A stretch of 64,000 nucleotides of DNA from a bacterium (GTDB lineage: Bacteria > UBA8248 > JACPRG01 > G963555815), in the NCBI GenBank assembly GCA_963555815.3, contig CAUVWX020000001.1:988633-1052632 (forward strand), read 5' to 3'. This document shows, in pieces, positions 1 to 64,000 of this stretch. The translations under genes were made by a program, and so were the position numbers. The notes beneath the pieces are model-generated. The model saw nothing but the letters and a program-made list of their open reading frames with translations, was not told the origin of the DNA and made no database searches. Numbering within the stretch: the first letter of the stretch is position 1; the number at the start of each line of letters is the position of its first letter.

Positions 1-1767
1 CGTTCGGAGGTCGTGGGACAGATCGCCGTGGAGAGGGGACGCCCCCACCTCATCCCCCTGGATAAGCGCGTGGGTCCGGCCATTGGGATTGTGAAAGGGG
101 GGGAGGGAGGCGCAAGAAACGGTGAGATGGCCGTCTTGCACATTACCCATTACCCCAAGGACCGAATCCCCGCCCGGGGCAAGATTGTCCGCGTCATCGG
201 CCCCCCAGATAGCCTCGAGGCCGAGGTCGATATGGTGGCGACTCAATTCGACCTCGCCCAAGAATTTCCAAAGAAGGTTTTTAACGAGGTGTCCCGCTTA
301 GCGGCTCCGGGACCGTCCGAGATTCGATCGCGAGAGGATCTGCGGGGTCTCCTCATGGTGACCATCGACGGGGAGACCGCTTGGGATTTTGACGACGCCG
401 TCTCTCTCGAAAGAATCCCAAAACCTCTGCAGGGGTTTCGGCTTGGGGTCCACATCGCCGACGTCTCTCACTACGTTCAAAAGGGGGGTGCCTTGGACCT
501 CGAGGCGAGGGGTCGGGGGACGAGCGTCTATTTCCCCGGACAAGCCCTCCCCATGCTTCCTCCGCGTCTCAGCGCGGACCTCGCCAGCCTCCTTCCGGAA
601 AAAAACCGCCTCGCCCTGTCGGTCTTCATCGATTATTCCCCCGAAGGAGAGCGCCTGGGGTACCGGTTTTCAGAAAGTGTCGTCCGGGTCCGCCACCGTC
701 TTACCTACGAGGGGGTAGCCCGGTTCCTCGCCGGGAGGCCCCCCAGCGACTTCCCCCGCGACAAAGCCCTCGGCGGTGTCCTGAGGGACATGGCAGACCT
801 GGCGGCTCGCCTCAGGGAGCGACGCATCGCTCAGGGCAGTCTGGATTTTGAGATCCCCCAGGCAGAGGTCCTTGTGGATGAAAAGGGTCGAGTGCAGGGC
901 GTTCGGCGCGCCCCGAGGACTGAGGCCGGGAACATCATCGAGGATTTCATGCTGGCGGCGAACCAGACCGCAGCGGAACACCTGGAGGGATTGAAGATTC
1001 CGGCTTTATACCGAGTCCACGAGCCCCCCGGCCCCAAGGACCTGGAAGAGGCGGAACTCTTCCTCCACAACCTCCGCTATCGCATCCCGGGGCTCAAGTC
1101 GAAACCGTCTGAGGCCATTCGAACCGCCCTTGAGATTGCGAGAGGAAAGCCTGAGGAGCCCCTCGTCCATATGGCCCTCCTCCGGGCGATGAAGCTCGCC
1201 CGCTACGCCGATGAAAATCTTGGCCACTTCGGCCTTCACTTCTCCCACTACACCCACTTCACCTCCCCTATCCGCCGCTATCCGGACCTCGTGGTTCACC
1301 GCCTCCTGCGGCTCTCGGGCCTTGGACAAGGACGAAAAAGCCCTCGACGCCCGCTGGACACCCTTGCCGGAGAAATGGCGATCATCGCCCTGGAGAGTTC
1401 CAAGAGGGAGAGAAACGCCGAAGCGGCCTCGAGGGCCATGGTGGATTATAAACGGGCAAGGTTCATGGAGAAGAAGGTGGGGGAGGTTTTTAAGGGGGCG
1501 GTGAGCGGCGTGGTCTCCTCAGGCTTCTTTGTCTCCCTGGATGACCCCTTTGTGGAGGGTTTTATCCGGGTTCGAAATCTTGAGGATGACCATTATGTCT
1601 TTGACGCGGGGACACAATCTCTCACAGGGCGGCGGGGACAAAAGACCTTTCGGCTGGGAGACCGGGTGACAGTCCGAGTGGCCCGGGTAGACGCCCTGAG
1701 GCGTGAGATCGACTTTGAGCTTTTGAAGAGCCCTGCTGCGTCAGGCGCTCGCCGGAAAGGGGAATAA
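1..1767 (+). CDS. rnr: Ribonuclease R (RNB exoribonuclease with C-terminal S1 domain), 5' end cut by window edge
   Basis: Frame is open from base 1. The track ORF 13-1767 shows RNB-domain motifs (TIDGETAWDFDDAVS, HFGL..YTHFTSPIRRYPDLVVHR) and an S1-like C-terminus (GAVSGVVSSGFFVSL). Confidence 0.9.
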   Translation, partial: RSEVVGQIAVERGRPHLIPLDKRVGPAIGIVKGGEGGARNGEMAVLHITHYPKDRIPARGKIVRVIGPPDSLEAEVDMVATQFDLAQEFPKKVFNEVSRLAAPGPSEIRSREDLRGLLMVTIDGETAWDFDDAVSLERIPKPLQGFRLGVHIADVSHYVQKGGALDLEARGRGTSVYFPGQALPMLPPRLSADLASLLPEKNRLALSVFIDYSPEGERLGYRFSESVVRVRHRLTYEGVARFLAGRPPSDFPRDKALGGVLRDMADLAARLRERRIAQGSLDFEIPQAEVLVDEKGRVQGVRRAPRTEAGNIIEDFMLAANQTAAEHLEGLKIPALYRVHEPPGPKDLEEAELFLHNLRYRIPGLKSKPSEAIRTALEIARGKPEEPLVHMALLRAMKLARYADENLGHFGLHFSHYTHFTSPIRRYPDLVVHRLLRLSGLGQGRKSPRRPLDTLAGEMAIIALESSKRERNAEAASRAMVDYKRARFMEKKVGEVFKGAVSGVVSSGFFVSLDDPFVEGFIRVRNLEDDHYVFDAGTQSLTGRRGQKTFRLGDRVTVRVARVDALRREIDFELLKSPAASGARRKGE

Positions 1768-1974
1768 ATCTCTTCAAGACCCCGTCGGGGAAAACGCGGA
1801 CGGAAGGGGACTTTTCATCCATCTCGCCGGAAAAAGCGCCCCACCTTTCGACGCCCTTCGGGCACGAGGGGGAGATAAAGAGTGGGGCTCACGGCGGGAG
1901 CGTCAATCTCAGATGAGACTCTCCATTGAAAAACCCTCCGGATATCCCTATGTTTTCTAAGGGTGGTGAATGAA

Positions 1975-2439
1975 ATGGCACGAGGACAGAAGTTTATCTG
2001 TATGAATAAGAAGGCCCTCCACGATTACCACGTGGAGGAGTCCATCGAGGCGGGAATCGCCCTGCGGGGGACGGAGGTCAAATCCCTCCGCGCAGGGCGG
2101 GCCCACCTCAAGCACAGCTACGCCGAGCCTGTGGGGGATGAGATCTTCCTCGTCGGCGTCCACATCGCCCCCTATGAAGGGGGAAGCTATAATAACCATG
2201 ATCCGGAGCGCCGGCGAAAGCTTCTCCTCCACCGACACCAGATCAGGCGTCTTGCCGGGAGGGTGACGGAGAAGGGTTTCACCCTCGTTCCATTGAAGAT
2301 GTATTTCAGTCGTGGGCGTGCCAAGGTAGAGATAGCCATCGCCAAGGGGAAGCACACCTACGACAAGCGGGAAACCTTGAAGCGAAAGGAGGCCGAGAGG
2401 GAAGTGGAACGGGCCTTCAAGGAGAGTAGGAGACGCTAG
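1975..2439 (+). CDS. smpB: SsrA-binding protein SmpB
   Basis: Track ORF 1963-2439. The ATG at 1975 gives MARGQKFI.NKKALHDY..IEAGIALRGTEVKSLR, a typical SmpB N-terminus. The gene lies directly upstream of the tmRNA gene. Confidence 0.92.
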   Translation: MARGQKFICMNKKALHDYHVEESIEAGIALRGTEVKSLRAGRAHLKHSYAEPVGDEIFLVGVHIAPYEGGSYNNHDPERRRKLLLHRHQIRRLAGRVTEKGFTLVPLKMYFSRGRAKVEIAIAKGKHTYDKRETLKRKEAEREVERAFKESRRR

Positions 2440-2462
2440 AGCTCTCTTCCTCGGAGATTCAA

Positions 2463-2821
2463 GGGGGCGACCTGGTTTCGACGGGGGTACTGGAAGTCCG
2501 GGCTGCATGCCGAGGTGCCGTTGGCTCGTAAAACAAACGGCAAACTAATAACTGCCGACGCAGAGTTGGCTCTCGCCGCTTAATAAGTGGTGGGCGCCCT
2601 GCTGGTCCGAGCCCGTAGGGCTGGATTAGGGTGTCATAAAATCGGGATAGCCCAAGGGGCTGGGCCTCGGGGCCCTTCGGGTGAAACTAAACCGCAGGAT
2701 AGCCTCTCTCCTATCCCCGCCGGGGGAGCTGAGAGGGGCGAAAGAAAAATCCCGGCTAAGCGTGTAGATGCCCGAGACTGAAGACCTTCGGACGGGGGTT
2801 CGATTCCCCCCGCCTCCACCA
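2463..2821 (+). ncRNA. ssrA: tmRNA (transfer-messenger RNA)
   Basis: 5' GGGGGCGACCTGGTTTCGACGGGGG pairs with 3' ...GGACGGGGGTTCGATTCCCCCCGCCTCCACCA, forming a tRNA-Ala-like acceptor stem with G3:U70 and a T-arm. The internal tag reading frame ends ...GCC GAC GCA GAG TTG GCT CTC GCC GCT TAA TAA (..ADAELALAA). Confidence 0.93.
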
Positions 2822-2829
2822 TTTCTTGA

Positions 2830-2874
2830 CCCCCCCTGGCCCCTCGCTTGAAGTGGGCCACGGGGGGGTTTTTT
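2830..2874 (+). terminator. Rho-independent terminator after ssrA
   Basis: C7 run plus TGGCCC (2830-2842) pairs with GGGCCA-C-G7 (2855-2868) and is followed by T6 (2869-2874). Confidence 0.8.
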
Positions 2875-2957
2875 CAAAAGGTTATTAGTTTTTCGAAAGC
2901 GGGGGAGCCCCCGCTTTCACCTTCCCAAAGGCCTCTGAAACCAACTGCGAAAACGGC

Positions 2958-2986
2958 TTGACAGTGAAAGGATAGGTGCATATACT
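2958..2986 (+). promoter_or_regulatory. Sigma70-like promoter, TTGACA-17 nt-TATACT
   Basis: TTGACA at 2958-2963, an exact 17-nt spacer, and TATACT at 2981-2986. It lies upstream of the DUF3179-like and AhpD-like gene pair. Confidence 0.6.
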
Positions 2987-3257
2987 CTCTTACATGAGGA
3001 GGATCAAAGGATTTAGCAGTAAAGAGGGGCTGAAGAGCCCCGTCCCGACCCACCGGTGACGCATATGGAACGCTTTAAGAAACAAGCTTCTGGACCGGCC
3101 TACGTTGGGTTTGGCCTTCCAAAATGGGCTTGACAGTCGAGGGGCAACAGGATTAACGTTACCGCATACAGTCAACGGTGTCGGGAACGTCTCTGGCAGG
3201 GCTTGGGAACGTGTTTGCCAAGCCGAGATGGGAGAAACTTGTAGAGGAGGGCAACGC

Positions 3258-5129
3258 GTGATTGTCAGACGATACAAGGACGAGGAAGAGAAAAAGAAAA
3301 TCATCGCCAATACGGCCCAGAAGTATAAAAAAGAGTGTGGCTTCTTCGTGACAGACCGCATCCGTACGAATGTTATGTACGGGCTGACCGACGCGAAACG
3401 CGTTTCCGCCAAACAATTCGCCCCCTTGATGAAGGACGACGATCGTGTGGTGGGCATCTCCCATAAAGGGCAATCCGTGGCTTACCCCTACTTCATCACA
3501 GATTACTACCACTATATGAACGATGTGATCGGAGGGGACCCCGTCGTCTTCCAGACCTGAGAGAGGTGCGGGTCTGGCACCTCGTTCAGCGGTCAGCTGA
3601 ACAATAAAAGATTTAATTGGGACCTATCGGGACTTCTCCTGGCCCAGCAGGGAGGGTGGGACTCAGAAACTGAAAGTTCCTGGTGGAGCATTGACGGCCT
3701 TGCCTATGACGGCCCTCTGAAGGGCACGATGCTGGATTACCTCGCCTACGTCCACTGCACTTGGGCGGAGTGGCTGGAGCTCCATCCTGACACCGAGGTC
3801 ATGGACCTTCCCGACGATCCGAAGCATAAAGATCCCCGAGGCGGTCACGCCTCCGAAGAGTACTGGGAGCGGCCGGGGATTGACAAGTTCATGATCGCGG
3901 GACTTGTGTCCGGTGAGTTAGACCGCCAGCTTCCAGAGAACGTCACGTGCATAGGGGTAAACCTCCCTCAGGGTGTCAAGGCATATCCGGTCAGAGACAC
4001 TAAGCTTGAGGGGGGCCTCACCCATGACAAGATAGGCGATGTGCCCCTGCTCATCATCTCTGGGCCTGCGACGGACAGCTACTTTACAGGGGTTTTCGAC
4101 CGAAGGGTCGACGGCAAGGTGCTAGAGTTCAAGCCCCAGAAGGGCACCGGGGTGGTCTGGAACATGGTGGACAATGAGACGGGGACCGTGTGGAACCCCG
4201 AAGGGCTTGCTATTGACGGGAAGCTCAAGGGCAAGCAGCTCACTCCGGTCCACTACGGTTTCTGTCGGTGGCATTCGTGGATCTACACCCACCCCACAAC
4301 CGAGATTTACAGGACCAAGCGGACAGAGGCCCCGGACATCGAAGAGGGCGTCTTCGCGCAGCTCCTGAAAGGGCTTCACGACGCGAAGTACAAGGTGAAG
4401 GTCAAGCGCGAGATCATCAACGACGCGCGTCTCCTTCAGACCGACCGGGGGCTAATCCTGGACATCAACGGCGACCGCTTACTCCTCCACCACTTCACCA
4501 ATGAGACGGCTTGCCGAGACTACTGCGCCCTCACGCCCCATATACTCCGTGCCGGGTGGTACGTCCTCCAATCTGACCCCCCGGATCAGTTCACCGATAT
4601 CGCCACGAATATTACGAGGCTCCCGGCCGAGGAGATCAACTGGTCGAAGCTCCTCGAGGACGAAAAGTTCGTCCAGGCCTTCCAAAGTGCCGCTTCCAAG
4701 GAGACGGGGCCGGACTACCCCGGATTCAGCGATCTCGTCGGGGCTATCAACCAGGGCGGGTACGACTTCTTCCCCGGGGCTCCTGAGCTCCACTTTGAGA
4801 TCCCGTACCTGTTGCCCTGGGGGACCTATATTGGCCTGCGCCCCGGGGAGGAAAATATGTTCTTGGCCACCATTAATGCTTCGGACCACTTTGAAATCCA
4901 CCGGTGGAAGACAGAAGAGGGGGCGGAAGAGTACAAGAACTACGCCAAGCACGCCTTCCGTGTCGGACGCTATGTCTTCCAACACGTCCCCTTGGCCGCC
5001 TACCAAATCCAGATGTTCCGGATGGGGGATAAGCCCGACGACAAGGTGATGTGGTCGGATATTTTGGAGGACGAGGACTTCAAGAACATTGTCCGCTCCG
5101 TCGTCGAGGGTGCACCAGCTAAGGCTTAA
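3258..5129 (+). CDS. Tandem DUF3179-like domain protein with in-frame TGA (3558-3560) in a UxxC motif; candidate selenoprotein
   Basis: Track ORFs 3105-3560 and 3729-5129 share a frame, and 3561-3728 has no stop. The junction reads GGDPVVFQT-TGA-ERCGSGTSFS, matching the DUF3179 core ..VTYCPLCgtg.vF as I recall it. The GTG at 3258 follows GGAGG at 3246-3250; the start is uncertain (3105-3258). Confidence 0.75.
3563..3602 (+). promoter_or_regulatory. Candidate bacterial SECIS (two adjacent hairpins downstream of TGA 3558)
   Basis: Hairpin 3563-3583 is GAGGTGC/GCACCTC with loop GGGTCTG. Hairpin 3584-3602 is GTTCAGC/GCTGAAC with loop GGTCA. Both loops contain GGTC, as in the E. coli fdhF SECIS apical loop. 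Confidence 0.55.
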
Positions 5130-5373
5130 TGACGAGGAGGGTTTCGCGAAGGACGTGATTCGCTCCGTTGTGGAGGAGTGAAAGAAGACGAGATTTCTCT
5201 TCTGAGGGTCTTCGGCCGCAGAGGTTATTTTCGGCGGCTGGAGGCCCTCAAGTGTTTCAGGGGCCGGATGGCCGGGGCCTGTTTAGCCTGCGAGGCAGGG
5301 GACCCCGGCGTCGGCGCGGTCGGCGTGACGGGACAGACGTCAGGATGCGCGGGACCATCTAGGGAGAAAAGAA

Positions 5374-6021
5374 ATGGCCTGGATTAAAACCATTGGGGAG
5401 TCTGAGGCCACTGGCGAGCTCAAGGCGCATTATGACAGGGCGCGCAAGACGCGGGGGTTTGTGCCGAACATTCAGAAGATCAACAGCCTCAAGCCTGAGC
5501 TCTTGAGTCGATACTACCACTTCTCCCGCGCGGTGACCTTCGGAGGCAGCAGCCTGGGGCGAAAGCGGGAGGAGATGATAGCGGTCACCGTCTCAGCGCT
5601 CATCAAATGCAGGTATTGAACGGTCTCTCACGCGGAGGTCCTCCGCAAAGTCATCTGGAACGACGCCAGGCTGGCGGCCAAGGCCAGCGGCGCAAAGGAG
5701 GGAATGAGTCAAAGCGACGCCAATAAGCTGGTCCTGGCGCTCAAGGAGGATTATCGGAATGCGGGCCTGGCCCCTCCGGACGTCGCCATGCTGGAGTACG
5801 CAGAGAAGATCACCTTCCATCCCACCGACATTACAGAAACGGACATAAAAAACCTGCGGACCCACGGATTCAACGATCAGCAGATCCTGGAGATCGCGGC
5901 GGTTGCGTCCCTCTTCAATTATCTGACTCGGATGGCCAACGCCCTGGGGGTGGAGCCGGACAAGGATGATTTCACCGATGACCCGCAGATCCTGGCCAAA
6001 TTGTCTGAGGGGCTGAAATAG
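5374..6021 (+). CDS. AhpD/carboxymuconolactone decarboxylase-family peroxidase-related protein with in-frame TGA (5617-5619) in a CxxU motif; candidate selenoprotein
   Basis: Track ORFs 5374-5619 and 5704-6021 share a frame with no stop in between. The junction SALIKCRY-TGA-TVSHAEV fits the AhpD-like signature CxxCxxxH, with the second Cys replaced. The N-terminus MAWIKTI..EATGELKAHYD resembles the peroxidase-related CMD subfamily. GGGAG lies 8 nt upstream of the ATG. Confidence 0.8.
5632..5646 (+). promoter_or_regulatory. Candidate bacterial SECIS hairpin
   Basis: GCGGAG-GTC-CTCCGC (or a 5-bp stem with loop GGTCC). The stem starts 13 nt after TGA 5617-5619. Confidence 0.55.
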
Positions 6022-6130
6022 TTTTGTGTGGGACAGCGTGTGAGTGCCTGGCGATACGGGAGGGATGAAAATTCCACAAAAACAGCTCTAATGTCTTTCT
6101 AGCTTTCCTGTTTCATAGACGGCACGCCCT

Positions 6131-7924
6131 TTACATCGCGCACTCGCCTTCGCCGCGCTCGAGCTTGTAAGGTTCGTCCTTCCCCCAGTCCTTGTAAAGG
6201 TCCAGGGCGTCCCCTTCCGGGGGCTCCAGCACCTTGGTGATGTCTTTGAGCACTGCTTCGAACCCCTTCGGTCCTACGCGGTCGACAAAATCGTTGAAGG
6301 TCTCGCCCGAATTCCGGTTCTCCTGATAGTAGATGAGTATCTTCCGGAGGGCTTCGGGCGTGCGCTTGGCCGGCACACGAGAGCGAATTCGCTTGCCGAT
6401 CCGCGTGGCTCCATCTGCATAGGAGCCTCCCAGGAAGACCTCGTATGCGGGCACCTGATTACCGTTGCCGGCGCCCTTAACGGCCGCCCCGTGGAAGCCG
6501 ATGTTGGCCAGATGGTGCTGGCCGCAGCTGTTGGGGCATCCGCTCATCTTGACGTGGAGGTCTTGGATGAACGGGTCCTTGATGATCTCGTCCTCTAGGA
6601 GCGATTTTCGCAGCGCATGGGCGAGTCCCATGGAGGAGGTAATCCCCAACTTGCAGCTGTCGGTGCCGGGGCAGGAGGTGACGTCGGTGATGGTATGGAC
6701 CTCGGTCTCCGCCAGGCCGATGTCCTCCAACTCCCTCCAGAGGGGGTAGAGTGTCTCCTCGCGCACCCACCGGAAGATGAGGTTTTGTTGATGGGTGGTG
6801 CGGGCTCGGCCCCCAGCATACTCCCTGGCGATCCGGGCCAGGGAGAAGAACTGTTCCGTCCGAATGTCCCCAAGGGGGACCTTCACGAAGACGGCGTGAT
6901 AGCCCTTCTGCCTTTGGGGTAGGACGTTGGTGTCCCGCCAGTGGTGAAAGGCCCGGTTGTTCCCGTTGGGCTGTTCGATATGGGCGGGGACGCCGGGGGC
7001 GCTGGCGGACTCGTCCTCCAGAAAGAGATAGGGCTCCGGGTCGATGGGCTCCTGGGCCCAGGGTTGCTGCAGTTCCTCGTCTGTCATTTCCCGGAAGGCG
7101 TCGATTCCGATGCGGTCGATGAGGAACTTGATCCGGGCCTTCATCTTGTTCTTTCGGAGCTCGTCCGAGCGGTGGAAGATGCGGATCACCGCCTCGCTGA
7201 CCTTCAGGTAGTCGGAGATCGGCACGAAGTCGTAGAGCGTATAGGCAACCCTCGGGAGGATGGAGAGACCGCCCCCGGTGACGATCCGGAAACCCCTGGA
7301 CTGCTGACCGTTTTCACTTCGAGTCTGCGCCAGAAATCCCAGATCGTGGATCCCGGTGATGGCACAGTCGGTCGGGCAGCCAGAGAAGGCCACCTTGAAC
7401 TTTCTCGGCAGGGTCTGCGTAAAGGGGTGCCGGAGGAAGTAGCGGGCGAAGGCCCCGACGTATGGCGTCACGTCGAAGATCTCGCCTTGGCAGACCCCGG
7501 CCATGGGGCAGCTCGTGACGTTGCGGACAGTGTTCCCGCAGGCCTCCCGGGTGCTGAGCCCCGCCTCCCCGATAACGCGCATGACTTCGGGCGTGTTTTC
7601 AAGCGGGATGAAGTGGAGCTGGATATTCTCCCGGGTAGTGATGTGCCCCTTCCCAAGGGGGACATAGTCCCTGACGACACGTCCCAGGGCCTCCAGCTGC
7701 TCCGCCGTCAAACCCCCAAAGGGGATCTTGATCCGGAACATCTGGGCATCGGCCTGCCTTTGGCCGTAGACCCCTTGGCAGAGTCGAAAGGCGGTGAACT
7801 TCCCCGGGTCCCACTCCCCCTGACGAAAACGCGTGGCCTCGGTCTCGAAGTCGTCGATCTCTTCGGGGAGGACCGGGAGAACGCCTTTCTGCCCCTCGAA
7901 GTTTTTGACGTGCTTGAATTCCAT
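6131..7924 (-). CDS. sir: Assimilatory sulfite reductase (ferredoxin-type, siroheme/4Fe-4S NirA/Sir family)
   Basis: The track ORF 6131-8116 was trimmed to the ATG at 7924 (MEFKHVKNFEG) to avoid overlap with cysH. It shows nitrite/sulfite reductase repeats and Cys-cluster motifs (TSCPGTDSCKLG, SGCPNSCGQHH) and lies immediately downstream of cysH. Confidence 0.88.
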   Translation of the reverse strand: MEFKHVKNFEGQKGVLPVLPEEIDDFETEATRFRQGEWDPGKFTAFRLCQGVYGQRQADAQMFRIKIPFGGLTAEQLEALGRVVRDYVPLGKGHITTRENIQLHFIPLENTPEVMRVIGEAGLSTREACGNTVRNVTSCPMAGVCQGEIFDVTPYVGAFARYFLRHPFTQTLPRKFKVAFSGCPTDCAITGIHDLGFLAQTRSENGQQSRGFRIVTGGGLSILPRVAYTLYDFVPISDYLKVSEAVIRIFHRSDELRKNKMKARIKFLIDRIGIDAFREMTDEELQQPWAQEPIDPEPYLFLEDESASAPGVPAHIEQPNGNNRAFHHWRDTNVLPQRQKGYHAVFVKVPLGDIRTEQFFSLARIAREYAGGRARTTHQQNLIFRWVREETLYPLWRELEDIGLAETEVHTITDVTSCPGTDSCKLGITSSMGLAHALRKSLLEDEIIKDPFIQDLHVKMSGCPNSCGQHHLANIGFHGAAVKGAGNGNQVPAYEVFLGGSYADGATRIGKRIRSRVPAKRTPEALRKILIYYQENRNSGETFNDFVDRVGPKGFEAVLKDITKVLEPPEGDALDLYKDWGKDEPYKLERGEGECAM

Positions 7925-7958
7925 CCTCAAGTCTTCCTTTGGGAAACGGCTATCCAGC

Positions 7959-8663
7959 TCATCTGTGAAGTCCACATTCGGTCTTCGCAAACCCGCGCCA
8001 GCGGCCCGCACGAGCGTCCTCTCCGAGCTTGACAGGCGAGGTGCAGTGGGTGCATCCGATACTGGGATAGTTCTGGTCGTGGAGGGAGTTGTAGGGGACG
8101 TCGTGGGCCTGGACATAGTCCCACACGTCCGCTGAGCTCCATCGGGCCAGCGGGTTCACCTTGACGAGCTCGAACCTTTGGTCCCACTCCACGATCCCGA
8201 TATTGGCCCGACTTGGGGCCTGGTCGCGACGGATCCCGGTAATCCAGGCTTCGAGGCCGGAGAGGGCCTGCCGAAGGGGCAGGACCTTTCTCAAGTGGCA
8301 GCAGCGGTCCGGGTCGTGCCTATAAAGCTCGGGTCCATGTTCGATGGCTTGAGCCTCGGGCGAGAGCGAGGAGCGATAGGTCACTGGCCGGACGCCGTAT
8401 TTCTCCACGATCCGGTCCCGGAGCTCGTAGGTCTCAGGGAACAGAAATTCGGTGTCCAGGTAAAACACCCTGAGGTCAGGCTCGATCTGAACGGCCATAT
8501 CCACTAGAGCCATCCCCTCGGCCCCAAAACCGGTGGCCAGGGCGATCTGGGGGTGAAACTCCCCTAGGGCCCAAGCCAGTACGGCCTGAGGACCCTTTTC
8601 TTCGAACTCACGCCCTAACTCTGCGACCAACTCCGGCGATAGCTTTTTACTGGTGTGATTCAT
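7959..8663 (-). CDS. cysH: APS/PAPS reductase (Fe-S type CysH; CC..CxxC plus C-terminal ECGLH)
   Basis: 234-aa ORF with the PP-loop family fold, DPDRCCHLRKV, SIGCTHCT and a C-terminal KTECGLHR motif. Confidence 0.9.
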   Translation of the reverse strand: MNHTSKKLSPELVAELGREFEEKGPQAVLAWALGEFHPQIALATGFGAEGMALVDMAVQIEPDLRVFYLDTEFLFPETYELRDRIVEKYGVRPVTYRSSLSPEAQAIEHGPELYRHDPDRCCHLRKVLPLRQALSGLEAWITGIRRDQAPSRANIGIVEWDQRFELVKVNPLARWSSADVWDYVQAHDVPYNSLHDQNYPSIGCTHCTSPVKLGEDARAGRWRGFAKTECGLHR

Positions 8664-8790
8664 GGATGGCCTCGCAAAGCTGGGTGATACCGTAAATGGC
8701 GATTGAGTTTTGAAGGTCTCGTCTCATCCGGATTTTTCAAACACTCCGCGAAAGACTCCCCCCGCACATAAAGATGCGGGGAGAAGTATG

Positions 8791-8901
8791 TTAACTAGTT
8801 GTTTTTAAAGGAAAAAACGAACGGGGTGGTCCTTTTCAGGACCCGCTACAGATATAGCCTAGATGTCCGTGAAGAGAAGAATCGTGGGGGGAGCCCCCGT
8901 A
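8791..8901 (-). promoter_or_regulatory. Conserved 111-nt 5'-leader element, copy A (candidate cis-regulatory RNA upstream of cysH)
   Basis: 100 of 111 nt are identical to 9880-9990 in the same orientation relative to the downstream gene. The RNA sense contains GGACA..GGGUCCUGAAAAGGACC, where two GGAC segments compete for one GUCC, followed by a U6 tract. Confidence 0.5.
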
Positions 8902-8970
8902 ACTGAGAGGCAAATTCTTCGAATATGCTGAGTAGATAACCATCATTCCCTTCCTCAGTCTGAATAACCT

Positions 8971-8999
8971 ACCTTAACTTCGAGGCAGAACCCTGTCAA
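8971..8999 (-). promoter_or_regulatory. Promoter of the cysH-sir leader (TTGACA-17-TAAGGT)
   Basis: On the minus strand, TTGACA is at 8999-8994 and TAAGGT at 8976-8971. The 19-nt block GAACCCTGTCAAGCAAAAA is identical in copy B. Confidence 0.5.
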
Positions 9000-9061
9000 G
9001 CAAAAAAATCAAACAATTCGCCTCAAAAGGGCCGAAAATTCTTTAGGGCATCCCTCGTCAC

Positions 9062-9826
9062 TTAGAGGGCCATTCTTAGGCCTGAGAGCAAGAGGACTCC
9101 AGCCAAGATTGCCCGAAGAGCCCTGATGGGGACCCTTGAAGCCAGGCGAGCGCCCAAAAGGACGCCCGGGATCGATCCCACGAGGATCTGGGCCGCGAGG
9201 GTGACGTCCACGGTCCCCAGGGAGAAATGGCCCATCCCAGCCAGTCCGAGAAGCAGGACCGCGTGGGCGATGTCTGTCCCCACGACCTCCCTGACGGTGA
9301 GCGAGGAGCTGACCAGAAGGAGGGCCACGATGATTGTCCCCGAGCCCACCGAAGTCACTGTGACCAGGAATCCCACGGCAGCGCCCGTCACAATCAAGGC
9401 GCGATTCGAGAGGAGAAGATCCTTCTTGCGCCGGATAAAGTCCGGGGCCTTCCTGCCAAGAAAGATTAAGAAGGCGATCAGGATGAGCGTAAAGCCCAAG
9501 GCGTGGCGGACGATCTCATCCAATCGGGCCCCGTTACTCCCTTTGAGGACGGCGAGAAAGAGGATCCCGACCGCCGCTCCCGGCAGGCTCCCCATCGCCA
9601 GTCGCTTCACCATGTTGAAATTGATGTTCGCCTGGCGATAGTGTTGGAACGCCCCAAAGACCTTCGTTACAAATCCGTACAAGAGGTCTGTCCCCACGGC
9701 CACGACGGGGCGCACGCCCATCAGGATCAAAAGGGGCGTCATCAGGGCGCCGCCCCCCATTCCCGTGAGCCCCACTAATATCCCAACACCGAAGCCCGCG
9801 AGGGCGATATAAAGGTCAAACTCCAT
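9062..9826 (-). CDS. TauE/SafE family sulfite/organosulfonate exporter-like membrane protein
   Basis: The track ORF 9062-9859 was trimmed to the ATG at 9826 (MEFDLYIALAGFGVGILVGLTGMGGGALMTP), which is preceded by GGAG. It is a polytopic membrane protein with the Gly-rich TauE-type motif. Confidence 0.82.
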   Translation of the reverse strand: MEFDLYIALAGFGVGILVGLTGMGGGALMTPLLILMGVRPVVAVGTDLLYGFVTKVFGAFQHYRQANINFNMVKRLAMGSLPGAAVGILFLAVLKGSNGARLDEIVRHALGFTLILIAFLIFLGRKAPDFIRRKKDLLLSNRALIVTGAAVGFLVTVTSVGSGTIIVALLLVSSSLTVREVVGTDIAHAVLLLGLAGMGHFSLGTVDVTLAAQILVGSIPGVLLGARLASRVPIRALRAILAGVLLLSGLRMAL

Positions 9827-9879
9827 CCAAACACTCCACGAAGAATTCTCGCCGCACAAAAAAGTGGCGAAAAATTCAG

Positions 9880-9990
9880 TTAACTACTTGTTTTTAAAGG
9901 AAAAAATGAACGAGGTGGTCCTTTTCAGGACCCGCTACAGATACAGCCCAGGTGTCCGTAAAGGGAGGAATCGTGGGGAGAACCCCCGTA
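9880..9990 (-). promoter_or_regulatory. Conserved 111-nt 5'-leader element, copy B (upstream of the TauE-like gene)
   Basis: Paralogous to 8791-8901 at 90% identity. The flanking leader sequence is only about 40% identical but has the same length. Confidence 0.5.
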
Positions 9991-10059
9991 GGTAAGCGGT
10001 AAATCTATTTTGTATCTCAAATCATTAGTCATAGTTCGTTCCCTTTTAGATTTCTATAC

Positions 10060-10088
10060 AGGGTAGGCGCCAAGGCGAACCCTGTCAA
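10060..10088 (-). promoter_or_regulatory. Promoter of the TauE-like gene leader (TTGACA-17-TACCCT)
   Basis: On the minus strand, TTGACA is at 10088-10083 and TACCCT at 10065-10060. It sits at a position homologous to the copy A promoter. Confidence 0.45.
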
Positions 10089-10146
10089 GCAAAAACCCAA
10101 AGGCTTTCCTGGGAGATGAGGATCCCTCGGCGATACCGCGGGAGGG

Positions 10147-11130
10147 CTAAGGCGAAGACATGCGCCAGAGGTGGACCGTGCCGTTCTCTGAGGCTGAGGC
10201 GATGAAGTGGCCATCAGGCGAAAAGGCAATCGAGTGGACCCAGCCCCCATGCCCCTCAAAGAGCTTCACTTCCAGCCCGGTGGACCTATCCCAAACGCGG
10301 ACCGTCTCGTCCACTGACCCAGAGGCCAGTCGTTTGCCATCGGGTGAGAAGGCCACGGAGGAGATAAGATTTTCATGCCCGTGAAAGATTCCCGCATCCT
10401 TCGTAAGGAGTCCCACTTCCTCTGTGTTGATCATGTGTATAACGGTGACCTGATCGGACGAAGAGGCCAGGAGTTTGCCGTCGGACGAAAACGAGACGGA
10501 AAAGATTCGCCATCCATGGTTCGTCATTTTCATCATTTGCAGCTTTGATGAGACGTCCCAGATGCGGACGCTGTTGTCAAATGACCCAGAGGCCAGGAGT
10601 TTGCCATCGGGTGAAAAGACAACAGAACGGACCTGGCGAGTATGTCCCTCGAGACGTGCTATTTCCTTCCCTGTGGACACATCCCAGAGGCGGATAGTGT
10701 TGTCAGCTGACCCAGAGGCCAGAAGACGGCCATCAGGTGAGAAAGCGACGGAGTTGACCGACTTTCCGTGCCCCAGCAGTCTCTTTATTTCTTGCCCTGA
10801 GGACACATCCCAGAGGCGGATAGTGTTGTCCCATGACCCTGTGGCCAGGACGCGGCCGTCGGGCGAGAAGGAGACGGCACCGACCATCATCTGATGGCCA
10901 TCAAGTTCTCTTAGCTCCTTCCCTGAGGAGACCTCCCAGAGGCGAACGGTTGTGTCACTAGACCCTGAGGCGACGAGGCGACTGTCAGGCGAAAAGGTGA
11001 CTGCGTGGACTGAGCCCTCGTGCCCATTGAGGACCTGGGCATCTTCATCTCCAGCGAAGGCGAGAGACGCCGCGAGCAGGACAGGAAAAATGAAAATCAA
11101 GGCCTGAAGGGGCCACCGACGCGTGGGCAT
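10147..11130 (-). CDS. Exported WD40-repeat beta-propeller protein
   Basis: 327 aa with seven units of the type GH...V.SVAFSPDG..LASGS.D.T.RLWD. The N-terminus MPTRRWPLQALIFIFPVLLAASLAFA looks like a signal peptide. GAGGAG lies upstream of the ATG. Confidence 0.88.
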   Translation of the reverse strand: MPTRRWPLQALIFIFPVLLAASLAFAGDEDAQVLNGHEGSVHAVTFSPDSRLVASGSSDTTVRLWEVSSGKELRELDGHQMMVGAVSFSPDGRVLATGSWDNTIRLWDVSSGQEIKRLLGHGKSVNSVAFSPDGRLLASGSADNTIRLWDVSTGKEIARLEGHTRQVRSVVFSPDGKLLASGSFDNSVRIWDVSSKLQMMKMTNHGWRIFSVSFSSDGKLLASSSDQVTVIHMINTEEVGLLTKDAGIFHGHENLISSVAFSPDGKRLASGSVDETVRVWDRSTGLEVKLFEGHGGWVHSIAFSPDGHFIASASENGTVHLWRMSSP

Positions 11131-11273
11131 TTTAGTCTCCTCTAATTTCTATATCAGAAGGCTTCCCGCCTGGATTCCAGCTTCGAGTGAATCACAGTGC
11201 AAATTGTAACCCAAGGTTGACCGTGGGGGCAAACCCGATGGGTTATCTACTGCCTTGGACCATCAGAAGGCCC

Positions 11274-12125
11274 CTACGGGGAAACCGTCCACAGGCGAAT
11301 GGAGCTGTCACCCGTTCCTCTAGCGAAGTGACGGCCATCTGGCGAGGAGGCGGACGAGTCGATCCAATCTACGCCCCCCTCGGGTCTCTCCGCCGGTTCC
11401 CCCGTTGCGACCTCCCAGAGATGGATGATGATGATATGACTCCCCTCCCCCGAGGCGAGGAGACGGCCGTCGGGCGAGAAGGTGACGGCGTTGACCCCGT
11501 GTCTATGCCCCCCCATGCTTCTTAATTCTCTCCCTGTGGACACATCCCAGAGGCGGGCGGTCTTGTCCTCTGACCCAGAGGCCAGGAGACGGCCATCGGG
11601 AGAAAAAGAGACGGAGAAGACGGCCTTCCTGTGCCCGCTCAGAAGTCCAATGTGTCTCCCGGTTGGGACCTCCCAGAGGCGTATCGTCTTGTCCCTTGAC
11701 CCCGAGGCAAGGAGGCGACCGTCAGGAGAGAAGGAGAGGGAGTAGATCCAGTCTCCATGGCCCTCGAGGTTCCCCAACCCTTTCCCTGAGGACACGTCCC
11801 AGAGACGAACGGAGCTGTCCTTTGACCCTGAGGCGAGGAGGCGACCGTTGGGCGAAAACCGAGTGGAGTAAACCCAGTCGCTATGCCCCTCCAGGCTTCT
11901 CAATTCTTTCCCTGAGGACACATCCCAGAGACGAACGGAACCATCCGTTGACCCTGAGGCGAGAAGGCGACCGTCGGGAGAGAAGGAGAGGGAGAGGACC
12001 GGGCCCTCATGCCCTTTCAGGATCCGGACCTCCTCCTCCGACTCCGCGGGAAAGGCAGAGGGTCTCGCCAGAAGGATGAGAACGAGGATAATCAAAATTC
12101 GAAGAGGCCACCGACGTGCGCGCAT
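11274..12125 (-). CDS. Exported WD40-repeat beta-propeller protein (paralog)
   Basis: The track ORF 11274-12179 was trimmed to the ATG at 12125 (MRARRWPLRILIILVLILLARPSAFPA), which is preceded by GGAGGAGGG. The WD40 units resemble those of 10147-11130. Confidence 0.85.
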   Translation of the reverse strand: MRARRWPLRILIILVLILLARPSAFPAESEEEVRILKGHEGPVLSLSFSPDGRLLASGSTDGSVRLWDVSSGKELRSLEGHSDWVYSTRFSPNGRLLASGSKDSSVRLWDVSSGKGLGNLEGHGDWIYSLSFSPDGRLLASGSRDKTIRLWEVPTGRHIGLLSGHRKAVFSVSFSPDGRLLASGSEDKTARLWDVSTGRELRSMGGHRHGVNAVTFSPDGRLLASGEGSHIIIIHLWEVATGEPAERPEGGVDWIDSSASSPDGRHFARGTGDSSIRLWTVSP

Positions 12126-12286
12126 CTCACCCTCCTCCGTTTTCATTAGGCTTGGGGAGTTCCCTCGTGATATGGCCACTGGACAAATCGTAACATAAAT
12201 CGTAGCACATCATGGCGGTCCCGGCGACCCGGCGGGCGTCCACGACTATCTTGAACCAGCGCATCACCCCGAGTATCCTTGATCCC

Positions 12287-13093
12287 ATGCGCCTTGTCTT
12301 TTCCCTTCTATGCTGCTTATTTGCAGGTCCTGCGCTTGCCCAGGACCTCCCCATCTTCGACGCCCACATCCACTACAATCGGTCCGCCTGGGAAAGTTTG
12401 AGCCCTGAGACCGTCCTCTTCATCCTGAACCGGGCAGGTGTCGACCGAGCTCTCGTCTCGAGCACCCCCGACGACGGGACCCTTCTCCTTCACGAAACGG
12501 CCCCCGGACGCATCGTCCCCTTCCTCCGTCCCTACCGCTCCGACGCGGACGTCGCGGCCTGGACGAGAGATCCGTCCGTTCTGGACTACGTGGAAGAAAG
12601 GCTCGAGCGGGGGATCTACCGGGGAATCGGCGAATTCCACCTGGGGCCGGGAGACGCGGCCTCGCCCGTCGTCGTTGGGATCCACCGCATGGCGGCCCGC
12701 CAAGGGCTCTTTCTCCACGCCCACACTGACGACGTGGCCGTTGAGGAACTTCTTTAACTGAAGCCGGAGGTCCCCATCCTCTGGGCCCACGCTGGGATGA
12801 GCGCCTCCGCTGACACGGTTGGACGACTCCTGGAGCGCTACCAAACCCTCTGGGTCGAGCTCTCCCTTCGCTTTGATGTGGCCCCGGGTGGAACCCTCGA
12901 TCCGGCCTGGCGCTCTCTCTTCCTTCGGTTCCCGGACCGCTTCATGGTGGGGACCGACACCTGGGTCAACGCTCAGTGGCAGAGGCTTCCGGGGATCATC
13001 GGTCGTTTCCGGGTTTGGCTTCGCCAGCTTTCCCCTGACGTGGCCAAGCAAATCGCCTCCGAAAACGCCGAACGTCTCTTTGGAGGACAGTGA
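12287..13093 (+). pseudogene. Amidohydrolase-2 (TIM-barrel metal hydrolase) family gene interrupted by in-frame TAA at 12755-12757
   Basis: Track ORFs 12212-12757 and 12797-13093 share a frame. The junction reads HAHTDDVAVEELL-TAA-LKPEVPILWAHAGM. The N-terminal motif is IFDAHIHY, and a signal-like N-terminus MRLVFSLLCCLFAGPALA starts at the ATG at 12287. Confidence 0.7.
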
Positions 13094-13206
13094 GGCGGAT
13101 CTTCAGGGAGTTTGTGTGCGCCGCTTGGATTTCGCGGTCTTGTAACCTGAAGAGAAGTCTGTGAGAATCCAATGTGTGGTTTTCTCTCAAATGAGGAAAA
13201 AGAAAG

Positions 13207-14511
13207 GTGAAAAAAGAGACCTCTCGGGCTAAAGAGGTTCGCCGAAAGGCCCGTGAATACCTCCTGGGGATGATGACGTACTACGAGGAGCCCCTGGTCA
13301 TTGAGCGAGGGCAGGGGGCGACGGTGGTCGATATCGAGGGCCGGGAGTACCTCGACTTCTTCGCCGGGATCGTCACCGTGGGCCTCGGGCACTGTCATCA
13401 GGCCGTGACGGAGCGGACGGCCGAGCAGGCGAGGACCCTTCAGCACGCCTCGACGCTTTATCTGACGGAGCCCCTGGTCGATCTGGGAGAGAGACTGGCC
13501 GAGATCACGCCGGGGCGCCTGAAGAAAAGCTTCTTCACCAGCAGCGGCACCGAGGCCAACGAGACCGCCGTCCTCCTCGCCCGAAACCACACCGGGAGAA
13601 ATGAAATTCTGGCCCTTCGCCAAGGCTACACGGGCCGCTCCTCCCTCGCCATGGGTCTGGCGGGCCAGTCCGACTGGCGCCTTCCGGGGTCGGATGTCGG
13701 GGGGATCGTCCACGCGCCCGGCCCTTACTGCTACCGTTGCCCCTATGAGAAGACCTACCCGAGCTGCGACCTGGTCTGCGCCCGGGACCTCGAGGATGTC
13801 ATCCAGACCTCCACCTCCGGGAAGATCGCGGCCTTCATCGCCGAGCCCATCCAGGGGCTGGGGGGATTCATCACTCCCCCCAAGGAGTATTTCCAGATCG
13901 CCGTCGAGATCGTCCGAAAGTACGGAGGGATTTTTATCTGCGATGAGGTCCAAACAGGCTTTGGACGAACGGGCACCAAGATGTTCGGCATCGAGCACTA
14001 CGGGGTCGAGCCTGAGATTATGACCTTCGCCAAGTCCCTGGCCAACGGGACCCCCATCGGTGCCACCATCGCCGTCCCTGAAGTGGCCGACAGCCTAAAA
14101 GGTTTTACCATCTCCACCTTCGGCGGAAACGCGGTGTCAATGGCGGCGGCCGGGGCCACCCTGGACGTCATCATCGGGGAAAATCTGGTCCAGAACGCCC
14201 AGGAGATTGGGGTTTATTTCAGGGAGCGCCTGGAGGGGCTGAAGGAAAAGCACCCCCTCATCGGGGACGTTCGCGGGATGGGTCTCATCCAGGCCATCGA
14301 GCTCGTCGAGGAGGGAAAGAGGCCGGCCCCGGAGGCGACCCACAGACTTTTTGAGGAGACAAAAAAGAGAGGGCTTCTTATCGGCAGGGGGGGGATCTAC
14401 CGAAACGTCGTCCGCTTCACCCCTCCCCTCAATATCCATAAGGCCGACGTGGACCAGGCGGTCCAAATCCTGGACGCTTCCCTAGACACTGTCCAGACCC
14501 AACAGAAATGA
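13207..14511 (+). CDS. Class-III (omega) pyridoxal-phosphate aminotransferase
   Basis: 434 aa with class-III aminotransferase motifs (FFTSSGTEANE, FIAEPIQGLGG, DEVQTGFGRTG, TFAKSLANG). Confidence 0.88.
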   Translation: MKKETSRAKEVRRKAREYLLGMMTYYEEPLVIERGQGATVVDIEGREYLDFFAGIVTVGLGHCHQAVTERTAEQARTLQHASTLYLTEPLVDLGERLAEITPGRLKKSFFTSSGTEANETAVLLARNHTGRNEILALRQGYTGRSSLAMGLAGQSDWRLPGSDVGGIVHAPGPYCYRCPYEKTYPSCDLVCARDLEDVIQTSTSGKIAAFIAEPIQGLGGFITPPKEYFQIAVEIVRKYGGIFICDEVQTGFGRTGTKMFGIEHYGVEPEIMTFAKSLANGTPIGATIAVPEVADSLKGFTISTFGGNAVSMAAAGATLDVIIGENLVQNAQEIGVYFRERLEGLKEKHPLIGDVRGMGLIQAIELVEEGKRPAPEATHRLFEETKKRGLLIGRGGIYRNVVRFTPPLNIHKADVDQAVQILDASLDTVQTQQK

Positions 14512-14551
14512 CAGGCCTCCCGCCCTTTTCCCCGCGGGCGACCTGGCCGCA

Positions 14552-16520
<1,969 letters not shown>

Positions 16521-16623
16521 ACCGGAGATAAAGATAGCATAAACCCAAAAAAGTGACAAGAGGCGAGGTGTCAAAACAACAAAAGCAAGAGGTTTGCCCC
16601 TTCGATTCGGCGGTGGACACACT

Positions 16624-17421
16624 TCAAAGGCGCTTCGGTGAGGAAGAGGATTTCAGGCCTTCCTGAAGGGTTGCCAGCATGGCCAAGTGGAGTATCCCGT
16701 TGCTGGCCGCTGTCTCCCGTCCGTAGAGAATGTCACCTCCGTCGCGAAAGTCCGTTACCCGGCCCCCTGCCTCCTGCACGATGAGGGCGCCGGCAGCCAC
16801 GTCCCAGGGGGACAGCTTGAGCTCCCAGAAACCGTCGAGCCGTCCGGCCGCTACGTAGGAAAGATCTAAGGCAGCCGCCCCTCCCCGGCGGACACCTTGT
16901 GTCCTTAGCGCAAACCTTGCGAAGTGGTCCAGGTTATTCTCGGCGCTCTCGCGCTTGTCGTAGGGGAATCCCGTGGCGAGTAGGGCCTCGTTAAGGGAGG
17001 GGATCTGGGAAACCCGAATCGGGGAGCCGTTCATCTTCGTCCCCCCACCCCGCTCGGCCGAGAAGAGCTCATCGCGAAGGGGGTCGTAGACGGCCCCCAG
17101 GATTAGTTTCCCTCTATCCGCGAGGGCGATGGAGACGCAAAAGCAGGGATAGCCGTGGGCGTAATTGTTGGTCCCGTCCAAGGGGTCCACCACCCAAAGC
17201 GGTTCTGCGGTCTTCCCTTGCCCTTCCTCCGTGAGGATTCCGTAGTCGGGATAGGAGGCCTGAAGCCGGGCGAGGATGAGGTCTTCAGACTTCAGATCCA
17301 TGGCCGTCACGAGGTGAACGGCCCCCTTGAACTCGATCTCCTGAGGCTCACCGAAGTGGGAGCGGAGGAGATCACCCGCCTCCCTGGCGATGGCCGCCAC
17401 CTCCTGAAGTCTTGGGTCCAC
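16624..17421 (-). CDS. suhB: Inositol monophosphatase family protein (SuhB-like)
   Basis: The track ORF 16624-17484 was trimmed to the GTG at 17421, which is preceded by GGGAGG at a 9-nt spacing. IMPase motifs are present (VVDPLDGTNNYAHG, WDVAAGALIVQEAGG). Confidence 0.85.
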   Translation of the reverse strand: MDPRLQEVAAIAREAGDLLRSHFGEPQEIEFKGAVHLVTAMDLKSEDLILARLQASYPDYGILTEEGQGKTAEPLWVVDPLDGTNNYAHGYPCFCVSIALADRGKLILGAVYDPLRDELFSAERGGGTKMNGSPIRVSQIPSLNEALLATGFPYDKRESAENNLDHFARFALRTQGVRRGGAAALDLSYVAAGRLDGFWELKLSPWDVAAGALIVQEAGGRVTDFRDGGDILYGRETAASNGILHLAMLATLQEGLKSSSSPKRL

Positions 17422-17581
17422 GTGATCTGACCTCCCTGCAATGAAGGTGCGTTCTCGGAAAAAACACCCTACACAAAACGACACATCACACGAACACTTT
17501 TTTTGCCCCTTTCGCCATGCGCTTCCTTTTGATAGCGTGGAGCCCCTTGGCGAATCTTTTCTTTAGAAAGGCAACTCTGAC

Positions 17582-18727
17582 TTGGAAGAGCGCCTGTTCA
17601 CTCGAAATTTCTCCTTCATCACCGCGGCCAACTTCTTTTTCTTCCTGAGCTATTCCAGCTATCAGCTTTTGCCCCTTCACATCCAGTCCCTGGGAGGAGG
17701 AGAGTCGATCATAGGAGCCGTCATGGGGACGGCCTCCATCAGCGCCCTCTTCCTGATGCCCCTGGTGGGCATCTGGATCGACCGCCTGGGTCGAAAACCC
17801 TTTCTCCTCCTCGGCCAGGCCCTCATGGGACTGGGCGCCCTTGGGTTCCTTCTGGCCGGGTCCTCTTTCTGGCTCTTTGCCCTGCTGCGCTTTGTCCAGG
17901 GTGTAGGTTTTGCCTGCTTCTTTCCCGCCTCGGGGGCCCTGGTGGCGGATTCAGCGCCCAAGGGTCAGCTCGCCCGGGCCTTCGGGGTCTACGGCATCTC
18001 GGGGCTGATCACCCAGGCCATCGCACCCGCCACCGGAGAACTGGTGATCGGCCTGGGGGGATTTTCTTCCCTGTTCGTCCTCACGGCGGTCTACGGGTTC
18101 CTCCCCCTCATCTTCTTGGTCCGCATCGAGGAGAAGGCGCGCGGGGAGCAGAAATCCCTTCCCATTTTTCAGATGATTTCCTCACGGAAGCTTCGCCCAG
18201 TCCTTTTGACTACGGTCCTCGTCGGAGCGGCCATCGGCTCGGTCCTCATCTACGTCGCCACCTTTATCCGAAGCCGGGGAGTCGCGTGGATCGGTCTTTT
18301 TTATATTGCCTACACGGTGATGGCCATCTTCGTACGGGTCTTCTTTGGGAGGGTCTCTGACCATTTCGGATACCGGCGAGTCATCCTCCCGGCTTTGGTG
18401 GGGTTAGCAGTGGCATTGGGTCTCCTCAGCGTGTCGGGGAGCCTTCTGGCCTTCGCGTTCGCCGGCCTCCTGAATGGGGCCAGCCACGGCTTTCTCTACC
18501 CAGCCCTGGGGGCCTTCGCCTTTTCCCAGATGGGGGCGGCCCACCGGGGAAAGGTGATGGCCCTTTTTGCCACCTCTTTTAACGTGGGGATGACTGTCGC
18601 TGCCTTCGGAAACGGTTTCGTGGCCGAGGGCTTGGGCTATGGGTCGATGTATCTCCTGACGGGGGGCCTTGTTCTGGTGGGCGCGGCGGTGTTTTTTTGG
18701 AAGGAGAGACCGGGCTTAGCGAGCTAA
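17582..18727 (+). CDS. MFS transporter
   Basis: 381 aa with about 12 predicted hydrophobic helices and the MFS loop motif GIWIDRLGRKP. Confidence 0.8.
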   Translation: MEERLFTRNFSFITAANFFFFLSYSSYQLLPLHIQSLGGGESIIGAVMGTASISALFLMPLVGIWIDRLGRKPFLLLGQALMGLGALGFLLAGSSFWLFALLRFVQGVGFACFFPASGALVADSAPKGQLARAFGVYGISGLITQAIAPATGELVIGLGGFSSLFVLTAVYGFLPLIFLVRIEEKARGEQKSLPIFQMISSRKLRPVLLTTVLVGAAIGSVLIYVATFIRSRGVAWIGLFYIAYTVMAIFVRVFFGRVSDHFGYRRVILPALVGLAVALGLLSVSGSLLAFAFAGLLNGASHGFLYPALGAFAFSQMGAAHRGKVMALFATSFNVGMTVAAFGNGFVAEGLGYGSMYLLTGGLVLVGAAVFFWKERPGLAS

Positions 18728-18758
18728 AGTCTCTTTTGCGCCGCTCTTTTGGCGGGTG

Positions 18759-19310
18759 TCAGGGCGCCTTGAAGATCGAGCAATCCGATCGTCCTTCCCA
18801 GATCAGTATGCTTTTACTCTCTGAGGCAGCTTCCTGTTGGCTGGCTTTTTTAAAGACATCGGAGGCGAGCTCGGCGAGGTCGGAAGGAGGATTCTCGATA
18901 TCCGAGAGCATTCTTGCAGACATGTATTCTCGCGTGGCGCAGAGGTAGTTCGCTAATGCATAATGAACATCCCCCCGTCCAAGATGGGCGTCCGCCAAAC
19001 CCACGTCGATGGTTTTGAGCGAGCCGCTTGCCTCTGCATCCTTTTGTCCAATAAGAAGCTCCCTCGCTTCTTCAAAGGTTTTTATGGTTTCCGTAAACGC
19101 GGATCCTGCGTCCTCAAGACGGTATTGCTTCAGATGCGTCACCCCGGCCTCGAAATGCTCGAAAGCGCGGTCCGTGATTTCATTAAGCTGAGGGCCGCCG
19201 TTACCCGCCAGAATGAACATCCCCGTCGCGAACGTCAGTGACCACAGCCGTCCGGAGCGGGGCCGATGAGCGCGAAACGTCCAGCGACGCAAGTTCAGCT
19301 TAAGCCGCAT
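18759..19310 (-). CDS. Hypothetical exported protein (paralog of 19385-19900; lipobox Cys lost)
   Basis: The track ORF was trimmed to the ATG at 19310 (MRLKLNL..). It aligns with its neighbour over the helical repeat-like region (FE.G..HL.Q.RLE.AG..FT..I.TFEEAR ... AHL.RG). LAGNGG stands in place of LAGCAG. Confidence 0.55.
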   Translation of the reverse strand: MRLKLNLRRWTFRAHRPRSGRLWSLTFATGMFILAGNGGPQLNEITDRAFEHFEAGVTHLKQYRLEDAGSAFTETIKTFEEARELLIGQKDAEASGSLKTIDVGLADAHLGRGDVHYALANYLCATREYMSARMLSDIENPPSDLAELASDVFKKASQQEAASESKSILIWEGRSDCSIFKAP

Positions 19311-19384
19311 CCTTTTGGTCCCCTTTCCCGCCCGCGTCCACTCTTGGACCCGGGGAATCTCCCCTCTAGCGCGCTTTAGGGCGC

Positions 19385-19900
19385 CTAGAAGGACGAGCAA
19401 TCCTTTTGTCCCTCACCGAATATGTTGATCAGGGCCTTTGTATCTATTTTACTATCGCTGGCTTCCTTGAAGACATTAACGACCGTATCGAAGAGCAGGG
19501 AAGACTCAGGGACCCCGATGCTCTCCGCCTGTGTTTTCGCCAACGAGAAGTCGGCATGGGCGCACCTGTAATTGCTCAGCTCAGCGTGGATATATCCGCG
19601 TCTCAGATGGGCTACCGCCAGACTGACGCTGACACTCTCGAGCCAGTCTCCCTTGTCCACGTAGCGAGTTTGTCCATAATAACTTGTCCTCGCCTCTTCA
19701 AAGGTTTCGATGGCTTTCGTGAACTCGGCCCCCGCCTCCTCGAGACGATTCTGCTCCAGATGCGCGTCGCCAGACTGTCCGTGGACCGTGCCGAGGTCCG
19801 AGATTTCGAGAAACTTGGGCCCTGCGCAGCCCGCCAAAACGAAGATCCCGATCGCAAGTGCCGGCGGCCAGCGACGGCCGGAACGAACAGTCCTCGACAT
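19385..19900 (-). CDS. Putative lipoprotein (TPR-like helical protein)
   Basis: The track ORF was trimmed to the ATG at 19900 (MSRTVRSGRRWPPALAIGIFVLAGCAGP), which carries the lipobox LAGC. This start abuts the nifS-like stop at 19902. Confidence 0.6.
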   Translation of the reverse strand: MSRTVRSGRRWPPALAIGIFVLAGCAGPKFLEISDLGTVHGQSGDAHLEQNRLEEAGAEFTKAIETFEEARTSYYGQTRYVDKGDWLESVSVSLAVAHLRRGYIHAELSNYRCAHADFSLAKTQAESIGVPESSLLFDTVVNVFKEASDSKIDTKALINIFGEGQKDCSSF

Positions 19901-19901
19901 T

Positions 19902-21104
19902 TCAGCCGCTCCTTCCACCCGGCTTTGAGGCAGAGAGCTTCTCAGCATCCCAGGTGGCCGAGATGGCCCGAAGGCGCTCCACGATGGGCGGGAGAATCTC
20001 GATCACGCGGTCCACTTCCTCCTCGGTGTTGCTGTGGCCCAGGCTGAAGCGCAGGGAACCCTGGATCATGTCCTCTGGGGTGCCCATGGCGACGAGGACG
20101 TGGGAAGGCTCGGTGTTCCCCGACGCGCAGGCGGCACCTGTGGAGGCGGCCACCCCCTGAAGGTCCAGGTTGATGAGAAGGGGCTCTCCCTCGACTCCCC
20201 TAAAACTCATGTTGAGGGTCCCTGGAAGGCGCTTTTCAGGGTCACCGTTGATCTGGGTCTCCGGGATGTTTTCAAGAAGCCCCTCTTGAAGGCGGTCCCG
20301 AAGCGTGGACGTTCTCTTTCCCTCTTCTTCCATGTCCCCGAGGGCCAGCTCGCAGGCCTTCCCGAGGCCGATGATCCCAGCCACGTTCTCGGTCCCGCAC
20401 CTTCGGTTTCTCTCCTGGTGCCCCCCTGTTATGAGGGCCTCACAGGGGGTTCCCTCCCGGACATAGAGGGCGCCGACCCCCTTGGGGGCGTTGAGCTTAT
20501 GACCCGAGAGGGCCAAGAGGTCTACCTGAAGGTCATCCACCTGGGTGGGGAGCTTCCCCGCCGTCTGGACGGCGTCCGTATGAAAGAGGACTCGCCGCTC
20601 CCCGGCGGTGGCGATCCGGCCGATCTCTGAAATCGGCTGAGCGCAGCCGGTCTCGTTATTTCCGTGCATGACGCTGATGAGGGCGGTATCTTCCCGGACG
20701 GCCTTTGCCACGTCGTCGGGGTCCACGACACCCGAAAGACCCACAGGGACATAGGTGACCTCGACACCCCGGGTCTCCAGATATCGGCAGGTGTCCAGGA
20801 CAGCCGGGTGCTCGATCTGAGAGGTTACGATGTGGCGTTGGCCCCCGTTGGCGGAGAGGACGCCCCGCAGGGCCATGTTGTCGGCTTCCGTCCCGCAGCT
20901 TGTGAAGACGATCTCCCGAGATCTTGCCCCCAGAAGGGCCGCCACTTTCTCCCTGGCCTCCTCGACGGCGACCCGGATCCCCTGGCCGAAGGAGTGGACG
21001 CTCGAAGGGTTCCCGAACTCCTCTCCGTAATAGGGGAGGAGGGCCTCCAGGACCTCGGGCCGGAGGGGGGTCGTCGCGTTATGGTCCATGTAGATCCGCC
21101 GCAT
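19902..21104 (-). CDS. nifS: Cysteine desulfurase (NifS/IscS class-V aminotransferase family)
   Basis: 400 aa with MDHNATTP, SGHKLNAPKGVGALYVR (PLP Lys) and the active-site loop SSGAACASG. Confidence 0.9.
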   Translation of the reverse strand: MRRIYMDHNATTPLRPEVLEALLPYYGEEFGNPSSVHSFGQGIRVAVEEAREKVAALLGARSREIVFTSCGTEADNMALRGVLSANGGQRHIVTSQIEHPAVLDTCRYLETRGVEVTYVPVGLSGVVDPDDVAKAVREDTALISVMHGNNETGCAQPISEIGRIATAGERRVLFHTDAVQTAGKLPTQVDDLQVDLLALSGHKLNAPKGVGALYVREGTPCEALITGGHQERNRRCGTENVAGIIGLGKACELALGDMEEEGKRTSTLRDRLQEGLLENIPETQINGDPEKRLPGTLNMSFRGVEGEPLLINLDLQGVAASTGAACASGNTEPSHVLVAMGTPEDMIQGSLRFSLGHSNTEEEVDRVIEILPPIVERLRAISATWDAEKLSASKPGGRSG

Positions 21105-21146
21105 ATTTAGTTCCTTGGAACGTTTTTCAAGCCGAGCGGGATCTCT

Positions 21147-21563
21147 CTATCTCATGGTTGCGCTGAGGGCTTTGGACGCTCGGCCCACATCCTTCGGCTT
21201 TACCCAGAAGACAGCGCTGTACTGGCCCCACTTCGCCGAAAGGGCGGTCACCGCCGTGATGTTGATCTTGGCCTTGGCGACCTTGTCCAGCATATCCGCC
21301 AGGACGCCGATGCGATCGTATCCCGTGACAAAAAAAGCCTTCTTCTTCTTAAGCTTCAACTTGGCCTTGCGGGCTGCCTTCATGAATGCCGTCCCGTTCT
21401 CGGGCACGATGTCCACTTGCCAGCGCCGGGCCTCTGGAAAGGCGTGAACGGCGAGGAGATTAACGCCCGCGTCCCGAAAGACGGACAGAACCCTGACCCC
21501 TTCACCCGGTTTGTCGGGGGAAGTCAGATAGTAGTAGTCCACAACCTGCACTGTCTCAGCCAT
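21147..21563 (-). CDS. ACT-domain-like small protein (hypothetical)
   Basis: 138 aa made of two repeats of about 65 aa with an ACT-like pattern (GVRVLSVFRDAGVNLLAV; GVLADMLDKVAKAKINITAV). Confidence 0.5.
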   Translation of the reverse strand: MAETVQVVDYYYLTSPDKPGEGVRVLSVFRDAGVNLLAVHAFPEARRWQVDIVPENGTAFMKAARKAKLKLKKKKAFFVTGYDRIGVLADMLDKVAKAKINITAVTALSAKWGQYSAVFWVKPKDVGRASKALSATMR

Positions 21564-21644
21564 GGCTTGTCTCCTTTGCGCCGTATCTCCCTCTTCAGAG
21601 TCCCTCCCAGGGCATACAACTACTATGGAACCATATCACGGTAT

Positions 21645-22715
21645 TTAGCTCTTTTTACACTTTCCTCGGACCCGCTCTACGCCGGCCACCATGTTTCGAA
21701 GCTTCTCGCGCGCCAGCCAGCGGGGGACAAAGCGGAAACCGCAGTCAGGGCTCACCCAGAGGCGGTCCGGGGCAATAAATTCCAGGGCCCGCCGGACCCG
21801 CTCGGCCACGTCTTCGGGCCTCTCCACATAGTAGGATTTGACGTCGATGAGGCCCGCCACAATCTCCTTGTCGGGAGGAAACTCTCTGAGAAGCTCCAGC
21901 TCAGCGAGCTCCCGATTGCCAAATTCGATGGCGAGGGCATCGGCCCGAAGGTCAAAAAGGGCTGGCAAGAGAGGGCGATAGGTCCGCTTGCTGCGGTGTA
22001 GTGAGTAATAGCTCCCGAAACAGAAGTGGACCGTGATGTGGGCCTTCACGCCCTCGATGGCCTCATTGAGGAGGGACACGGCCTGGGCGGGTTCGATCCG
22101 GAGCGAGGGAGAGCTCGGGTATCTGTGGGGCTCTTCTGAGGTGACGCGCGTCAGGGCGGGCTCGTCCACCTGGAGCCACTCCGCCCCGTCCTCGACAAGC
22201 CCTTTGAGCTCGCGGTTGATGACGGCGGCGACTTCTCTCGCAATTTTAATCACTTCCGCCGTGCTCTCTCCCCCCACAGGCGGAAGCCTGGGCAGGAGGG
22301 TAAGGGGTCCCGGACAGCCCACCTTGAGGGGTTTTAAGGCGAGCGGCCTGGCCCGGCGGAACTCTTCTCGGATGCCAAGGCCCTGGGGGGCGTCGATCCG
22401 GCCCTCCAGATAGTAGACGGGCATGGTGTCGTAGCCGGGTGGGCCTGCCTTTCGAAAGGGGGGTTCTTTTCGGATAGCGCCCAGGCGCTCGTAGAAGGAG
22501 AGGGTAAAACCCTCCCGGCGCATCTCGCCATCGGTGATGAGGTCTACCCCGGCCTCTTCCTGGTCCTGGATGGCCATCCGAACGGCGTCGTCGAGGGTTT
22601 CACCGAAATCCCCCGCTCCGAAGGCGCCAGCGCGGACCTGCTCTTTGGCGGCCCAGAGCCAGGGCGGACGCCCATAGCTCCCGATGACGGTGGTGCGAAG
22701 GAGACGATTCATCAA
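21645..22715 (-). CDS. Cobalamin-independent methionine synthase catalytic-domain protein (short MetE-like)
   Basis: 356 aa. TTVIGSYGRP, ITDGEMRR and a C-terminal SPDCGF match the Meth_synt_2 family. Confidence 0.8.
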   Translation of the reverse strand: MMNRLLRTTVIGSYGRPPWLWAAKEQVRAGAFGAGDFGETLDDAVRMAIQDQEEAGVDLITDGEMRREGFTLSFYERLGAIRKEPPFRKAGPPGYDTMPVYYLEGRIDAPQGLGIREEFRRARPLALKPLKVGCPGPLTLLPRLPPVGGESTAEVIKIAREVAAVINRELKGLVEDGAEWLQVDEPALTRVTSEEPHRYPSSPSLRIEPAQAVSLLNEAIEGVKAHITVHFCFGSYYSLHRSKRTYRPLLPALFDLRADALAIEFGNRELAELELLREFPPDKEIVAGLIDVKSYYVERPEDVAERVRRALEFIAPDRLWVSPDCGFRFVPRWLAREKLRNMVAGVERVRGKCKKS

Positions 22716-22830
22716 GGTCTCCGGACTGGAAGATAGATTCGAATCTGCATGATATCATGGCCCCAACCCCTTCTAAGGGTGCAGTTCCCCGTTGACCCGG
22801 CCCAGGGGATGGACTAAATGATTTAGTCAG

Positions 22831-23841
22831 ATGGGCGGCGGAGTGATTTCCCTCTGGCGGGTTGGGAGACCTTTCGCTGGCAAATCCGGTCTTCAGGGAG
22901 GTTTAGGATTGGCCACGACAGCCACTGTTCAAGAGAATTTTAGGGCCTACGTTCGGACCAAGAAGACGGAATCTCCGACTCCCGTCGAGTTCAAGTCGGG
23001 CGAGGTGGTGAATATCCTCGAGGTGTGGGAGGGGGAACTCTGTCTCATCAAGAACAAAGATGGGAAGGCCTTCAATATCCGAAAGGCCCTCCTGAACAAA
23101 GACGCCTTTGAGACCAAAGGCCCCAAGGAGGAGGCGAAGGGGAGAAGAAAGCGTTCGACTGCGATGGCGGAGGTGATGGAGCTTTCAGTCCTTCGACCGG
23201 AGTTGGACAGGGTCCGGGGGATAGATTCTCCCCGTGGAGAAGCGACTCGCCGCTCTCTTGTCCGGACCACCTCGGCCTTCTTCCACAACCCGGTTGGCCT
23301 GGGTCTGACGGCATTTGTTGTCCTTTTGGGGATCTACCTCGGCTGGATCAACCTCGGAAAGATGATGAACGAGACTCCTTCAGCCCGGCTGGCGGCATCT
23401 GTTATCTCTGCGGGGACCCTGTATGAGCCGGGGCACTTCGAGCCTCCCTACTATGCCCTCAAAGTGGCTGTAGACGGCTCAGAGGGCGAGGTCTTCGTCG
23501 AGAATTCTTTCTATAAGAGGATCGTCCTCACCCTGAAGGTGCCGGGTCATCGGGATCAACCCCTCGTCACGGCTCAGGAAGCCCTCTGGGAGAGCAACCG
23601 GTTCCTTTCGAGCCACATCTACAATGAATATGTGGACGTGGGAGCCGACGGGACCGTGGACCAGTTCGTCCAGGTGAAGGAATTCCGGAGCGACACCAAA
23701 AAGCTTGTGGCCGCCTTCCGAAGGGCGTTTCCCATGGGGGCGGTCCAGGCCGAGGGCTATCAAGAGGCGGTCCAACAGGCCCTGAGGGCCCTGGCCGAAG
23801 CTCAGATAGAGCCGGAGGGCGAAGTTCCCCTTGCCCAATAG
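22831..23841 (+). CDS. Hypothetical membrane protein with N-terminal SH3-like segment
   Basis: 336-aa ORF with an SH3-like stretch (EFKSGEVVNILEVWEGELCLIKNKDGKAFNIRKALL) and one TM helix (GLGLTAFVVLLGIYLGWI). No family was recognised and the start is uncertain. Confidence 0.5.
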   Translation: MGGGVISLWRVGRPFAGKSGLQGGLGLATTATVQENFRAYVRTKKTESPTPVEFKSGEVVNILEVWEGELCLIKNKDGKAFNIRKALLNKDAFETKGPKEEAKGRRKRSTAMAEVMELSVLRPELDRVRGIDSPRGEATRRSLVRTTSAFFHNPVGLGLTAFVVLLGIYLGWINLGKMMNETPSARLAASVISAGTLYEPGHFEPPYYALKVAVDGSEGEVFVENSFYKRIVLTLKVPGHRDQPLVTAQEALWESNRFLSSHIYNEYVDVGADGTVDQFVQVKEFRSDTKKLVAAFRRAFPMGAVQAEGYQEAVQQALRALAEAQIEPEGEVPLAQ

Positions 23842-23860
23842 GGTGCGATGTCGACCACAT

Positions 23861-23888
23861 CATCCACCGTCATCCACCGTCATCCACG
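23861..23888. repeat. 10-bp tandem repeat CATCCACCGT x2.8
   Basis: Read directly as catccaccgt catccaccgt catccacg, in the intergenic region before thiI. Confidence 0.9.
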
Positions 23889-23939
23889 TTGATGAGCGGG
23901 ATCAGGGCCTTTGTGAAGGCCCGCTAACATAGTGAATCT

Positions 23940-25160
23940 ATGCGCTGCGCTGTCGTCCACTATCACGAGATCGCCCTCAAGGGGAAAAACCGTCCCTTCT
24001 ATGTAAACACCCTCCTTCAAAACCTCAAAAGAGCGACGGCAGACCTCGGCATCGAGAACCTCCGAAAGGCGATGGGAAGGGCGATTTTGGAGCTTCCGGA
24101 AGGGGTTCCCCTGAAGACGCTGGCTGAGCGGCTTTCGACGACCTTCGGTGTCGCCAACTTTTCTGTCGGTGAGAGCGCCCCCCTCGACCTTGAGGCCATT
24201 AAAGAGCGGGTGGGCCGGGCGGTGGAGGAGTGGCGCGAGGCAGGTCACCTCTTTGAGACCTTCCGCATCTCAACCCGCCGGAGTTTTAAGCAGTTCCCCC
24301 TTCAGTCCCCCCAGATCAACCATGAGGTGGGGGGATACCTCAAGGCGCGGACCGGGGCTGGCGTCAACCTCAAGCATCCCGACCTCACCGTGTATATTGA
24401 GATTGTGCCCAAGGAGGCCTTCTTCTACTTCGACAAGCTTCCTGGCCCGGGGGGCCTTCCGGTCGGGGTGAGCGGGCGGGTAGTCTCGCTCCTCTCTGGC
24501 GGGATTGATTCCCCTGTCGCCTCCTACCGGATGCTCCAGCGGGGGTGCGAGCTTATCTTCGTCCATTTCCACGGCCATCCCTTTGTCTCCAAGGCCTCGG
24601 CTGAGAAGGCGGAAGAGCTGGCTGACACCCTGACGCGCCACCAGTACCACTCCCTCCTCTACCTCATTCCCTTCGGGCCCATCCAGCGCCAGGTGGTCCT
24701 GTCGGTGGAGTCGCGCCTTCGAGTCGTCCTCTATCGGCGTCTGATGGTGCGGATCGCGGAGGCGATGGCCCGCCGCCACGAAGCCGCCGCTCTTGTCACG
24801 GGGGAGAGCCTGGGGCAGGTGGCCTCTCAGAGTCTCCAGAACATCTCCGTCATCCAGGGGGCGGCGCAACTTCCCATCCTTCGGCCCCTCGTCGGGATGG
24901 ACAAGCAGGAGATCTCAGACCAAGCCATGCGGATCGGGACTTATGAGATTTCCATTCAGCCCGACCAGGACTGCTGCCAGCTCTTCATCCCCCCCCACCC
25001 GGCCACCCGAACGACGTTGGAGGAGGTGGAGACGGCGGAGCGGGCCCTGGATCTTCCGGCCCTTGTTCAAGAAGGAGTGGAGGGGGCCGAGCAAAAGACC
25101 TTCGATTTCCCGCCAGGGGTTGTCCCCGCTTATAGATCAAAGCCCCCGCTGTCTTCCTGA
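23940..25160 (+). CDS. thiI: tRNA 4-thiouridine synthase / sulfur carrier ThiI (THUMP + PP-loop)
   Basis: 406 aa with the PP-loop LLSGGIDSPVA and a ThiI-type N-terminal ferredoxin-like/THUMP region (VVHYHEIALKGKNR). Confidence 0.88.
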   Translation: MRCAVVHYHEIALKGKNRPFYVNTLLQNLKRATADLGIENLRKAMGRAILELPEGVPLKTLAERLSTTFGVANFSVGESAPLDLEAIKERVGRAVEEWREAGHLFETFRISTRRSFKQFPLQSPQINHEVGGYLKARTGAGVNLKHPDLTVYIEIVPKEAFFYFDKLPGPGGLPVGVSGRVVSLLSGGIDSPVASYRMLQRGCELIFVHFHGHPFVSKASAEKAEELADTLTRHQYHSLLYLIPFGPIQRQVVLSVESRLRVVLYRRLMVRIAEAMARRHEAAALVTGESLGQVASQSLQNISVIQGAAQLPILRPLVGMDKQEISDQAMRIGTYEISIQPDQDCCQLFIPPHPATRTTLEEVETAERALDLPALVQEGVEGAEQKTFDFPPGVVPAYRSKPPLSS

Positions 25161-25475
25161 AAATCGCGCTGATTCCTGAAGATGTTTATGGGCTTGGGCA
25201 GGAAATGTCAGGGAAGAGGTGTTGCGTCCTTTCGGCCGCAGGTGACCCACCTTAGAGACCACCTCAGTCAATCCACAAATATGAAGGAGACCCTCGGATT
25301 CCGAGGGTCTCCTGTCTCCTCTTATCACGAGAGGTGTTCAGTGGGTGGCTCAACTCCGGCCGCGAAGGAACGCCATAGACTCCCGATTTAGGGCCACGTA
25401 GGAGACCCCGAGAACCCCGCCAAAGACGAGGTGCCAGGTGAGGCTCGGGAGGGTCGCCGAGACGGATGCGGCGCT

Positions 25476-25784
25476 TCACTGAATTCCCATTCCGAGCCCG
25501 AGGGGCATGAGCGTCAGGGGTCCCAGGAACCACCAGACAAACCCGTAAACGAGCCCCAACAGAAGCCCCGTCGTGGTCACACCTGCCCATCGGGAGAAGA
25601 AGAAACCAAAGCTTCCGCCGATGATGGTGCTGTTGACCATGTGCACGAGAAAGCCAACTCCTGCCGAAGAGCTCCCCACCAGCTTTGCAATCGTCGGAAG
25701 GGTCCCCTGCTCGGCCATCCACAGGCCAAAGACGAGACCACCAAAGAGACCGCCGATTGCTCCTTTTATCACCTTATCAATCAT
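25476..25784 (-). CDS. Small multi-pass membrane protein (possibly continues through TGA to 25350)
   Basis: 102 aa with three hydrophobic helices. The stop is TGA at 25476-25478, and the same frame stays open for 41 more codons encoding a fourth helix-like segment (LTWHLVFGGVLGVSYVAL). Confidence 0.6.
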   Translation of the reverse strand: MIDKVIKGAIGGLFGGLVFGLWMAEQGTLPTIAKLVGSSSAGVGFLVHMVNSTIIGGSFGFFFSRWAGVTTTGLLLGLVYGFVWWFLGPLTLMPLGLGMGIQ

Positions 25785-25992
25785 TTCCTTCTTCTCCTCT
25801 CTGAGTGCAGAGCCATTTCTCAGTGCGAGTACCCTTCATCTGATCAGACCGCTCAGAGAGGAAAAAGATTCACAGGAAAAGCTGAATCCTTTTGAACCGG
25901 GCGGGGGTCTAATAAACAGGACAGATAGGGGGTCTTCAGGGAGTATTTTCTCTTCAAATAGGCCAGGCCCCAGGCAGAAGGGAGTGACGGCA

Positions 25993-27511
25993 GTGAAGGC
26001 AACTATCCGGTTGAAAAAGCAGGGCGGGACAGTCCGGGAGTTCCGTGCCGAGAAGGTTGAGATCGGCGCTTCAGAGGACTGCGACGTCCGGTTCGACTCG
26101 GAGATTTATCCCAGCGTCTCTAAACGACACGCCACCCTCGCCTTCGAGTGTGGTCTCTATGTCCTCTACGACAACGAGTCTGCTCGGGGCACCTTCGTCA
26201 ACGGGCGGCGGGTTTCCCTCGCGAGGCTCCGAAATGGGGACGAGATCCAGCTCGGACGGGGCGGTCCGAGCCTTCTCTTTGAGGGAGAGTCCATGGCCGT
26301 CTCCCGGTTGAAATTCGTCACCGGCCAGTGCCGGGTCAACTCGAAGATGCTTCAGGCGATGGTCCAGAACTCGTTGGAGGCGGTGGCGACGGGGAAAGTG
26401 AAGGACCGGAATGAGGTCGCAGGCTTTGTCCAGGAGGTCATGAAGCGGGCGAAGATCCAGCACTCGATCCGTCTCCTCGCAGGAACAGTTTCGGGATTTC
26501 TTCTCCTGGGTCTCTCGGTGGCGGGGGTTTTTCTGTGGGCGGGGGACTCCCTGAGAGACTTGGAGGAGAGGACGACATATCAGGTGGAGGCCACGCGCCA
26601 GCGTGAGGCCGAGTGGGTGGAGGCCTTGGCTGGCCGGGAGAGAGATCTGCGCATCCAGGTCGAGAATCTGACGGCCCAGTTGACCCAAACGAAGGTCGCC
26701 GCCTCGATAGACGCCAGGACAGTGGAAGACACCCTGAGGCATTTCAGAAGGGACCTGACGCAGACCCTCAAAGAAAACCCGCGGGATTTCGTCTCCGTGG
26801 CTGAGCGAAACCAGAGGGCGGTGGTGCTTATCCGCCACGTCTACCGGGTCGTCAACCCGGAGACGGGCTGCCTCGTCCGGTTTGTCGGTCGTCAGCCTGA
26901 CGGAAGCCCCCTCTTCGGCGAGGGCCTGGAGGGTGTCCTCGCAACCCGCGTCGTTCAGGGAACAGGCTTCGTCGTAGACCGCCAGGGGGTAATCCTAACG
27001 AACCGCCATGTGGCAGAACCCTGGGGGAATGATGAGCAACTTTTGAGGCTTGGATGGTCAGGGAGAGAGCCACCATCTGACCGTCACCTTTGCCGACACC
27101 GAGCGGGAACTTCCCGCCCGGCTCCTTCAGGTCTCACAGGAGGAGGACGTTGCGGCCTTGCAGATTCGGCCTTTTGCCGGGATGCCGGTGGTCCAGGGCA
27201 TCGAGTCTGACCCAGAAAAACTCCGCCAGGGACAGCGGATCGCCATCATCGGGTTCCCCGGCGGTGTCGAAACGAATGGGAGGACCATCACCTCCCTTAC
27301 CACGGGTGTTATCAGCAAGGCCAGCTTCAACAAGGAGCTCCAGTTCGACGCGGCCGTGAACCCTGGCAACAGCGGGGGCCCCATCTTCAACGAGCGGGGA
27401 GAGGTGATCGGCCTCGTCTACGGGGTCGGCGTGGACCGCGAGGGCGGCCGCCTCCACGGGGTCTACTATGGCGTCCCCATCCGGTTCACCGCGGGCCTTG
27501 CCGGGGGCTGA
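25993..27511 (+). pseudogene. FHA domain - TM - coiled coil - trypsin-like serine protease protein, paralog 1, frame-disrupted near 27063-27069
   Basis: The GTG at 25993 follows AAGGGAG. It has an FHA motif (YPSVSKRHATLAFE..YVLYDNESARGTFVNG) and a protease C-terminus (DAAVNPGNSGGPIF). Frame 1 (track 25573-27210) changes to frame 2 (track 27050-27511) within GGGAGAGAGCC, as judged against paralog 2. Confidence 0.75.
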
Positions 27512-27845
27512 AAAACTCCCTTCTCAAGGCCCCATTCACAGCGTTTAGGGTTCCTCCCAAAGAGCCGTCTCAAGCACCTGCCATCTACTCAGTATTTGAA
27601 GATCTTCTCTCCTTCCAGACGCTTAATTTTGATCCCCATTTCAATCGTAGGTTAGAACCGTTTTTATTTATAAATCAAATAGATAGTTCGGTGTGTGGAG
27701 ACGGGGTGATCGCTGGCAGGGGGCCTGGAAATTGAATACCCGACTAAATCGGCCTATATTATCTATATAAGACCCATAGAAGGGGGTTTTGCCGATGCCA
27801 CGGAAGTTGCTGAGGCACCCCATGGGGGTTCATGTTGAGAATTGA

Positions 27846-27858
27846 GGGGGGGGGGGGG
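27846..27858. repeat. Homopolymeric G13 tract
   Basis: Read directly as attgaGGGGGGGGGGGGGttc, 53 nt upstream of the paralog 2 ATG at 27911 and at the edge of an AT-rich intergenic island. Confidence 0.95.
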
Positions 27859-27910
27859 TTCAGATCTCGCCCTTTTCATGGCGGGACATCCCCCCGGTCT
27901 GGAGAAGGCG

Positions 27911-29430
27911 ATGAAAGCCGCTATTCGGTTAAAAGAAAAGGGCGGTTCGGTCCGAGAGTTTCGCGCCGGGGAGATTCAGATCGGATCTTCGGAGGGGTGC
28001 GATCTCCGTTTTGACCCGGAGATTTATCCCAGCGTCTCTGAACGACACGCGACCATCGCCTTCGAGTGCAGCCTCTATGTCCTCTACGACAACGATTCTG
28101 CCCGGGGCACCTTCGTCAACGGGCGGCGGACCTCTCTTGTGAGGCTCCAGAATGGAGATGAGATCCAATTTGGACAGGGGGGCCGAAGTGTGTCTTTGAG
28201 GGAGAGTCCCCACTGGCTACCCGGCTGAAATTCGTCACTGGCCGGTGCCGGGTGGATGCGAAGATGCTGCAGGCCCTGGTCCAGAACTCGCTGGATTCGG
28301 TAGCGACAGGGAAAGTGAAAGACCGGGATGAGGTCGCCGGCTTTGTCCAGGAGGTCCTGAAGCGGGCGAAGCTGCAGCACTCGCTTCGCCTTCTTGGGGT
28401 GGCGATTTTGGGATTTTTCTTCCTGGCTCTCTCGGTGGTGGGGATCTTTCTATGGACGGGGAATTCCCTAACGGAGCTGGAGGAGAGGACGGCCCGCCGG
28501 GAGGCGGCAACGCGCCAGCGGGAGGCCGAGTTGGCAAGGGCGGGGGTGATGCGAGAGAGTGAGCTCCGCCTTCAGATTGAAGCGCTCACGACCCAGTTGG
28601 ATCAAACGAGGGCCGCCACCTCGACAGAGGCAAGGGCCTTGACATCTGCTTTGAGGCACCTCAGGGCGGAGTTGGCGCAGGCCCTTGAGGACAGCCAGCA
28701 CAGTTTTATTGCCATCGCCCAGCGAAACCAGGGGGCGGTGGTCCTGCTCCACCACATGTACCAAGCGGTGAGCCAAGAAACGGGCCGCCCTATTCAGATC
28801 ATCGGCGAGAATGCCGACGGAAGCCCAATCTTCGGTGAGGATGGGGAGGGGATCCCTGCGATCCTGACGGCGCAAGGAACAGGCTTCGTCGTTGACCCCC
28901 AGGGGACAATCTTGACGATCCGCCATATCGTCGAGCCGTGGCAGGGGGATGAGCGTTTCCGCCGTCTGGGATTCTCAGGAAAGACTCTCGAGCTGACGGC
29001 CACTTTCGTCGACACAGACCGGGCACTTCCTGTGCGAGTTCTTCAGGTGTCCCAGGACGTGGATGCTGCCTCCCTGCGGGTTGAGCCTTTTCATGGGATG
29101 CGAGTGATCGAGAGCATCGCGCCCGATCTGTCTAAACTCCGCCAGGGACAGCGGATCACCATCATTGGGTTCCCCACCACCACCGAAGACGGGAGGGCCA
29201 TCACCTCCCTCACCACGGGTGTTATCAGCAAGGTGAGCCTCGACAAGGGGATCCAGTTCGACGCGGCCGTGAACCCGGGGAGCAGTGGGGGTCCCATTTT
29301 TAATGAGCAGGGAGAGGTGATCGGCGTTGTCTACGGGATCGGTGTGGGCCACGAAGGCGGCCGCCTCCACGGGGTCTATTACGGTGTCCCCATCCAGTTT
29401 GCCCTGACCCTCGTCGCGGAGGTTAAGTAA
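27911..29430 (+). pseudogene. FHA domain - TM - coiled coil - trypsin-like serine protease protein, paralog 2, frame-disrupted at G6 run 28177-28182
   Basis: The ATG at 27911 follows GGAGAAGG. Frame 2 (track 27842-28228) changes to frame 1 (track 28252-29430). Frame 1 reads GGPKCVFEGESPLATRLKFVTGRCRV, colinear with GGPSLLFEGESMAVSRLKFVTGQCRV of paralog 1. Confidence 0.75.
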
Positions 29431-29476
29431 TCCTCCTCTCCTGCCCAGGGCCCGACCGGGATCTATCGCTGGTATC

Positions 29477-29500
29477 GAGGATGTACAAGAGGATGTACAA
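29477..29500 (+). promoter_or_regulatory. Perfect 12-bp tandem direct repeat GAGGATGTACAA x2 (candidate regulator binding site)
   Basis: Read directly. Each unit contains the palindrome TGTACA. It lies 60 bp upstream of the -35 element at 29560. Confidence 0.35.
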
Positions 29501-29559
29501 ATAGACCTCAAAAGGAGCCCGGGGGTGTCCCATATCTTGTGATGGACCGAGACACGGCC

Positions 29560-29589
29560 TTGACTCAACGTCGGTATGCTTGTTATAAT
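29560..29589 (+). promoter_or_regulatory. Sigma70-like promoter TTGACT-18-TATAAT
   Basis: TTGACT at 29560-29565 and TATAAT at 29584-29589, upstream of the CdnL-like gene. Confidence 0.6.
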
Positions 29590-29746
29590 TCTAATTTAGG
29601 TTTTGGGGAGACAACCCCAACCCATTATCATAGCTTGATATCCATTTGATTTTATTAGTACTTGCTGGGGGCTATTGGCTCCGGGCCGGACTTTTAATTT
29701 TTTTACGCCATTTTGTGGGCACCGGACCTGAGGAGGAAACCTCTTC

Positions 29747-30448
29747 ATGGCAGCAAAAGACGGTAAGGCCACCTTTAGGAAGGGTGAAAAGATCATCTAC
29801 CCCTTTCACGGGAGGGGGAAGATCCTCGGCCTCGTTCGCAGGGATCTGGTCGGTGGTCTGATGAAATTTTATGAGATCCAGCTGGACAATCAGCCGGACG
29901 CTTCCATCTATGTCCCCCTGAGTGTGGCAAAAGGTCTTGGGCTCCGTCGGCCTATGCGGAAAAAAGACGTGGGCAATATTATTGCAACCTTGAAATCCAG
30001 GGAGCCGGAGGAGGACGTAGAGCTCAACTGGAGAACCTGGAAGAAGCGCTACGAGGAGCAGAAAGAGACTCTTCGACAGGGGAGCGCCACTGGCCTCGCC
30101 GCGGTGGTCCGAAACCTCCACGAGTTTTCCAGAGGCCGATCCTTTAGTAGCAAAGAGCTGAGACATCTCTACGAAGATACTCATGAGCAGCTCGTCGAGG
30201 AACTTGCCGAGGCCCTGGGTAGCAAGGAGACGAAGGAGAAGCGGGCGAGACAGATGGTGGAGAGGGCCCTCAAGGGAAACGCGAAAAATTCAGGGGTGCG
30301 CTCAGGAAATTCAAAAGGACACGAAAAGAGTTCAAAAGTGCTGACAAAGAAAGCAAAGGTGCGAACAAAAAGTTCGAAGGTAAAGAGTTCAAAAACGCTG
30401 ACAAAGAAATCAAGGGTGCGAACAAAAAGTTCGAAGGTAAAGAGTTAA
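29747..30448 (+). CDS. cdnL: CarD/CdnL-family RNAP-interacting regulator with Lys-rich C-terminal extension (as read in this frame)
   Basis: It has an N-terminal CarD_CdnL_TRCF-like domain (FRKGEKIIYPFHGRGKILGL..FYEI...ASIYVP) and a CdnL-like helical second domain. The tail KSSKVLTKKAKVRTKSSKVK.. is encoded by 57-bp tandem repeats. GGAGGA lies upstream of the ATG. Confidence 0.8.
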   Translation: MAAKDGKATFRKGEKIIYPFHGRGKILGLVRRDLVGGLMKFYEIQLDNQPDASIYVPLSVAKGLGLRRPMRKKDVGNIIATLKSREPEEDVELNWRTWKKRYEEQKETLRQGSATGLAAVVRNLHEFSRGRSFSSKELRHLYEDTHEQLVEELAEALGSKETKEKRARQMVERALKGNAKNSGVRSGNSKGHEKSSKVLTKKAKVRTKSSKVKSSKTLTKKSRVRTKSSKVKS

Positions 30449-30498
30449 AAAGTGCGCTTAAAGAGTTCCAAGGTGCGGGCGAAGAGTTTGAAGGCGCG
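30328..30498 (+). repeat. 57-bp (19-codon) tandem repeat x3, third unit diverged
   Basis: Units are 30328-30384, 30385-30441 and 30442-30498, with a further degenerate unit upstream from about 30283. Confidence 0.9.
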
Positions 30499-30521
30499 GA
30501 CAAGGAGATCAAAGGCACGCC

Positions 30522-30755
30522 ATGGAAAAAAAGGCAGGTAAACAGGAGACTTGTCAGGTCCTTCAGTGCGAGAATCCGCCTGTGGCGGATGCCTACTGCG
30601 AGGCCCACCTGGAGAGGCTTGAGCGCCTGAGGGAAGCAAACGAAAACCTAAAGCTCTACTACCTGCGGGCGCGCCAGGACGCCACCGCCGCCGAGGGGAC
30701 TATCAAGGAGACTAATCCGGCCTTTGAACAGGTAGAAAAGTTACTCGAGGATTGA
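30522..30755 (+). CDS. Hypothetical 77-aa protein (Cys/His cluster + coiled coil); may be the C-terminus of the CdnL-like gene
   Basis: ORF with CQVLQCENPPVADAYCEAH followed by LERLERLREANENLKLYY. It starts inside an A7 run and sits one frame below the repeat-region frame. Confidence 0.45.
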   Translation: MEKKAGKQETCQVLQCENPPVADAYCEAHLERLERLREANENLKLYYLRARQDATAAEGTIKETNPAFEQVEKLLED

Positions 30756-30836
30756 TCACTCGCTGACTCTCTCACCGACTGGCCGCCGATGGGCTCTCGG
30801 ACTATAGAGCAGAGGCCCTGGCCCCGCAAAAAAAGA

Positions 30837-30864
30837 TTGACAAGCGGCAGCGGTGAGGCACAAT
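30837..30864 (+). promoter_or_regulatory. Promoter TTGACA-16-CACAAT upstream of the Moco riboswitch
   Basis: TTGACA at 30837-30842 and CACAAT at 30859-30864. Confidence 0.45.
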
Positions 30865-30870
30865 AGTTTC

Positions 30871-30976
30871 TCGAATATGCGTTCTCCGAAGCCACTGAGA
30901 GTCTGGATTGACCAGCTCCCTTGGCCGATAGGGTTAGGCGGGTGACTGTCTGGCCTCCCGTGTTTGGAAAGGAGAG
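30871..30976 (+). promoter_or_regulatory. Molybdenum cofactor (Moco) riboswitch
   Basis: The 3' part GGCCUCCCGUGUUUGGAAAGGAGAGC closely matches the E. coli moaA leader CGCCUCCCGUAUCUGGAAAGGUGUAC as I recall it. The 5' UUCUCCGAAGCC can pair (CUCC/GGAG) with the SD-containing 3' end. It lies directly upstream of moaA. Confidence 0.75.
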
Positions 30977-30983
30977 CGTTGAC

Positions 30984-32123
30984 TTGGAATACGTGGGTCA
31001 GCGTTCAGTTTTTTCTAAGCGCTGGCCCTTTTATTTTGGAGTGAGGAGTGAAGAGATGCCGCGTGACTTAGTAGATGAGCGAATGAACGCCAGCCTGGCC
31101 GAGTTGCCCGTGCTGCCAGCCATAGCGGAGAAGGGCCGGATGTCGGACGGGTTCGGACGGCATATCACCTACATCCGGGTGTCCGTCACGGACCGTTGCA
31201 ACATCCGGTGTGTCTACTGTATGCCCGAGGAGGGGATGCCGTGGATCCCCAAGGAAAATTTCCTCACCTTCGAGGAATTGGCCACCATCCTCGGGGTGAT
31301 GGGGGAAATGGGGCTGGAGAAGGTCCGCGTCACCGGAGGCGAGCCTTTATTGCGAAGGGGCCTTCCCGAATTTATCAAGATGGTCCGCAACGTCCCCTCC
31401 GTGAAGCAGATTGCCCTCTCGACGAATGCCATCCTTTTTGAGGAACAAGGTCCTGCCCTCGTGGAGGCTGGCCTGAACCAGATCAACATTAGTCTCGACA
31501 CCTTCCAAGAGGAGAAATTCGTTCGGATCTCGCGAAGGGACTATCACAACAAGGTGATGCGAGGGATCGCTAAGGCCGAGGAGCTCGGGATCAATCCCCT
31601 GAAGATCAACTGCACCGTGCTCAAGGGGTACAACGACGACGAGATCCTCGACTTCGCCCACGTCACCCGCGAGCGCCCCTGGCATGTCCGGTTCATCGAG
31701 TTCATGCCCTTGGAGGGGAGCAGGGACCTGCAAAAGGACACCTATATATCCAACCAGGACATCCTCGACCGCCTCATGGAGGATGGAGAGCTCCAGCCGG
31801 TCGACCCGTTCGACAACGGGGGCCCGGCGGTCTATTACCAGTACCCGGGGGCGCCGGGGACCGTTGGCTTCATCGACCCCCTCAGCCACAATTTCTGCGC
31901 CCGGTGCAATCGGATGCGTCTGACAGCTCAGGGGGACCTTCGCCCCTGCCTTTTCTCGGACATTGAAGTCCCCTTGGGAGAGGTGCTGAGAGAGGGTGCC
32001 TCGCAGCAAGAGCTGAAGGACCTCATCCATCAGGCCCTTGGGGTGAAGCCCGAGAGACACTATCTTGTTGAAAAAGGGGCTGATGCGAGTCAGCTGATCG
32101 CCCTCTCCCAGGTGGGTGGCTGA
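30984..32123 (+). CDS. moaA: GTP 3',8-cyclase MoaA (radical SAM)
   Basis: It carries the radical-SAM motif VTDRCNIRCVYCMPEEG and C-terminal MoaA Cys motifs (CARCNRMRLT). The TTG at 30984 is 9 nt after AAGGAG. The alternative ATG at 31140 (MSDGFGRHITYIRVS) would give the usual length of about 327 aa. Confidence 0.88.
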   Translation: MEYVGQRSVFSKRWPFYFGVRSEEMPRDLVDERMNASLAELPVLPAIAEKGRMSDGFGRHITYIRVSVTDRCNIRCVYCMPEEGMPWIPKENFLTFEELATILGVMGEMGLEKVRVTGGEPLLRRGLPEFIKMVRNVPSVKQIALSTNAILFEEQGPALVEAGLNQINISLDTFQEEKFVRISRRDYHNKVMRGIAKAEELGINPLKINCTVLKGYNDDEILDFAHVTRERPWHVRFIEFMPLEGSRDLQKDTYISNQDILDRLMEDGELQPVDPFDNGGPAVYYQYPGAPGTVGFIDPLSHNFCARCNRMRLTAQGDLRPCLFSDIEVPLGEVLREGASQQELKDLIHQALGVKPERHYLVEKGADASQLIALSQVGG

Positions 32124-32163
32124 GAGCCCGCCGACTAGAGGAATCCTGTTGAATCTTTTGGCC

Positions 32164-32192
32164 TTGACAGAGAAGGGAACGAGATGCATATT
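32164..32192 (+). promoter_or_regulatory. isc operon promoter TTGACA-17-CATATT
   Basis: TTGACA at 32164-32169 and CATATT at 32187-32192. Confidence 0.45.
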
Positions 32193-32217
32193 ATAAGCGA
32201 CTCTTTTTATCGGAGAT
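32193..32217 (+). promoter_or_regulatory. Candidate IscR (type-1-like) operator
   Basis: ATAAGCGACTCTTTTTATCGGAGAT resembles the E. coli iscR type-1 site ATAGTTGACCAATTTACTCGGGAAT as recalled. It sits just downstream of the -10 element. Confidence 0.4.
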
Positions 32218-32248
32218 TAATCCGGTCGGGATTCGGGATTATTGAGAG

Positions 32249-32677
32249 ATGCTAGGTTTTACGAAGCGGACAGATTACGCCTTGATTGCGCTCTGTTGTC
32301 TAGCTGCCCAGGAAGAGGGTCAGCTGGTGACGAGCAGGGAGATTGCAGACGAGTATGAAGTGCCCCCCGAGATCCTGGCCAAGGTGCTTCAGAGGCTGGG
32401 TCGAGAGGGGATCGTGAATTCTTACCCTGGGCCTTCGGGCGGCTACGCTTTAGGGCGGGACCCTGACTTTATCAGTGTGGCGGAAGTGATGATGGCCATA
32501 GAGGGTCCCCTGAAGGTGGCGAGTTGCCTGAGGGAACGGGAAGGGATGAATCCATGTGCGGTGCTGGAGAGATGCATTGTCAAGAATCCCATTCTGGGTA
32601 TCCAGGGGAGGATCTTTGACCTTCTCGATAGCGTCACTCTAGCGGAAATTGCTCAACCCACGGGAGTTAGCTTATGA
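32249..32677 (+). CDS. iscR: Rrf2-family Fe-S cluster regulator IscR
   Basis: 142 aa with an Rrf2 wHTH domain ([11 protein letters not shown]...[22 protein letters not shown]) and Cys residues for cluster ligation. It is the first gene of the isc operon and overlaps iscS by ATGA. Confidence 0.88.
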
Positions 32678-33888
32678 AGCTGCCCATCTATATGGATAAC
32701 CACGCAACGACTCCTGTAGACCCTCGCGTGATGGAGGTGATGCTGCCTTACTTCCAGGGCGTGTTCGGGAACGCAGCGAGTCGAAATCACTCCTTTGGCT
32801 GGCGCGCTGAGGAGGCGGTGGATCGGGCTCGGGAACAGGTGGCCCAGCTGATCCACGCCGACGCCAAAGAGATTGTATTCACCAGCGGCGCCACGGAGTC
32901 GGACAACCTGGCCCTGAAGGGCGTCGCGGAGATGTACCGCGACAAGGGCAACCACATCATCACCTGTAACATTGAGCACAAAGCGATTCTGGACAGCGCC
33001 AAGCGCCTGGAACGCCAAGGATTTGAGGTAACCTATGTCCAGGTGGGCAGTGACGGCATTGTCTACCCGGAGATGATCGAAGAGGCCATCACAGACAAGA
33101 CCATCCTCATCTCCATCATGCTTGCCAACAACGAGCTCGGCACCATCAACCCCATCGCCAAGATCGGTCAGCTCGCCAAGTCCCGGGGGATCCTCTTCCA
33201 CACCGACGCCGTCCAGGGTGTCGGGAAGATCCCCGTCGATGTCAATGAGATGGGCATTGACCTCCTTTCCCTATCGGGCCATAAGATCTACGGGCCAAAG
33301 GGGATCGGGGCCCTCTATGTCCGGCGAAAGAAGCCTAGAGTGCGGCTTTCGCCCCTCATCGACGGTGGCGGACATGAACGCGGCATGCGTTCGGGGACCC
33401 TGAATGTGACGGGCATTATCGGCCTTGGAAAGGCCTGCGAGATCTGTCAGACGGAAATGGAAGAGGAAGCCAAACGTCTCACCGCCCTCCGCGAGAAGCT
33501 CCACCAAGGGATCACAAGCCAATTGGACGAGTGCTACGTGAACGGGCACCCCAGCCAACGCCTTCCCCACAGCCTCAATCTCAGCTTCTCCTATGTGGAG
33601 GGGGAGTCGATGTTGATGGGCCTAAACGACATCGCTCTTTCCTCGGGTTCGGCCTGCACCTCGGCGACACTGGAGCCCTCTTACGTCCTGAAGGCTATCG
33701 GACGGGGGGATGAGCTCGCTCACTCCTCCCTTCGGTTTGGTCTTGGCAGGTTCACCACGGAAGACGAAGTGGAATACGTCGTCGAGCGGGTCGTGGATGT
33801 TGTTAATCGGCTCCGAGAGATGTCGCCCCTCTATGAGATGGCCCAGGAGGGGATCGACATCACCAAAATTGAATGGGGAGAGCGTTGA
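32674..33888 (+). CDS. iscS: Cysteine desulfurase IscS
   Basis: 404 aa with [37 protein letters not shown] and SSGSACTSA. Confidence 0.95.
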
Positions 33889-33928
33889 ACCGAGACGCTC
33901 GATCCGTTCAACCCAAAGGAGGCAGCAA

Positions 33929-34348
33929 ATGGCTTATAGCGACAAGGTAATTGATCACTTCAACAACCCCAGGAACCTAGGGAGCCTGGAAAAGACCGAC
34001 CCCCGCGTGGGGACGGGGCTCGCCGGCGCACCCGAGTGCGGCGACGTGATGAAGCTCCAGGTCAAGGTCAACGACGAAGGGGTCATCGAAGAGGCCAAGT
34101 TCAAGACTTTTGGCTGCGGGAGCGCCATCGCCAGCTCCAGCCTGGCCACCGAGTGGATGAAGGGGAAGACTCCGGACGAGGCGCTGACCATCAAGAACAC
34201 AGACATCGTCAATGAGCTGAGCCTCCCGCCGGTGAAGATCCACTGTTCGGTTTTGGCCGAAGACGCCATCCGGTCCGCCATCCATGACTTCCAGGAGAAG
34301 CAGGGACAGGCGAAGGCCCAGGAGGTGAGTCCCACGGCCGGGAGCTGA
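33929..34348 (+). CDS. iscU: Fe-S cluster scaffold IscU
   Basis: The ATG at 33929 follows AAAGGAGG. Motifs include MAYSDKVIDHFNNPRN, GAPECGDVM, FKTFGCGSAIASSS and LPPVKIHCS. Confidence 0.95.
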   Translation: MAYSDKVIDHFNNPRNLGSLEKTDPRVGTGLAGAPECGDVMKLQVKVNDEGVIEEAKFKTFGCGSAIASSSLATEWMKGKTPDEALTIKNTDIVNELSLPPVKIHCSVLAEDAIRSAIHDFQEKQGQAKAQEVSPTAGS

Positions 34349-34381
34349 GAAGGACCTAGACTACATAATCAGGAGGAATCC

Positions 34382-34726
34382 ATGACCACGGGGACAGAGA
34401 GTGCCATTTCGGTGAGTGAGACCGCCGTCACGGAGATTAAGCGGATCCTGGAGACCCAAAACCTCATGGATTACGCCCTGAGGCTTGGGGTCAAAGGGGG
34501 CGGGTGTTCAGGCCTTTCCTATACCCTGGGTTTTGATAACGAGGTCCGCCCCCAGGACAAGGTCATTGAGACCGATGGCGTCAAGGTCGTCGTCGATATG
34601 AAGAGCCTTCTCTACCTGAAGGGGACCACGCTGGACTTCTCCCAGGACATGATGGGCGGGGGCTTCAGGTTCGTGAACCCCAATGCTCAACGGAGCTGCG
34701 GCTGCGGAAGCTCCTTCTCCGCCTAA
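34382..34726 (+). CDS. iscA: Fe-S cluster insertion protein IscA/HesB family
   Basis: 114 aa with GGGCSGLSY and a C-terminal CGCGSSF. Confidence 0.92.
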   Translation: MTTGTESAISVSETAVTEIKRILETQNLMDYALRLGVKGGGCSGLSYTLGFDNEVRPQDKVIETDGVKVVVDMKSLLYLKGTTLDFSQDMMGGGFRFVNPNAQRSCGCGSSFSA

Positions 34727-34910
34727 ACCGCTTCGCAGAGGGAGGCGGGAATGTGGGCCCTCCTTCTTGAAGAGTCCGGAAGTGGTGGCTCGTGCCTTCA
34801 GTTCCTGACAGGAGGTGAGGCGGCGGGATATCCCGGGTTGGCTTTCCAAGGGGCTTTTTCAGGATGCGGTCGGAGGCCGTCGTCCGGAAGGGCCCTTTTT
34901 TTTGAGAGGA

Positions 34911-35618
34911 ATGAATCTGACTGTGTTGGAAATGGGAGACAAGAAAAAGACTCTTGGAGTTCACCTCTGCTGGAACTGCCAGCAGGAGACCGGCCCCTCT
35001 CCCTTTTGTGACCGTTGTCTCAAGATCCAGCCTCCAGGGCCGGAGATGGACTATTTCACTTTCATGGGCCTTTCCCTGGTTCCCAAGATCGACCTCAAGG
35101 CTTTGGAGGAGATCTTTCACAACCTCAGCCGCAAGCTGCACCCCGACTTCTATCAGGACAAAAGCGAGCGGGAAAAAGCCCTGAGCCTCGAAAACTCGGC
35201 TGTCCTCAACAGGGCCTACCGGACCCTTCGCGACCCGGTTCGGCGGGCCGAATACCTTGTCCAATTGGAGGAAGGGCCGGACGCCATATCCGGTAACCAC
35301 CCCCCGCAAGAGCTGCTCGAGGAGATCCTGGAGTATCACGAAAGACTTGAAGAACTTCGGGGGCTCTCTCCCAAGGATGAGGGACGGCGGGAGGAGATGG
35401 CCCAGGGCCTGGAACAGGTCAAGGCCCAGTTTCAGCGGAAGGAGGCGGACCTCTTTCAAGGTCTGGAGGATCTCTTCGAACGCTGGGACCAGAAGGAGCA
35501 GGAGGCCCGAAGGGCCCTCCTCGAGGAGACGAAGCGCCTCCTCTCCAAGCGCAATTACATCCGAAACGTGATCCGGGATATCGAGGACGCACTGACGCCC
35601 GAGGAGGCGTCCGCATGA
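34911..35618 (+). CDS. hscB: Co-chaperone HscB (J-domain) with N-terminal CxxC..CxxC finger
   Basis: It has a J-domain (DYFTFMGL...KLHPDFY) and the finger CWNCQQ..FCDRC. The start is uncertain (ATG at 34911 or 34932). It overlaps hscA by ATGA. Confidence 0.82.
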   Translation: MNLTVLEMGDKKKTLGVHLCWNCQQETGPSPFCDRCLKIQPPGPEMDYFTFMGLSLVPKIDLKALEEIFHNLSRKLHPDFYQDKSEREKALSLENSAVLNRAYRTLRDPVRRAEYLVQLEEGPDAISGNHPPQELLEEILEYHERLEELRGLSPKDEGRREEMAQGLEQVKAQFQRKEADLFQGLEDLFERWDQKEQEARRALLEETKRLLSKRNYIRNVIRDIEDALTPEEASA

Positions 35619-37447
35619 GTGTGATTATCGGAATCGACCTGGGGACCACGAAAAGTGTCGTGGCCTACATGGAGGGGGGCAAACCCCGCGTCATCCCCGA
35701 TGCAAAGGGGAACCCCATCCTCCCGTCGGCCGTCGCCTTCACCGGGGAGGGGATCCTGGTCGGGGAACCGGCCAAGCGCCGGGCCCTCGCGCGACCCCAG
35801 GAGACCGTCTATTCCGTGAAGCGGTTCATGGGAAAGGGCCTGGAAGATGTGAAGAGTGATCTCGTCTTCCTTCCCTTCCACCTTTTCCCGGAGCATCTCG
35901 ATGTGGTCCGCTTTGAGGTGGGAGAGCGCCAGTATACGCCCCCCGAGGTCTCGGCGTTTATCCTGAAGGAGCTGAAGCAGCGGGCCGAGGCCCACCTGGG
36001 GACCGAAATTAAAAAGGCCGTCATCACGGTCCCGGCCTACTTCAACGACAGCCAGCGCCAGGCCACCAAGGACGCAGGACGGATCTCGGGCCTGGAGGTC
36101 CTTCGCATCGTCAATGAGCCGACGGCCGCGGCCCTGGCCTACGGCCTGAACCTGCGAAAGCAGGGGACCATCGCCGTCTATGACCTGGGAGGCGGGACCT
36201 TCGACATCTCGCTTCTGAAGATCAAGGATGGGATCTTTGAGGTCCTGGCCACCGGTGGGGACACCCATCTCGGGGGAGATGACATCGACAATCGGCTTAT
36301 CGACTTCCTGCGGGAAGACCTGGAGCGGGAGGGCAAACTTTCTCTTCGCACTTCCGAGGTGACTCTCCAGGCCCTCAAGGAGGCGGTCGAGACGGCCAAG
36401 TGCCAGCTCTCTGAGGCCGAGAGGGCGGAGATCGCGGTTCCCCTTCCGGGAGGGGCCGGAGAATTCCGCCGCGCCCTCGATCGGTCCACCTTCGAGAGTC
36501 TGGCCTCTCCCGTCGTGGAGCGGACGGTCCCGCCCTGTCGCCAAGCCCTCAAAGACGCCGGGCTGAGACCTGAGGACATCGATGAGGTGATCTTGGTGGG
36601 GGGCTCGACCCTGATCCCCATTGTTCGGAAGACCGTTGAAAAAGTCTTCGGCAAAGTCCCTCACAGCGAGCTAAACCCTCGGGAGGTCGTCGCCCTTGGG
36701 GCGGCGATCCAGGCGGGGATTCTGGCGGGGGGGATCCGGGACATGCTCCTCTTGGACGTCACCCCCTTGTCCCTCGGCATTGAGGTGATGGGCGGTGTCA
36801 TTGGGGTTCTCATTCCCCGGAACAGCACGATCCCCACCCACGCCCAAGAGGTGTTTACCACCTATGTGGATGGGCAGGTCTCGGTGGACATTCACGTCCT
36901 CCAGGGGGAGCGGGAGCTGGTCAAGGACAACCGAAGCCTGGCCCGCTTCCAGTTGAAGGGGGTTGCCCCCATGGCGGCCGGGCTCCCCCGGATCGCCGTC
37001 AACTTCCTCCTCGACGCTAACGGCATTCTGAACGTGACGGCAAAGGACCAGCGGAGCGACAAAGAGCAGTCCATCGAAGTGAAACCCTCCTACGGCCTCA
37101 CGGACGAAGAGGTGGACCGCATGATCCAAGAGTCCTTCGAACACGCCGAGGAGGACATGGGCGCCCGCCTCCTGATCGATGCCAAAACAGAGGCCCAGAC
37201 CGTCCTTCAAGCTGCGAAGAAGGCCCTCAAGGAGGGCACTCATCTCGTCTTGGAAGCAGAGGAAAAAAACATTCAAGAGGCCATCTGTGGACTTGAGGAA
37301 GCCCTGGAGGGCGAAGACCGACACGCCGTTCGGGACCGGCTCGACCGGCTGAATAACGTCACCCTCCATCTGGCCGAGGTCCTCATGGACGAGGGCCTCA
37401 GCCGGTCCGTCAAAGACCGGCGGGCGGAGGAGATTTTAGAACGTTGA
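35615..37447 (+). CDS. hscA: Fe-S cluster chaperone HscA (Hsp70 family)
   Basis: 610 aa with IGIDLGTT, DLGGGTFD and Hsp70 architecture, in isc operon context. Confidence 0.93.
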   Translation: MSVIIGIDLGTTKSVVAYMEGGKPRVIPDAKGNPILPSAVAFTGEGILVGEPAKRRALARPQETVYSVKRFMGKGLEDVKSDLVFLPFHLFPEHLDVVRFEVGERQYTPPEVSAFILKELKQRAEAHLGTEIKKAVITVPAYFNDSQRQATKDAGRISGLEVLRIVNEPTAAALAYGLNLRKQGTIAVYDLGGGTFDISLLKIKDGIFEVLATGGDTHLGGDDIDNRLIDFLREDLEREGKLSLRTSEVTLQALKEAVETAKCQLSEAERAEIAVPLPGGAGEFRRALDRSTFESLASPVVERTVPPCRQALKDAGLRPEDIDEVILVGGSTLIPIVRKTVEKVFGKVPHSELNPREVVALGAAIQAGILAGGIRDMLLLDVTPLSLGIEVMGGVIGVLIPRNSTIPTHAQEVFTTYVDGQVSVDIHVLQGERELVKDNRSLARFQLKGVAPMAAGLPRIAVNFLLDANGILNVTAKDQRSDKEQSIEVKPSYGLTDEEVDRMIQESFEHAEEDMGARLLIDAKTEAQTVLQAAKKALKEGTHLVLEAEEKNIQEAICGLEEALEGEDRHAVRDRLDRLNNVTLHLAEVLMDEGLSRSVKDRRAEEILER

Positions 37448-37493
37448 AGTCAGGGATGGCCGGATGGGGCCACCCTCAGGAGAGACGACACTG

Positions 37494-37823
37494 ATGCCTA
37501 AAGTCACTTTTCTTCCGAAGAACATCACGGTTGAGGCGAAGGAGGGGGAGTCCATCCTGAACATCGCCTTGGAGAACGACATCTACCTTGAGCACAACTG
37601 CGGCGGGTTCTGTGCCTGCAGCACCTGCCACGTTATCGTCCACAAGGGCATGGAACACCTTCCTGAGGCCACCGAGGATGAGGAAGACGAATTGGACGAG
37701 GCCGAGGGGTTGACGGTGAACTCCCGATTGGGCTGCCAGTGTCTGGTGGAAGGGGACGTGGTGGTTGAGATCCCGGCACACACCCGAAACGCCCCGGGGA
37801 ATATCGGAGGACACGACCACTGA
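37494..37823 (+). CDS. fdx: ISC-type [2Fe-2S] ferredoxin
   Basis: The ATG at 37494 follows AGGAGAG. The Cys pattern is CGGFCACSTCHV ... CQC. Confidence 0.9.
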   Translation: MPKVTFLPKNITVEAKEGESILNIALENDIYLEHNCGGFCACSTCHVIVHKGMEHLPEATEDEEDELDEAEGLTVNSRLGCQCLVEGDVVVEIPAHTRNAPGNIGGHDH

Positions 37824-38035
37824 TGAGTGTAGAGTGGAATGATTCCTACGAGATCGGCTATCAACTCTTCGAAAAGTTTCCGGACGTGGATCCCCTGACC
37901 GTCCGTTTCACGGACCTGCACCAGTGGGTCACGGAACTGGCCGAGTTTGAGGATGACCCGAAGGCCTCAAACGAGAAGCTTCTTGAGGCCATCCAGATGG
38001 CGTGGCTTGAAGAGTACCAGGACGCCAAGGAGTAG
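37823..38035 (+). CDS. iscX: IscX (YfhJ) Fe-S assembly accessory protein
   Basis: 70-aa acidic protein (W.DSYEIGYQL.EKFPDVDPL.VRFTDLH.WV). It overlaps the fdx stop (TGATG). Confidence 0.85.
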   Translation: MSVEWNDSYEIGYQLFEKFPDVDPLTVRFTDLHQWVTELAEFEDDPKASNEKLLEAIQMAWLEEYQDAKE

Positions 38036-38086
38036 GTCCCTTGCTTTCCGGCATTCTCCGAAAAGTTCCATAGGTCCTAAGGTCCT

Positions 38087-39190
38087 ATGTTTCTCGTCCT
38101 CACCACTCTCATTCTCGCCCTGAATCTCTTTGCCCAGCCCATTGCGGCCCAGGAGACTGAGCGCCCCTTTGAGGTGGTCGCTGAGCTGCCTGAAGGCCCC
38201 GGAAATATCGCGGTCACGCCCCAGGGCAGAATCATCATCAGCATGCACCAGTTCTTCAGTCCCGAGCACCGAGTCATGGAGGTGCTGCCCAGTGGGGAGC
38301 TCCGGCCGTTCCCAAACGAAGAATGGAGCAGTGCCCCCGACAAGAGGGGCGTCGGTTTCAACGCCGTGCTCGGCATTCGGAGCGACGCCCGCGGGGTTGT
38401 TTGGATGCTCGACAATGGAACCGCTGGCGGCGCCACCCCAAAGATCGTCGGGTGGGACACGGTGCGGAACGCGCTCAAGACCGTGATTCACCTCCCCCAT
38501 CCGGTGACGCGCGCCGGCTCTTTCCACAACGACCTGGTGGTCGATCTTCTTCACGAGGCTGTCTACATTTCGGATCTGGGCGGGGAGGGAGGTCCTGCAA
38601 TTGTTGTGGTCGACCTCAAGACGGGTTTTTCGCGGCGCGTTCTTGCCGGTCATCAGAGCGTGGTCGCCGAGGACGTGCCGATGGTGGTCGAGGACAGATT
38701 GGTGACCATTCTCGAAGGTGGTGGAGAATCCTCGGAGGCTCGGATAGGGATCAACCCCATCACCATTGACCCCGCAAACAAATGGGTCTACTACGGCGCA
38801 ATGCATGGGACGAGCGTCTACCGCGTCCGAACCACCGACCTCTTGAACACGGAGCTCGACGATGACCAGCTCGGAGAGCGGGTGGAGCGTTATGGCACAA
38901 AGCCTGTCAGCGACGGGATCAGCGTGGATTCCACCGGGAACGTTTACATCACAGACGTCACGGGCAACGCCATCGGGGTCACTTCCTCCGACGGCCAATA
39001 CCGACGGCTCATTAGCGATGGTCTCATCCTGTGGCCAGATGGAATGAGCTACGGCCCCGACGGATATTTCTATGTCACGGTCAACCAACTGCACCGTTCG
39101 GCCATTCTCAACGAAGGACAAGACATCACGATGCCCCCCTTTCTCATCATTCGTTTCAAGCCCCTCACGCCGAGCGCGATCGGCCGATAG
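38087..39190 (+). CDS. Secreted major royal jelly/yellow-family beta-propeller protein
   Basis: 367 aa with signal peptide MFLVLTTLILALNLFAQPIAAQE. The MRJP-like motifs (SFHNDLVVD...AVYISD, IVVVDLKTG.SRRVL) are recalled from the family. Confidence 0.7.
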   Translation: MFLVLTTLILALNLFAQPIAAQETERPFEVVAELPEGPGNIAVTPQGRIIISMHQFFSPEHRVMEVLPSGELRPFPNEEWSSAPDKRGVGFNAVLGIRSDARGVVWMLDNGTAGGATPKIVGWDTVRNALKTVIHLPHPVTRAGSFHNDLVVDLLHEAVYISDLGGEGGPAIVVVDLKTGFSRRVLAGHQSVVAEDVPMVVEDRLVTILEGGGESSEARIGINPITIDPANKWVYYGAMHGTSVYRVRTTDLLNTELDDDQLGERVERYGTKPVSDGISVDSTGNVYITDVTGNAIGVTSSDGQYRRLISDGLILWPDGMSYGPDGYFYVTVNQLHRSAILNEGQDITMPPFLIIRFKPLTPSAIGR

Positions 39191-39284
39191 GTGCTTACCC
39201 CGCTTAAAGGAAGGTCCGGCGCAGGGGGAAATCAAAAATTTCGCTACAGGTGGGTTGTTCTGAAAAGTCCTGGGGCTCCCCGGC

Positions 39285-39596
39285 CTATGCAGCGCTCGGT
39301 TTTCCAAAACGCCCTAAAAGGCGTCTTAGCCGGGAAAAAATCACTTCGGAGGCCACTGCGCGGCCAAGATCCACTGAGCGGACACCGCCCCCTTTATGGC
39401 GGACTGTCGCCTGCTCCGTCTCAAGGTCCACCTCGGCCTCTTCTACCCCCGGGAGCCCCTCCAGGGCTCGCTTGACTCGAAGGGCTCAGAGGTTGCAGAC
39501 CATCCCCCGGACGCGAAAGGATAACTCGCCCGAGGGCCCCTCCACGGGGGCGTCCGCCGAAGGGTTGACAAGGAAGTTTCGAAATTTCAAAGGCAT
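39285..39596 (-). CDS. Heavy-metal-associated (HMA/CopZ/MerP-like) domain protein with in-frame TGA (39488-39486) in GMxCxxU; candidate selenoprotein, not in the ORF track
   Basis: Manual minus-strand translation gives MPLKFRNFLVNPSADAPVEGPSGELSFRVRGMVCNL-TGA-ALRVKRALEGLPGVEEAEVDLETEQATVRH...; 103 codons, TAG at 39287-39285. This fits the HMA consensus f.V.GM.C..C...v..aL..l.GV....V.l....a.V. Confidence 0.72.
39453..39469 (-). promoter_or_regulatory. Candidate bacterial SECIS hairpin
   Basis: In RNA sense it reads GAGCCC-UGGAG-GGGCUC. The stem starts 16 nt after the UGA and the loop contains GG. Confidence 0.5.
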
Positions 39597-39635
39597 GGCA
39601 ATCTATCGTCGATAAGCGTTGATAAACGGGGAGAT

Positions 39636-40043
39636 TTAGATCTTCTTTCGGATGGTCCGGTCTATCGAGAGCCTTCCGCTTCCCAGGAGGAGGAGCGCCA
39701 ACGCCCCCCCCAAGAGGAGAATCTCCCGATCGGCACTTCCGCCAATCAGCCCTCCCGGCAGCTTGACCAGCCAGATAGCCATGATCAGGATGATCACCTG
39801 AAGGAGGCTTATCCATCGGGTCCACAGGCCCAGGACGACCAGAATTCCCCCGAAGAATTCAATGACCCCGACGAGGACAGCTGTGACAGTGGGAAGCGGA
39901 ATTCCGAGGCTCCCGAAGGATTGTCCCACGATCTCAACGTCGAGAAAAAGTTGATAGAAGCCTGTCCAGATGAAGACAGCCCCCACGGCGAGCCGAAGGG
40001 GAAGTGGGGCCAGGAGATGGGCATCCTTGAAAGGAGAAGGCAT
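39636..40043 (-). CDS. DoxX family membrane protein
   Basis: 135 aa with four TM helices and a DoxX-like sequence (LRLAVGAVFIWTGFYQLF..., VIEFFGGILVVLGLWTRW). GGGAGG lies upstream of the ATG. Confidence 0.82.
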   Translation of the reverse strand: MPSPFKDAHLLAPLPLRLAVGAVFIWTGFYQLFLDVEIVGQSFGSLGIPLPTVTAVLVGVIEFFGGILVVLGLWTRWISLLQVIILIMAIWLVKLPGGLIGGSADREILLLGGALALLLLGSGRLSIDRTIRKKI

Positions 40044-40334
40044 TTTTGACCTCCCAGTGGTCAGCTATCTTCATATTTAGTGCTGTGCGACTAAAAATAC
40101 CATCGAAATCTCTGAACTCTTTTCTGGATTCTGGCCCTTTCGTTTCCCGTAGAGGCAAGGTACTGTCTCGTTTCAGGGGCATTATGATAATATGGATTTA
40201 GGGGCTAGACCTGGATAATACGTGTCGCCCTGAGTGAGGGAAACTTTTCAGCAGCCCCTCAAGAGCAATTTGTCTTTCCCTGGCGCCTTTCTGAGTCTAG
40301 TTCAGAAGGCAGGCGAGGCGGAGCCAATGAGAGG

Positions 40335-40649
40335 ATGGTTTTACCCATGAAGATTCGAGAAGAAGGGGGCCAGCTCGCCATCAGGTGCAATCTGGATGAG
40401 GTGAAAGAGCTCTACCGGGCGCTCTTTCATGCCCTGCGCTCCCACGGTCCTGAGGAGTTTGACGACCAGGATATCCTCCTCACCCTTCAGCTCTTCCTTC
40501 AACGGAAGGCTGGGGAGCAGGGAGTTGACGTCTCCATCCACCAGGACTGGGAGCGATTCCTCGGCTACAAGCATGTCGAGGCTTGTGAGGATCGCTACAC
40601 CCGGTATCTCCCCGAACGGGGCGACGGAGATATAGAGAAAAAAGGTTAG
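40335..40649 (+). CDS. Hypothetical protein
   Basis: 104-aa ORF with no recognisable motif. The start may instead be the ATG at 40347. Confidence 0.4.
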   Translation: MVLPMKIREEGGQLAIRCNLDEVKELYRALFHALRSHGPEEFDDQDILLTLQLFLQRKAGEQGVDVSIHQDWERFLGYKHVEACEDRYTRYLPERGDGDIEKKG

Positions 40650-41185
40650 GGTGTCAGGGTGGCCCTGTCTCCAGGGGCTTCTTGCCGAAGGGAAGGAAGG
40701 CGCTGGCGGAAGACCACCTTGTCGTAGAGGACAAAGTCGAAGATCGTGGCGACGGCAACTCCGATGACGAAGTTTAGGTCATCCTGAAGATTGAAAACCT
40801 GCCCGATGGGAAAGAGGATGAGGCGGGCGATGACGCCCACCCCGACGGCCCCGTGAAAAGTGAGGCACTTGAAGAAGAGGGCCCGCCCCCGCAGGCGCGA
40901 CGAGTCCTTCCAAGTCCACAGGTACTGAAAGATGAAATTGTAAAGGATACTAATCTCGATGCTAAGGATCAGAGCCAGGTTGACGAGGAAGGGGGTGGAA
41001 AGCCCCACCACCCGGAAGAGCTTAAAGAGGCCCCAGTTGATAATGAAGGCACTTCCCCCAACCACTAAGAAGGGAAAAATGCGGTGGCGGCTGGCGACAA
41101 TATAGCTTACCGCGCCCTGGACCCACGAAATAGACAATCTCGCCCTCCCTTTGCTTGTGCCAGAGTCAATCAGATCAGAGATCAA
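40646..41185 (-). CDS. GtrA-family membrane protein
   Basis: GtrA-like helices (FLVVGGSAFIINWGLF..., NFIFQYLWTWKD). The N-terminus is probably shorter than the 179-aa track ORF. Confidence 0.7.
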   Translation of the reverse strand: MISDLIDSGTSKGRARLSISWVQGAVSYIVASRHRIFPFLVVGGSAFIINWGLFKLFRVVGLSTPFLVNLALILSIEISILYNFIFQYLWTWKDSSRLRGRALFFKCLTFHGAVGVGVIARLILFPIGQVFNLQDDLNFVIGVAVATIFDFVLYDKVVFRQRLPSLRQEAPGDRATLTP

Positions 41186-41358
41186 TGGCGGACCGAGATC
41201 CTATCTGAAAGGGGTTCTTGGGGCAAGTTTCGGGGGAGGGAATAGACCCCCGGCCCTGCCTTTTATTCTGAGAAAAAGTTGAATGTTTGACCGGCAATTC
41301 AAGGGAGATGACAGTTCCAGGCCCTTTTTGCCCTGCCGTCCGGGAGACCTGGGATTCC

Positions 41359-41387
41359 TTGACAACCCTTTGGTTGCGGGCTATCTT
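41359..41387 (+). promoter_or_regulatory. Promoter of the tRNA cluster, TTGACA-17-TATCTT
   Basis: TTGACA at 41359-41364 and TATCTT at 41382-41387, 57 nt upstream of the first tRNA. Confidence 0.55.
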
Positions 41388-41443
41388 GAGTTTTCTGAAA
41401 CCGCTCGGAGGTCTTTTTCGAGGGGTGGAAGGGTGGTTACAAC

Positions 41444-41520
<77 letters not shown>

Positions 41521-41535
41521 ATTGATGGATATTGT

Positions 41536-41613
41536 GGTGGGCGTAGCTCAGCAGGTGAGAGCACTGGGCTGTGGACCCAGGGGTCGAGGGTTCGAATCCC
41601 TTCGCTCACCCCA
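41536..41613 (+). tRNA. tRNA-His (anticodon GTG)
   Basis: Extra G-1 before acceptor GTGGGCG/CGCTCAC, anticodon loop CTGTGGA and an encoded CCA. Confidence 0.9.
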
Positions 41614-41631
41614 AGTTGGTCTTTGTTTCGC

Positions 41632-41709
41632 GCGCCTGTAGCTCAGCCTGGAAAGAGCGTCGGACTTCGAATCCGCAGGTCGTAGGTTCGAATCCTACCG
41701 GGCGTGCCA
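41632..41709 (+). tRNA. tRNA-Arg (anticodon TCG)
   Basis: Acceptor GCGCCTG/CGGGCGT, anticodon loop CTTCGAA, T-loop TTCGAAT and an encoded CCA. Confidence 0.88.
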
Positions 41710-41722
41710 GAAACGGGTGGGT

Positions 41723-41798
41723 GGGCCGCTAGCTCAACTGGTAGAGCAACGGACTCTTAATCCGTGGGTTGAAGGTTCGAGTCCTTCGCGGCTCACCA
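41723..41798 (+). tRNA. tRNA-Lys (anticodon CTT)
   Basis: Acceptor GGGCCGC/GCGGCTC, anticodon loop CTCTTAA, T-loop TTCGAGT and an encoded CCA. Confidence 0.9.
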
Positions 41799-41842
41799 TT
41801 TTCTGGGCTTCACCGAGGCTCCTCAAAGGGCCCGGACAGAAT

Positions 41843-41926
41843 GCGAGGGTGGCGGAATGGCAGACGCGCTAGATTTAGGATCTAGTGCCTTCGGGCGTGG
41901 GGGTTCGAATCCCCCCTCTCGCACCA
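41843..41926 (+). tRNA. tRNA-Leu (anticodon TAG), long variable arm
   Basis: Acceptor GCGAGGG/CTCTCGC, anticodon stem-loop CTAGA-TTTAGGA-TCTAG, variable arm GTGCCTTCGGGCG and an encoded CCA. Confidence 0.88.
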
Positions 41927-42013
41927 GGGATATCCCGGCTCCGCGGGACCCATGTTTGGCAGGCCTCCATCTTTTGGGAACCAGTCGGTCTGACTCCTCC
42001 AGCCGGTGCTCCT

Positions 42014-43333
42014 ATGCGGATTGATGTTCAAGAAGTAGACCCCTGCACGAAGCGCCTTGCCATCGAGGTTCCCCCCGAGGCGGTGCGCCTCGCCCTCGAT
42101 CGGGCGTATGAGCGTCTCCAGCAAAGGGTATGCCTGGATGGCTTTCGAAAGGGAAAGGTGCCCCGGAAGATCTTGGAGCGCTATTACCGGGAGACGATCG
42201 AAGAGGATATTAAGAGGAAACTCATCCGCGACTCTTGTCGGGCAGCCTTTCAGGAGAGGGCCATCCAGCCGCTGGGAGAGCCCCACTACGAACAGGTGGA
42301 GATGAAGGAGGCGCAGCCCTTTAAATTCACCGCCACGGTGGAGGTGGTCCCCCCCTTTGAAATGCCTCCCTATGCGGGAAAGGAGTTTTCAAAGCCCCTC
42401 ACCGCTGTGTCTGAGGAGGAGGTGGGACAGGCCCTTGAGCATCTGAGGAAGCACCACGCTCAATACGAGACGGCCCATGACCGGGGTGCTAAAGAGGATG
42501 ACTATGTCCTCCTCGACATGTTGGGTTTCCTGGAGGGGGTCCAGGAGGATGACCTCAGCCGACAGAATCAGGCCGTGCTCCTTGGCCAGGGTGGGCTTCC
42601 GCCTGAGCTGGAGGAGGCCCTTCTTGGGATGTCCAGGGAGGAGACGAAACGAGTTGAGACGGCCTTTCCGTCCGACCACCAGAACCCCCGCCTCGCGGGA
42701 AAAAAAGCCCGCTTCGTCCTCACGGTCAAGGAGATCAAGGCACCGAGACTCCCCGAGCTGGATGATGAGTTCGCCCGTGCTCTCGGACCCTATGCTTCCC
42801 TGGAGGCCCTTCGGGCCAAAGTCCGGGGGGAACTCGAGGCTCAGGCCGAGCATCGAGCAACAAGGTCACTTCAGCGGGCCATCCTGGACCATATTCTCCA
42901 GGAGGCGGAGTTCCCCGTTCCCCGCAGGCTTGTGGAAACCGAGCTCCTGGGATTCATCCGTGAGGCTAAGCGGGGGTTCCCCCCCGAGGAGCGAGATCGG
43001 CTGGACGAGGGGAAGCTCCGGGCCGATCTAGAGGGGGGGGCTCAAAAGAGCGTGCGGGAAAAAATGATACTGGACCGGATCGCCGGTGACGCGGAAATTG
43101 AGGTCTCGCCGGCGGAGGTGGAGGCCGAGGTGGCGCGGCTCGCCCGCGGGGCAGGACGTCCGGTGAGGGAATTTCGCTCCCAGCTGGAGGGTCAGGGGGC
43201 CCTGGGGACCCTTCAAAGGAGCCTGCGGCGTCAAAAGGTTTTGGACTATCTCGTGGGACAAGTGAAAGCGGTCCCAGTTGAAGGAGAGGGCCCTCTCCCT
43301 GAGAGTGGGGGCGGCGAGCCCGAGGAGGAATAG
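42014..43333 (+). CDS. tig: Trigger factor
   Basis: The track ORF 41885-43333 was trimmed to the ATG at 42014 ([20 protein letters not shown]), because the upstream part overlaps tRNA-Leu. It has a trigger factor N-domain (GFRKGKVP) and is followed by clpP-clpX. Confidence 0.9.
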
Positions 43334-43335
43334 CC

Positions 43336-43947
43336 GTGGAAAGCTCATATCTCGTGCCCATGGTGGTGGAACAGACAAACCGGGGGGAGCGGTCCTATGA
43401 CATCTTCTCCCGGCTCCTGAAGGACCGCATCGTCTTTCTTGGCACGCCCATTGACGACACCGTCTCCAACCTGATGATCGCCCAGCTCCTCTTCCTGGAG
43501 GCGGAGGACCCCGATCAGGACGTCTTCCTCTACATCAATTGTCCAGGAGGAACGGTGACGGCCGGGCTCGCCATCTATGACACCATCCAGTATGTCCGCC
43601 CCAACATCTCCACCATTTGCATCGGCCAGGCCACGAGTATGGGAGCCCTCCTTCTCGCGGCCGGGGCCAAAGGAAAGCGCTTTGCCCTGCCCCACGCCCG
43701 CATTATGATCCACCAGCCTCTCGGTGGGGTTCAGGGACAGGCCACCGACATCGACATCCAGGCCCGGGAGATCCTGCGGATGCGGGAGACCCTGGACAAG
43801 CTCCTGTCCCGTCACACCGGGCAGACCCTCGAGCAGGTCCACAGCGACACGGAGAGGGACTTCTTCATGACGGGCCAAGACGCTAAGGATTACGGGCTGA
43901 TCGACGACATCATTATCAAGCGCGACGGCAAGCCGAAGAAACCGTAA
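43336..43947 (+). CDS. clpP: ATP-dependent Clp protease proteolytic subunit
   Basis: 203 aa with [15 protein letters not shown], the GQATSMGA active-site Ser and IMIHQP. Confidence 0.95.
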
Positions 43948-43979
43948 GTCGGGACCCTTGCCTTAAGGAGGTGCCTCTC

Positions 43980-45227
43980 ATGGCGAAGAAGGTTAGCCGC
44001 GACCACACGCTGAGGTGCTCTTTCTGCGGCAAGACCCAGGAGGAAGTCAAGAAGCTCATCGCTGGGCCCACGGTCTACATCTGTGACCAGTGCATCGACC
44101 TCTGCAACGACATCATGGTGGAGGAGTGGACCCAGGAGAAGAGCGAAGAGATGAAACGGCTGCCCAAGCCGAAGGAGATCAAGGCCATCCTGGATGAGTA
44201 TGTGATCGGTCAGGAGATGGCCAAGAAGATCCTCTCCGTCGCGATCCATAACCACTACAAGCGCATCGAGGCCCCTGGTGACCTGCATGGGGTCGAGATC
44301 CAAAAGAGCAACATTCTCCTCGTCGGGCCGACGGGCTCGGGAAAGACCCTCCTCGCCCAGACCATGGCCCGCGTCCTGGATGTCCCCTTCACCCTGGCCG
44401 ATGCCACGACCCTCACCGAGGCCGGCTACGTGGGGGAAGACGTGGAGAACATCATCCTAAAACTCCTTCAGAGTGCCGACTACGACGTCGCCCGGGCCGA
44501 AAGGGGGATCATCTACATCGACGAGATCGACAAGGTCAGCCGAAAGTCCGAGAACCCCTCCATCACGAGGGATGTCTCGGGGGAGGGGGTTCAGCAGGCC
44601 CTTCTGAAGATCATTGAGGGCACTGTCGCCAATGTCCCCCCCCAAGGGGGCCGAAAGCATCCCCACCAGGAGTTCCTTCAGGTGGACACGACGAACATCT
44701 TTTTCATCTGCGCCGGGGCCTTCATCGGCCTGGAAGAGATCATCGAACGTCGCATCGGGCGGAAGGTCATGGGCTTTGGGGCGGAGATCCAGGGTGTCGA
44801 GGAGCGCCGGAGGGATGGAGTCGTCCTGGCCGCAGTCCAGCCAGAGGACCTCTTGAAGTATGGCCTCATCCCAGAATTCATCGGGCGCCTTCCGGTGATC
44901 GGCGTCCTGGAGGACCTCGACGAGGACTCCCTGGTGCGGATCCTCACGGAGCCCAAAAACGCCCTCGTCAAGCAATACAATAAACTATTTGAATTTGAAG
45001 GAGTTACGCTTCGATTCACGGATGATTCCCTGACGGCGGTCGCTAAGGAAGCCCTGAAGAGAAAGACAGGGGCCAGGGGGCTTCGCTCCATCCTGGAGGA
45101 TGTGATGCTGGAAACCATGTATGAACTCCCCTCCCAGACTGACATCAAGGAGTGTGTCATCACTGAGGGGGTCATCCTCAGCCGGGAGCGCCCCATCTTG
45201 GTCTATGAGAAGCAGGCCGTCAGCTAG
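43980..45227 (+). CDS. clpX: ATP-dependent Clp protease ATP-binding subunit ClpX
   Basis: The ATG at 43980 is 8 nt after AAGGAGG. It has the zinc finger CSFCGK..CDQC and Walker A GPTGSGKT. Confidence 0.95.
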
Positions 45228-45377
45228 GGCCCGTGTTCTCCCTAAGCCCCATTTTTTCAAGGACTGTCGCTGTTTTCGCTCGCCCCGGGGCCCGATGTGT
45301 TCACGAAAGTCAACGGAAATGTTTTCCCCTTGACAATATCCCCTTTGGGCTTGAAAATTCAAAGCAATCGAAGGTGG

Positions 45378-45449
45378 AGGCACGTAGCTCAGGGGCAGAG
45401 CGCTTGCCTGACGCGCAAGAGGTCGGCGGTTCGAAACCGCCCGTGCCTA
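45378..45449 (+). tRNA. tRNA-Val (anticodon GAC), CCA not encoded
   Basis: Acceptor AGGCACG/CGTGCCT, D-arm GCTC-AGGGGCA-GAGC, anticodon stem-loop CTTGC-CTGACGC-GCAAG and T-arm GGCGG-TTCGAAA-CCGCC. Confidence 0.8.
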
Positions 45450-45541
45450 CCCTCTATCTTTCTGGGTGGAACTGCTGACCGAGGATGGATGTCGAAGGAA
45501 ATTTTTGTGTCATCCCATCGGGCTGACGTCCACAATCTGAG

Positions 45542-45580
45542 GGCATCGCGGGGTTTCATCCTCCCGAGATGCCTTTTGTT
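45542..45580 (+). terminator. Hairpin plus U-tract between tRNA-Val and thrS (terminator or thrS attenuator)
   Basis: GGCATCGCGGGG...CCTCCCGAGATGCC forms an imperfect stem and is followed by TTTTGTTATT. Confidence 0.4.
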
Positions 45581-45594
45581 ATTGGTGTCTTTTA

Positions 45595-47478
45595 ATGATC
45601 TGGCGGGGTCCCGTGGCTGAAATCCTGCTTCCCGAAGGGGCCGTGGCCTGGAAGGTAGACGACAGGGTCGTAGACTTGAGCGCAGAAGTGGACCGGGCGT
45701 CTGCCGTTCCCGTCACCTTTGAAGACGACGAGGGTCGGGAGGTCTATCGCCACAGCACCTCCCACGTTATGGCCCAGGCGGTCCAGGCCCTCTTTCCCGA
45801 GGCCAAGGTTACCATCGGCCCCCCGATTAAGAACGGGTTCTACTACGACTTCGATTACTCGCGGCCTTTCACCCCGGAGGACCTTGTGCGGATCGAAGCC
45901 AAGATGAAGGAGATCATCGAGGCCGATGATCCCTTCGTGCGTGAGGAGATTTCCAAGCAGGCGGCCCTAAAACTCTTTAAAGAGCGGGGGGAGCCCTACA
46001 AGCTGGAGATCCTTCAGGAGATTCCAGAGGACACAGTCTCCCTCTATCACAATGGGGACTGGGTAGACCTATGTCGGGGGCCCCATGTCCCCTCGACCGG
46101 GCACATCCGGGCCATCAAGCTCCTCTCCATCGCCGGGGCCTACTGGCGGGGGGATGAGCGAAATCAGATGCTTCAGCGCATCTACGGGACCTCCTTCCCC
46201 ACCGAGGAAGCCCTTGAGGCTCACCTTCAGATGTTAGAGGAGGCCAAGCGGCGGGACCATCGGGTCCTTGGCAGGGAGCTCGGACTCTTCCACATCGACG
46301 AGGCGGCAGGAGGAGGGCTTGTCTATTGGCTCCCCAAGGGGGCCACCCTGCGAAAAATTATCGAACGGTTCTGGGAAGATGAGCACGTCCGGCGAGGATA
46401 TCAGCTCATTGTCACCCCTCACCTGGTCCGGGGCCAGCTTTTTCGCACCTCTGGCCACTATGAGTTCTACCGCGAGCACATGTACACCTTCCTTGTAGAT
46501 GAGGAGGAGTACGTTCTAAAACCCATGAACTGCCCGGGGCACATCCTCGTCTACCAGCAGGAGAGGCGAAGCTACCGCGAGCTTCCGGTGCGTTTTGCGG
46601 AGTTGGGGACCGTTTACCGTTATGAGCGCTCGGGCGTCCTTCACGGGATGCTGAGGGTGCGGGGCTTCACCCAGGACGACGCCCATATCTTCTGCACGCC
46701 AGATCAGCTTGGGGGCGAGATCCGGGGTGTTCTCGATCTCGTCCTCTTCATGCTGAAGACCTTCGGCTACGAGGATTTTCAGGTGGACTTGAGCGTTCGT
46801 GACCCGGGGCAGCCCGAGAAGTATGCGGGGGAGGACGCCGAGTGGGAGTTGGCGGAGGCCTCCCTTCGAGAAGCCCTGGAGGCGCGGGGGTTCTCTTATA
46901 CCCGCATGGAGGGGGAGGCCGTCTTCTACGGTCCCAAGATCGACGTCAAGCTCCTGGACGCCTTAGGGCGGTCATGGCAGTTCAGCACCGTCCAGTTTGA
47001 CTTTAATCTCCCTCGGCGTTTCGGGTTGAAGTATATTGGTTCCGACGGCGAGGCCCACGTCCCTTACATGATCCACCGGGCCCTTCTGGGGTCCATAGAG
47101 CGATTCACCGCCGGCCTTATCGAGCACTATGGGGGGGCCTTTCCCCTTTGGCTTGCTCCCGTTCAGGCCAAGATCCTCCCCATCACCAACCGCCAGCACG
47201 CCTACGCGAAGCAGGTGGCCTGGCGGTTGCAGGGCGAAGGACTTCGAGTGGAAACGGACACGCGAAACGAGAAGCTGGGCTATAAGATCCGTGAGGGAAG
47301 GCTCAAGCGGATCCCCTATCTCCTCATTGTGGGGGAGAAGGAGGAGGGCGCAGATCAGGTCGCGGTTCGGGAGCGCTCGGCAGGAGACTTCGGGGCCATG
47401 AGCCTGGAGGATTTCCTGGGGCGTATTCGGGCGGAGCTTTCCTCCTCCGCCCCTCAAGAAGAGGAGGCTACACTATAG
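45595..47478 (+). CDS. thrS: Threonyl-tRNA synthetase
   Basis: 627 aa with an editing/SAD domain (HSTSHVMAQAV), class II core motifs and an anticodon-binding C-terminus. The start is uncertain (GTG at 45613 is possible), and the N-terminal TGS region looks short. Confidence 0.92.
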   Translation: MIWRGPVAEILLPEGAVAWKVDDRVVDLSAEVDRASAVPVTFEDDEGREVYRHSTSHVMAQAVQALFPEAKVTIGPPIKNGFYYDFDYSRPFTPEDLVRIEAKMKEIIEADDPFVREEISKQAALKLFKERGEPYKLEILQEIPEDTVSLYHNGDWVDLCRGPHVPSTGHIRAIKLLSIAGAYWRGDERNQMLQRIYGTSFPTEEALEAHLQMLEEAKRRDHRVLGRELGLFHIDEAAGGGLVYWLPKGATLRKIIERFWEDEHVRRGYQLIVTPHLVRGQLFRTSGHYEFYREHMYTFLVDEEEYVLKPMNCPGHILVYQQERRSYRELPVRFAELGTVYRYERSGVLHGMLRVRGFTQDDAHIFCTPDQLGGEIRGVLDLVLFMLKTFGYEDFQVDLSVRDPGQPEKYAGEDAEWELAEASLREALEARGFSYTRMEGEAVFYGPKIDVKLLDALGRSWQFSTVQFDFNLPRRFGLKYIGSDGEAHVPYMIHRALLGSIERFTAGLIEHYGGAFPLWLAPVQAKILPITNRQHAYAKQVAWRLQGEGLRVETDTRNEKLGYKIREGRLKRIPYLLIVGEKEEGADQVAVRERSAGDFGAMSLEDFLGRIRAELSSSAPQEEEATL

Positions 47479-47510
47479 TCCGAAGACCCCCGATAATTAC
47501 TCCCCCCAAA

Positions 47511-48017
47511 GTGAAGCAACGGATCAATGAACAGATTCGGGTCCGTGAGGTTCGGCTCATTGACGAAGATGGGGGTCAGCTCGGCGTTCTCCCCATCGAC
47601 GAGGCCATCGCCGTTGCCGAGGACAGGGGTCTGGATCTGGTTGAGGTATCGCCTAATGTAGATCCCCCCGTATGCCGGGTCATGGACTATGGGAAGCACA
47701 AGTATCGGGAGAGCAAGCGGAGCCACGAGGCCAAGAAGCGGCAGAAGACGGTTCATGTGAAAGAGGTGAAGATGCGGCCCAAGACGGAAGAGCACGACTT
47801 TTTATTCAAGGGCCGCAACGTTCGCCGCTTCCTCTCTGAGGGCAATAAGGCCAAGGTGACCGTCATGTTCCGCGGGCGCGAGATCGTCCACCCTCACCTG
47901 GGCCGTCGTCTCCTGGATCGTCTTGCCAAGGAGATGGCCGATGTGGGGGATGTGGAGCAGTTGCCAAAGCAGGAGGGGCGATATATGACCATGATCCTCT
48001 CCCCAAAACACCGTTGA
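47511..48017 (+). CDS. infC: Translation initiation factor IF-3
   Basis: 168 aa with RINEQIRVREVRLIDEDG. The track start is GTG 47511. An in-frame ATT at 47496 could be the typical non-canonical infC start, but this is unproven. Confidence 0.92.
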   Translation: MKQRINEQIRVREVRLIDEDGGQLGVLPIDEAIAVAEDRGLDLVEVSPNVDPPVCRVMDYGKHKYRESKRSHEAKKRQKTVHVKEVKMRPKTEEHDFLFKGRNVRRFLSEGNKAKVTVMFRGREIVHPHLGRRLLDRLAKEMADVGDVEQLPKQEGRYMTMILSPKHR

Positions 48018-48030
48018 AAGGAGCAGGTCA

Positions 48031-48228
48031 GTGCCTAAGTTGAAGACTAGGCGCGGCGCGGCGAAGCGTTTTCGCCTCACAGGCCGGGGCAAGGTACGAA
48101 GGCAGAAGATGGGCAAGAGCCATATATTGACCAAGAAGACCAGAAAGCGGAAGCGGAGGCTCAGGAAATCAGCCCTGGGGTCTCCTGCCGACGTTCGGAA
48201 TATCAAGAGAATGATCAAGGGTCGATAG
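48031..48228 (+). CDS. rpmI: 50S ribosomal protein L35
   Basis: 65 aa with MPKLKTRRGAAKRF. Confidence 0.95.
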   Translation: MPKLKTRRGAAKRFRLTGRGKVRRQKMGKSHILTKKTRKRKRRLRKSALGSPADVRNIKRMIKGR

Positions 48229-48239
48229 GGAGGACTTCC

Positions 48240-48593
48240 ATGCCGCGCGCTACCTCCAGTCCCGCCCGCAGACGGCGGCATAACAGGCTCCTCAAAGAGG
48301 TCAAGGGTTACTGGGGGGCTCGGGGCCGACTCTACAAGAGGGGCCGTGAGACCTTGGAGAGGGCCCTTGTCTTCGCCTATCGAGACAGGCGTGTGAGAAA
48401 GAGGGACTTCCGCCGGCTGTGGATCGTCAGGATCAACGCGGCCGCCAGGATCCACTCCCTCTCCTACAGTCAGCTTATGCGGGGCCTCAAGTCCGCCAGG
48501 GTGGACCTCAACCGAAAGATCCTCGCCGATCTGGCGGTCCAAGACTCCGCTGCTTTCGCCCGCCTGGTTACCCTCGCTAAAGAGCACCTCTGA
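48240..48593 (+). CDS. rplT: 50S ribosomal protein L20
   Basis: 117 aa with MPRA.S...RRRH...LK..KGY.G. Confidence 0.95.
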   Translation: MPRATSSPARRRRHNRLLKEVKGYWGARGRLYKRGRETLERALVFAYRDRRVRKRDFRRLWIVRINAAARIHSLSYSQLMRGLKSARVDLNRKILADLAVQDSAAFARLVTLAKEHL

Positions 48594-48673
48594 GGCGTGG
48601 CCTCCTCGGCCGAAACCCTCCTGACCGCCCCCCCCCGATCGACATCGGGAAAAGGGGAAACCCGGGACTCTTC

Positions 48674-49690
48674 ATGATCGATGACCTAAAAGCCCTCTCC
48701 CAGGAGGCGGCGGACGCCATCGATCGGGCCGAGTCCGAATCAGACCTTCAGGTCCTCAAGGCAAAATACCTGGGCCGCCGGGGGGCCGTGACAGCCCATC
48801 TCCGCCAACTTGCCCAACTTCCCCCAGAAGACCGCCCGGCCTTCGGCCAGGCAGTGAACACAGTGAAGGAGGAGCTGGAGGCACTCGTCGCCCAGCGCCG
48901 GTCCCTCCTCAACCAGAGGGCCTTTCAGGCGGCCGAGGCCGAGAGTCCCCTGGACGTCACCCTGCCGGGAAGGGCGAAACCCCGGGGCCGGTTTCATCCC
49001 ATCACCCAGGTGATGGAAGAGATCCTGGAGATTTTTATTCGGCTGGGTTTCTCCATCGCCGAGGGGCCAGAGGCCGAGCTGGACTACTACAACTTCGAGG
49101 CCCTGAATATCCCCCGCGACCACCCGGCCCGGGACATGCACGACACCTTTTATCTGACCGACGACGTCATTCTTCGGACTCACACCTCGCCCGTCCAGAT
49201 CCGGGTCATGGAGACCCAAGGCCCCCCCGTCCAGATCGTGGCCCCCGGCAAGGTCTACCGCTGCGACGCGGACGTCTCCCACTCCCCTATGTTCCACCAG
49301 GTCGAGGGTCTCTGGGTGGACGAGGGGGTGACCTTCGCAGACCTTCGGGGGACGCTGGAAACCTTCGGCCACCAGATGTTTGGGCCGAAGGTGGCCATTC
49401 GCTTTCGGCCGAGTTTTTTCCCCTTCACTGAGCCCAGCGCCGAGGTGGACATCGGCTGCGTGATATGTGGGGGAGGGGGTTGCCGTGTATGCGCCGGGTC
49501 GGGGTGGCTGGAAATCCTGGGGGCCGGGATGGTACATCCAGCCGTCTACGGCTTTGTCAATTATGACCCGGAGCGGGTGACGGGCTTCGCCTTCGGTTTG
49601 GGGGTGGAGCGGATCGCCATGCTGAAATACGGCATCGACGACATTCGCCTCTTCTTTGAAAACGATCTCCGCTTTCTGAGCCAGTTCTAG
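48674..49690 (+). CDS. pheS: Phenylalanyl-tRNA synthetase alpha subunit
   Basis: 338 aa with class II motifs (HPARDMHDTFY, FRPSFFPFTEPS, GFAFGLGVERIAM). Confidence 0.95.
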   Translation: MIDDLKALSQEAADAIDRAESESDLQVLKAKYLGRRGAVTAHLRQLAQLPPEDRPAFGQAVNTVKEELEALVAQRRSLLNQRAFQAAEAESPLDVTLPGRAKPRGRFHPITQVMEEILEIFIRLGFSIAEGPEAELDYYNFEALNIPRDHPARDMHDTFYLTDDVILRTHTSPVQIRVMETQGPPVQIVAPGKVYRCDADVSHSPMFHQVEGLWVDEGVTFADLRGTLETFGHQMFGPKVAIRFRPSFFPFTEPSAEVDIGCVICGGGGCRVCAGSGWLEILGAGMVHPAVYGFVNYDPERVTGFAFGLGVERIAMLKYGIDDIRLFFENDLRFLSQF

Positions 49691-49707
49691 ACAGGAAGGA
49701 AGGGCTC

Positions 49708-52113
49708 TTGCAGATCAGCCTCAAATGGCTTCAGGAGTTCATCCAGGTGAACCGCCCTCCGGCGGAGCTGGCTCAGGCTCTCACCATGGGGGGGATAGAG
49801 GCGACCGGACTTCGGGAGGTGGGTGGCGAATTCGACGCCGTCCGGGTGGGAGAGATTCAAGAGATCCACCACCACCCCCAGGCGCAAAAGCTTTCTCTTT
49901 GTCGCGTGAATCTGGGGAACCGGGAGATCTCTGTTGTCTGCGGCGCACCGAATGTTGCCACGGGCCAAAAGGTGGCCGTGATCCTGCCTGGAGGCCGGTT
50001 GCCCGACGGGCGCCTCATCGAGGCCGCCAAGATTCGCGGCGAAGTCTCCGAGGGGATGATCTGTTCGGGGGCAGAACTGGGCCTGAACGAGGACTCAGAA
50101 GGGATCCTCATCCTGCCTTCAGAGATGTCCCTTGGGAGCCCCCTCGCTCAAGCCCTGGGCCTGAGCGACCATCTCCTGGAGGTAGAGGTGACGCCCAACC
50201 GAGGAGACTGCTTGAGCGTCCTCGGGATTGCCCGGGAGGTCTCTGCCCTCACCGGACGTCCCCTTACAGACGCCTCCCCCTCGGTCCTCGAAGAAGGCCC
50301 CCCGGCGGAGGAGATGGCGGGGGTCAGTGTGGAATGCCCCCTTCATTGCCCTCGCTATGCCGCCCGGATCGTCGAGGGAGTCAGCATCGGTCCCTCACCC
50401 CCTTGGCTTCAGTGGCGCCTCAAGACGGCCGGGATGCGCCCTATCAACAATGTGGTGGACGTGACCAACCTCGTTATGTTGGAGCGAGGCCAGCCCCTTC
50501 ACGCTTTTGACTACGAGCGTCTGCGGGAGAGGCGCATTGTGGTCCGCACCTCGCGGTCTGAAGACGGCCCCTTTAAGACTCTAGACGGCCTGGAACGAAC
50601 TCTCGACTCTTCGGCCTGCATGATCTGCGACGGGGTGGGGCCCATCGCCATTGGGGGAGTCATGGGGGGGGCAGAGACCGAGGTGTCCGCCTCCACCCGC
50701 ACCCTCCTCCTGGAAGGTGCCCATTTCTCGGCCGCCTCCATCCGGAAGACAGCGAGATCCCTTGGGCTCACGACGGAAGCATCCTATCGTTTTGAGCGGG
50801 GGGTTGACCCCTCGGGCGTGCCAGTCGCCCTCGACCGGGCGGCCGACCTCATCCGGGAGCTCGCGAGGGGCCAGGTGGCGCGAGGCCGAATCGACATCTA
50901 TCCCTCTCCCATTCAGCCCGCTTCCATCCAGCTCCGGACTTCACAGGTCAAGCGGGTCCTCGGAATCTCCTTACCCGCTAAGACCCTGGGGCGCTATCTT
51001 GGGCACCTGGGGATGGAGGTCTCGACGAAGGGGAAAGGAATCCTTGTGGCCCGGGTTCCCACCCACCGGCCGGACCTCACTCAAGAAGTTGACCTCATGG
51101 AAGAGGTGGCGCGCCTTCACGGCTATGACCGCTTTCCCAAGACCCTCCCCTCGCGACACGAAGCCCCCGTGTCCCGCGGTAGCCAGCGCGACTTTCTGAT
51201 GCGGGTTCGTGAAATCCTCGCCGGGGCCGGCCTTCAGGAGGTCATCAATCCGAGCTTTGTGTCCGAGCGGGAGCTGGAAATCCTGGGTCTCCCCAAGGGG
51301 CATGTGGACCTGGGGGCCCTTCGCCTTCGGAACCCATTGAGCCAGGATGGGGCCCTTCTGAGGACGAGTCTTATCTCGGGGCTCCTTCGCGACGCTGCCC
51401 TGAACTTCAGCCGGGGCATTATGGACCTCAGGATCTTTGAGGTGGGGACGGTCTTCCATCCAGGTGAGGAGGGGGCACTTCCTCGGGAGGAGGCCAGGGT
51501 AGGGGGGCTCTTGAGTGGGCGGGCGGGCCCTGCCCTGTGGTCCGAGGAGAAGCGCGAGCTGGACTTCTTCGATCTCAAGGGGACCCTAGAAAACCTCACC
51601 CGAAGCCTGAGGCTCCCCCCTCTTCGATACCGCTCTCCGGGAGCCCCCTATCTGGATCCCCGCCGTTCAGCGACGCTGGATTGGGAAGGAAAGGTGGTGG
51701 GGGTGGCCGGGGAGATCCACCCAGCCCTTCGCCAAAGGCTCGACCTTCCCCAATCGGTCCTCCTCTTTGAACTCTCGGCCGACCTTCAGGGCATCGGACT
51801 TCCAATTCCATCCTTCAAGCCCCTGCCACGCCATCCCGCTACCACCCGGGACCTGTCGATCCTGGTGGAGGAGGGGATGGCGGCCGAGGAAATCATGGTG
51901 GCCATCCGCGAGGTGGGGGGCGAATGGCTCCGTGAGGTGACCCTTTTCGACCTGCATTTGGGCGCCCCCATACCCTCCGGCCAAAAGAGTCTCGCTTTCG
52001 CCCTGACCTACAGGGCTGAGGACCGAACCCTCTCGGGAGAAGAGGTCAACGCCCGCCAGGAGGCCATCATCGCCCACCTGTCCAAGACATTTGGCGCGCG
52101 CCTGCGCTCGTAA
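49708..52113 (+). CDS. pheT: Phenylalanyl-tRNA synthetase beta subunit
   Basis: 801 aa with MQISLKWLQEFI, tRNA-binding, B3/4 and B5 domains and a C-terminal FDX-ACB-like domain. Confidence 0.95.
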   Translation: MQISLKWLQEFIQVNRPPAELAQALTMGGIEATGLREVGGEFDAVRVGEIQEIHHHPQAQKLSLCRVNLGNREISVVCGAPNVATGQKVAVILPGGRLPDGRLIEAAKIRGEVSEGMICSGAELGLNEDSEGILILPSEMSLGSPLAQALGLSDHLLEVEVTPNRGDCLSVLGIAREVSALTGRPLTDASPSVLEEGPPAEEMAGVSVECPLHCPRYAARIVEGVSIGPSPPWLQWRLKTAGMRPINNVVDVTNLVMLERGQPLHAFDYERLRERRIVVRTSRSEDGPFKTLDGLERTLDSSACMICDGVGPIAIGGVMGGAETEVSASTRTLLLEGAHFSAASIRKTARSLGLTTEASYRFERGVDPSGVPVALDRAADLIRELARGQVARGRIDIYPSPIQPASIQLRTSQVKRVLGISLPAKTLGRYLGHLGMEVSTKGKGILVARVPTHRPDLTQEVDLMEEVARLHGYDRFPKTLPSRHEAPVSRGSQRDFLMRVREILAGAGLQEVINPSFVSERELEILGLPKGHVDLGALRLRNPLSQDGALLRTSLISGLLRDAALNFSRGIMDLRIFEVGTVFHPGEEGALPREEARVGGLLSGRAGPALWSEEKRELDFFDLKGTLENLTRSLRLPPLRYRSPGAPYLDPRRSATLDWEGKVVGVAGEIHPALRQRLDLPQSVLLFELSADLQGIGLPIPSFKPLPRHPATTRDLSILVEEGMAAEEIMVAIREVGGEWLREVTLFDLHLGAPIPSGQKSLAFALTYRAEDRTLSGEEVNARQEAIIAHLSKTFGARLRS

Positions 52114-52260
52114 TCCGATAAAAACTTGAGGGAATTTAAAGGGCTGGAAAAATCCTGTCAGAATTTGGGGCAGATGTGTTCAAATTAGCCCGCTGTCAGG
52201 CCATTTTGGGAGGTGAAAATTGGAGATTCTTTTATTTCCTATAGGGCGCTGAATAGGCCT

Positions 52261-53412
52261 TCAAAACCCGGCCCTGGCCATCAGGGCATCTATCAGGCGG
52301 TAGAACTTCCACCCCTCTTGAAGTCGTCCGATGAGGCCGGGCTGCCCATCGGATTGCCCCTCCCGTGGGTCCACGTGCTGAAAAGTCCGAAGGAGCGTCA
52401 GGCTCACATTGGGCCTTCCGCTAAGTGCGTCAAGGAGCCTCAAACTCTCCGTATGGGGGATGATGGGGTCTGGAATGCTATGGGCCAGAAAGATGTCGGC
52501 GTGGACCTCCTCTAGGGGTTTTGCCAGTGAGAGGTCCTCCACAAGATTTTTGACCCTGGGGGAGATTTCGGAATAGAGGGCCTGAAACCGCTCGGGCTCC
52601 TGATTGGCCAGGACAGCGTAGAGGGCCTGAGCAGGAGGGCTCAAGGTGTTTAGTTCAGCCTCCACCCGGCTCTCCTCGTCCCTTATCTTGCGCTGCATGA
52701 TCTCCTTGAAGCGGGGCCGCTCCAGGGGATCCTCCAGAAAGTCGAGGTTGTGCAACATGAGGAACCATTTGGCCCAGGGCGCGGGGTTTCCGTAACCCTC
52801 CTCTTCCCCATAGCCGTACCACCGCGTTGTGTAGTAGCGGATCACGTTGGCGAGGTCGAAGTAACCGCCGAAGGAGACCACATAGTCCACTTCTTCGCGG
52901 GCCTCCTCCTCGGCCGCGGCCACGAGGGCGACCCCCCCTCCAAAGCTGATGCCCAACACCCCCAGGTCTCTTCCCCTGGCCTCTGGGACCTCTTGGGCCA
53001 GATAGCGGATGGCGGCGACGGCGGCTCGGACCGAATCCCTTCGAACGCGAGACTCCTTGAGGCCGGGGAAATCCGGGACGAGGGTTGCGAAGCCCGCCTG
53101 TCCAAGAGTGAAGGCGAACTTGACGAGCCTCGGGTCATCCTTTCCCGCCTCGGCGAGGCCGTGGATGATGAGGAGCCCGGGCCGCGGGCCCTCCCCCGGA
53201 CGAATGTAGAGATCCGCCTGAAGGGATTTCTGTCCATCGGAGAAGACGACGGCCTTTCGGTCGGCCTGTGGGTAAACCCGGCTGAGGTAGAGGGCTCCTC
53301 CCTCTCCTGTTAGGATGTCTAGGGCGGTTAGAAAGCTGATGAAGGGCCGATTGGAGCAACCCGTGATGAGAAGGAGGAAGATGAACCAGAGGAGCCGGCC
53401 TGGGCGTACCAT
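52261..53412 (-). CDS. Alpha/beta hydrolase-fold lipoprotein (dienelactone hydrolase-like)
   Basis: 383 aa with lipobox LLITGCS and the nucleophile elbow GISFGGG. Confidence 0.7.
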   Translation of the reverse strand: MVRPGRLLWFIFLLLITGCSNRPFISFLTALDILTGEGGALYLSRVYPQADRKAVVFSDGQKSLQADLYIRPGEGPRPGLLIIHGLAEAGKDDPRLVKFAFTLGQAGFATLVPDFPGLKESRVRRDSVRAAVAAIRYLAQEVPEARGRDLGVLGISFGGGVALVAAAEEEAREEVDYVVSFGGYFDLANVIRYYTTRWYGYGEEEGYGNPAPWAKWFLMLHNLDFLEDPLERPRFKEIMQRKIRDEESRVEAELNTLSPPAQALYAVLANQEPERFQALYSEISPRVKNLVEDLSLAKPLEEVHADIFLAHSIPDPIIPHTESLRLLDALSGRPNVSLTLLRTFQHVDPREGQSDGQPGLIGRLQEGWKFYRLIDALMARAGF

Positions 53413-53418
53413 CGAAGG

Positions 53419-56301
53419 TCATCCCGCTCGCGGGACAGGGGATTTCAGCTTTGGCTGAGGGGTCTGAGCCAGATAAGCCTGCAAGTAGTGCCCCGTGTAG
53501 GAACCGGCATGGGCGGCGATCTTCTCAGGAGGGCCCTCGGCCACAATGGTCCCGCCGAGGTCTCCTCCCTCAGGGCCGAGGTCGACCACGTGGTCGGCCG
53601 TGCGAATGACGTCGAGGTTGTGCTCGATGACGACGACGGTGTTCCCGAGATCCACCAAACGATGCAGGACGTGAAGGAGTTTTTCCACGTCGTAGAAGTG
53701 GAGACCCGTGGTGGGCTCATCCAGGAGATAGAGAATGTCCCGGGGCTCCCGCTTGGCGAGTTCTGTGGCGATCTTCAGGCGCTGGGCCTCCCCGCCCGAG
53801 AGAGTCGTGGCAGGCTGGCCCAGGCGCAGATAGCCGAGACCCACGTCGGCCAGCACCTTGAGCTTGGCCACGACTGGCCCTTGGTCTTCGAAGACGCGGA
53901 GGGCCTCATCCACCGTCAGGCAGAGAACGTCGTGGATGGACTTCCCACGGAACTTGACCTCCAGCGTTTTTGAACGAAAGCGGGTCCCCTCGCATTCAGG
54001 ACAGCGGATGTAGACGTCCGCCATGAAGTGCATCTCAATCTTCTCGTGGCCTTCCCCCTTGCAGCGATCGCACCGGCCCCCAGGGACGTTGAAGGAGAAG
54101 TAGCCCGGTCCGTAGCCTTGCAGCTTTGCCATGGACGTTGCGGCGAAACGTTGGCGGATGGCGTCGTAGGCCTTGATGTACGTCACGGGGTTCGAGCGAG
54201 GTGTTCGGCCAATGGGGTTCTGGTCCAGAAGGACCACATCCCGGAGTCGCTCAAAGCCTTGGATCTCCTTGAAGACGCCGATTTGTCCGGAGCCGCCATG
54301 AAAGATCCGATTGAGGGCGTTATACAAGGTGTCGTGGATGAGGGTGCTCTTTCCGGATCCGGAAACCCCTGTAATGCAGGTGAAGCCCCCGAGGGGGATG
54401 TGGAGGTCGATGCCCTTGAGATTGTTCTCTCTAGCCCCAAAGAGAGAGAGGATTTTTTCGTCGGACCTGCGCTGGGGGGCTTTCGCCCGGGCCCCCTTGG
54501 AGTGGCTCACCTTCTTTCGACGTCTCGCTCCGTCAGTGGGCAGGACCCTTCGCCGAATATGGGGTGCGATGACCCGATCCCCGCGTAGGTAGGCGGCGGT
54601 CAGGGAGTCTTTACAGTCTTTGATTCCCTTGGCAGGGCCGGCGTAGACCACATGGCCTCCCTGCTCCCCCGCCCCTGGGCCCAGATCCACAAGGCAGTCC
54701 GCGTGGGTGATCACGTCTCGATCGTGCTCGACGACGAGGAGGGTGTTTCCCGCCTGCGTCAGGCTCTTCAGGATCTCCAGGAGCTTGGCGTTGTCGCGGG
54801 GGTGGAGTCCAACCGTAGGTTCGTCCAGGATGTAGAGGGTGCCCGTGAGCTGTGCCCCCAGCTGGTTGGCGAGATTGATGCGCTGCGCCTCTCCCCCGGA
54901 GAGGGTTCGGGTGAGACGGTCGAGCGTGAGGTAGTCCACCCCGACATGGGTCAAGAAGCTGAGCCGGGAGGCGATCTGTTTCAGGATGTCCCGGGCAATC
55001 TCCTTCTCGCCGACGGTGAGGGAGAGGGAGGAGAAGAAATCCTGGACCTCCTGGACGGATTTTTGGCAGAGGTCGGTGATGTGGAGGCCTCCCACGCGAA
55101 CATGGAGGGCTTCCTTCCGAAGTCGGCTCCCGCCGCAGCGCTGACACGTCACGGCGCTCATGTAGTGGCGGAGGAAGACCCGAACCCAGAGCTTGTACTT
55201 CTTTCGGGTGAGACGCTCGAAGAAGGGCAAGACCCCTCGGAAATCCTTCGTCCCCTCCAGGACGAGTCGCTGGTGGCGCTTGGAGAGTTTCCCAAAGGGG
55301 GCGAAGAGGTCGACCCCCTCCTTGCGGGCGAGCTTCCTCAGTTGAGCCGTAAAGTAGTGTCGGTAGCGGGACCTCGTCCAGGGCTCGATGGCGCCTTCGG
55401 CGAGGCTTTTGGCCCGGTCGGGAATAATGAGGTCCACGTCGAAGTCAAGCTTGTTGCCGAATCCGCCGCAGTTCTGGCAGGCGCCCCGGGGATTGTTGAA
55501 GGAAAAGAAGAGGGGGGTTGGCTCCTCAAACTCCCGGTCGCAGCGGGGGCAGATAAAGCACCGGGAGAAGGGCAGGGTGGGGCCATCCACAAATCGGACC
55601 CAGGCCTTTCCTCCCCCCTCCGAAAAGGCGACCTCCAGGGAGTCGGCCAGGCGGCTTTTGACCTCCTCGTCAAGCTGGAGGCGGTCCACCACGACGAAGA
55701 TTTTCGACTCCTGCGTGGTCTCGGGGATCTGTCCATTGCTTAAGGTGAGAAGATCTTCCCCCAGCCATACTCGCAAGAAACCCTGGGCCAAGAGGTTGCG
55801 GAGTGTTTGCCCCACCTGCTCCGGCTTCTCCACCGGGAGGGAGAAGAGGATGAAGCAGCGGTCCCCAGAAAAATCACAGATGAGGCGGTCCACCACCTGC
55901 TGGACCGTATCGGGCGTCACCGCCTCCCCGCAGTCGGGGCAGAAGGTCGTCCCAACCTTGGCGTAGAGGAGGCGAAGATAGTCGTAGATCTCCGTTGCGG
56001 TCCCGACGGTGGAGCGGGCGTGCTTGACTGGGTTTCGTTGCTCGATGGCGATGGCAGGGGAAATCCCCTCGATCAAATCCACGTCGGGCTTATCCACCCG
56101 CTCTAGAAACTGGCGGGCATATGTGGAGAGAGACTCCACATAGCGCCGGTGCCCCTCGGCGTAGACAGTGTCGAAGGCGAGAGAGGACTTTCCCGAACCG
56201 CTCAGGCCCGTCAGGACGATGAAATGCCCTCGGGGAAGATCCAGGTCGATCCCCTTCAGGTTGTGCTCCCGGGCGCCTCGGATGATGATGGCATCGCCCA
56301 C
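53419..56301 (-). CDS. uvrA: Excinuclease ABC subunit A
   Basis: 960 aa with two ABC modules (GLSGSGKSSL, GVSGSGKSTL), zinc-finger Cys pairs and LSGGEAQR x2. Confidence 0.95.
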   Translation of the reverse strand: MGDAIIIRGAREHNLKGIDLDLPRGHFIVLTGLSGSGKSSLAFDTVYAEGHRRYVESLSTYARQFLERVDKPDVDLIEGISPAIAIEQRNPVKHARSTVGTATEIYDYLRLLYAKVGTTFCPDCGEAVTPDTVQQVVDRLICDFSGDRCFILFSLPVEKPEQVGQTLRNLLAQGFLRVWLGEDLLTLSNGQIPETTQESKIFVVVDRLQLDEEVKSRLADSLEVAFSEGGGKAWVRFVDGPTLPFSRCFICPRCDREFEEPTPLFFSFNNPRGACQNCGGFGNKLDFDVDLIIPDRAKSLAEGAIEPWTRSRYRHYFTAQLRKLARKEGVDLFAPFGKLSKRHQRLVLEGTKDFRGVLPFFERLTRKKYKLWVRVFLRHYMSAVTCQRCGGSRLRKEALHVRVGGLHITDLCQKSVQEVQDFFSSLSLTVGEKEIARDILKQIASRLSFLTHVGVDYLTLDRLTRTLSGGEAQRINLANQLGAQLTGTLYILDEPTVGLHPRDNAKLLEILKSLTQAGNTLLVVEHDRDVITHADCLVDLGPGAGEQGGHVVYAGPAKGIKDCKDSLTAAYLRGDRVIAPHIRRRVLPTDGARRRKKVSHSKGARAKAPQRRSDEKILSLFGARENNLKGIDLHIPLGGFTCITGVSGSGKSTLIHDTLYNALNRIFHGGSGQIGVFKEIQGFERLRDVVLLDQNPIGRTPRSNPVTYIKAYDAIRQRFAATSMAKLQGYGPGYFSFNVPGGRCDRCKGEGHEKIEMHFMADVYIRCPECEGTRFRSKTLEVKFRGKSIHDVLCLTVDEALRVFEDQGPVVAKLKVLADVGLGYLRLGQPATTLSGGEAQRLKIATELAKREPRDILYLLDEPTTGLHFYDVEKLLHVLHRLVDLGNTVVVIEHNLDVIRTADHVVDLGPEGGDLGGTIVAEGPPEKIAAHAGSYTGHYLQAYLAQTPQPKLKSPVPRAG

Positions 56302-56427
56302 GCCGAAATACCCCCTACTAAAGACTAGGGATTTGCCTTAGAGAAAATCCCCTTTTGGAAATTGGCTCACAAAGACCCAATTTTCATCTTCGTCCCCACA
56401 CGCTTTCGTGTCAACGCCCAAATCAAA

Positions 56428-56475
56428 GGTGCGGAGCGCACTTCAGGTGCGGAGCGCACTCCAGTTTTAAACTGG
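56428..56475. repeat. Tandem 18-bp repeat (each unit with palindrome GTGCG-GAG-CGCAC) plus adjacent 7-1-7 palindrome CCAGTTTTAAACTGG
   Basis: Units are 56428-45 and 56446-63, and the palindrome is 56461-75. The element lies between the arginase stop (56525) and the uvrA start (56301). Confidence 0.85.
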
Positions 56476-56524
56476 TTCGCCTCTGAAGGGAGGGGGATTT
56501 GGGAGAAGGGGTTTTGGAGAAGGA

Positions 56525-57439
56525 CTACAGGATCCGCTTCCCGAAGAAGGAGAGAGCGAGAGAGACGGCCAGGATGCCTGTCCGATTGGTGCTGTCCAGG
56601 ATGGGATTCACCTCGACCAGGTCCAGGGAGACCATGGCGCTGGCCTCCGCCATCACCTCGGCCGCAAGGTGCGCCTCCCGGTAGGTGAGGCCCCCCCGCA
56701 CAGGGGTGCCAACGCCGGGGGCCTCATCGGGGTCGCAGACATCCAGATCGAAGCTCACGTGAAAGCCCGAAGTCCCGACGCCCGTCACCTGGATGGCCTG
56801 CTCCATAACCCGCTGCATTCCCAGCTGGTCCACCTCCTTCATGGTGAAGATGGTCATCTGGGAGGATCGAAGCCGCTTGGCCTCGCCGGGGTCGAGGTTT
56901 CGGACTCCGATGAGCACGGTCCGTTCTGGGCGGACCTTGGGCGAAAAGCCCCGGCAGCGGACAAGCCCCTCTGGCCCTAGGCCCTGGGAGATGGCGAGCG
57001 GCATCCCGTGGATATTCCCCGAGGGCGAGGTCTCGGGGATGTTGTAGTCTGCGTGGGCGTCGAACCACAGAAGCCCAAGGGACTTTTTTGCGGCCGCAAC
57101 CCCGGCGAGACTCCCAATGGCAAGACTGTGGTCCCCCCCGAGCACGAGAGGAGTCTTTCCCGCCTTCAGGGTCGCCTCCACCTCAGCCCCCAGGGCCTCG
57201 CTCACCTCAAGGATCTCATCCTGGTATTTGAGGTCGCCCGCCTTGGCAGGAGCACGTCCTGCGGGCCGGCTCTCTGGCACGGGGACCTGGATGTTCCCCG
57301 CGTCTTCGACCTCAAGGCCCAGGGCCTCCAGGCGCCCCTTGAGGCCTGCGGCGCGAATGGCGCTCGGCCCCATGTCGACCCCACGCCGGTCGGCCCCGAG
57401 GTCAATCGGGACACCAATGATCTGGACCCGACGGGCCAT
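56525..57439 (-). CDS. rocF: Arginase (ureohydrolase family)
   Basis: 304 aa with Mn-binding motifs (GGDHSLAIGS, FDAHADYN, SFDLDVCDP). Confidence 0.88.
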   Translation of the reverse strand: MARRVQIIGVPIDLGADRRGVDMGPSAIRAAGLKGRLEALGLEVEDAGNIQVPVPESRPAGRAPAKAGDLKYQDEILEVSEALGAEVEATLKAGKTPLVLGGDHSLAIGSLAGVAAAKKSLGLLWFDAHADYNIPETSPSGNIHGMPLAISQGLGPEGLVRCRGFSPKVRPERTVLIGVRNLDPGEAKRLRSSQMTIFTMKEVDQLGMQRVMEQAIQVTGVGTSGFHVSFDLDVCDPDEAPGVGTPVRGGLTYREAHLAAEVMAEASAMVSLDLVEVNPILDSTNRTGILAVSLALSFFGKRIL

Positions 57440-57553
57440 CTAAAAGACCCTCCTTTAGGCCTCGACCACTTTTGAGGGGATACAGGTGGGCTTCAGTACC
57501 GGAACTGCAGCCCTTGATGTGCTTTTGGCGTAGATCGGCTGAAGGTCTCAGTC

Positions 57554-58459
57554 TCAGGGGCCAAGGGGTTTCGAGGTCGCGGTGGGTGCCTCCTCCTCGA
57601 TCCCCGGGAAGGTCCTCATGACCCGCTCCATCCCAAGGCGGCTCAGGGTGTCATTGGATTGCCAGATCCCACCCCCCCGAAAGAACCGTCCGATCTTGAG
57701 GAGATTCTCCGAAAGGGGTTCCTGGGTCTCGTCGAAGGAGACATTCCAGATCACCTTGCCGTCCCGGGCGCTCAGGAGGTAGACATCAAAAGCCACTGAC
57801 GGGGGTGAGTCCGCCGCAATTGGGCTGCCGTCACGATTTTCGTAGCGCGTGATCACTCCGGTCACCACCGCATCGATTCCCCCTTCAGCCTCCCCGGCGG
57901 TCACCTCGGGGAAACGATACTCACCCGCGACCGCCTCCTCCGGCTCGGCCCCGGGGTCTATCTCTGGATGCTCCCCCGGGAACACCAAGTCTCGGGTTGT
58001 GGTGTAGGGCTGGACTTGCTTCAGAAATCTAGACACCGCCCGCTCCAGGACCTCGAGGTTGGACTCCTGGTTCACCGTGTCTGCCCGGCGGCTGGGGTCG
58101 ATCCGGAATTCCAGTTCGACCTCCTCGGACTCCTCGAGACGGACCGGTGGAGTCACATTGTGCCGATTGTGACTGAGCAGCTCGGCATAGAAAAATTGGG
58201 CCAGCTTGTTCCCAGCGTCTGGGGAATCTGTGTTGTTCCGAAAGGGGATAACAGCGATGTTTCGAAGAGGATAACTTCGGATGTCAGGGCTAACCTCGCT
58301 GACGACATTGGTGGGAGGGGTGAAGTCTGTGACGTATTTGGAGGTACAGCCGGCCCCGAGGACGCTCGCACCGAGGAGGATCAAGAACGCCTGAGGGGCC
58401 GGGAGGGAAAAGCTCCTTCTTCGCTGCGCGAGGGACCCTATCGTGGATAATCTTTTCAT
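57554..58459 (-). CDS. Putative lipoprotein, unknown function
   Basis: 301 aa with lipobox LGAGCTS. No confident family assignment. Confidence 0.55.
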   Translation of the reverse strand: MKRLSTIGSLAQRRRSFSLPAPQAFLILLGASVLGAGCTSKYVTDFTPPTNVVSEVSPDIRSYPLRNIAVIPFRNNTDSPDAGNKLAQFFYAELLSHNRHNVTPPVRLEESEEVELEFRIDPSRRADTVNQESNLEVLERAVSRFLKQVQPYTTTRDLVFPGEHPEIDPGAEPEEAVAGEYRFPEVTAGEAEGGIDAVVTGVITRYENRDGSPIAADSPPSVAFDVYLLSARDGKVIWNVSFDETQEPLSENLLKIGRFFRGGGIWQSNDTLSRLGMERVMRTFPGIEEEAPTATSKPLGP

Positions 58460-58756
58460 GGACGCCTCCTCACCTTCACATGGACAATTTACCCCACAGA
58501 GGGCTAGAATTCAATGGACAATTCCGCCATTTCTGCTGGGTCCCTTCCTGTCTCTTAGACCCGTTTCCTGACGAAAGGGTTCAGCTCCCTATGCGTTTTT
58601 CCTTCGCTCGCCCTGGCGGACCAGGGCTTTTATGGACGAGATCGAGATATCGAGAGAAGGCTATCTTTAAGCTGGAATTGCCCGCCTGTATCCATAGAAT
58701 AACAGGAAGGCAGCGGTATAGGACCCATCTATTTTAAAGGGAAAAGGAGGAAAGCA

Positions 58757-58954
58757 ATGAAGGGTCTTATCTGTTTGGGGGTATTGATTGGGGGGATTAG
58801 TGTGCTTCTTGGGGTAATCGGGAAGTTCACCGGAGGTGTCCTCTGGACGGTCACTCCAGCGGCCTACCTCAGTTTTGGGGCGATGGCCTTTCTCGGCGCA
58901 ATCAGCGTGGGCGTTCTTGCCTTCGTGAAAGGGGAATGCAAAAAGGACTCGTAG
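58757..58954 (+). CDS. Small two-helix membrane protein (paralog A)
   Basis: 65 aa with GGAAAAGGAGGAA upstream of the ATG. About 45% identical to paralog B. Confidence 0.6.
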   Translation: MKGLICLGVLIGGISVLLGVIGKFTGGVLWTVTPAAYLSFGAMAFLGAISVGVLAFVKGECKKDS

Positions 58955-59032
58955 CCCGGAGAAGTAGAAGGGGCGGGAGTCTCCTCTGACAGATCCCTTG
59001 TAAGACGGATTTTTACTCCAAGGGAAGACCCT

Positions 59033-59146
59033 GTGGTCGCTCCACGCCTGGAGCGGATGGCGGGGATCCTTGTCCGCTGTTCTGTCGGTATGAAGTGGGG
59101 CGACATCGTGAAGATCCAACGGGGGTGAAGGCCGCTCCCCTCATCC
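59033..59146 (+). pseudogene. Degenerate duplicated 5' fragment of the M29 aminopeptidase gene
   Basis: It reads VVAPRLERMAGILVRCSVGMKWGDIVKIQRG-stop, compared with MADPRLARMAETLVHYSAAVKRGDIVKIQGGVEAAPL at 59501. There is a 1-nt loss in the G-run. Confidence 0.7.
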
Positions 59147-59210
59147 ATAATATAACAGAAGGGCAGTGGGGTCTAGCGCCTCTCTTTTTAACGGGGAAAG
59201 GAGGAACCCT

Positions 59211-59423
59211 ATGAGGGTCCTTTTGGCGTTGGGAGTAGTGGGAATGCTGATTGGGGTATTTAGTATCATCCTTGGGGGAGTCGCGAAGTTCAGCGATGGC
59301 GTCCTTTGGACAAACACCGCGTCGGCCTACCTAAGATTTGGGGAGGCAGCCTTTCTGTGGGCGATCAGCGCGGGCATTTTGGCTCTCTTAAATTCCGTCA
59401 TAAAATCCAAGGGGGGTTTATAG
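59211..59423 (+). CDS. Small two-helix membrane protein (paralog B)
   Basis: The track ORF 59166-59423 was trimmed to the ATG at 59211, which follows GGAAAGGAGGAA. The sequence begins MRVLLALGVVGMLIGVFSIILGGVAKFSDGVLWT. Confidence 0.6.
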   Translation: MRVLLALGVVGMLIGVFSIILGGVAKFSDGVLWTNTASAYLRFGEAAFLWAISAGILALLNSVIKSKGGL

Positions 59424-59500
59424 TCCGAATGGGTAGAAGCGGCGGCAATCGCTTCTGACGAACGTCTTGCAGGAAGAATTTCACTCCAAGGGAAGGCCCT

Positions 59501-60625
59501 ATGGCTGATCCACGACTGGCGCGGATGGCAGAGACCCTTGTCCATTATTCTGCCGCTGTGAAGCGGGGCGACATCGTGAAGATCCAGGGGGGGGTGGAGG
59601 CTGCTCCCCTTATCCGAGAGGTCTACCGGGTGTGCCTGGAGCGCGGAGCCCATCCCTACACTCAGGTGGGGATCCCGGGCCTGGATGAGATCTTTTTCGA
59701 AAAGGCCGGTCGAGCCCAGCTCGGCTTTCTTCAACCGGTCTCCCTCTTTGAGATAAAGAAAGTGGACGTTGTCATCAGCATCCTGGCTGAGGTCAATACG
59801 AAGCGACTGACGGGAGTGGACCCCGCCCGGCAAGCCCTGGCCCAGCGCGCCCGAAAACCAATTATGGATGTCTTCATGCGCCGCTCGGCCGCCCACGCGG
59901 CGAGTAAAAAAGAGGGAGGGCTTCGGTGGACCCTCACCCTTTATCCCACCCAGGCCTATGCCCAGGACGCCGAGATGAGCCTGGAGAGCTACACGAATTT
60001 CGTCTTTGAGGCCTGCTTTATAGAGAAGCGAGACCCCATCGCCGAGTGGAAGAAGCTCTCGGCCTTCCAGCGCCAGTTGGTCCGCTTCCTGAAGGGGAGG
60101 AAGAAGGTCCATCTCATGGCACCCGGGACAGATCTTGAGATTGGCATCTCAGGGCGGCCCTTCATCAATTGCGACGGGAGGCACAACTTTCCCGATGGAG
60201 AGGTCTTTACGGGTCCCGAGGAGACCTCTGTCCGAGGGCACATCACTTTCAGCTACCCCGCCTGCTATGGGGGAAGGGAAGTGGAGGGGGTGCGCCTCAA
60301 GTTTGAGAAGGGTAACGTCGTCCACATGGCCGCCGAGAAAAACGAAGCCTATCTCCGCAAGATGCTGACGATGGACCCAGGGGCAAGGCGCGCCGGAGAG
60401 TTCTCCTTCGCCATGAACGGAGGGATACAGAGGTTCACCAGGAACATCCTCTTTGACGAGAAGATCGGGGGAACTGTCCATCTGGCCCTAGGCAAGGGGT
60501 ATCCTGAGAGTGGGTCTCGAAATGACTCGGCCCTTCACTGGGACATGATCTGCGACCTCCGCCGAGGAGGCGAGGTCTATGTGGACGGGAAGCTGTTCGA
60601 GAAGGACGGTAAGATCCTGCTTTGA
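59501..60625 (+). CDS. M29-family aminopeptidase (AmpS/PepS-like)
   Basis: 374 aa with the family pattern (LA..LV.YS..V..GD.V.I, ..NFPDGEVFT.P, ..GGTVHLALG). Confidence 0.8.
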   Translation: MADPRLARMAETLVHYSAAVKRGDIVKIQGGVEAAPLIREVYRVCLERGAHPYTQVGIPGLDEIFFEKAGRAQLGFLQPVSLFEIKKVDVVISILAEVNTKRLTGVDPARQALAQRARKPIMDVFMRRSAAHAASKKEGGLRWTLTLYPTQAYAQDAEMSLESYTNFVFEACFIEKRDPIAEWKKLSAFQRQLVRFLKGRKKVHLMAPGTDLEIGISGRPFINCDGRHNFPDGEVFTGPEETSVRGHITFSYPACYGGREVEGVRLKFEKGNVVHMAAEKNEAYLRKMLTMDPGARRAGEFSFAMNGGIQRFTRNILFDEKIGGTVHLALGKGYPESGSRNDSALHWDMICDLRRGGEVYVDGKLFEKDGKILL

Positions 60626-60695
60626 GAACTATGTGATGGCACGCCCCACCTTGGGTGCGGTGAAAGGCCGATCTTCATGAGAGGAGGTCGATGAA

Positions 60696-60986
60696 ATGCC
60701 GACGGTGAGTTGGATTATTTTGTGGCTCGTTGCTGTTGGGCTTTTTCTTTGGCAGCTCTTCAGGGTAAAAAGCGTGGGTGCCCATTCTGGGGTCCTCCTG
60801 GATCGAATCTATCGTCAGGGGAGTCAGCTGGACGAACGGCTGATAAAGTTGGAAATGCAGGTGCGGGCTCTTAAGCCGAACCCCCCCCCCTCTTTCCCCC
60901 CGATGGATCCAGGGGCCCAGCCGACTGAAGGGGGCGGTTATATTCCCATCGATGTCGGCGGCGGCCCAGGTCAGATCGGTGGCTGA
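60696..60986 (+). CDS. Hypothetical membrane-anchored protein (TM + coiled coil + Pro/Gly-rich tail)
   Basis: 96-aa ORF that contains a C10 homopolymer (60882-60891) encoding NPPPS. Confidence 0.45.
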   Translation: MPTVSWIILWLVAVGLFLWQLFRVKSVGAHSGVLLDRIYRQGSQLDERLIKLEMQVRALKPNPPPSFPPMDPGAQPTEGGGYIPIDVGGGPGQIGG

Positions 60987-61051
60987 AAAGATTGAGTCGG
61001 TGAGGGAGGAGAAGAATCCTTCTCTCGCCTAAAGTGCATCACTTGCTCCAA

Positions 61052-61084
61052 GGGGTTCTCTTTCGCTTGAGAAAAGAGGACCCC
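61052..61084. terminator. 12-bp hairpin between convergent genes (possible bidirectional terminator)
   Basis: GGGGTTCTCTTT (61052-63) pairs with AAAGAGGACCCC (61073-84) with one G:U pair and a 9-nt loop. It is followed by TCCTTT. Confidence 0.45.
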
Positions 61085-61116
61085 TCCTTTCATGTATCCC
61101 CTTGAGCTTTCCTGCC

Positions 61117-62415
61117 CTAGGCCCGGGGTTCTGGCGTGATCACGAATTTAAGCCGCCGATGAGCCTCGCGAAGGGCCCTTTCGACCCGCTCAGGATTCTC
61201 GTCGCGGGCAAAGAGGAAGCCGAGGTACTTCCCCCCCTCCGGAAGCGGCACCACGTGTTCCCCAGGCCTCAGGCCGATGGTGATCTCCTCGATCCCAGCA
61301 ACACTCTCGGCCTTCCTTAGGTCCCGGACTTCTTTCAGAACCCCAGCGCGGGGGATGGGGATCATCATCACCCCCGCGGCTTGCCCCTCGCGCTCGAGGG
61401 AATCTATCTTCATTCCCATCGCGTGTCGCAGGATCAACTCCTCCAGTGAGAGGCCGGTCCCGAAACGAAGTGTCCGCGAACATAGACCGCCGATAGACCG
61501 TGCCGCGACCTCGATGACCCAGGGCCCCTGTTCGTTCACCCGAAGTTCAGCGTGAACGGGCCCCTCCTGCAGTCCGAGGGCCTTCACCGCCTGGGCCACG
61601 GAGGCCGCAATCTCTTCCTGTAGGGCGTCTGGAAATCGCGACGGTGTGATGTAGAGGGTCTCTTCGAAGAAGGGTCCATCCAGGGGGTCTGGCTTATCGA
61701 AGAGTGCTAGGACTCTGAGATTGCCCTTTGAGAGGAGTCCTTCCAGGGCCACCTCCGCGCCGGGCATGAAAGTCTCAACCAGGATCTGACGCGCTGCGGC
61801 CCCTCCCCGCCTTTCGACTTCCGGCGTGCGAAGTATCTCGGCGATCCGACAAAAAGCCTCAACGAACTGGATGCTGTCGTTGGCCCGGATCACACCGCGG
61901 CTGGCTGCCAGAAAAAGCGGTTTCAGGACACAGGGATAGCCCGTGCGGGGCGTCACATTGTCGGGGGCATCATCGGTAGAGAGGACTTCGAACTGGGGGG
62001 AGGGCAAGCCGGCCTCTGCCAGCGTCTTGCGAAAAAGGTGTTTATTTCGCGCCGTGGCGACCGACTGCACCGAGTTGTGGGGCAGTGAGAGCGCTGCCGA
62101 AGCCATCGCCGCCAGAATGGTGGTGTCGTCGTCGGACGGCACCACGGCACTGATCGGGCGCTCCTTCGCAAATTCGACGATGGTCTGCGTCGACTCCTCA
62201 GAGTTCAGGAAATTCAGGGTGAGTGTTCGACCTGGCGAGAGCTCTGACAGGGCCTGGGGAAGCTCAGATCCCACTACGACTTGCACGTCCAGCCGCCGCG
62301 CTGCCTCCATGAACGCATTTGTGCGGTAGGTCCTGGTGGCCATGAGAAGAAGGAGACATCCCTCCTTCTCCAATCGCGTTTTCTCTGGAGGCATTGAAGG
62401 GGCTGTCTGTCTCAT
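61117..62415 (-). CDS. ATP-grasp domain protein (carboxylate-amine ligase-like)
   Basis: 432 aa with ATP-grasp features (GYPCVLKPL, EGPVHAELRV). The substrate is unknown. Confidence 0.7.
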   Translation of the reverse strand: MRQTAPSMPPEKTRLEKEGCLLLLMATRTYRTNAFMEAARRLDVQVVVGSELPQALSELSPGRTLTLNFLNSEESTQTIVEFAKERPISAVVPSDDDTTILAAMASAALSLPHNSVQSVATARNKHLFRKTLAEAGLPSPQFEVLSTDDAPDNVTPRTGYPCVLKPLFLAASRGVIRANDSIQFVEAFCRIAEILRTPEVERRGGAAARQILVETFMPGAEVALEGLLSKGNLRVLALFDKPDPLDGPFFEETLYITPSRFPDALQEEIAASVAQAVKALGLQEGPVHAELRVNEQGPWVIEVAARSIGGLCSRTLRFGTGLSLEELILRHAMGMKIDSLEREGQAAGVMMIPIPRAGVLKEVRDLRKAESVAGIEEITIGLRPGEHVVPLPEGGKYLGFLFARDENPERVERALREAHRRLKFVITPEPRA

Positions 62416-62668
62416 CGTGGGTAAGATGGTCCCGAAGGAGAGGACTTCCCCTTGTGAGAGGTCAACCAGCTAAGGGATGAGCTCGGGACGGTGGACCCCG
62501 GTCGGGTGACTGATGTCTCTGCCAATGTGCGGAAGGGTCCAGGACAAGGTCCTTGCCATAGGTGGAGGTAGATTCCAGCTAAGCAAGCTCTTCCCGGGAC
62601 AAGGGATCCCCTCTCCGGATAGATCCCAGTGAGGGGGGGGCCTGTATCGTAAGTGGGGGACCAGCCGT

Positions 62669-63232
62669 CTATCCCTTGCCGGGCTGGTAGTAGGGGTTGG
62701 TGCCTCCCCGGTGGTCCGTCACATCGACCAGCTCCTGGAGCTCGGGGGTCACTTCCTTCATTCTCGTCTCGATCCCCTGCCTCAGGGTGACGTCCACCAT
62801 GCCGCATCCCTGGCAGCCGCCGCCGAGTTGCACGTAGGCCACACTGTCCTTGACATCGATGAGTTGCACGTGACCTCCGTGCGCTGCCACGGCGGGATTG
62901 ATCTCCTCCTCCAGCAGTACCTGAAGTTTCGTCGCTATGGACGTGTCTCCGTTCGGGTTACCGGCGGCCACGGCCTTCGACGTGTCTCCGCCCGGGTTAC
63001 CGGCGGCCACGGCCTTCGACGTGTCTCCGCCCGGGTTACTGGCGGCCACAGTCTTCACAGAGCTTATCTCCCGTCCAATTTCCTCAATCCGTTCCTCAGT
63101 CCTTGAGGCCATGCTGGAGAGGCGATTTTCGACGGTGTCGAGAGAACGCTGGACGCGGCGAAGGCGCGAGTTTGACCGATAAAACAGAGCTGCCACGACA
63201 AGAACCGCGACAATCCAGGCGGCGGTCACCAT
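62669..63232 (-). CDS. Membrane-anchored NifU-C/Nfu-like Fe-S carrier with 13-aa tandem repeats
   Basis: It has an N-terminal TM helix, a coiled coil, 3x GNPGGDTSKAVAA, and then an Nfu domain (INPAVAAHGGHVQLIDV..VYVQLGGGCQGCGM). Confidence 0.78.
   Translation of the reverse strand: MVTAAWIVAVLVVAALFYRSNSRLRRVQRSLDTVENRLSSMASRTEERIEEIGREISSVKTVAASNPGGDTSKAVAAGNPGGDTSKAVAAGNPNGDTSIATKLQVLLEEEINPAVAAHGGHVQLIDVKDSVAYVQLGGGCQGCGMVDVTLRQGIETRMKEVTPELQELVDVTDHRGGTNPYYQPGKG
62940..63056. repeat. 39-bp tandem repeat x3 inside the Nfu-like gene
   Basis: Units are 62940-78, 62979-63017 and 63018-56. Units 1 and 2 differ at 2 nt. Confidence 0.95.
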
Positions 63233-63360
63233 GGGTCTTCTCCTCCCTGTTTCAATAAATGCTTCGGGATTATCTTTCCCTTCCTCGAAATGGGCAACCT
63301 GCTCAACAAGACGCGTCCTACTCTCGCATCTGAAAGGCTAATCTCCCAAACCACATCTAA

Positions 63361-63389
63361 ATTATAGCAAGAAAAAAGCGTTATGTAAA
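63361..63389 (-). promoter_or_regulatory. Promoter TTTACA-17-TATAAT for the Nfu-like gene
   Basis: On the minus strand, TTTACA is at 63389-63384 and TATAAT at 63366-63361. Confidence 0.55.
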
Positions 63390-63412
63390 TGGAGCCCGCT
63401 GCGAGACCCCCC

Positions 63413-63739
63413 TCATAGACGGTTCACATGGGTCGAGAGGTTCTCTAGGGCCTCTTCCCGGATGTGAGGGAATTTCGGCATCCCACCGCCCCCGCCCCTG
63501 ACCCGGCCCTCCACCTGCCTTTGGGGTATTCGCCTCCCCGCCAGGCGAGAGCCGAGGGGGCTTCCCTCACCCCTCTCCCCATGGCACTTGGAGCAGGCCT
63601 CGATGAAGATGGTCTGACCATCATTGGAGTGGGGCTGATAGGCATCAATCGGGGTCTGAGGCCCAAAGCGGGTCAAGAGGACGGGGATGGCGACCGCGAC
63701 GACCGCGATAACCAGGACGAAAAGAAGGGACCGCTTCAT
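63413..63739 (-). CDS. Membrane-anchored class-I c-type cytochrome
   Basis: 108 aa with an N-terminal hydrophobic anchor, heme motif CSKCHG and a distal GGGGMPKF (Met ligand). Confidence 0.85.
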   Translation of the reverse strand: MKRSLLFVLVIAVVAVAIPVLLTRFGPQTPIDAYQPHSNDGQTIFIEACSKCHGERGEGSPLGSRLAGRRIPQRQVEGRVRGGGGGMPKFPHIREEALENLSTHVNRL

Positions 63740-63796
63740 GGAGCCATCGTCTCTCCACCATCAAAAAAGACCAGGGTTTCACCGAGGAACCTGCCC

Positions 63797-64000
63797 CTAA
63801 GGAAGGGCGAGACCCAGGAGATAGCAAAGGGCCGTTGTCGCAAAGCCGGCGCTCAAAGTCTCCAGCATCCCAATCGTCTTGCCTTTCCCCGAGACAAGAG
63901 AGCGGAAGAGGCCCACCACCAAGAGGCCGATTCCGCCGAGGAGAAGGGAGAGCTGAAATGACGGAGTAGACGGGGGAAGCCAGAAGGGAAACCCCACCAG
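63797..64000 (-). CDS. C-terminal part of a membrane protein (5' end beyond window)
   Basis: The frame is open to the window edge and the sequence is hydrophobic. TAG at 63797-63799. Confidence 0.4.
   Translation of the reverse strand: MVGFPFWLPPSTPSFQLSLLLGGIGLLVVGLFRSLVSGKGKTIGMLETLSAGFATTALCYLLGLALP

What the first reader, a model, noticed from the sequence alone, without database searches (positions are those of the whole stretch)
39285..39596. Unlisted gene: HMA (CopZ/MerP-like) metal-binding domain with GMxCxxU, the TGA sitting on the second metal-binding Cys
This gene is not in the ORF track, because the TGA splits it into pieces of 36 and 66 codons. Manual minus-strand translation from the ATG at 39596 gives ...GELSFRVRGMVCNL-[TGA 39488-39486]-ALRVKRALEGLPGVEEAEVDLETEQATVRH... 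and ends at TAG 39287-39285. This matches the HMA beta-alpha-beta-beta pattern f.V.GM.C..C...v..aL..l.GV....V.l....a.V almost residue for residue, with the TGA at the second Cys of the metal-binding CxxC. A hairpin GAGCCC-UGGAG-GGGCUC lies 16 nt downstream of the UGA (39469-39453). A Cys-Sec metal site in a metallochaperone-like fold would be chemically distinctive. The overlapping track ORFs (39250-39615 + and 39421-39825 -) look like GC-shadow ORFs.
Basis: partly seen in the sequence, partly recalled or inferred. Interest (0 to 1): 0.85.

Follow-up and report, generated by a model that had tools for sequence, protein, structure and literature searches.

The report
Selenocysteine-containing HMA metal-binding protein gene
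An unannotated 103-codon gene encodes a small metal-binding (HMA/CopZ-like) protein whose second metal-binding cysteine is replaced by selenocysteine, and it belongs to a conserved selenoprotein family that current catalogues and annotation pipelines miss.

Summary

- **The gene.** On the minus strand, ATG 39596 to TAG 39285 with an in-frame TGA (39488-39486) encodes ...GMVCNL-U-ALRVKRALEGLPGV.... With U→C it scores 48.8 bits on Pfam HMA (cut-off 24.8).
- **The TGA is not an error or a pseudogene.**
  - It is present in four further independent assemblies of the same population.
  - It sits at the same codon in about 15 contigs from NC10/Methylomirabilota-type soil, groundwater and sediment bacteria (about 40% amino-acid identity).
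  - It sits there too in a 41.5% GC marine lineage.
  - A 94%-identical sister lineage has TGC (Cys).
- **Translation continues past it.** Downstream dN/dS is 0.26-0.45.
- **The hairpin fits a bacterial SECIS.** GAGCCCU-GGA-GGGGCUC lies 16 nt after the UGA (its apical loop starts 23 nt after it) and meets the published consensus. In the low-GC lineage it is kept with minority codons.
- **This genome decodes Sec.** TGA is otherwise a normal stop here. The window also holds two other in-frame-TGA genes of known selenoprotein families (AhpD-like CxxU, DUF3179 UxxC). No Sec machinery genes lie in the window.
- **Novelty.** HMA-type selenoproteins are known (UxxC ATPase domain, UxxU metal-binding protein). 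This CxxU family, with its own N- and C-terminal motifs, passes no NCBIfam cut-off, is absent from a 2026 catalogue of 119 families, and is annotated in GenBank as fragments.

The parts
39285..39596 (-). Coding sequence of the HMA-fold selenoprotein: 103 codons including one Sec, plus the TAG stop. Start is ATG 39596.
   Evidence: Translation. Pfam HMA 48.8 bits. The N-terminal motif R6 N7 V10 P12 and the C-terminal RR motif are conserved across lineages, which supports the ATG start and the full length. dN/dS is below 1 on both sides of the TGA.
39486..39488 (-). In-frame UGA read as selenocysteine. It is the second ligand of the C-x-x-U metal-binding motif.
   Evidence: The same codon is TGA in 4 other assemblies of this population, in NC10/Methylomirabilota-type contigs and in low-GC marine contigs. 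It is TGC in the sister lineage.
39495..39497 (-). TGC codon for the first metal-binding Cys (Cys34) of GMVCNLU.
   Evidence: Invariant in the family alignment.
39453..39469 (-). Bacterial SECIS-like hairpin GAGCCCU-GGA-GGGGCUC. Its stem starts 16 nt after the UGA and its apical loop starts 23 nt after it.
   Evidence: It meets the consensus criteria quoted in PMC13188914 Fig. 2. The six inner pairs are intact in 8 of 8 distinct family sequences. In a 41.5% GC relative it is kept with minority codons.
39636..40043 (-). Upstream DoxX-family membrane protein gene on the same strand, 39 nt away. It is a probable operon partner in this lineage only.
   Evidence: Pfam DoxX 64.9 bits. The same arrangement is present in the close relative L002. 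No promoter-like or terminator-like site lies between the genes. The arrangement is not conserved in NC10-type loci.

Best explanation
This is a genuine, unannotated selenoprotein gene.

**Decoding (inferred).** The UGA at 39488-39486 is decoded as selenocysteine. The hairpin 16 nt downstream acts as a bacterial SECIS element that recruits SelB carrying Sec-tRNA(Sec), so translation continues to TAG 39285.

**Product.** The product is a cytoplasmic protein of about 103 residues with no signal peptide and a heavy-metal-associated (ferredoxin-like) fold. The Cys34-x-x-Sec37 pair sits at the β1-α1 junction, exactly where CopZ, MerP and ATPase metal-binding domains hold their two cysteines.

**Function (inferred).** The most likely function is binding and hand-over of a soft thiophilic metal ion through a mixed S/Se site. 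Cu(I) or Hg(II) are the obvious candidates. Sec would give tighter binding and faster ligand exchange than Cys.

**Shown here:** the gene, the fold assignment, family-wide conservation of the UGA, Cys replacement in a sister lineage, a constrained hairpin, purifying selection past the UGA, and Sec use by neighbouring genes.

**Inferred only:** Sec insertion itself, SECIS function, the metal-binding role and the identity of the metal.
For: 1. **HMA membership with the TGA on the second Cys.** Pfam 48.8 bits against a 24.8 cut-off. PDB sequence hits to the ATP7B, CopA, CopZ, MerP and NmerA domains align the TGA to the CxxC Cys. The AF2 model of the Cys ortholog (pLDDT 78.8) matches MerP 1osd, CopA and CopZ at rmsd 1.1-1.7 Å.
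2. **Conservation of the TGA.**
   - It is identical in assemblies ERZ28763718, ERZ25074053, ERZ25068966 and Logan ERR14231558, with 1-3 nt differences across the gene.
   - It is present in two NC10/Methylomirabilota MAGs and 13 further metagenome contigs at about 40% amino-acid identity.
   - It is present in Tara-type marine contigs at 41.5% GC.
3. **Sec/Cys pair.** The 94%-identical relative has TGC. More distant Cys forms carry the same N- and C-terminal motifs (P0196, P0199, P0220).
4. **Translation past the UGA.** dN/dS is 0.26-0.45 for codons 14-60 after the TGA between TGA-bearing members.
5. **SECIS.** The hairpin meets all four consensus criteria. Only 2.5% of TGAs in the window have one as good. 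In the low-GC member the hairpin codons GCC, CTG, GAG and GGG are minority choices elsewhere in that gene (1 of 8 Ala, 1 of 11 Leu, 1 of 7 Glu, 2 of 4 Gly).
6. **Genetic code and Sec use.** TGA terminates 24 of 58 long ORFs in the window. Two other in-frame-TGA genes match known selenoprotein families: TIGR01926 AhpD-like CxxU at 123.6 bits, and DUF3179 UxxC at 123 bits across the TGA. Both TGAs are also present in independent assemblies.
Against: - No selA, selB, selD or tRNA-Sec gene lies in the 64-kb window or in the 6 kb beyond its start. The rest of the genome could not be searched.
- There is no two-sided compensatory change in the hairpin. RNAalifold prefers a competing longer stem that starts at the UGA, although this stem is broken in the low-GC member.
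- The hairpin is also present unchanged in the Cys-form relative, as expected after a recent change, so on its own it is not diagnostic.
- The '13 invariant residues after U' and the Sec:Cys ratio are biased. The collection scans used peptide patterns taken from that very helix.
- Gene neighbourhood is not conserved and holds no metal-resistance genes: DoxX here, an unknown membrane protein plus TrkA in NC10, and AP_endonuc_2 next to a Cys form. The metal-chaperone role therefore rests on fold and motif alone.
- One NC10-type member has GGA (Gly) at the Sec position.
Confidence: 0.88

Rival explanations
1. The protein is a real selenoprotein, but the C-x-x-U pair works as a redox couple (selenenylsulfide/selenol) or as a sulfur/selenium carrier rather than as a metal ligand pair. 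It might act together with the adjacent DoxX membrane protein in thiol or sulfur metabolism.
For: - Most CxxU/UxxC selenoproteins are thought to be redox proteins (PMC13188914).
- There is a weak TusA sulfurtransferase hit, E = 0.019.
- DoxX sits immediately upstream on the same strand.
- No metal transporter or metal regulator lies nearby in any lineage.
Against: - The significant matches are all to metal-binding HMA proteins.
- The TusA score is far below its cut-off (15.2 against 28.6 bits).
- The DoxX linkage is confined to the window's lineage.
Confidence: 0.25
2. The TGA is a nonsense mutation, a sequencing or assembly error, or a strain polymorphism in an ordinary Cys-type copZ-like gene. 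That would make this a pseudogene.
For: A 94%-identical relative carries TGC, one base away from TGA. No gene was called at this site in the source assembly.
Against: - The TGA is present in five independent assemblies.
- It is at the same codon in distant lineages with different GC content.
- There is purifying selection downstream of it.
- There is a constrained hairpin.
Confidence: 0.02
3. The UGA is read by something other than the Sec system. The organism might use genetic code 4 or 25, or there might be leaky near-cognate read-through, so the residue would be Trp, Gly or Cys rather than Sec.
For: A gene caller translated the marine homolog's TGA as Trp (P0175). One homolog has a true GGA Gly codon at this position.
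Against: - TGA ends 24 of 58 long ORFs here, including hscA and fdx.
- The genome is 60% GC.
- The UGA aligns with Cys, in a Cys-type motif.
- The other two in-frame TGAs in the window also sit on Cys positions of known selenoprotein families.
Confidence: 0.03
4. Two separate short genes, or only the C-terminal fragment (as GenBank annotates the NC10 homologs, 66-69 aa from an internal GTG/ATG), or one of the overlapping ORFs, are the real products.
For: Public annotation of homologs as 66-69-aa 'heavy-metal-associated domain-containing protein' and as an N-terminal 'hypothetical protein'.
Against: - The fragments would lack β1 and the metal site.
- Both halves, and the TGA between them, are conserved together in every lineage.
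- The overlapping ORFs have negative codon scores and no homologs.
Confidence: 0.02

Closest known systems
NCBIfam NF041115 'UxxU_metal_bind', metal-binding (seleno)protein. [quoted passage not shown]
   Same: It is a small stand-alone HMA-like protein with Sec in the metal-binding x-x motif. It is the best-scoring NCBIfam model for the NC10-type members (57.7 bits) and the second best for the window protein (42.2 bits).
   Different: - Both scores are well below the curated cut-off of 95 bits.
- The motif here is CxxU (one Sec), not UxxU.
- This family has a conserved N-terminal [KR]-x-R-N-[LF]-x-V-x-P segment and a C-terminal basic RR[AL][IL]xR helix, and the models predict no β4 strand after α2.
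Cation-transporting P-type ATPase, E1-E2 family selenoprotein (TIGR01525, UxxC; PMC13188914 Table 1, PMC2398784 Table 2).
   Same: Sec replaces a Cys of the CxxC motif in an HMA domain.
   Different: There the Sec is the first Cys (UxxC), and the HMA domain is the N-terminal module of a membrane ATPase. Here the Sec is the second Cys, the protein is a stand-alone protein of about 103 aa, and no ATPase gene is adjacent.
CopZ / Atx1-type Cu(I) chaperones and MerP / NmerA Hg(II)-binding domains (Pfam PF00403; PDB 1osd, 1cpz, 6ff2, 2qif, 1kqk).
   Same: Same fold and the same position of the two metal ligands at the β1-α1 junction.
   Different: - These are all-Cys proteins.
- None of the curated CopZ, CopP or MerP NCBIfam cut-offs is reached (50.3 of 85, 40.3 of 95, 29.9 of 92.55 bits).
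- There is no signal peptide, unlike MerP.
- The residue before the first Cys is V/I rather than T/H.
- The protein has extra N- and C-terminal conserved segments.
- It is not located in a cop or mer operon.
NF045683 'MerT/CopZ fusion-like heavy metal transport selenoprotein'.
   Same: It contains a CopZ-like HMA module in a selenoprotein (weak match of 24.4 bits to profile positions 164-219).
   Different: It is a 235-residue membrane fusion protein with a cut-off of 375 bits. The window protein has no MerT part.

Membership tests
Pfam HMA (PF00403) heavy-metal-associated domain | Profile score above the gathering threshold | tested here: met
   48.8 bits against a 24.8 cut-off with U→C, residues 27-68 on profile positions 2-43 of 62.
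Pfam HMA (PF00403) heavy-metal-associated domain | GMxCxxC metal-binding motif at the β1-α1 junction | tested here: met
   GMVCNLU, with the UGA at the second Cys. It aligns to CxxC in ATP7B and CopA domains.
Pfam HMA (PF00403) heavy-metal-associated domain | βαββαβ ferredoxin-like fold | tested here: inconclusive
   AF2 models give β-α-β-β-α followed by a long helix instead of β4. These are the Cys ortholog (pLDDT 78.8) and the marine member with a 14-sequence alignment (pLDDT 77.9). The full-length model has an extra N-terminal strand. Foldseek matches MerP and CopZ over 58-68 alignment columns (62-65 for most hits).
Bacterial selenoprotein gene | In-frame UGA aligned with Cys in homologs (Sec/Cys pair) | tested here: met
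   TGC in L001/L002. Cys in P0196, P0199 and P0220 and in all HMA structures.
Bacterial selenoprotein gene | UGA conserved at the same position in orthologs from different lineages | tested here: met
   Five assemblies of this population, about 15 NC10-type contigs and two low-GC marine contigs.
Bacterial selenoprotein gene | bSECIS stem-loop: 3-9 nt apical loop, 4-16 bp stem, G in the first two loop positions, 16-37 nt from the UGA, MFE at or below -7.5 kcal/mol (PMC13188914 Fig. 2) | tested here: met
   7 bp, loop GGA, 23 nt spacing, -10.7 kcal/mol. Tested with my own implementation, not with bSECISearch. The window background is 2.5% of TGAs at or below -10 kcal/mol. There is no compensatory covariation.
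Bacterial selenoprotein gene | Reading frame under purifying selection downstream of the UGA | tested here: met
   dN/dS 0.26-0.45 between TGA-bearing members.
Bacterial selenoprotein gene | Sec machinery (selA, selB, selC/tRNA-Sec, selD) in the genome | not testable with these tools
   None in the window or in the 6 kb beyond its start. The rest of the 724-kb contig could not be read. There is indirect support from two known-family selenoprotein genes in the window.
Bacterial selenoprotein gene | Selenium actually incorporated (75Se labelling or mass spectrometry) | not testable with these tools
   Experimental.
NF041115 UxxU metal-binding (seleno)protein | Score at or above the curated cut-off (95 bits), and a UxxU/CxxC-type motif with Sec at both positions | tested here: not met
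   42.2 bits for the window protein and 57.7 bits for the NC10 member. The motif is CxxU.
CopZ copper chaperone (NF033794, NF033795, NF047957) | Score at or above the curated cut-off | tested here: not met
   40.3 of 95, 37.2 of 91 and 50.3 of 85 bits.
MerP (TIGR02052) | Score at or above the cut-off, an N-terminal signal peptide, and a mer operon context | tested here: not met
   29.9 of 92.55 bits. The N-terminus MPLKFRNFLVNPSADAPVEG is not hydrophobic. No mer genes are nearby.

The most novel reading that the evidence does not exclude
This is the founding example of an uncatalogued selenoprotein family. It is a stand-alone HMA-fold protein with an obligatory mixed Cys/Sec (CxxU) metal site, its own N-terminal RN-x-x-V-x-P strand and a C-terminal basic RRAIxR helix replacing β4. 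The family is spread across Nitrospinota-like, Methylomirabilota/NC10 and low-GC marine bacteria. Every current pipeline truncates it. Its partner and metal differ from the classical Cop and Mer systems.
Probability: 0.55. Interest if true: 0.6.

Novelty: new variant of a known kind. Interest (0 to 1): 0.55.

Why it matters
- **A missing family.** It would add a family to the prokaryotic selenoproteome: a stand-alone HMA protein with a CxxU site. This family is currently mis-annotated as 66-69-residue fragments or hypothetical proteins in GenBank and JGI, so selenoproteome counts in Methylomirabilota and Nitrospinota-like bacteria are underestimates.
- **A natural comparison set.** Sec, Cys and even Gly versions of one small metal-binding fold exist in nature. 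They offer a tractable system for asking what selenium buys a metal-trafficking site in affinity, exchange rate or oxidation resistance.
- **A Sec-dense lineage.** The window's organism carries three selenoprotein genes within 64 kb.

Tried and rejected
- **Single-protein word-indexed search.** It gave only one homolog. The family appeared only after DNA-level scans with the post-UGA fragment.
- **Exhaustive representative search with the Cys ortholog.** Multi-HMA-domain ATPases swamped the results, and it did not help to find Cys orthologs.
- **Rfam.** No family matches the region. The best E-values were 0.8-3.8, all far below gathering scores.
- **RNAalifold and pair counting.** Neither gave two-sided covariation, so the hairpin cannot be proven by covariation. 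The alternative long stem was set aside because it has four mismatches in the low-GC member.
- **Looking for Sec machinery.** I scanned Pfam for the first ten window genes and looked 6 kb beyond the window start. Nothing was found. A look-up at the other end failed because there was no exact record.
- **Organism name.** The window's own proteins are listed without names or accession numbers. The PheT search places the organism nearest to Nitrospinota MAGs at 56% identity.
- **The GOS 'MerP' selenoprotein (PMC2398784 Dataset S1).** Its sequence (…APAGTUCQSG…) is unrelated to this family.
- **Other hits from my TGA scan.** Candidate 22026-22337(+) lies inside a gene on the other strand. Candidate 52261-56301(-) is just two adjacent genes in the same frame.
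- **Papers not held.** Haft & Gwadz 2023, Haft & Tolstoy 2025 and Deng et al. 2026 could not be read. I therefore cannot exclude that one of their candidate lists already contains this family.

Full report
**1.

On the minus strand, ATG 39596 opens a frame that runs to TAG 39287-39285 with a single internal TGA at 39488-39486. The product is MPLKFRNFLVNPSADAPVEGPSGELSFRVRGMVCNL-U-ALRVKRALEGLPGVEEAEVDLETEQATVRHKGGGVRSVDLGRAVASEVIFSRLRRLLGRFGKPSAA. The mechanical ORF list shows only the 36-aa and 48-aa pieces plus two overlapping ORFs.

With U replaced by C, the product scores 48.8 bits on Pfam HMA (gathering score 24.8). The overlapping ORFs 39250-39615(+) and 39421-39825(-) hit nothing. A codon-usage score trained on the window's long genes gives +0.14 for the HMA frame and -0.22 and -0.30 for the overlapping ORFs. 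Sequence search of the PDB aligns the TGA with the second Cys of CxxC in the ATP7B, CopA, CopZ, MerP and NmerA domains.

**2. The TGA is not an error, a pseudogene or a reassigned codon**

- TGA terminates 24 of the 58 long ORFs in the window, among them hscA and fdx. The window is 59.6% GC.
- The source contig (724 kb) has no gene call at this site.
- Four further independent assemblies of the same population cover the locus: ERZ28763718, ERZ25074053, ERZ25068966 and Logan ERR14231558. They differ from the window by 1-3 bases in the 312-nt gene, and all carry TGA.
- The closest different lineage (JGI marine samples, 94% nucleotide identity) carries TGC, that is Cys.

**3. The TGA is family-wide**

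A scan of one genome per GTDB species with the post-TGA fragment found two NC10/Methylomirabilota MAGs. A metagenome scan found 13 more contigs from soil, groundwater and sediment. All read GM[IV]C[SA][LR]-TGA-A[LH]RVKRALEGL[PH]G, at about 40% identity to the window protein over the rest.

A profile search of the protein collection showed how public annotation treats these genes:
- C-terminal fragments of 66-69 residues named 'heavy-metal-associated domain-containing protein [candidate division NC10 / Candidatus Methylomirabilis]';
- an N-terminal 'hypothetical protein' that ends exactly at the TGA (P0181);
- a marine homolog whose TGA a gene caller read as Trp (P0175).

The DNA of that marine homolog (two contigs, 41.5% GC) has TGA at the same codon. 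More distant full-length Cys forms (P0196, P0199, P0220) share the family's N-terminal and C-terminal motifs. One NC10-type member has GGA (Gly) at this position.

TGA is therefore shared by three deeply separated lineages, and the TGC of the sister lineage is most simply read as a recent Sec-to-Cys replacement.

One caveat applies. Both collection scans used peptide patterns taken from the helix just after the UGA (RVKRALEG, ALRVKRALE, GLPG…). The apparent invariance of those 13 residues, and the ratio of Sec to Cys forms, are therefore inflated by the way the sequences were found.

**4. Translation continues past the UGA**

Between TGA-bearing members, codons 14-60 after the TGA give dN/dS of 0.29 (L004/L009), 0.45 (L004/L008) and 0.26 (L009/L014). 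Synonymous divergence in the first 13 codons is lower than further downstream: 0.23-0.29 against about 0.75 in the two L004 pairs (L004/L009, L004/L008). The L009/L014 and L009/L008 pairs show little or no reduction, and the counts are small.

**5. The hairpin behaves like a bacterial SECIS**

The consensus quoted in PMC13188914 (Fig. 2 legend) asks for four things:
- a 3-9 nt apical loop on a 4-16 bp stem;
- a G in the first two loop positions;
- 16-37 nt between the UGA and the loop;
- a free energy at or below -7.5 kcal/mol.

GAGCCCU-GGA-GGGGCUC (39469-39453) has 7 bp, a GGA loop, 23 nt spacing and -10.7 kcal/mol. Written with a 5-nt loop it is U-G-G-A-G, the N1-G-[G/U]-N-N2 pattern. With the same test, 6% of the 1986 TGA trinucleotides in the window pass -7.5 kcal/mol and 2.5% pass -10 kcal/mol.

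The six inner pairs are intact in all eight distinct family sequences. The only changes are one-sided and compatible (A-U/G-U, U-G/U-A). There is no two-sided compensation, so covariation proves nothing. RNAalifold proposes a competing 12-bp stem that starts at the UGA, but that stem has four mismatches in the low-GC member.

The most telling point comes from the 41.5% GC marine gene (GC3 0.41). There the hairpin is spelled with GCC, CTG, GAG and GGG. Elsewhere in that gene these are minority codons: 1 of 8 Ala, 1 of 11 Leu, 1 of 7 Glu and 2 of 4 Gly. That indicates constraint on the RNA, not only on the peptide.

**6. The genome uses Sec**

No tRNA-Sec, selA, selB or selD lies in the window or in the 6 kb beyond its start, and the rest of the genome could not be searched.

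My own scan for in-frame TGAs flanked by good coding signal, and a truncated Pfam match, uncovered two more such genes:
- **5374-6021(+), TGA 5617-5619.** It reads …KCRY-U-TVSH…. It scores 123.6 bits on TIGR01926 (cut-off 81.8), the domain of the catalogued 'AhpD-like protein, CxxU' family.
- **3228-5129(+), TGA 3558-3560.** It reads …FQT-U-ERC…. DUF3179 coverage rises from profile positions 124-292 (51.5 bits) to 13-292 (123 bits) when the TGA is read through. This matches the catalogued 'DUF3179, UxxC/T' family.

Both TGAs are present in independent assemblies. The nearest named relatives of the window's PheT are Nitrospinota MAGs at 56% identity, so the organism is a deep Nitrospinota-like lineage, not NC10.

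**7. Anatomy of the protein and its family**

Residues invariant across the lineages fall into three groups:
- an N-terminal R6, N7, V10, P12;
- the G31-M32-x-C34-x-x-U37 site followed by A38 and R40 to L48;
- a C-terminal V85, R91, R92, R96, P100.

The AF2 model of the Cys ortholog (pLDDT 78.8) gives β-α-β-β followed by a long helix. Its best PDB matches are MerP (1osd), CopA, ATP7B and CopZ domains at rmsd 1.1-1.7 Å. A full-length model of the marine member with a 14-sequence alignment (pLDDT 77.9) adds a short N-terminal helix and a strand before β1. It again puts helices where β4 would be. Whether the N-terminal strand takes the place of β4 is my inference only.

There is no signal peptide, so the protein is cytoplasmic, like CopZ and unlike MerP.

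**8. Gene context**

In the window and its close relative, a DoxX membrane protein gene lies 39 nt upstream on the same strand, with no promoter-like or terminator-like site between them. In NC10-type loci the upstream gene is groEL or a σ54-type regulator. The downstream genes there are an uncharacterised 220-234-aa membrane protein and TrkA-type genes. A Cys form sits next to an AP_endonuc_2 gene.

No cop or mer genes, P-type ATPase or metal regulator appears in any of these contexts. Context therefore gives no support for a particular metal or partner.

**9. Most likely mechanism**

SelB carrying Sec-tRNA(Sec), recruited by the hairpin, inserts Sec at codon 37. The product is a small cytoplasmic HMA protein that binds a soft metal ion between Cys34 and Sec37 and passes it on. 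I put about 0.88 on 'genuine Sec-encoding HMA gene'. Within that, I put roughly 0.6 on metal binding or transfer and 0.25 on a redox or sulfur/selenium-carrier role. The other rivals (error or pseudogene, other recoding, separate fragments) are each at or below 0.03.

**10. Comparison with what is known**

The 2026 catalogue of 119 prokaryotic selenoprotein families (PMC13188914 Table 1) lists these metal-related entries: the UxxC HMA domain of a P-type ATPase, a UxxU 'metal-binding protein' (NF041115), a MerT-type transport protein and CopZ-named BFD-like 2Fe-2S proteins. NCBIfam also has a MerT/CopZ fusion selenoprotein.

The catalogue lists no stand-alone CxxU HMA family. The window protein and an NC10 member pass no NCBIfam cut-off. 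The best scores are 50.3 of 85 bits for a CopZ model and 57.7 of 95 bits for NF041115. The 'MerP' selenoprotein of the GOS study is an unrelated sequence.

Three relevant papers could not be read, so prior listing as a candidate cannot be excluded.

**Verdict**

This is a real and conserved selenoprotein family. It works like known HMA metal-binding proteins and resembles the known HMA-type selenoproteins, but it is not a member of any curated family. I rate it a new variant of a known kind, of moderate interest.

Noticed in passing
window 5374-6021 (+), TGA at 5617-5619: A second unannotated selenoprotein gene. It is AhpD-like / peroxidase-related (TIGR01926, 123.6 bits against an 81.8 cut-off with U→C) with the motif C-R-Y-U. 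A hairpin GCGGAG-GUC-CUCCGC follows the UGA, with its apical loop starting 18 nt after it (-8.2 kcal/mol). Only the C-terminal piece 5704-6021 is in the ORF list. The same TGA is present in three assemblies.
   Followed up: yes
window 3228-5129 (+), TGA at 3558-3560: A third selenoprotein gene. It is a DUF3179 protein with the motif T-U-E-R-C (UxxC). The called 466-aa ORF (3729-5129) lacks the first 123 profile positions, and reading through the TGA restores them (123 bits). A hairpin GAGGUGC-GGGUCUG-GCACCUC starts only 2 nt after the UGA, closer than the consensus spacing.
   Followed up: partly
window 38087-39190 (+), compared with L001 570-910: A 367-aa MRJP/yellow-family gene lies between iscX and the HMA gene in the window's population. 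It is absent from the 94%-identical relative, where the two genes are about 340 nt apart. The longest ORF in this stretch (37967-39307, minus strand, 446 aa) is a shadow of it.
   Followed up: partly
L042 132-602 (protein P0151): An NC10-type family member has GGA (Gly) at the Sec position, with an otherwise intact frame and hairpin. It could be loss of the second ligand, a functional shift, or an error in a single contig.
   Followed up: no
L040 169-552 and L041 150-533 (protein P0175): The gene caller translated both TGAs of this 41.5% GC marine contig as Trp (genetic code 4). It therefore produced a full-length 'protein' with W at the Sec site and a spurious C-terminal tail.
   Followed up: yes
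window 30872-30990 (+) and 16434-16525 (-): A Moco/tungsten riboswitch overlaps the start of the longest ORF of the MoaA-like radical SAM gene (30921-32123), so the real start is probably further downstream. A TPP riboswitch lies upstream of thiC (14552-16303, minus strand).
   Followed up: no
window 10147-11130 (-) and 11274-12179 (-): Two adjacent WD40 β-propeller proteins, which are unusual in bacteria. They sit next to a sulfite reductase, PAPS reductase and TauE cluster (6131-9859).
   Followed up: no
window 2463-2821 (+) and 41444-41926 (+): A tmRNA gene (tag ADAELALAA) lies next to smpB. A cluster of five tRNA genes (Arg, His, Arg, Lys, Leu) lies upstream of the tig-clpP-clpX genes. None of them is tRNA-Sec.
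   Followed up: no
L034 2144-2590 (about 4 kb beyond the window start): A 148-aa rhodanese-domain gene. Several rhodanese forms are known selenoproteins. I did not check it for an upstream in-frame TGA.
   Followed up: no
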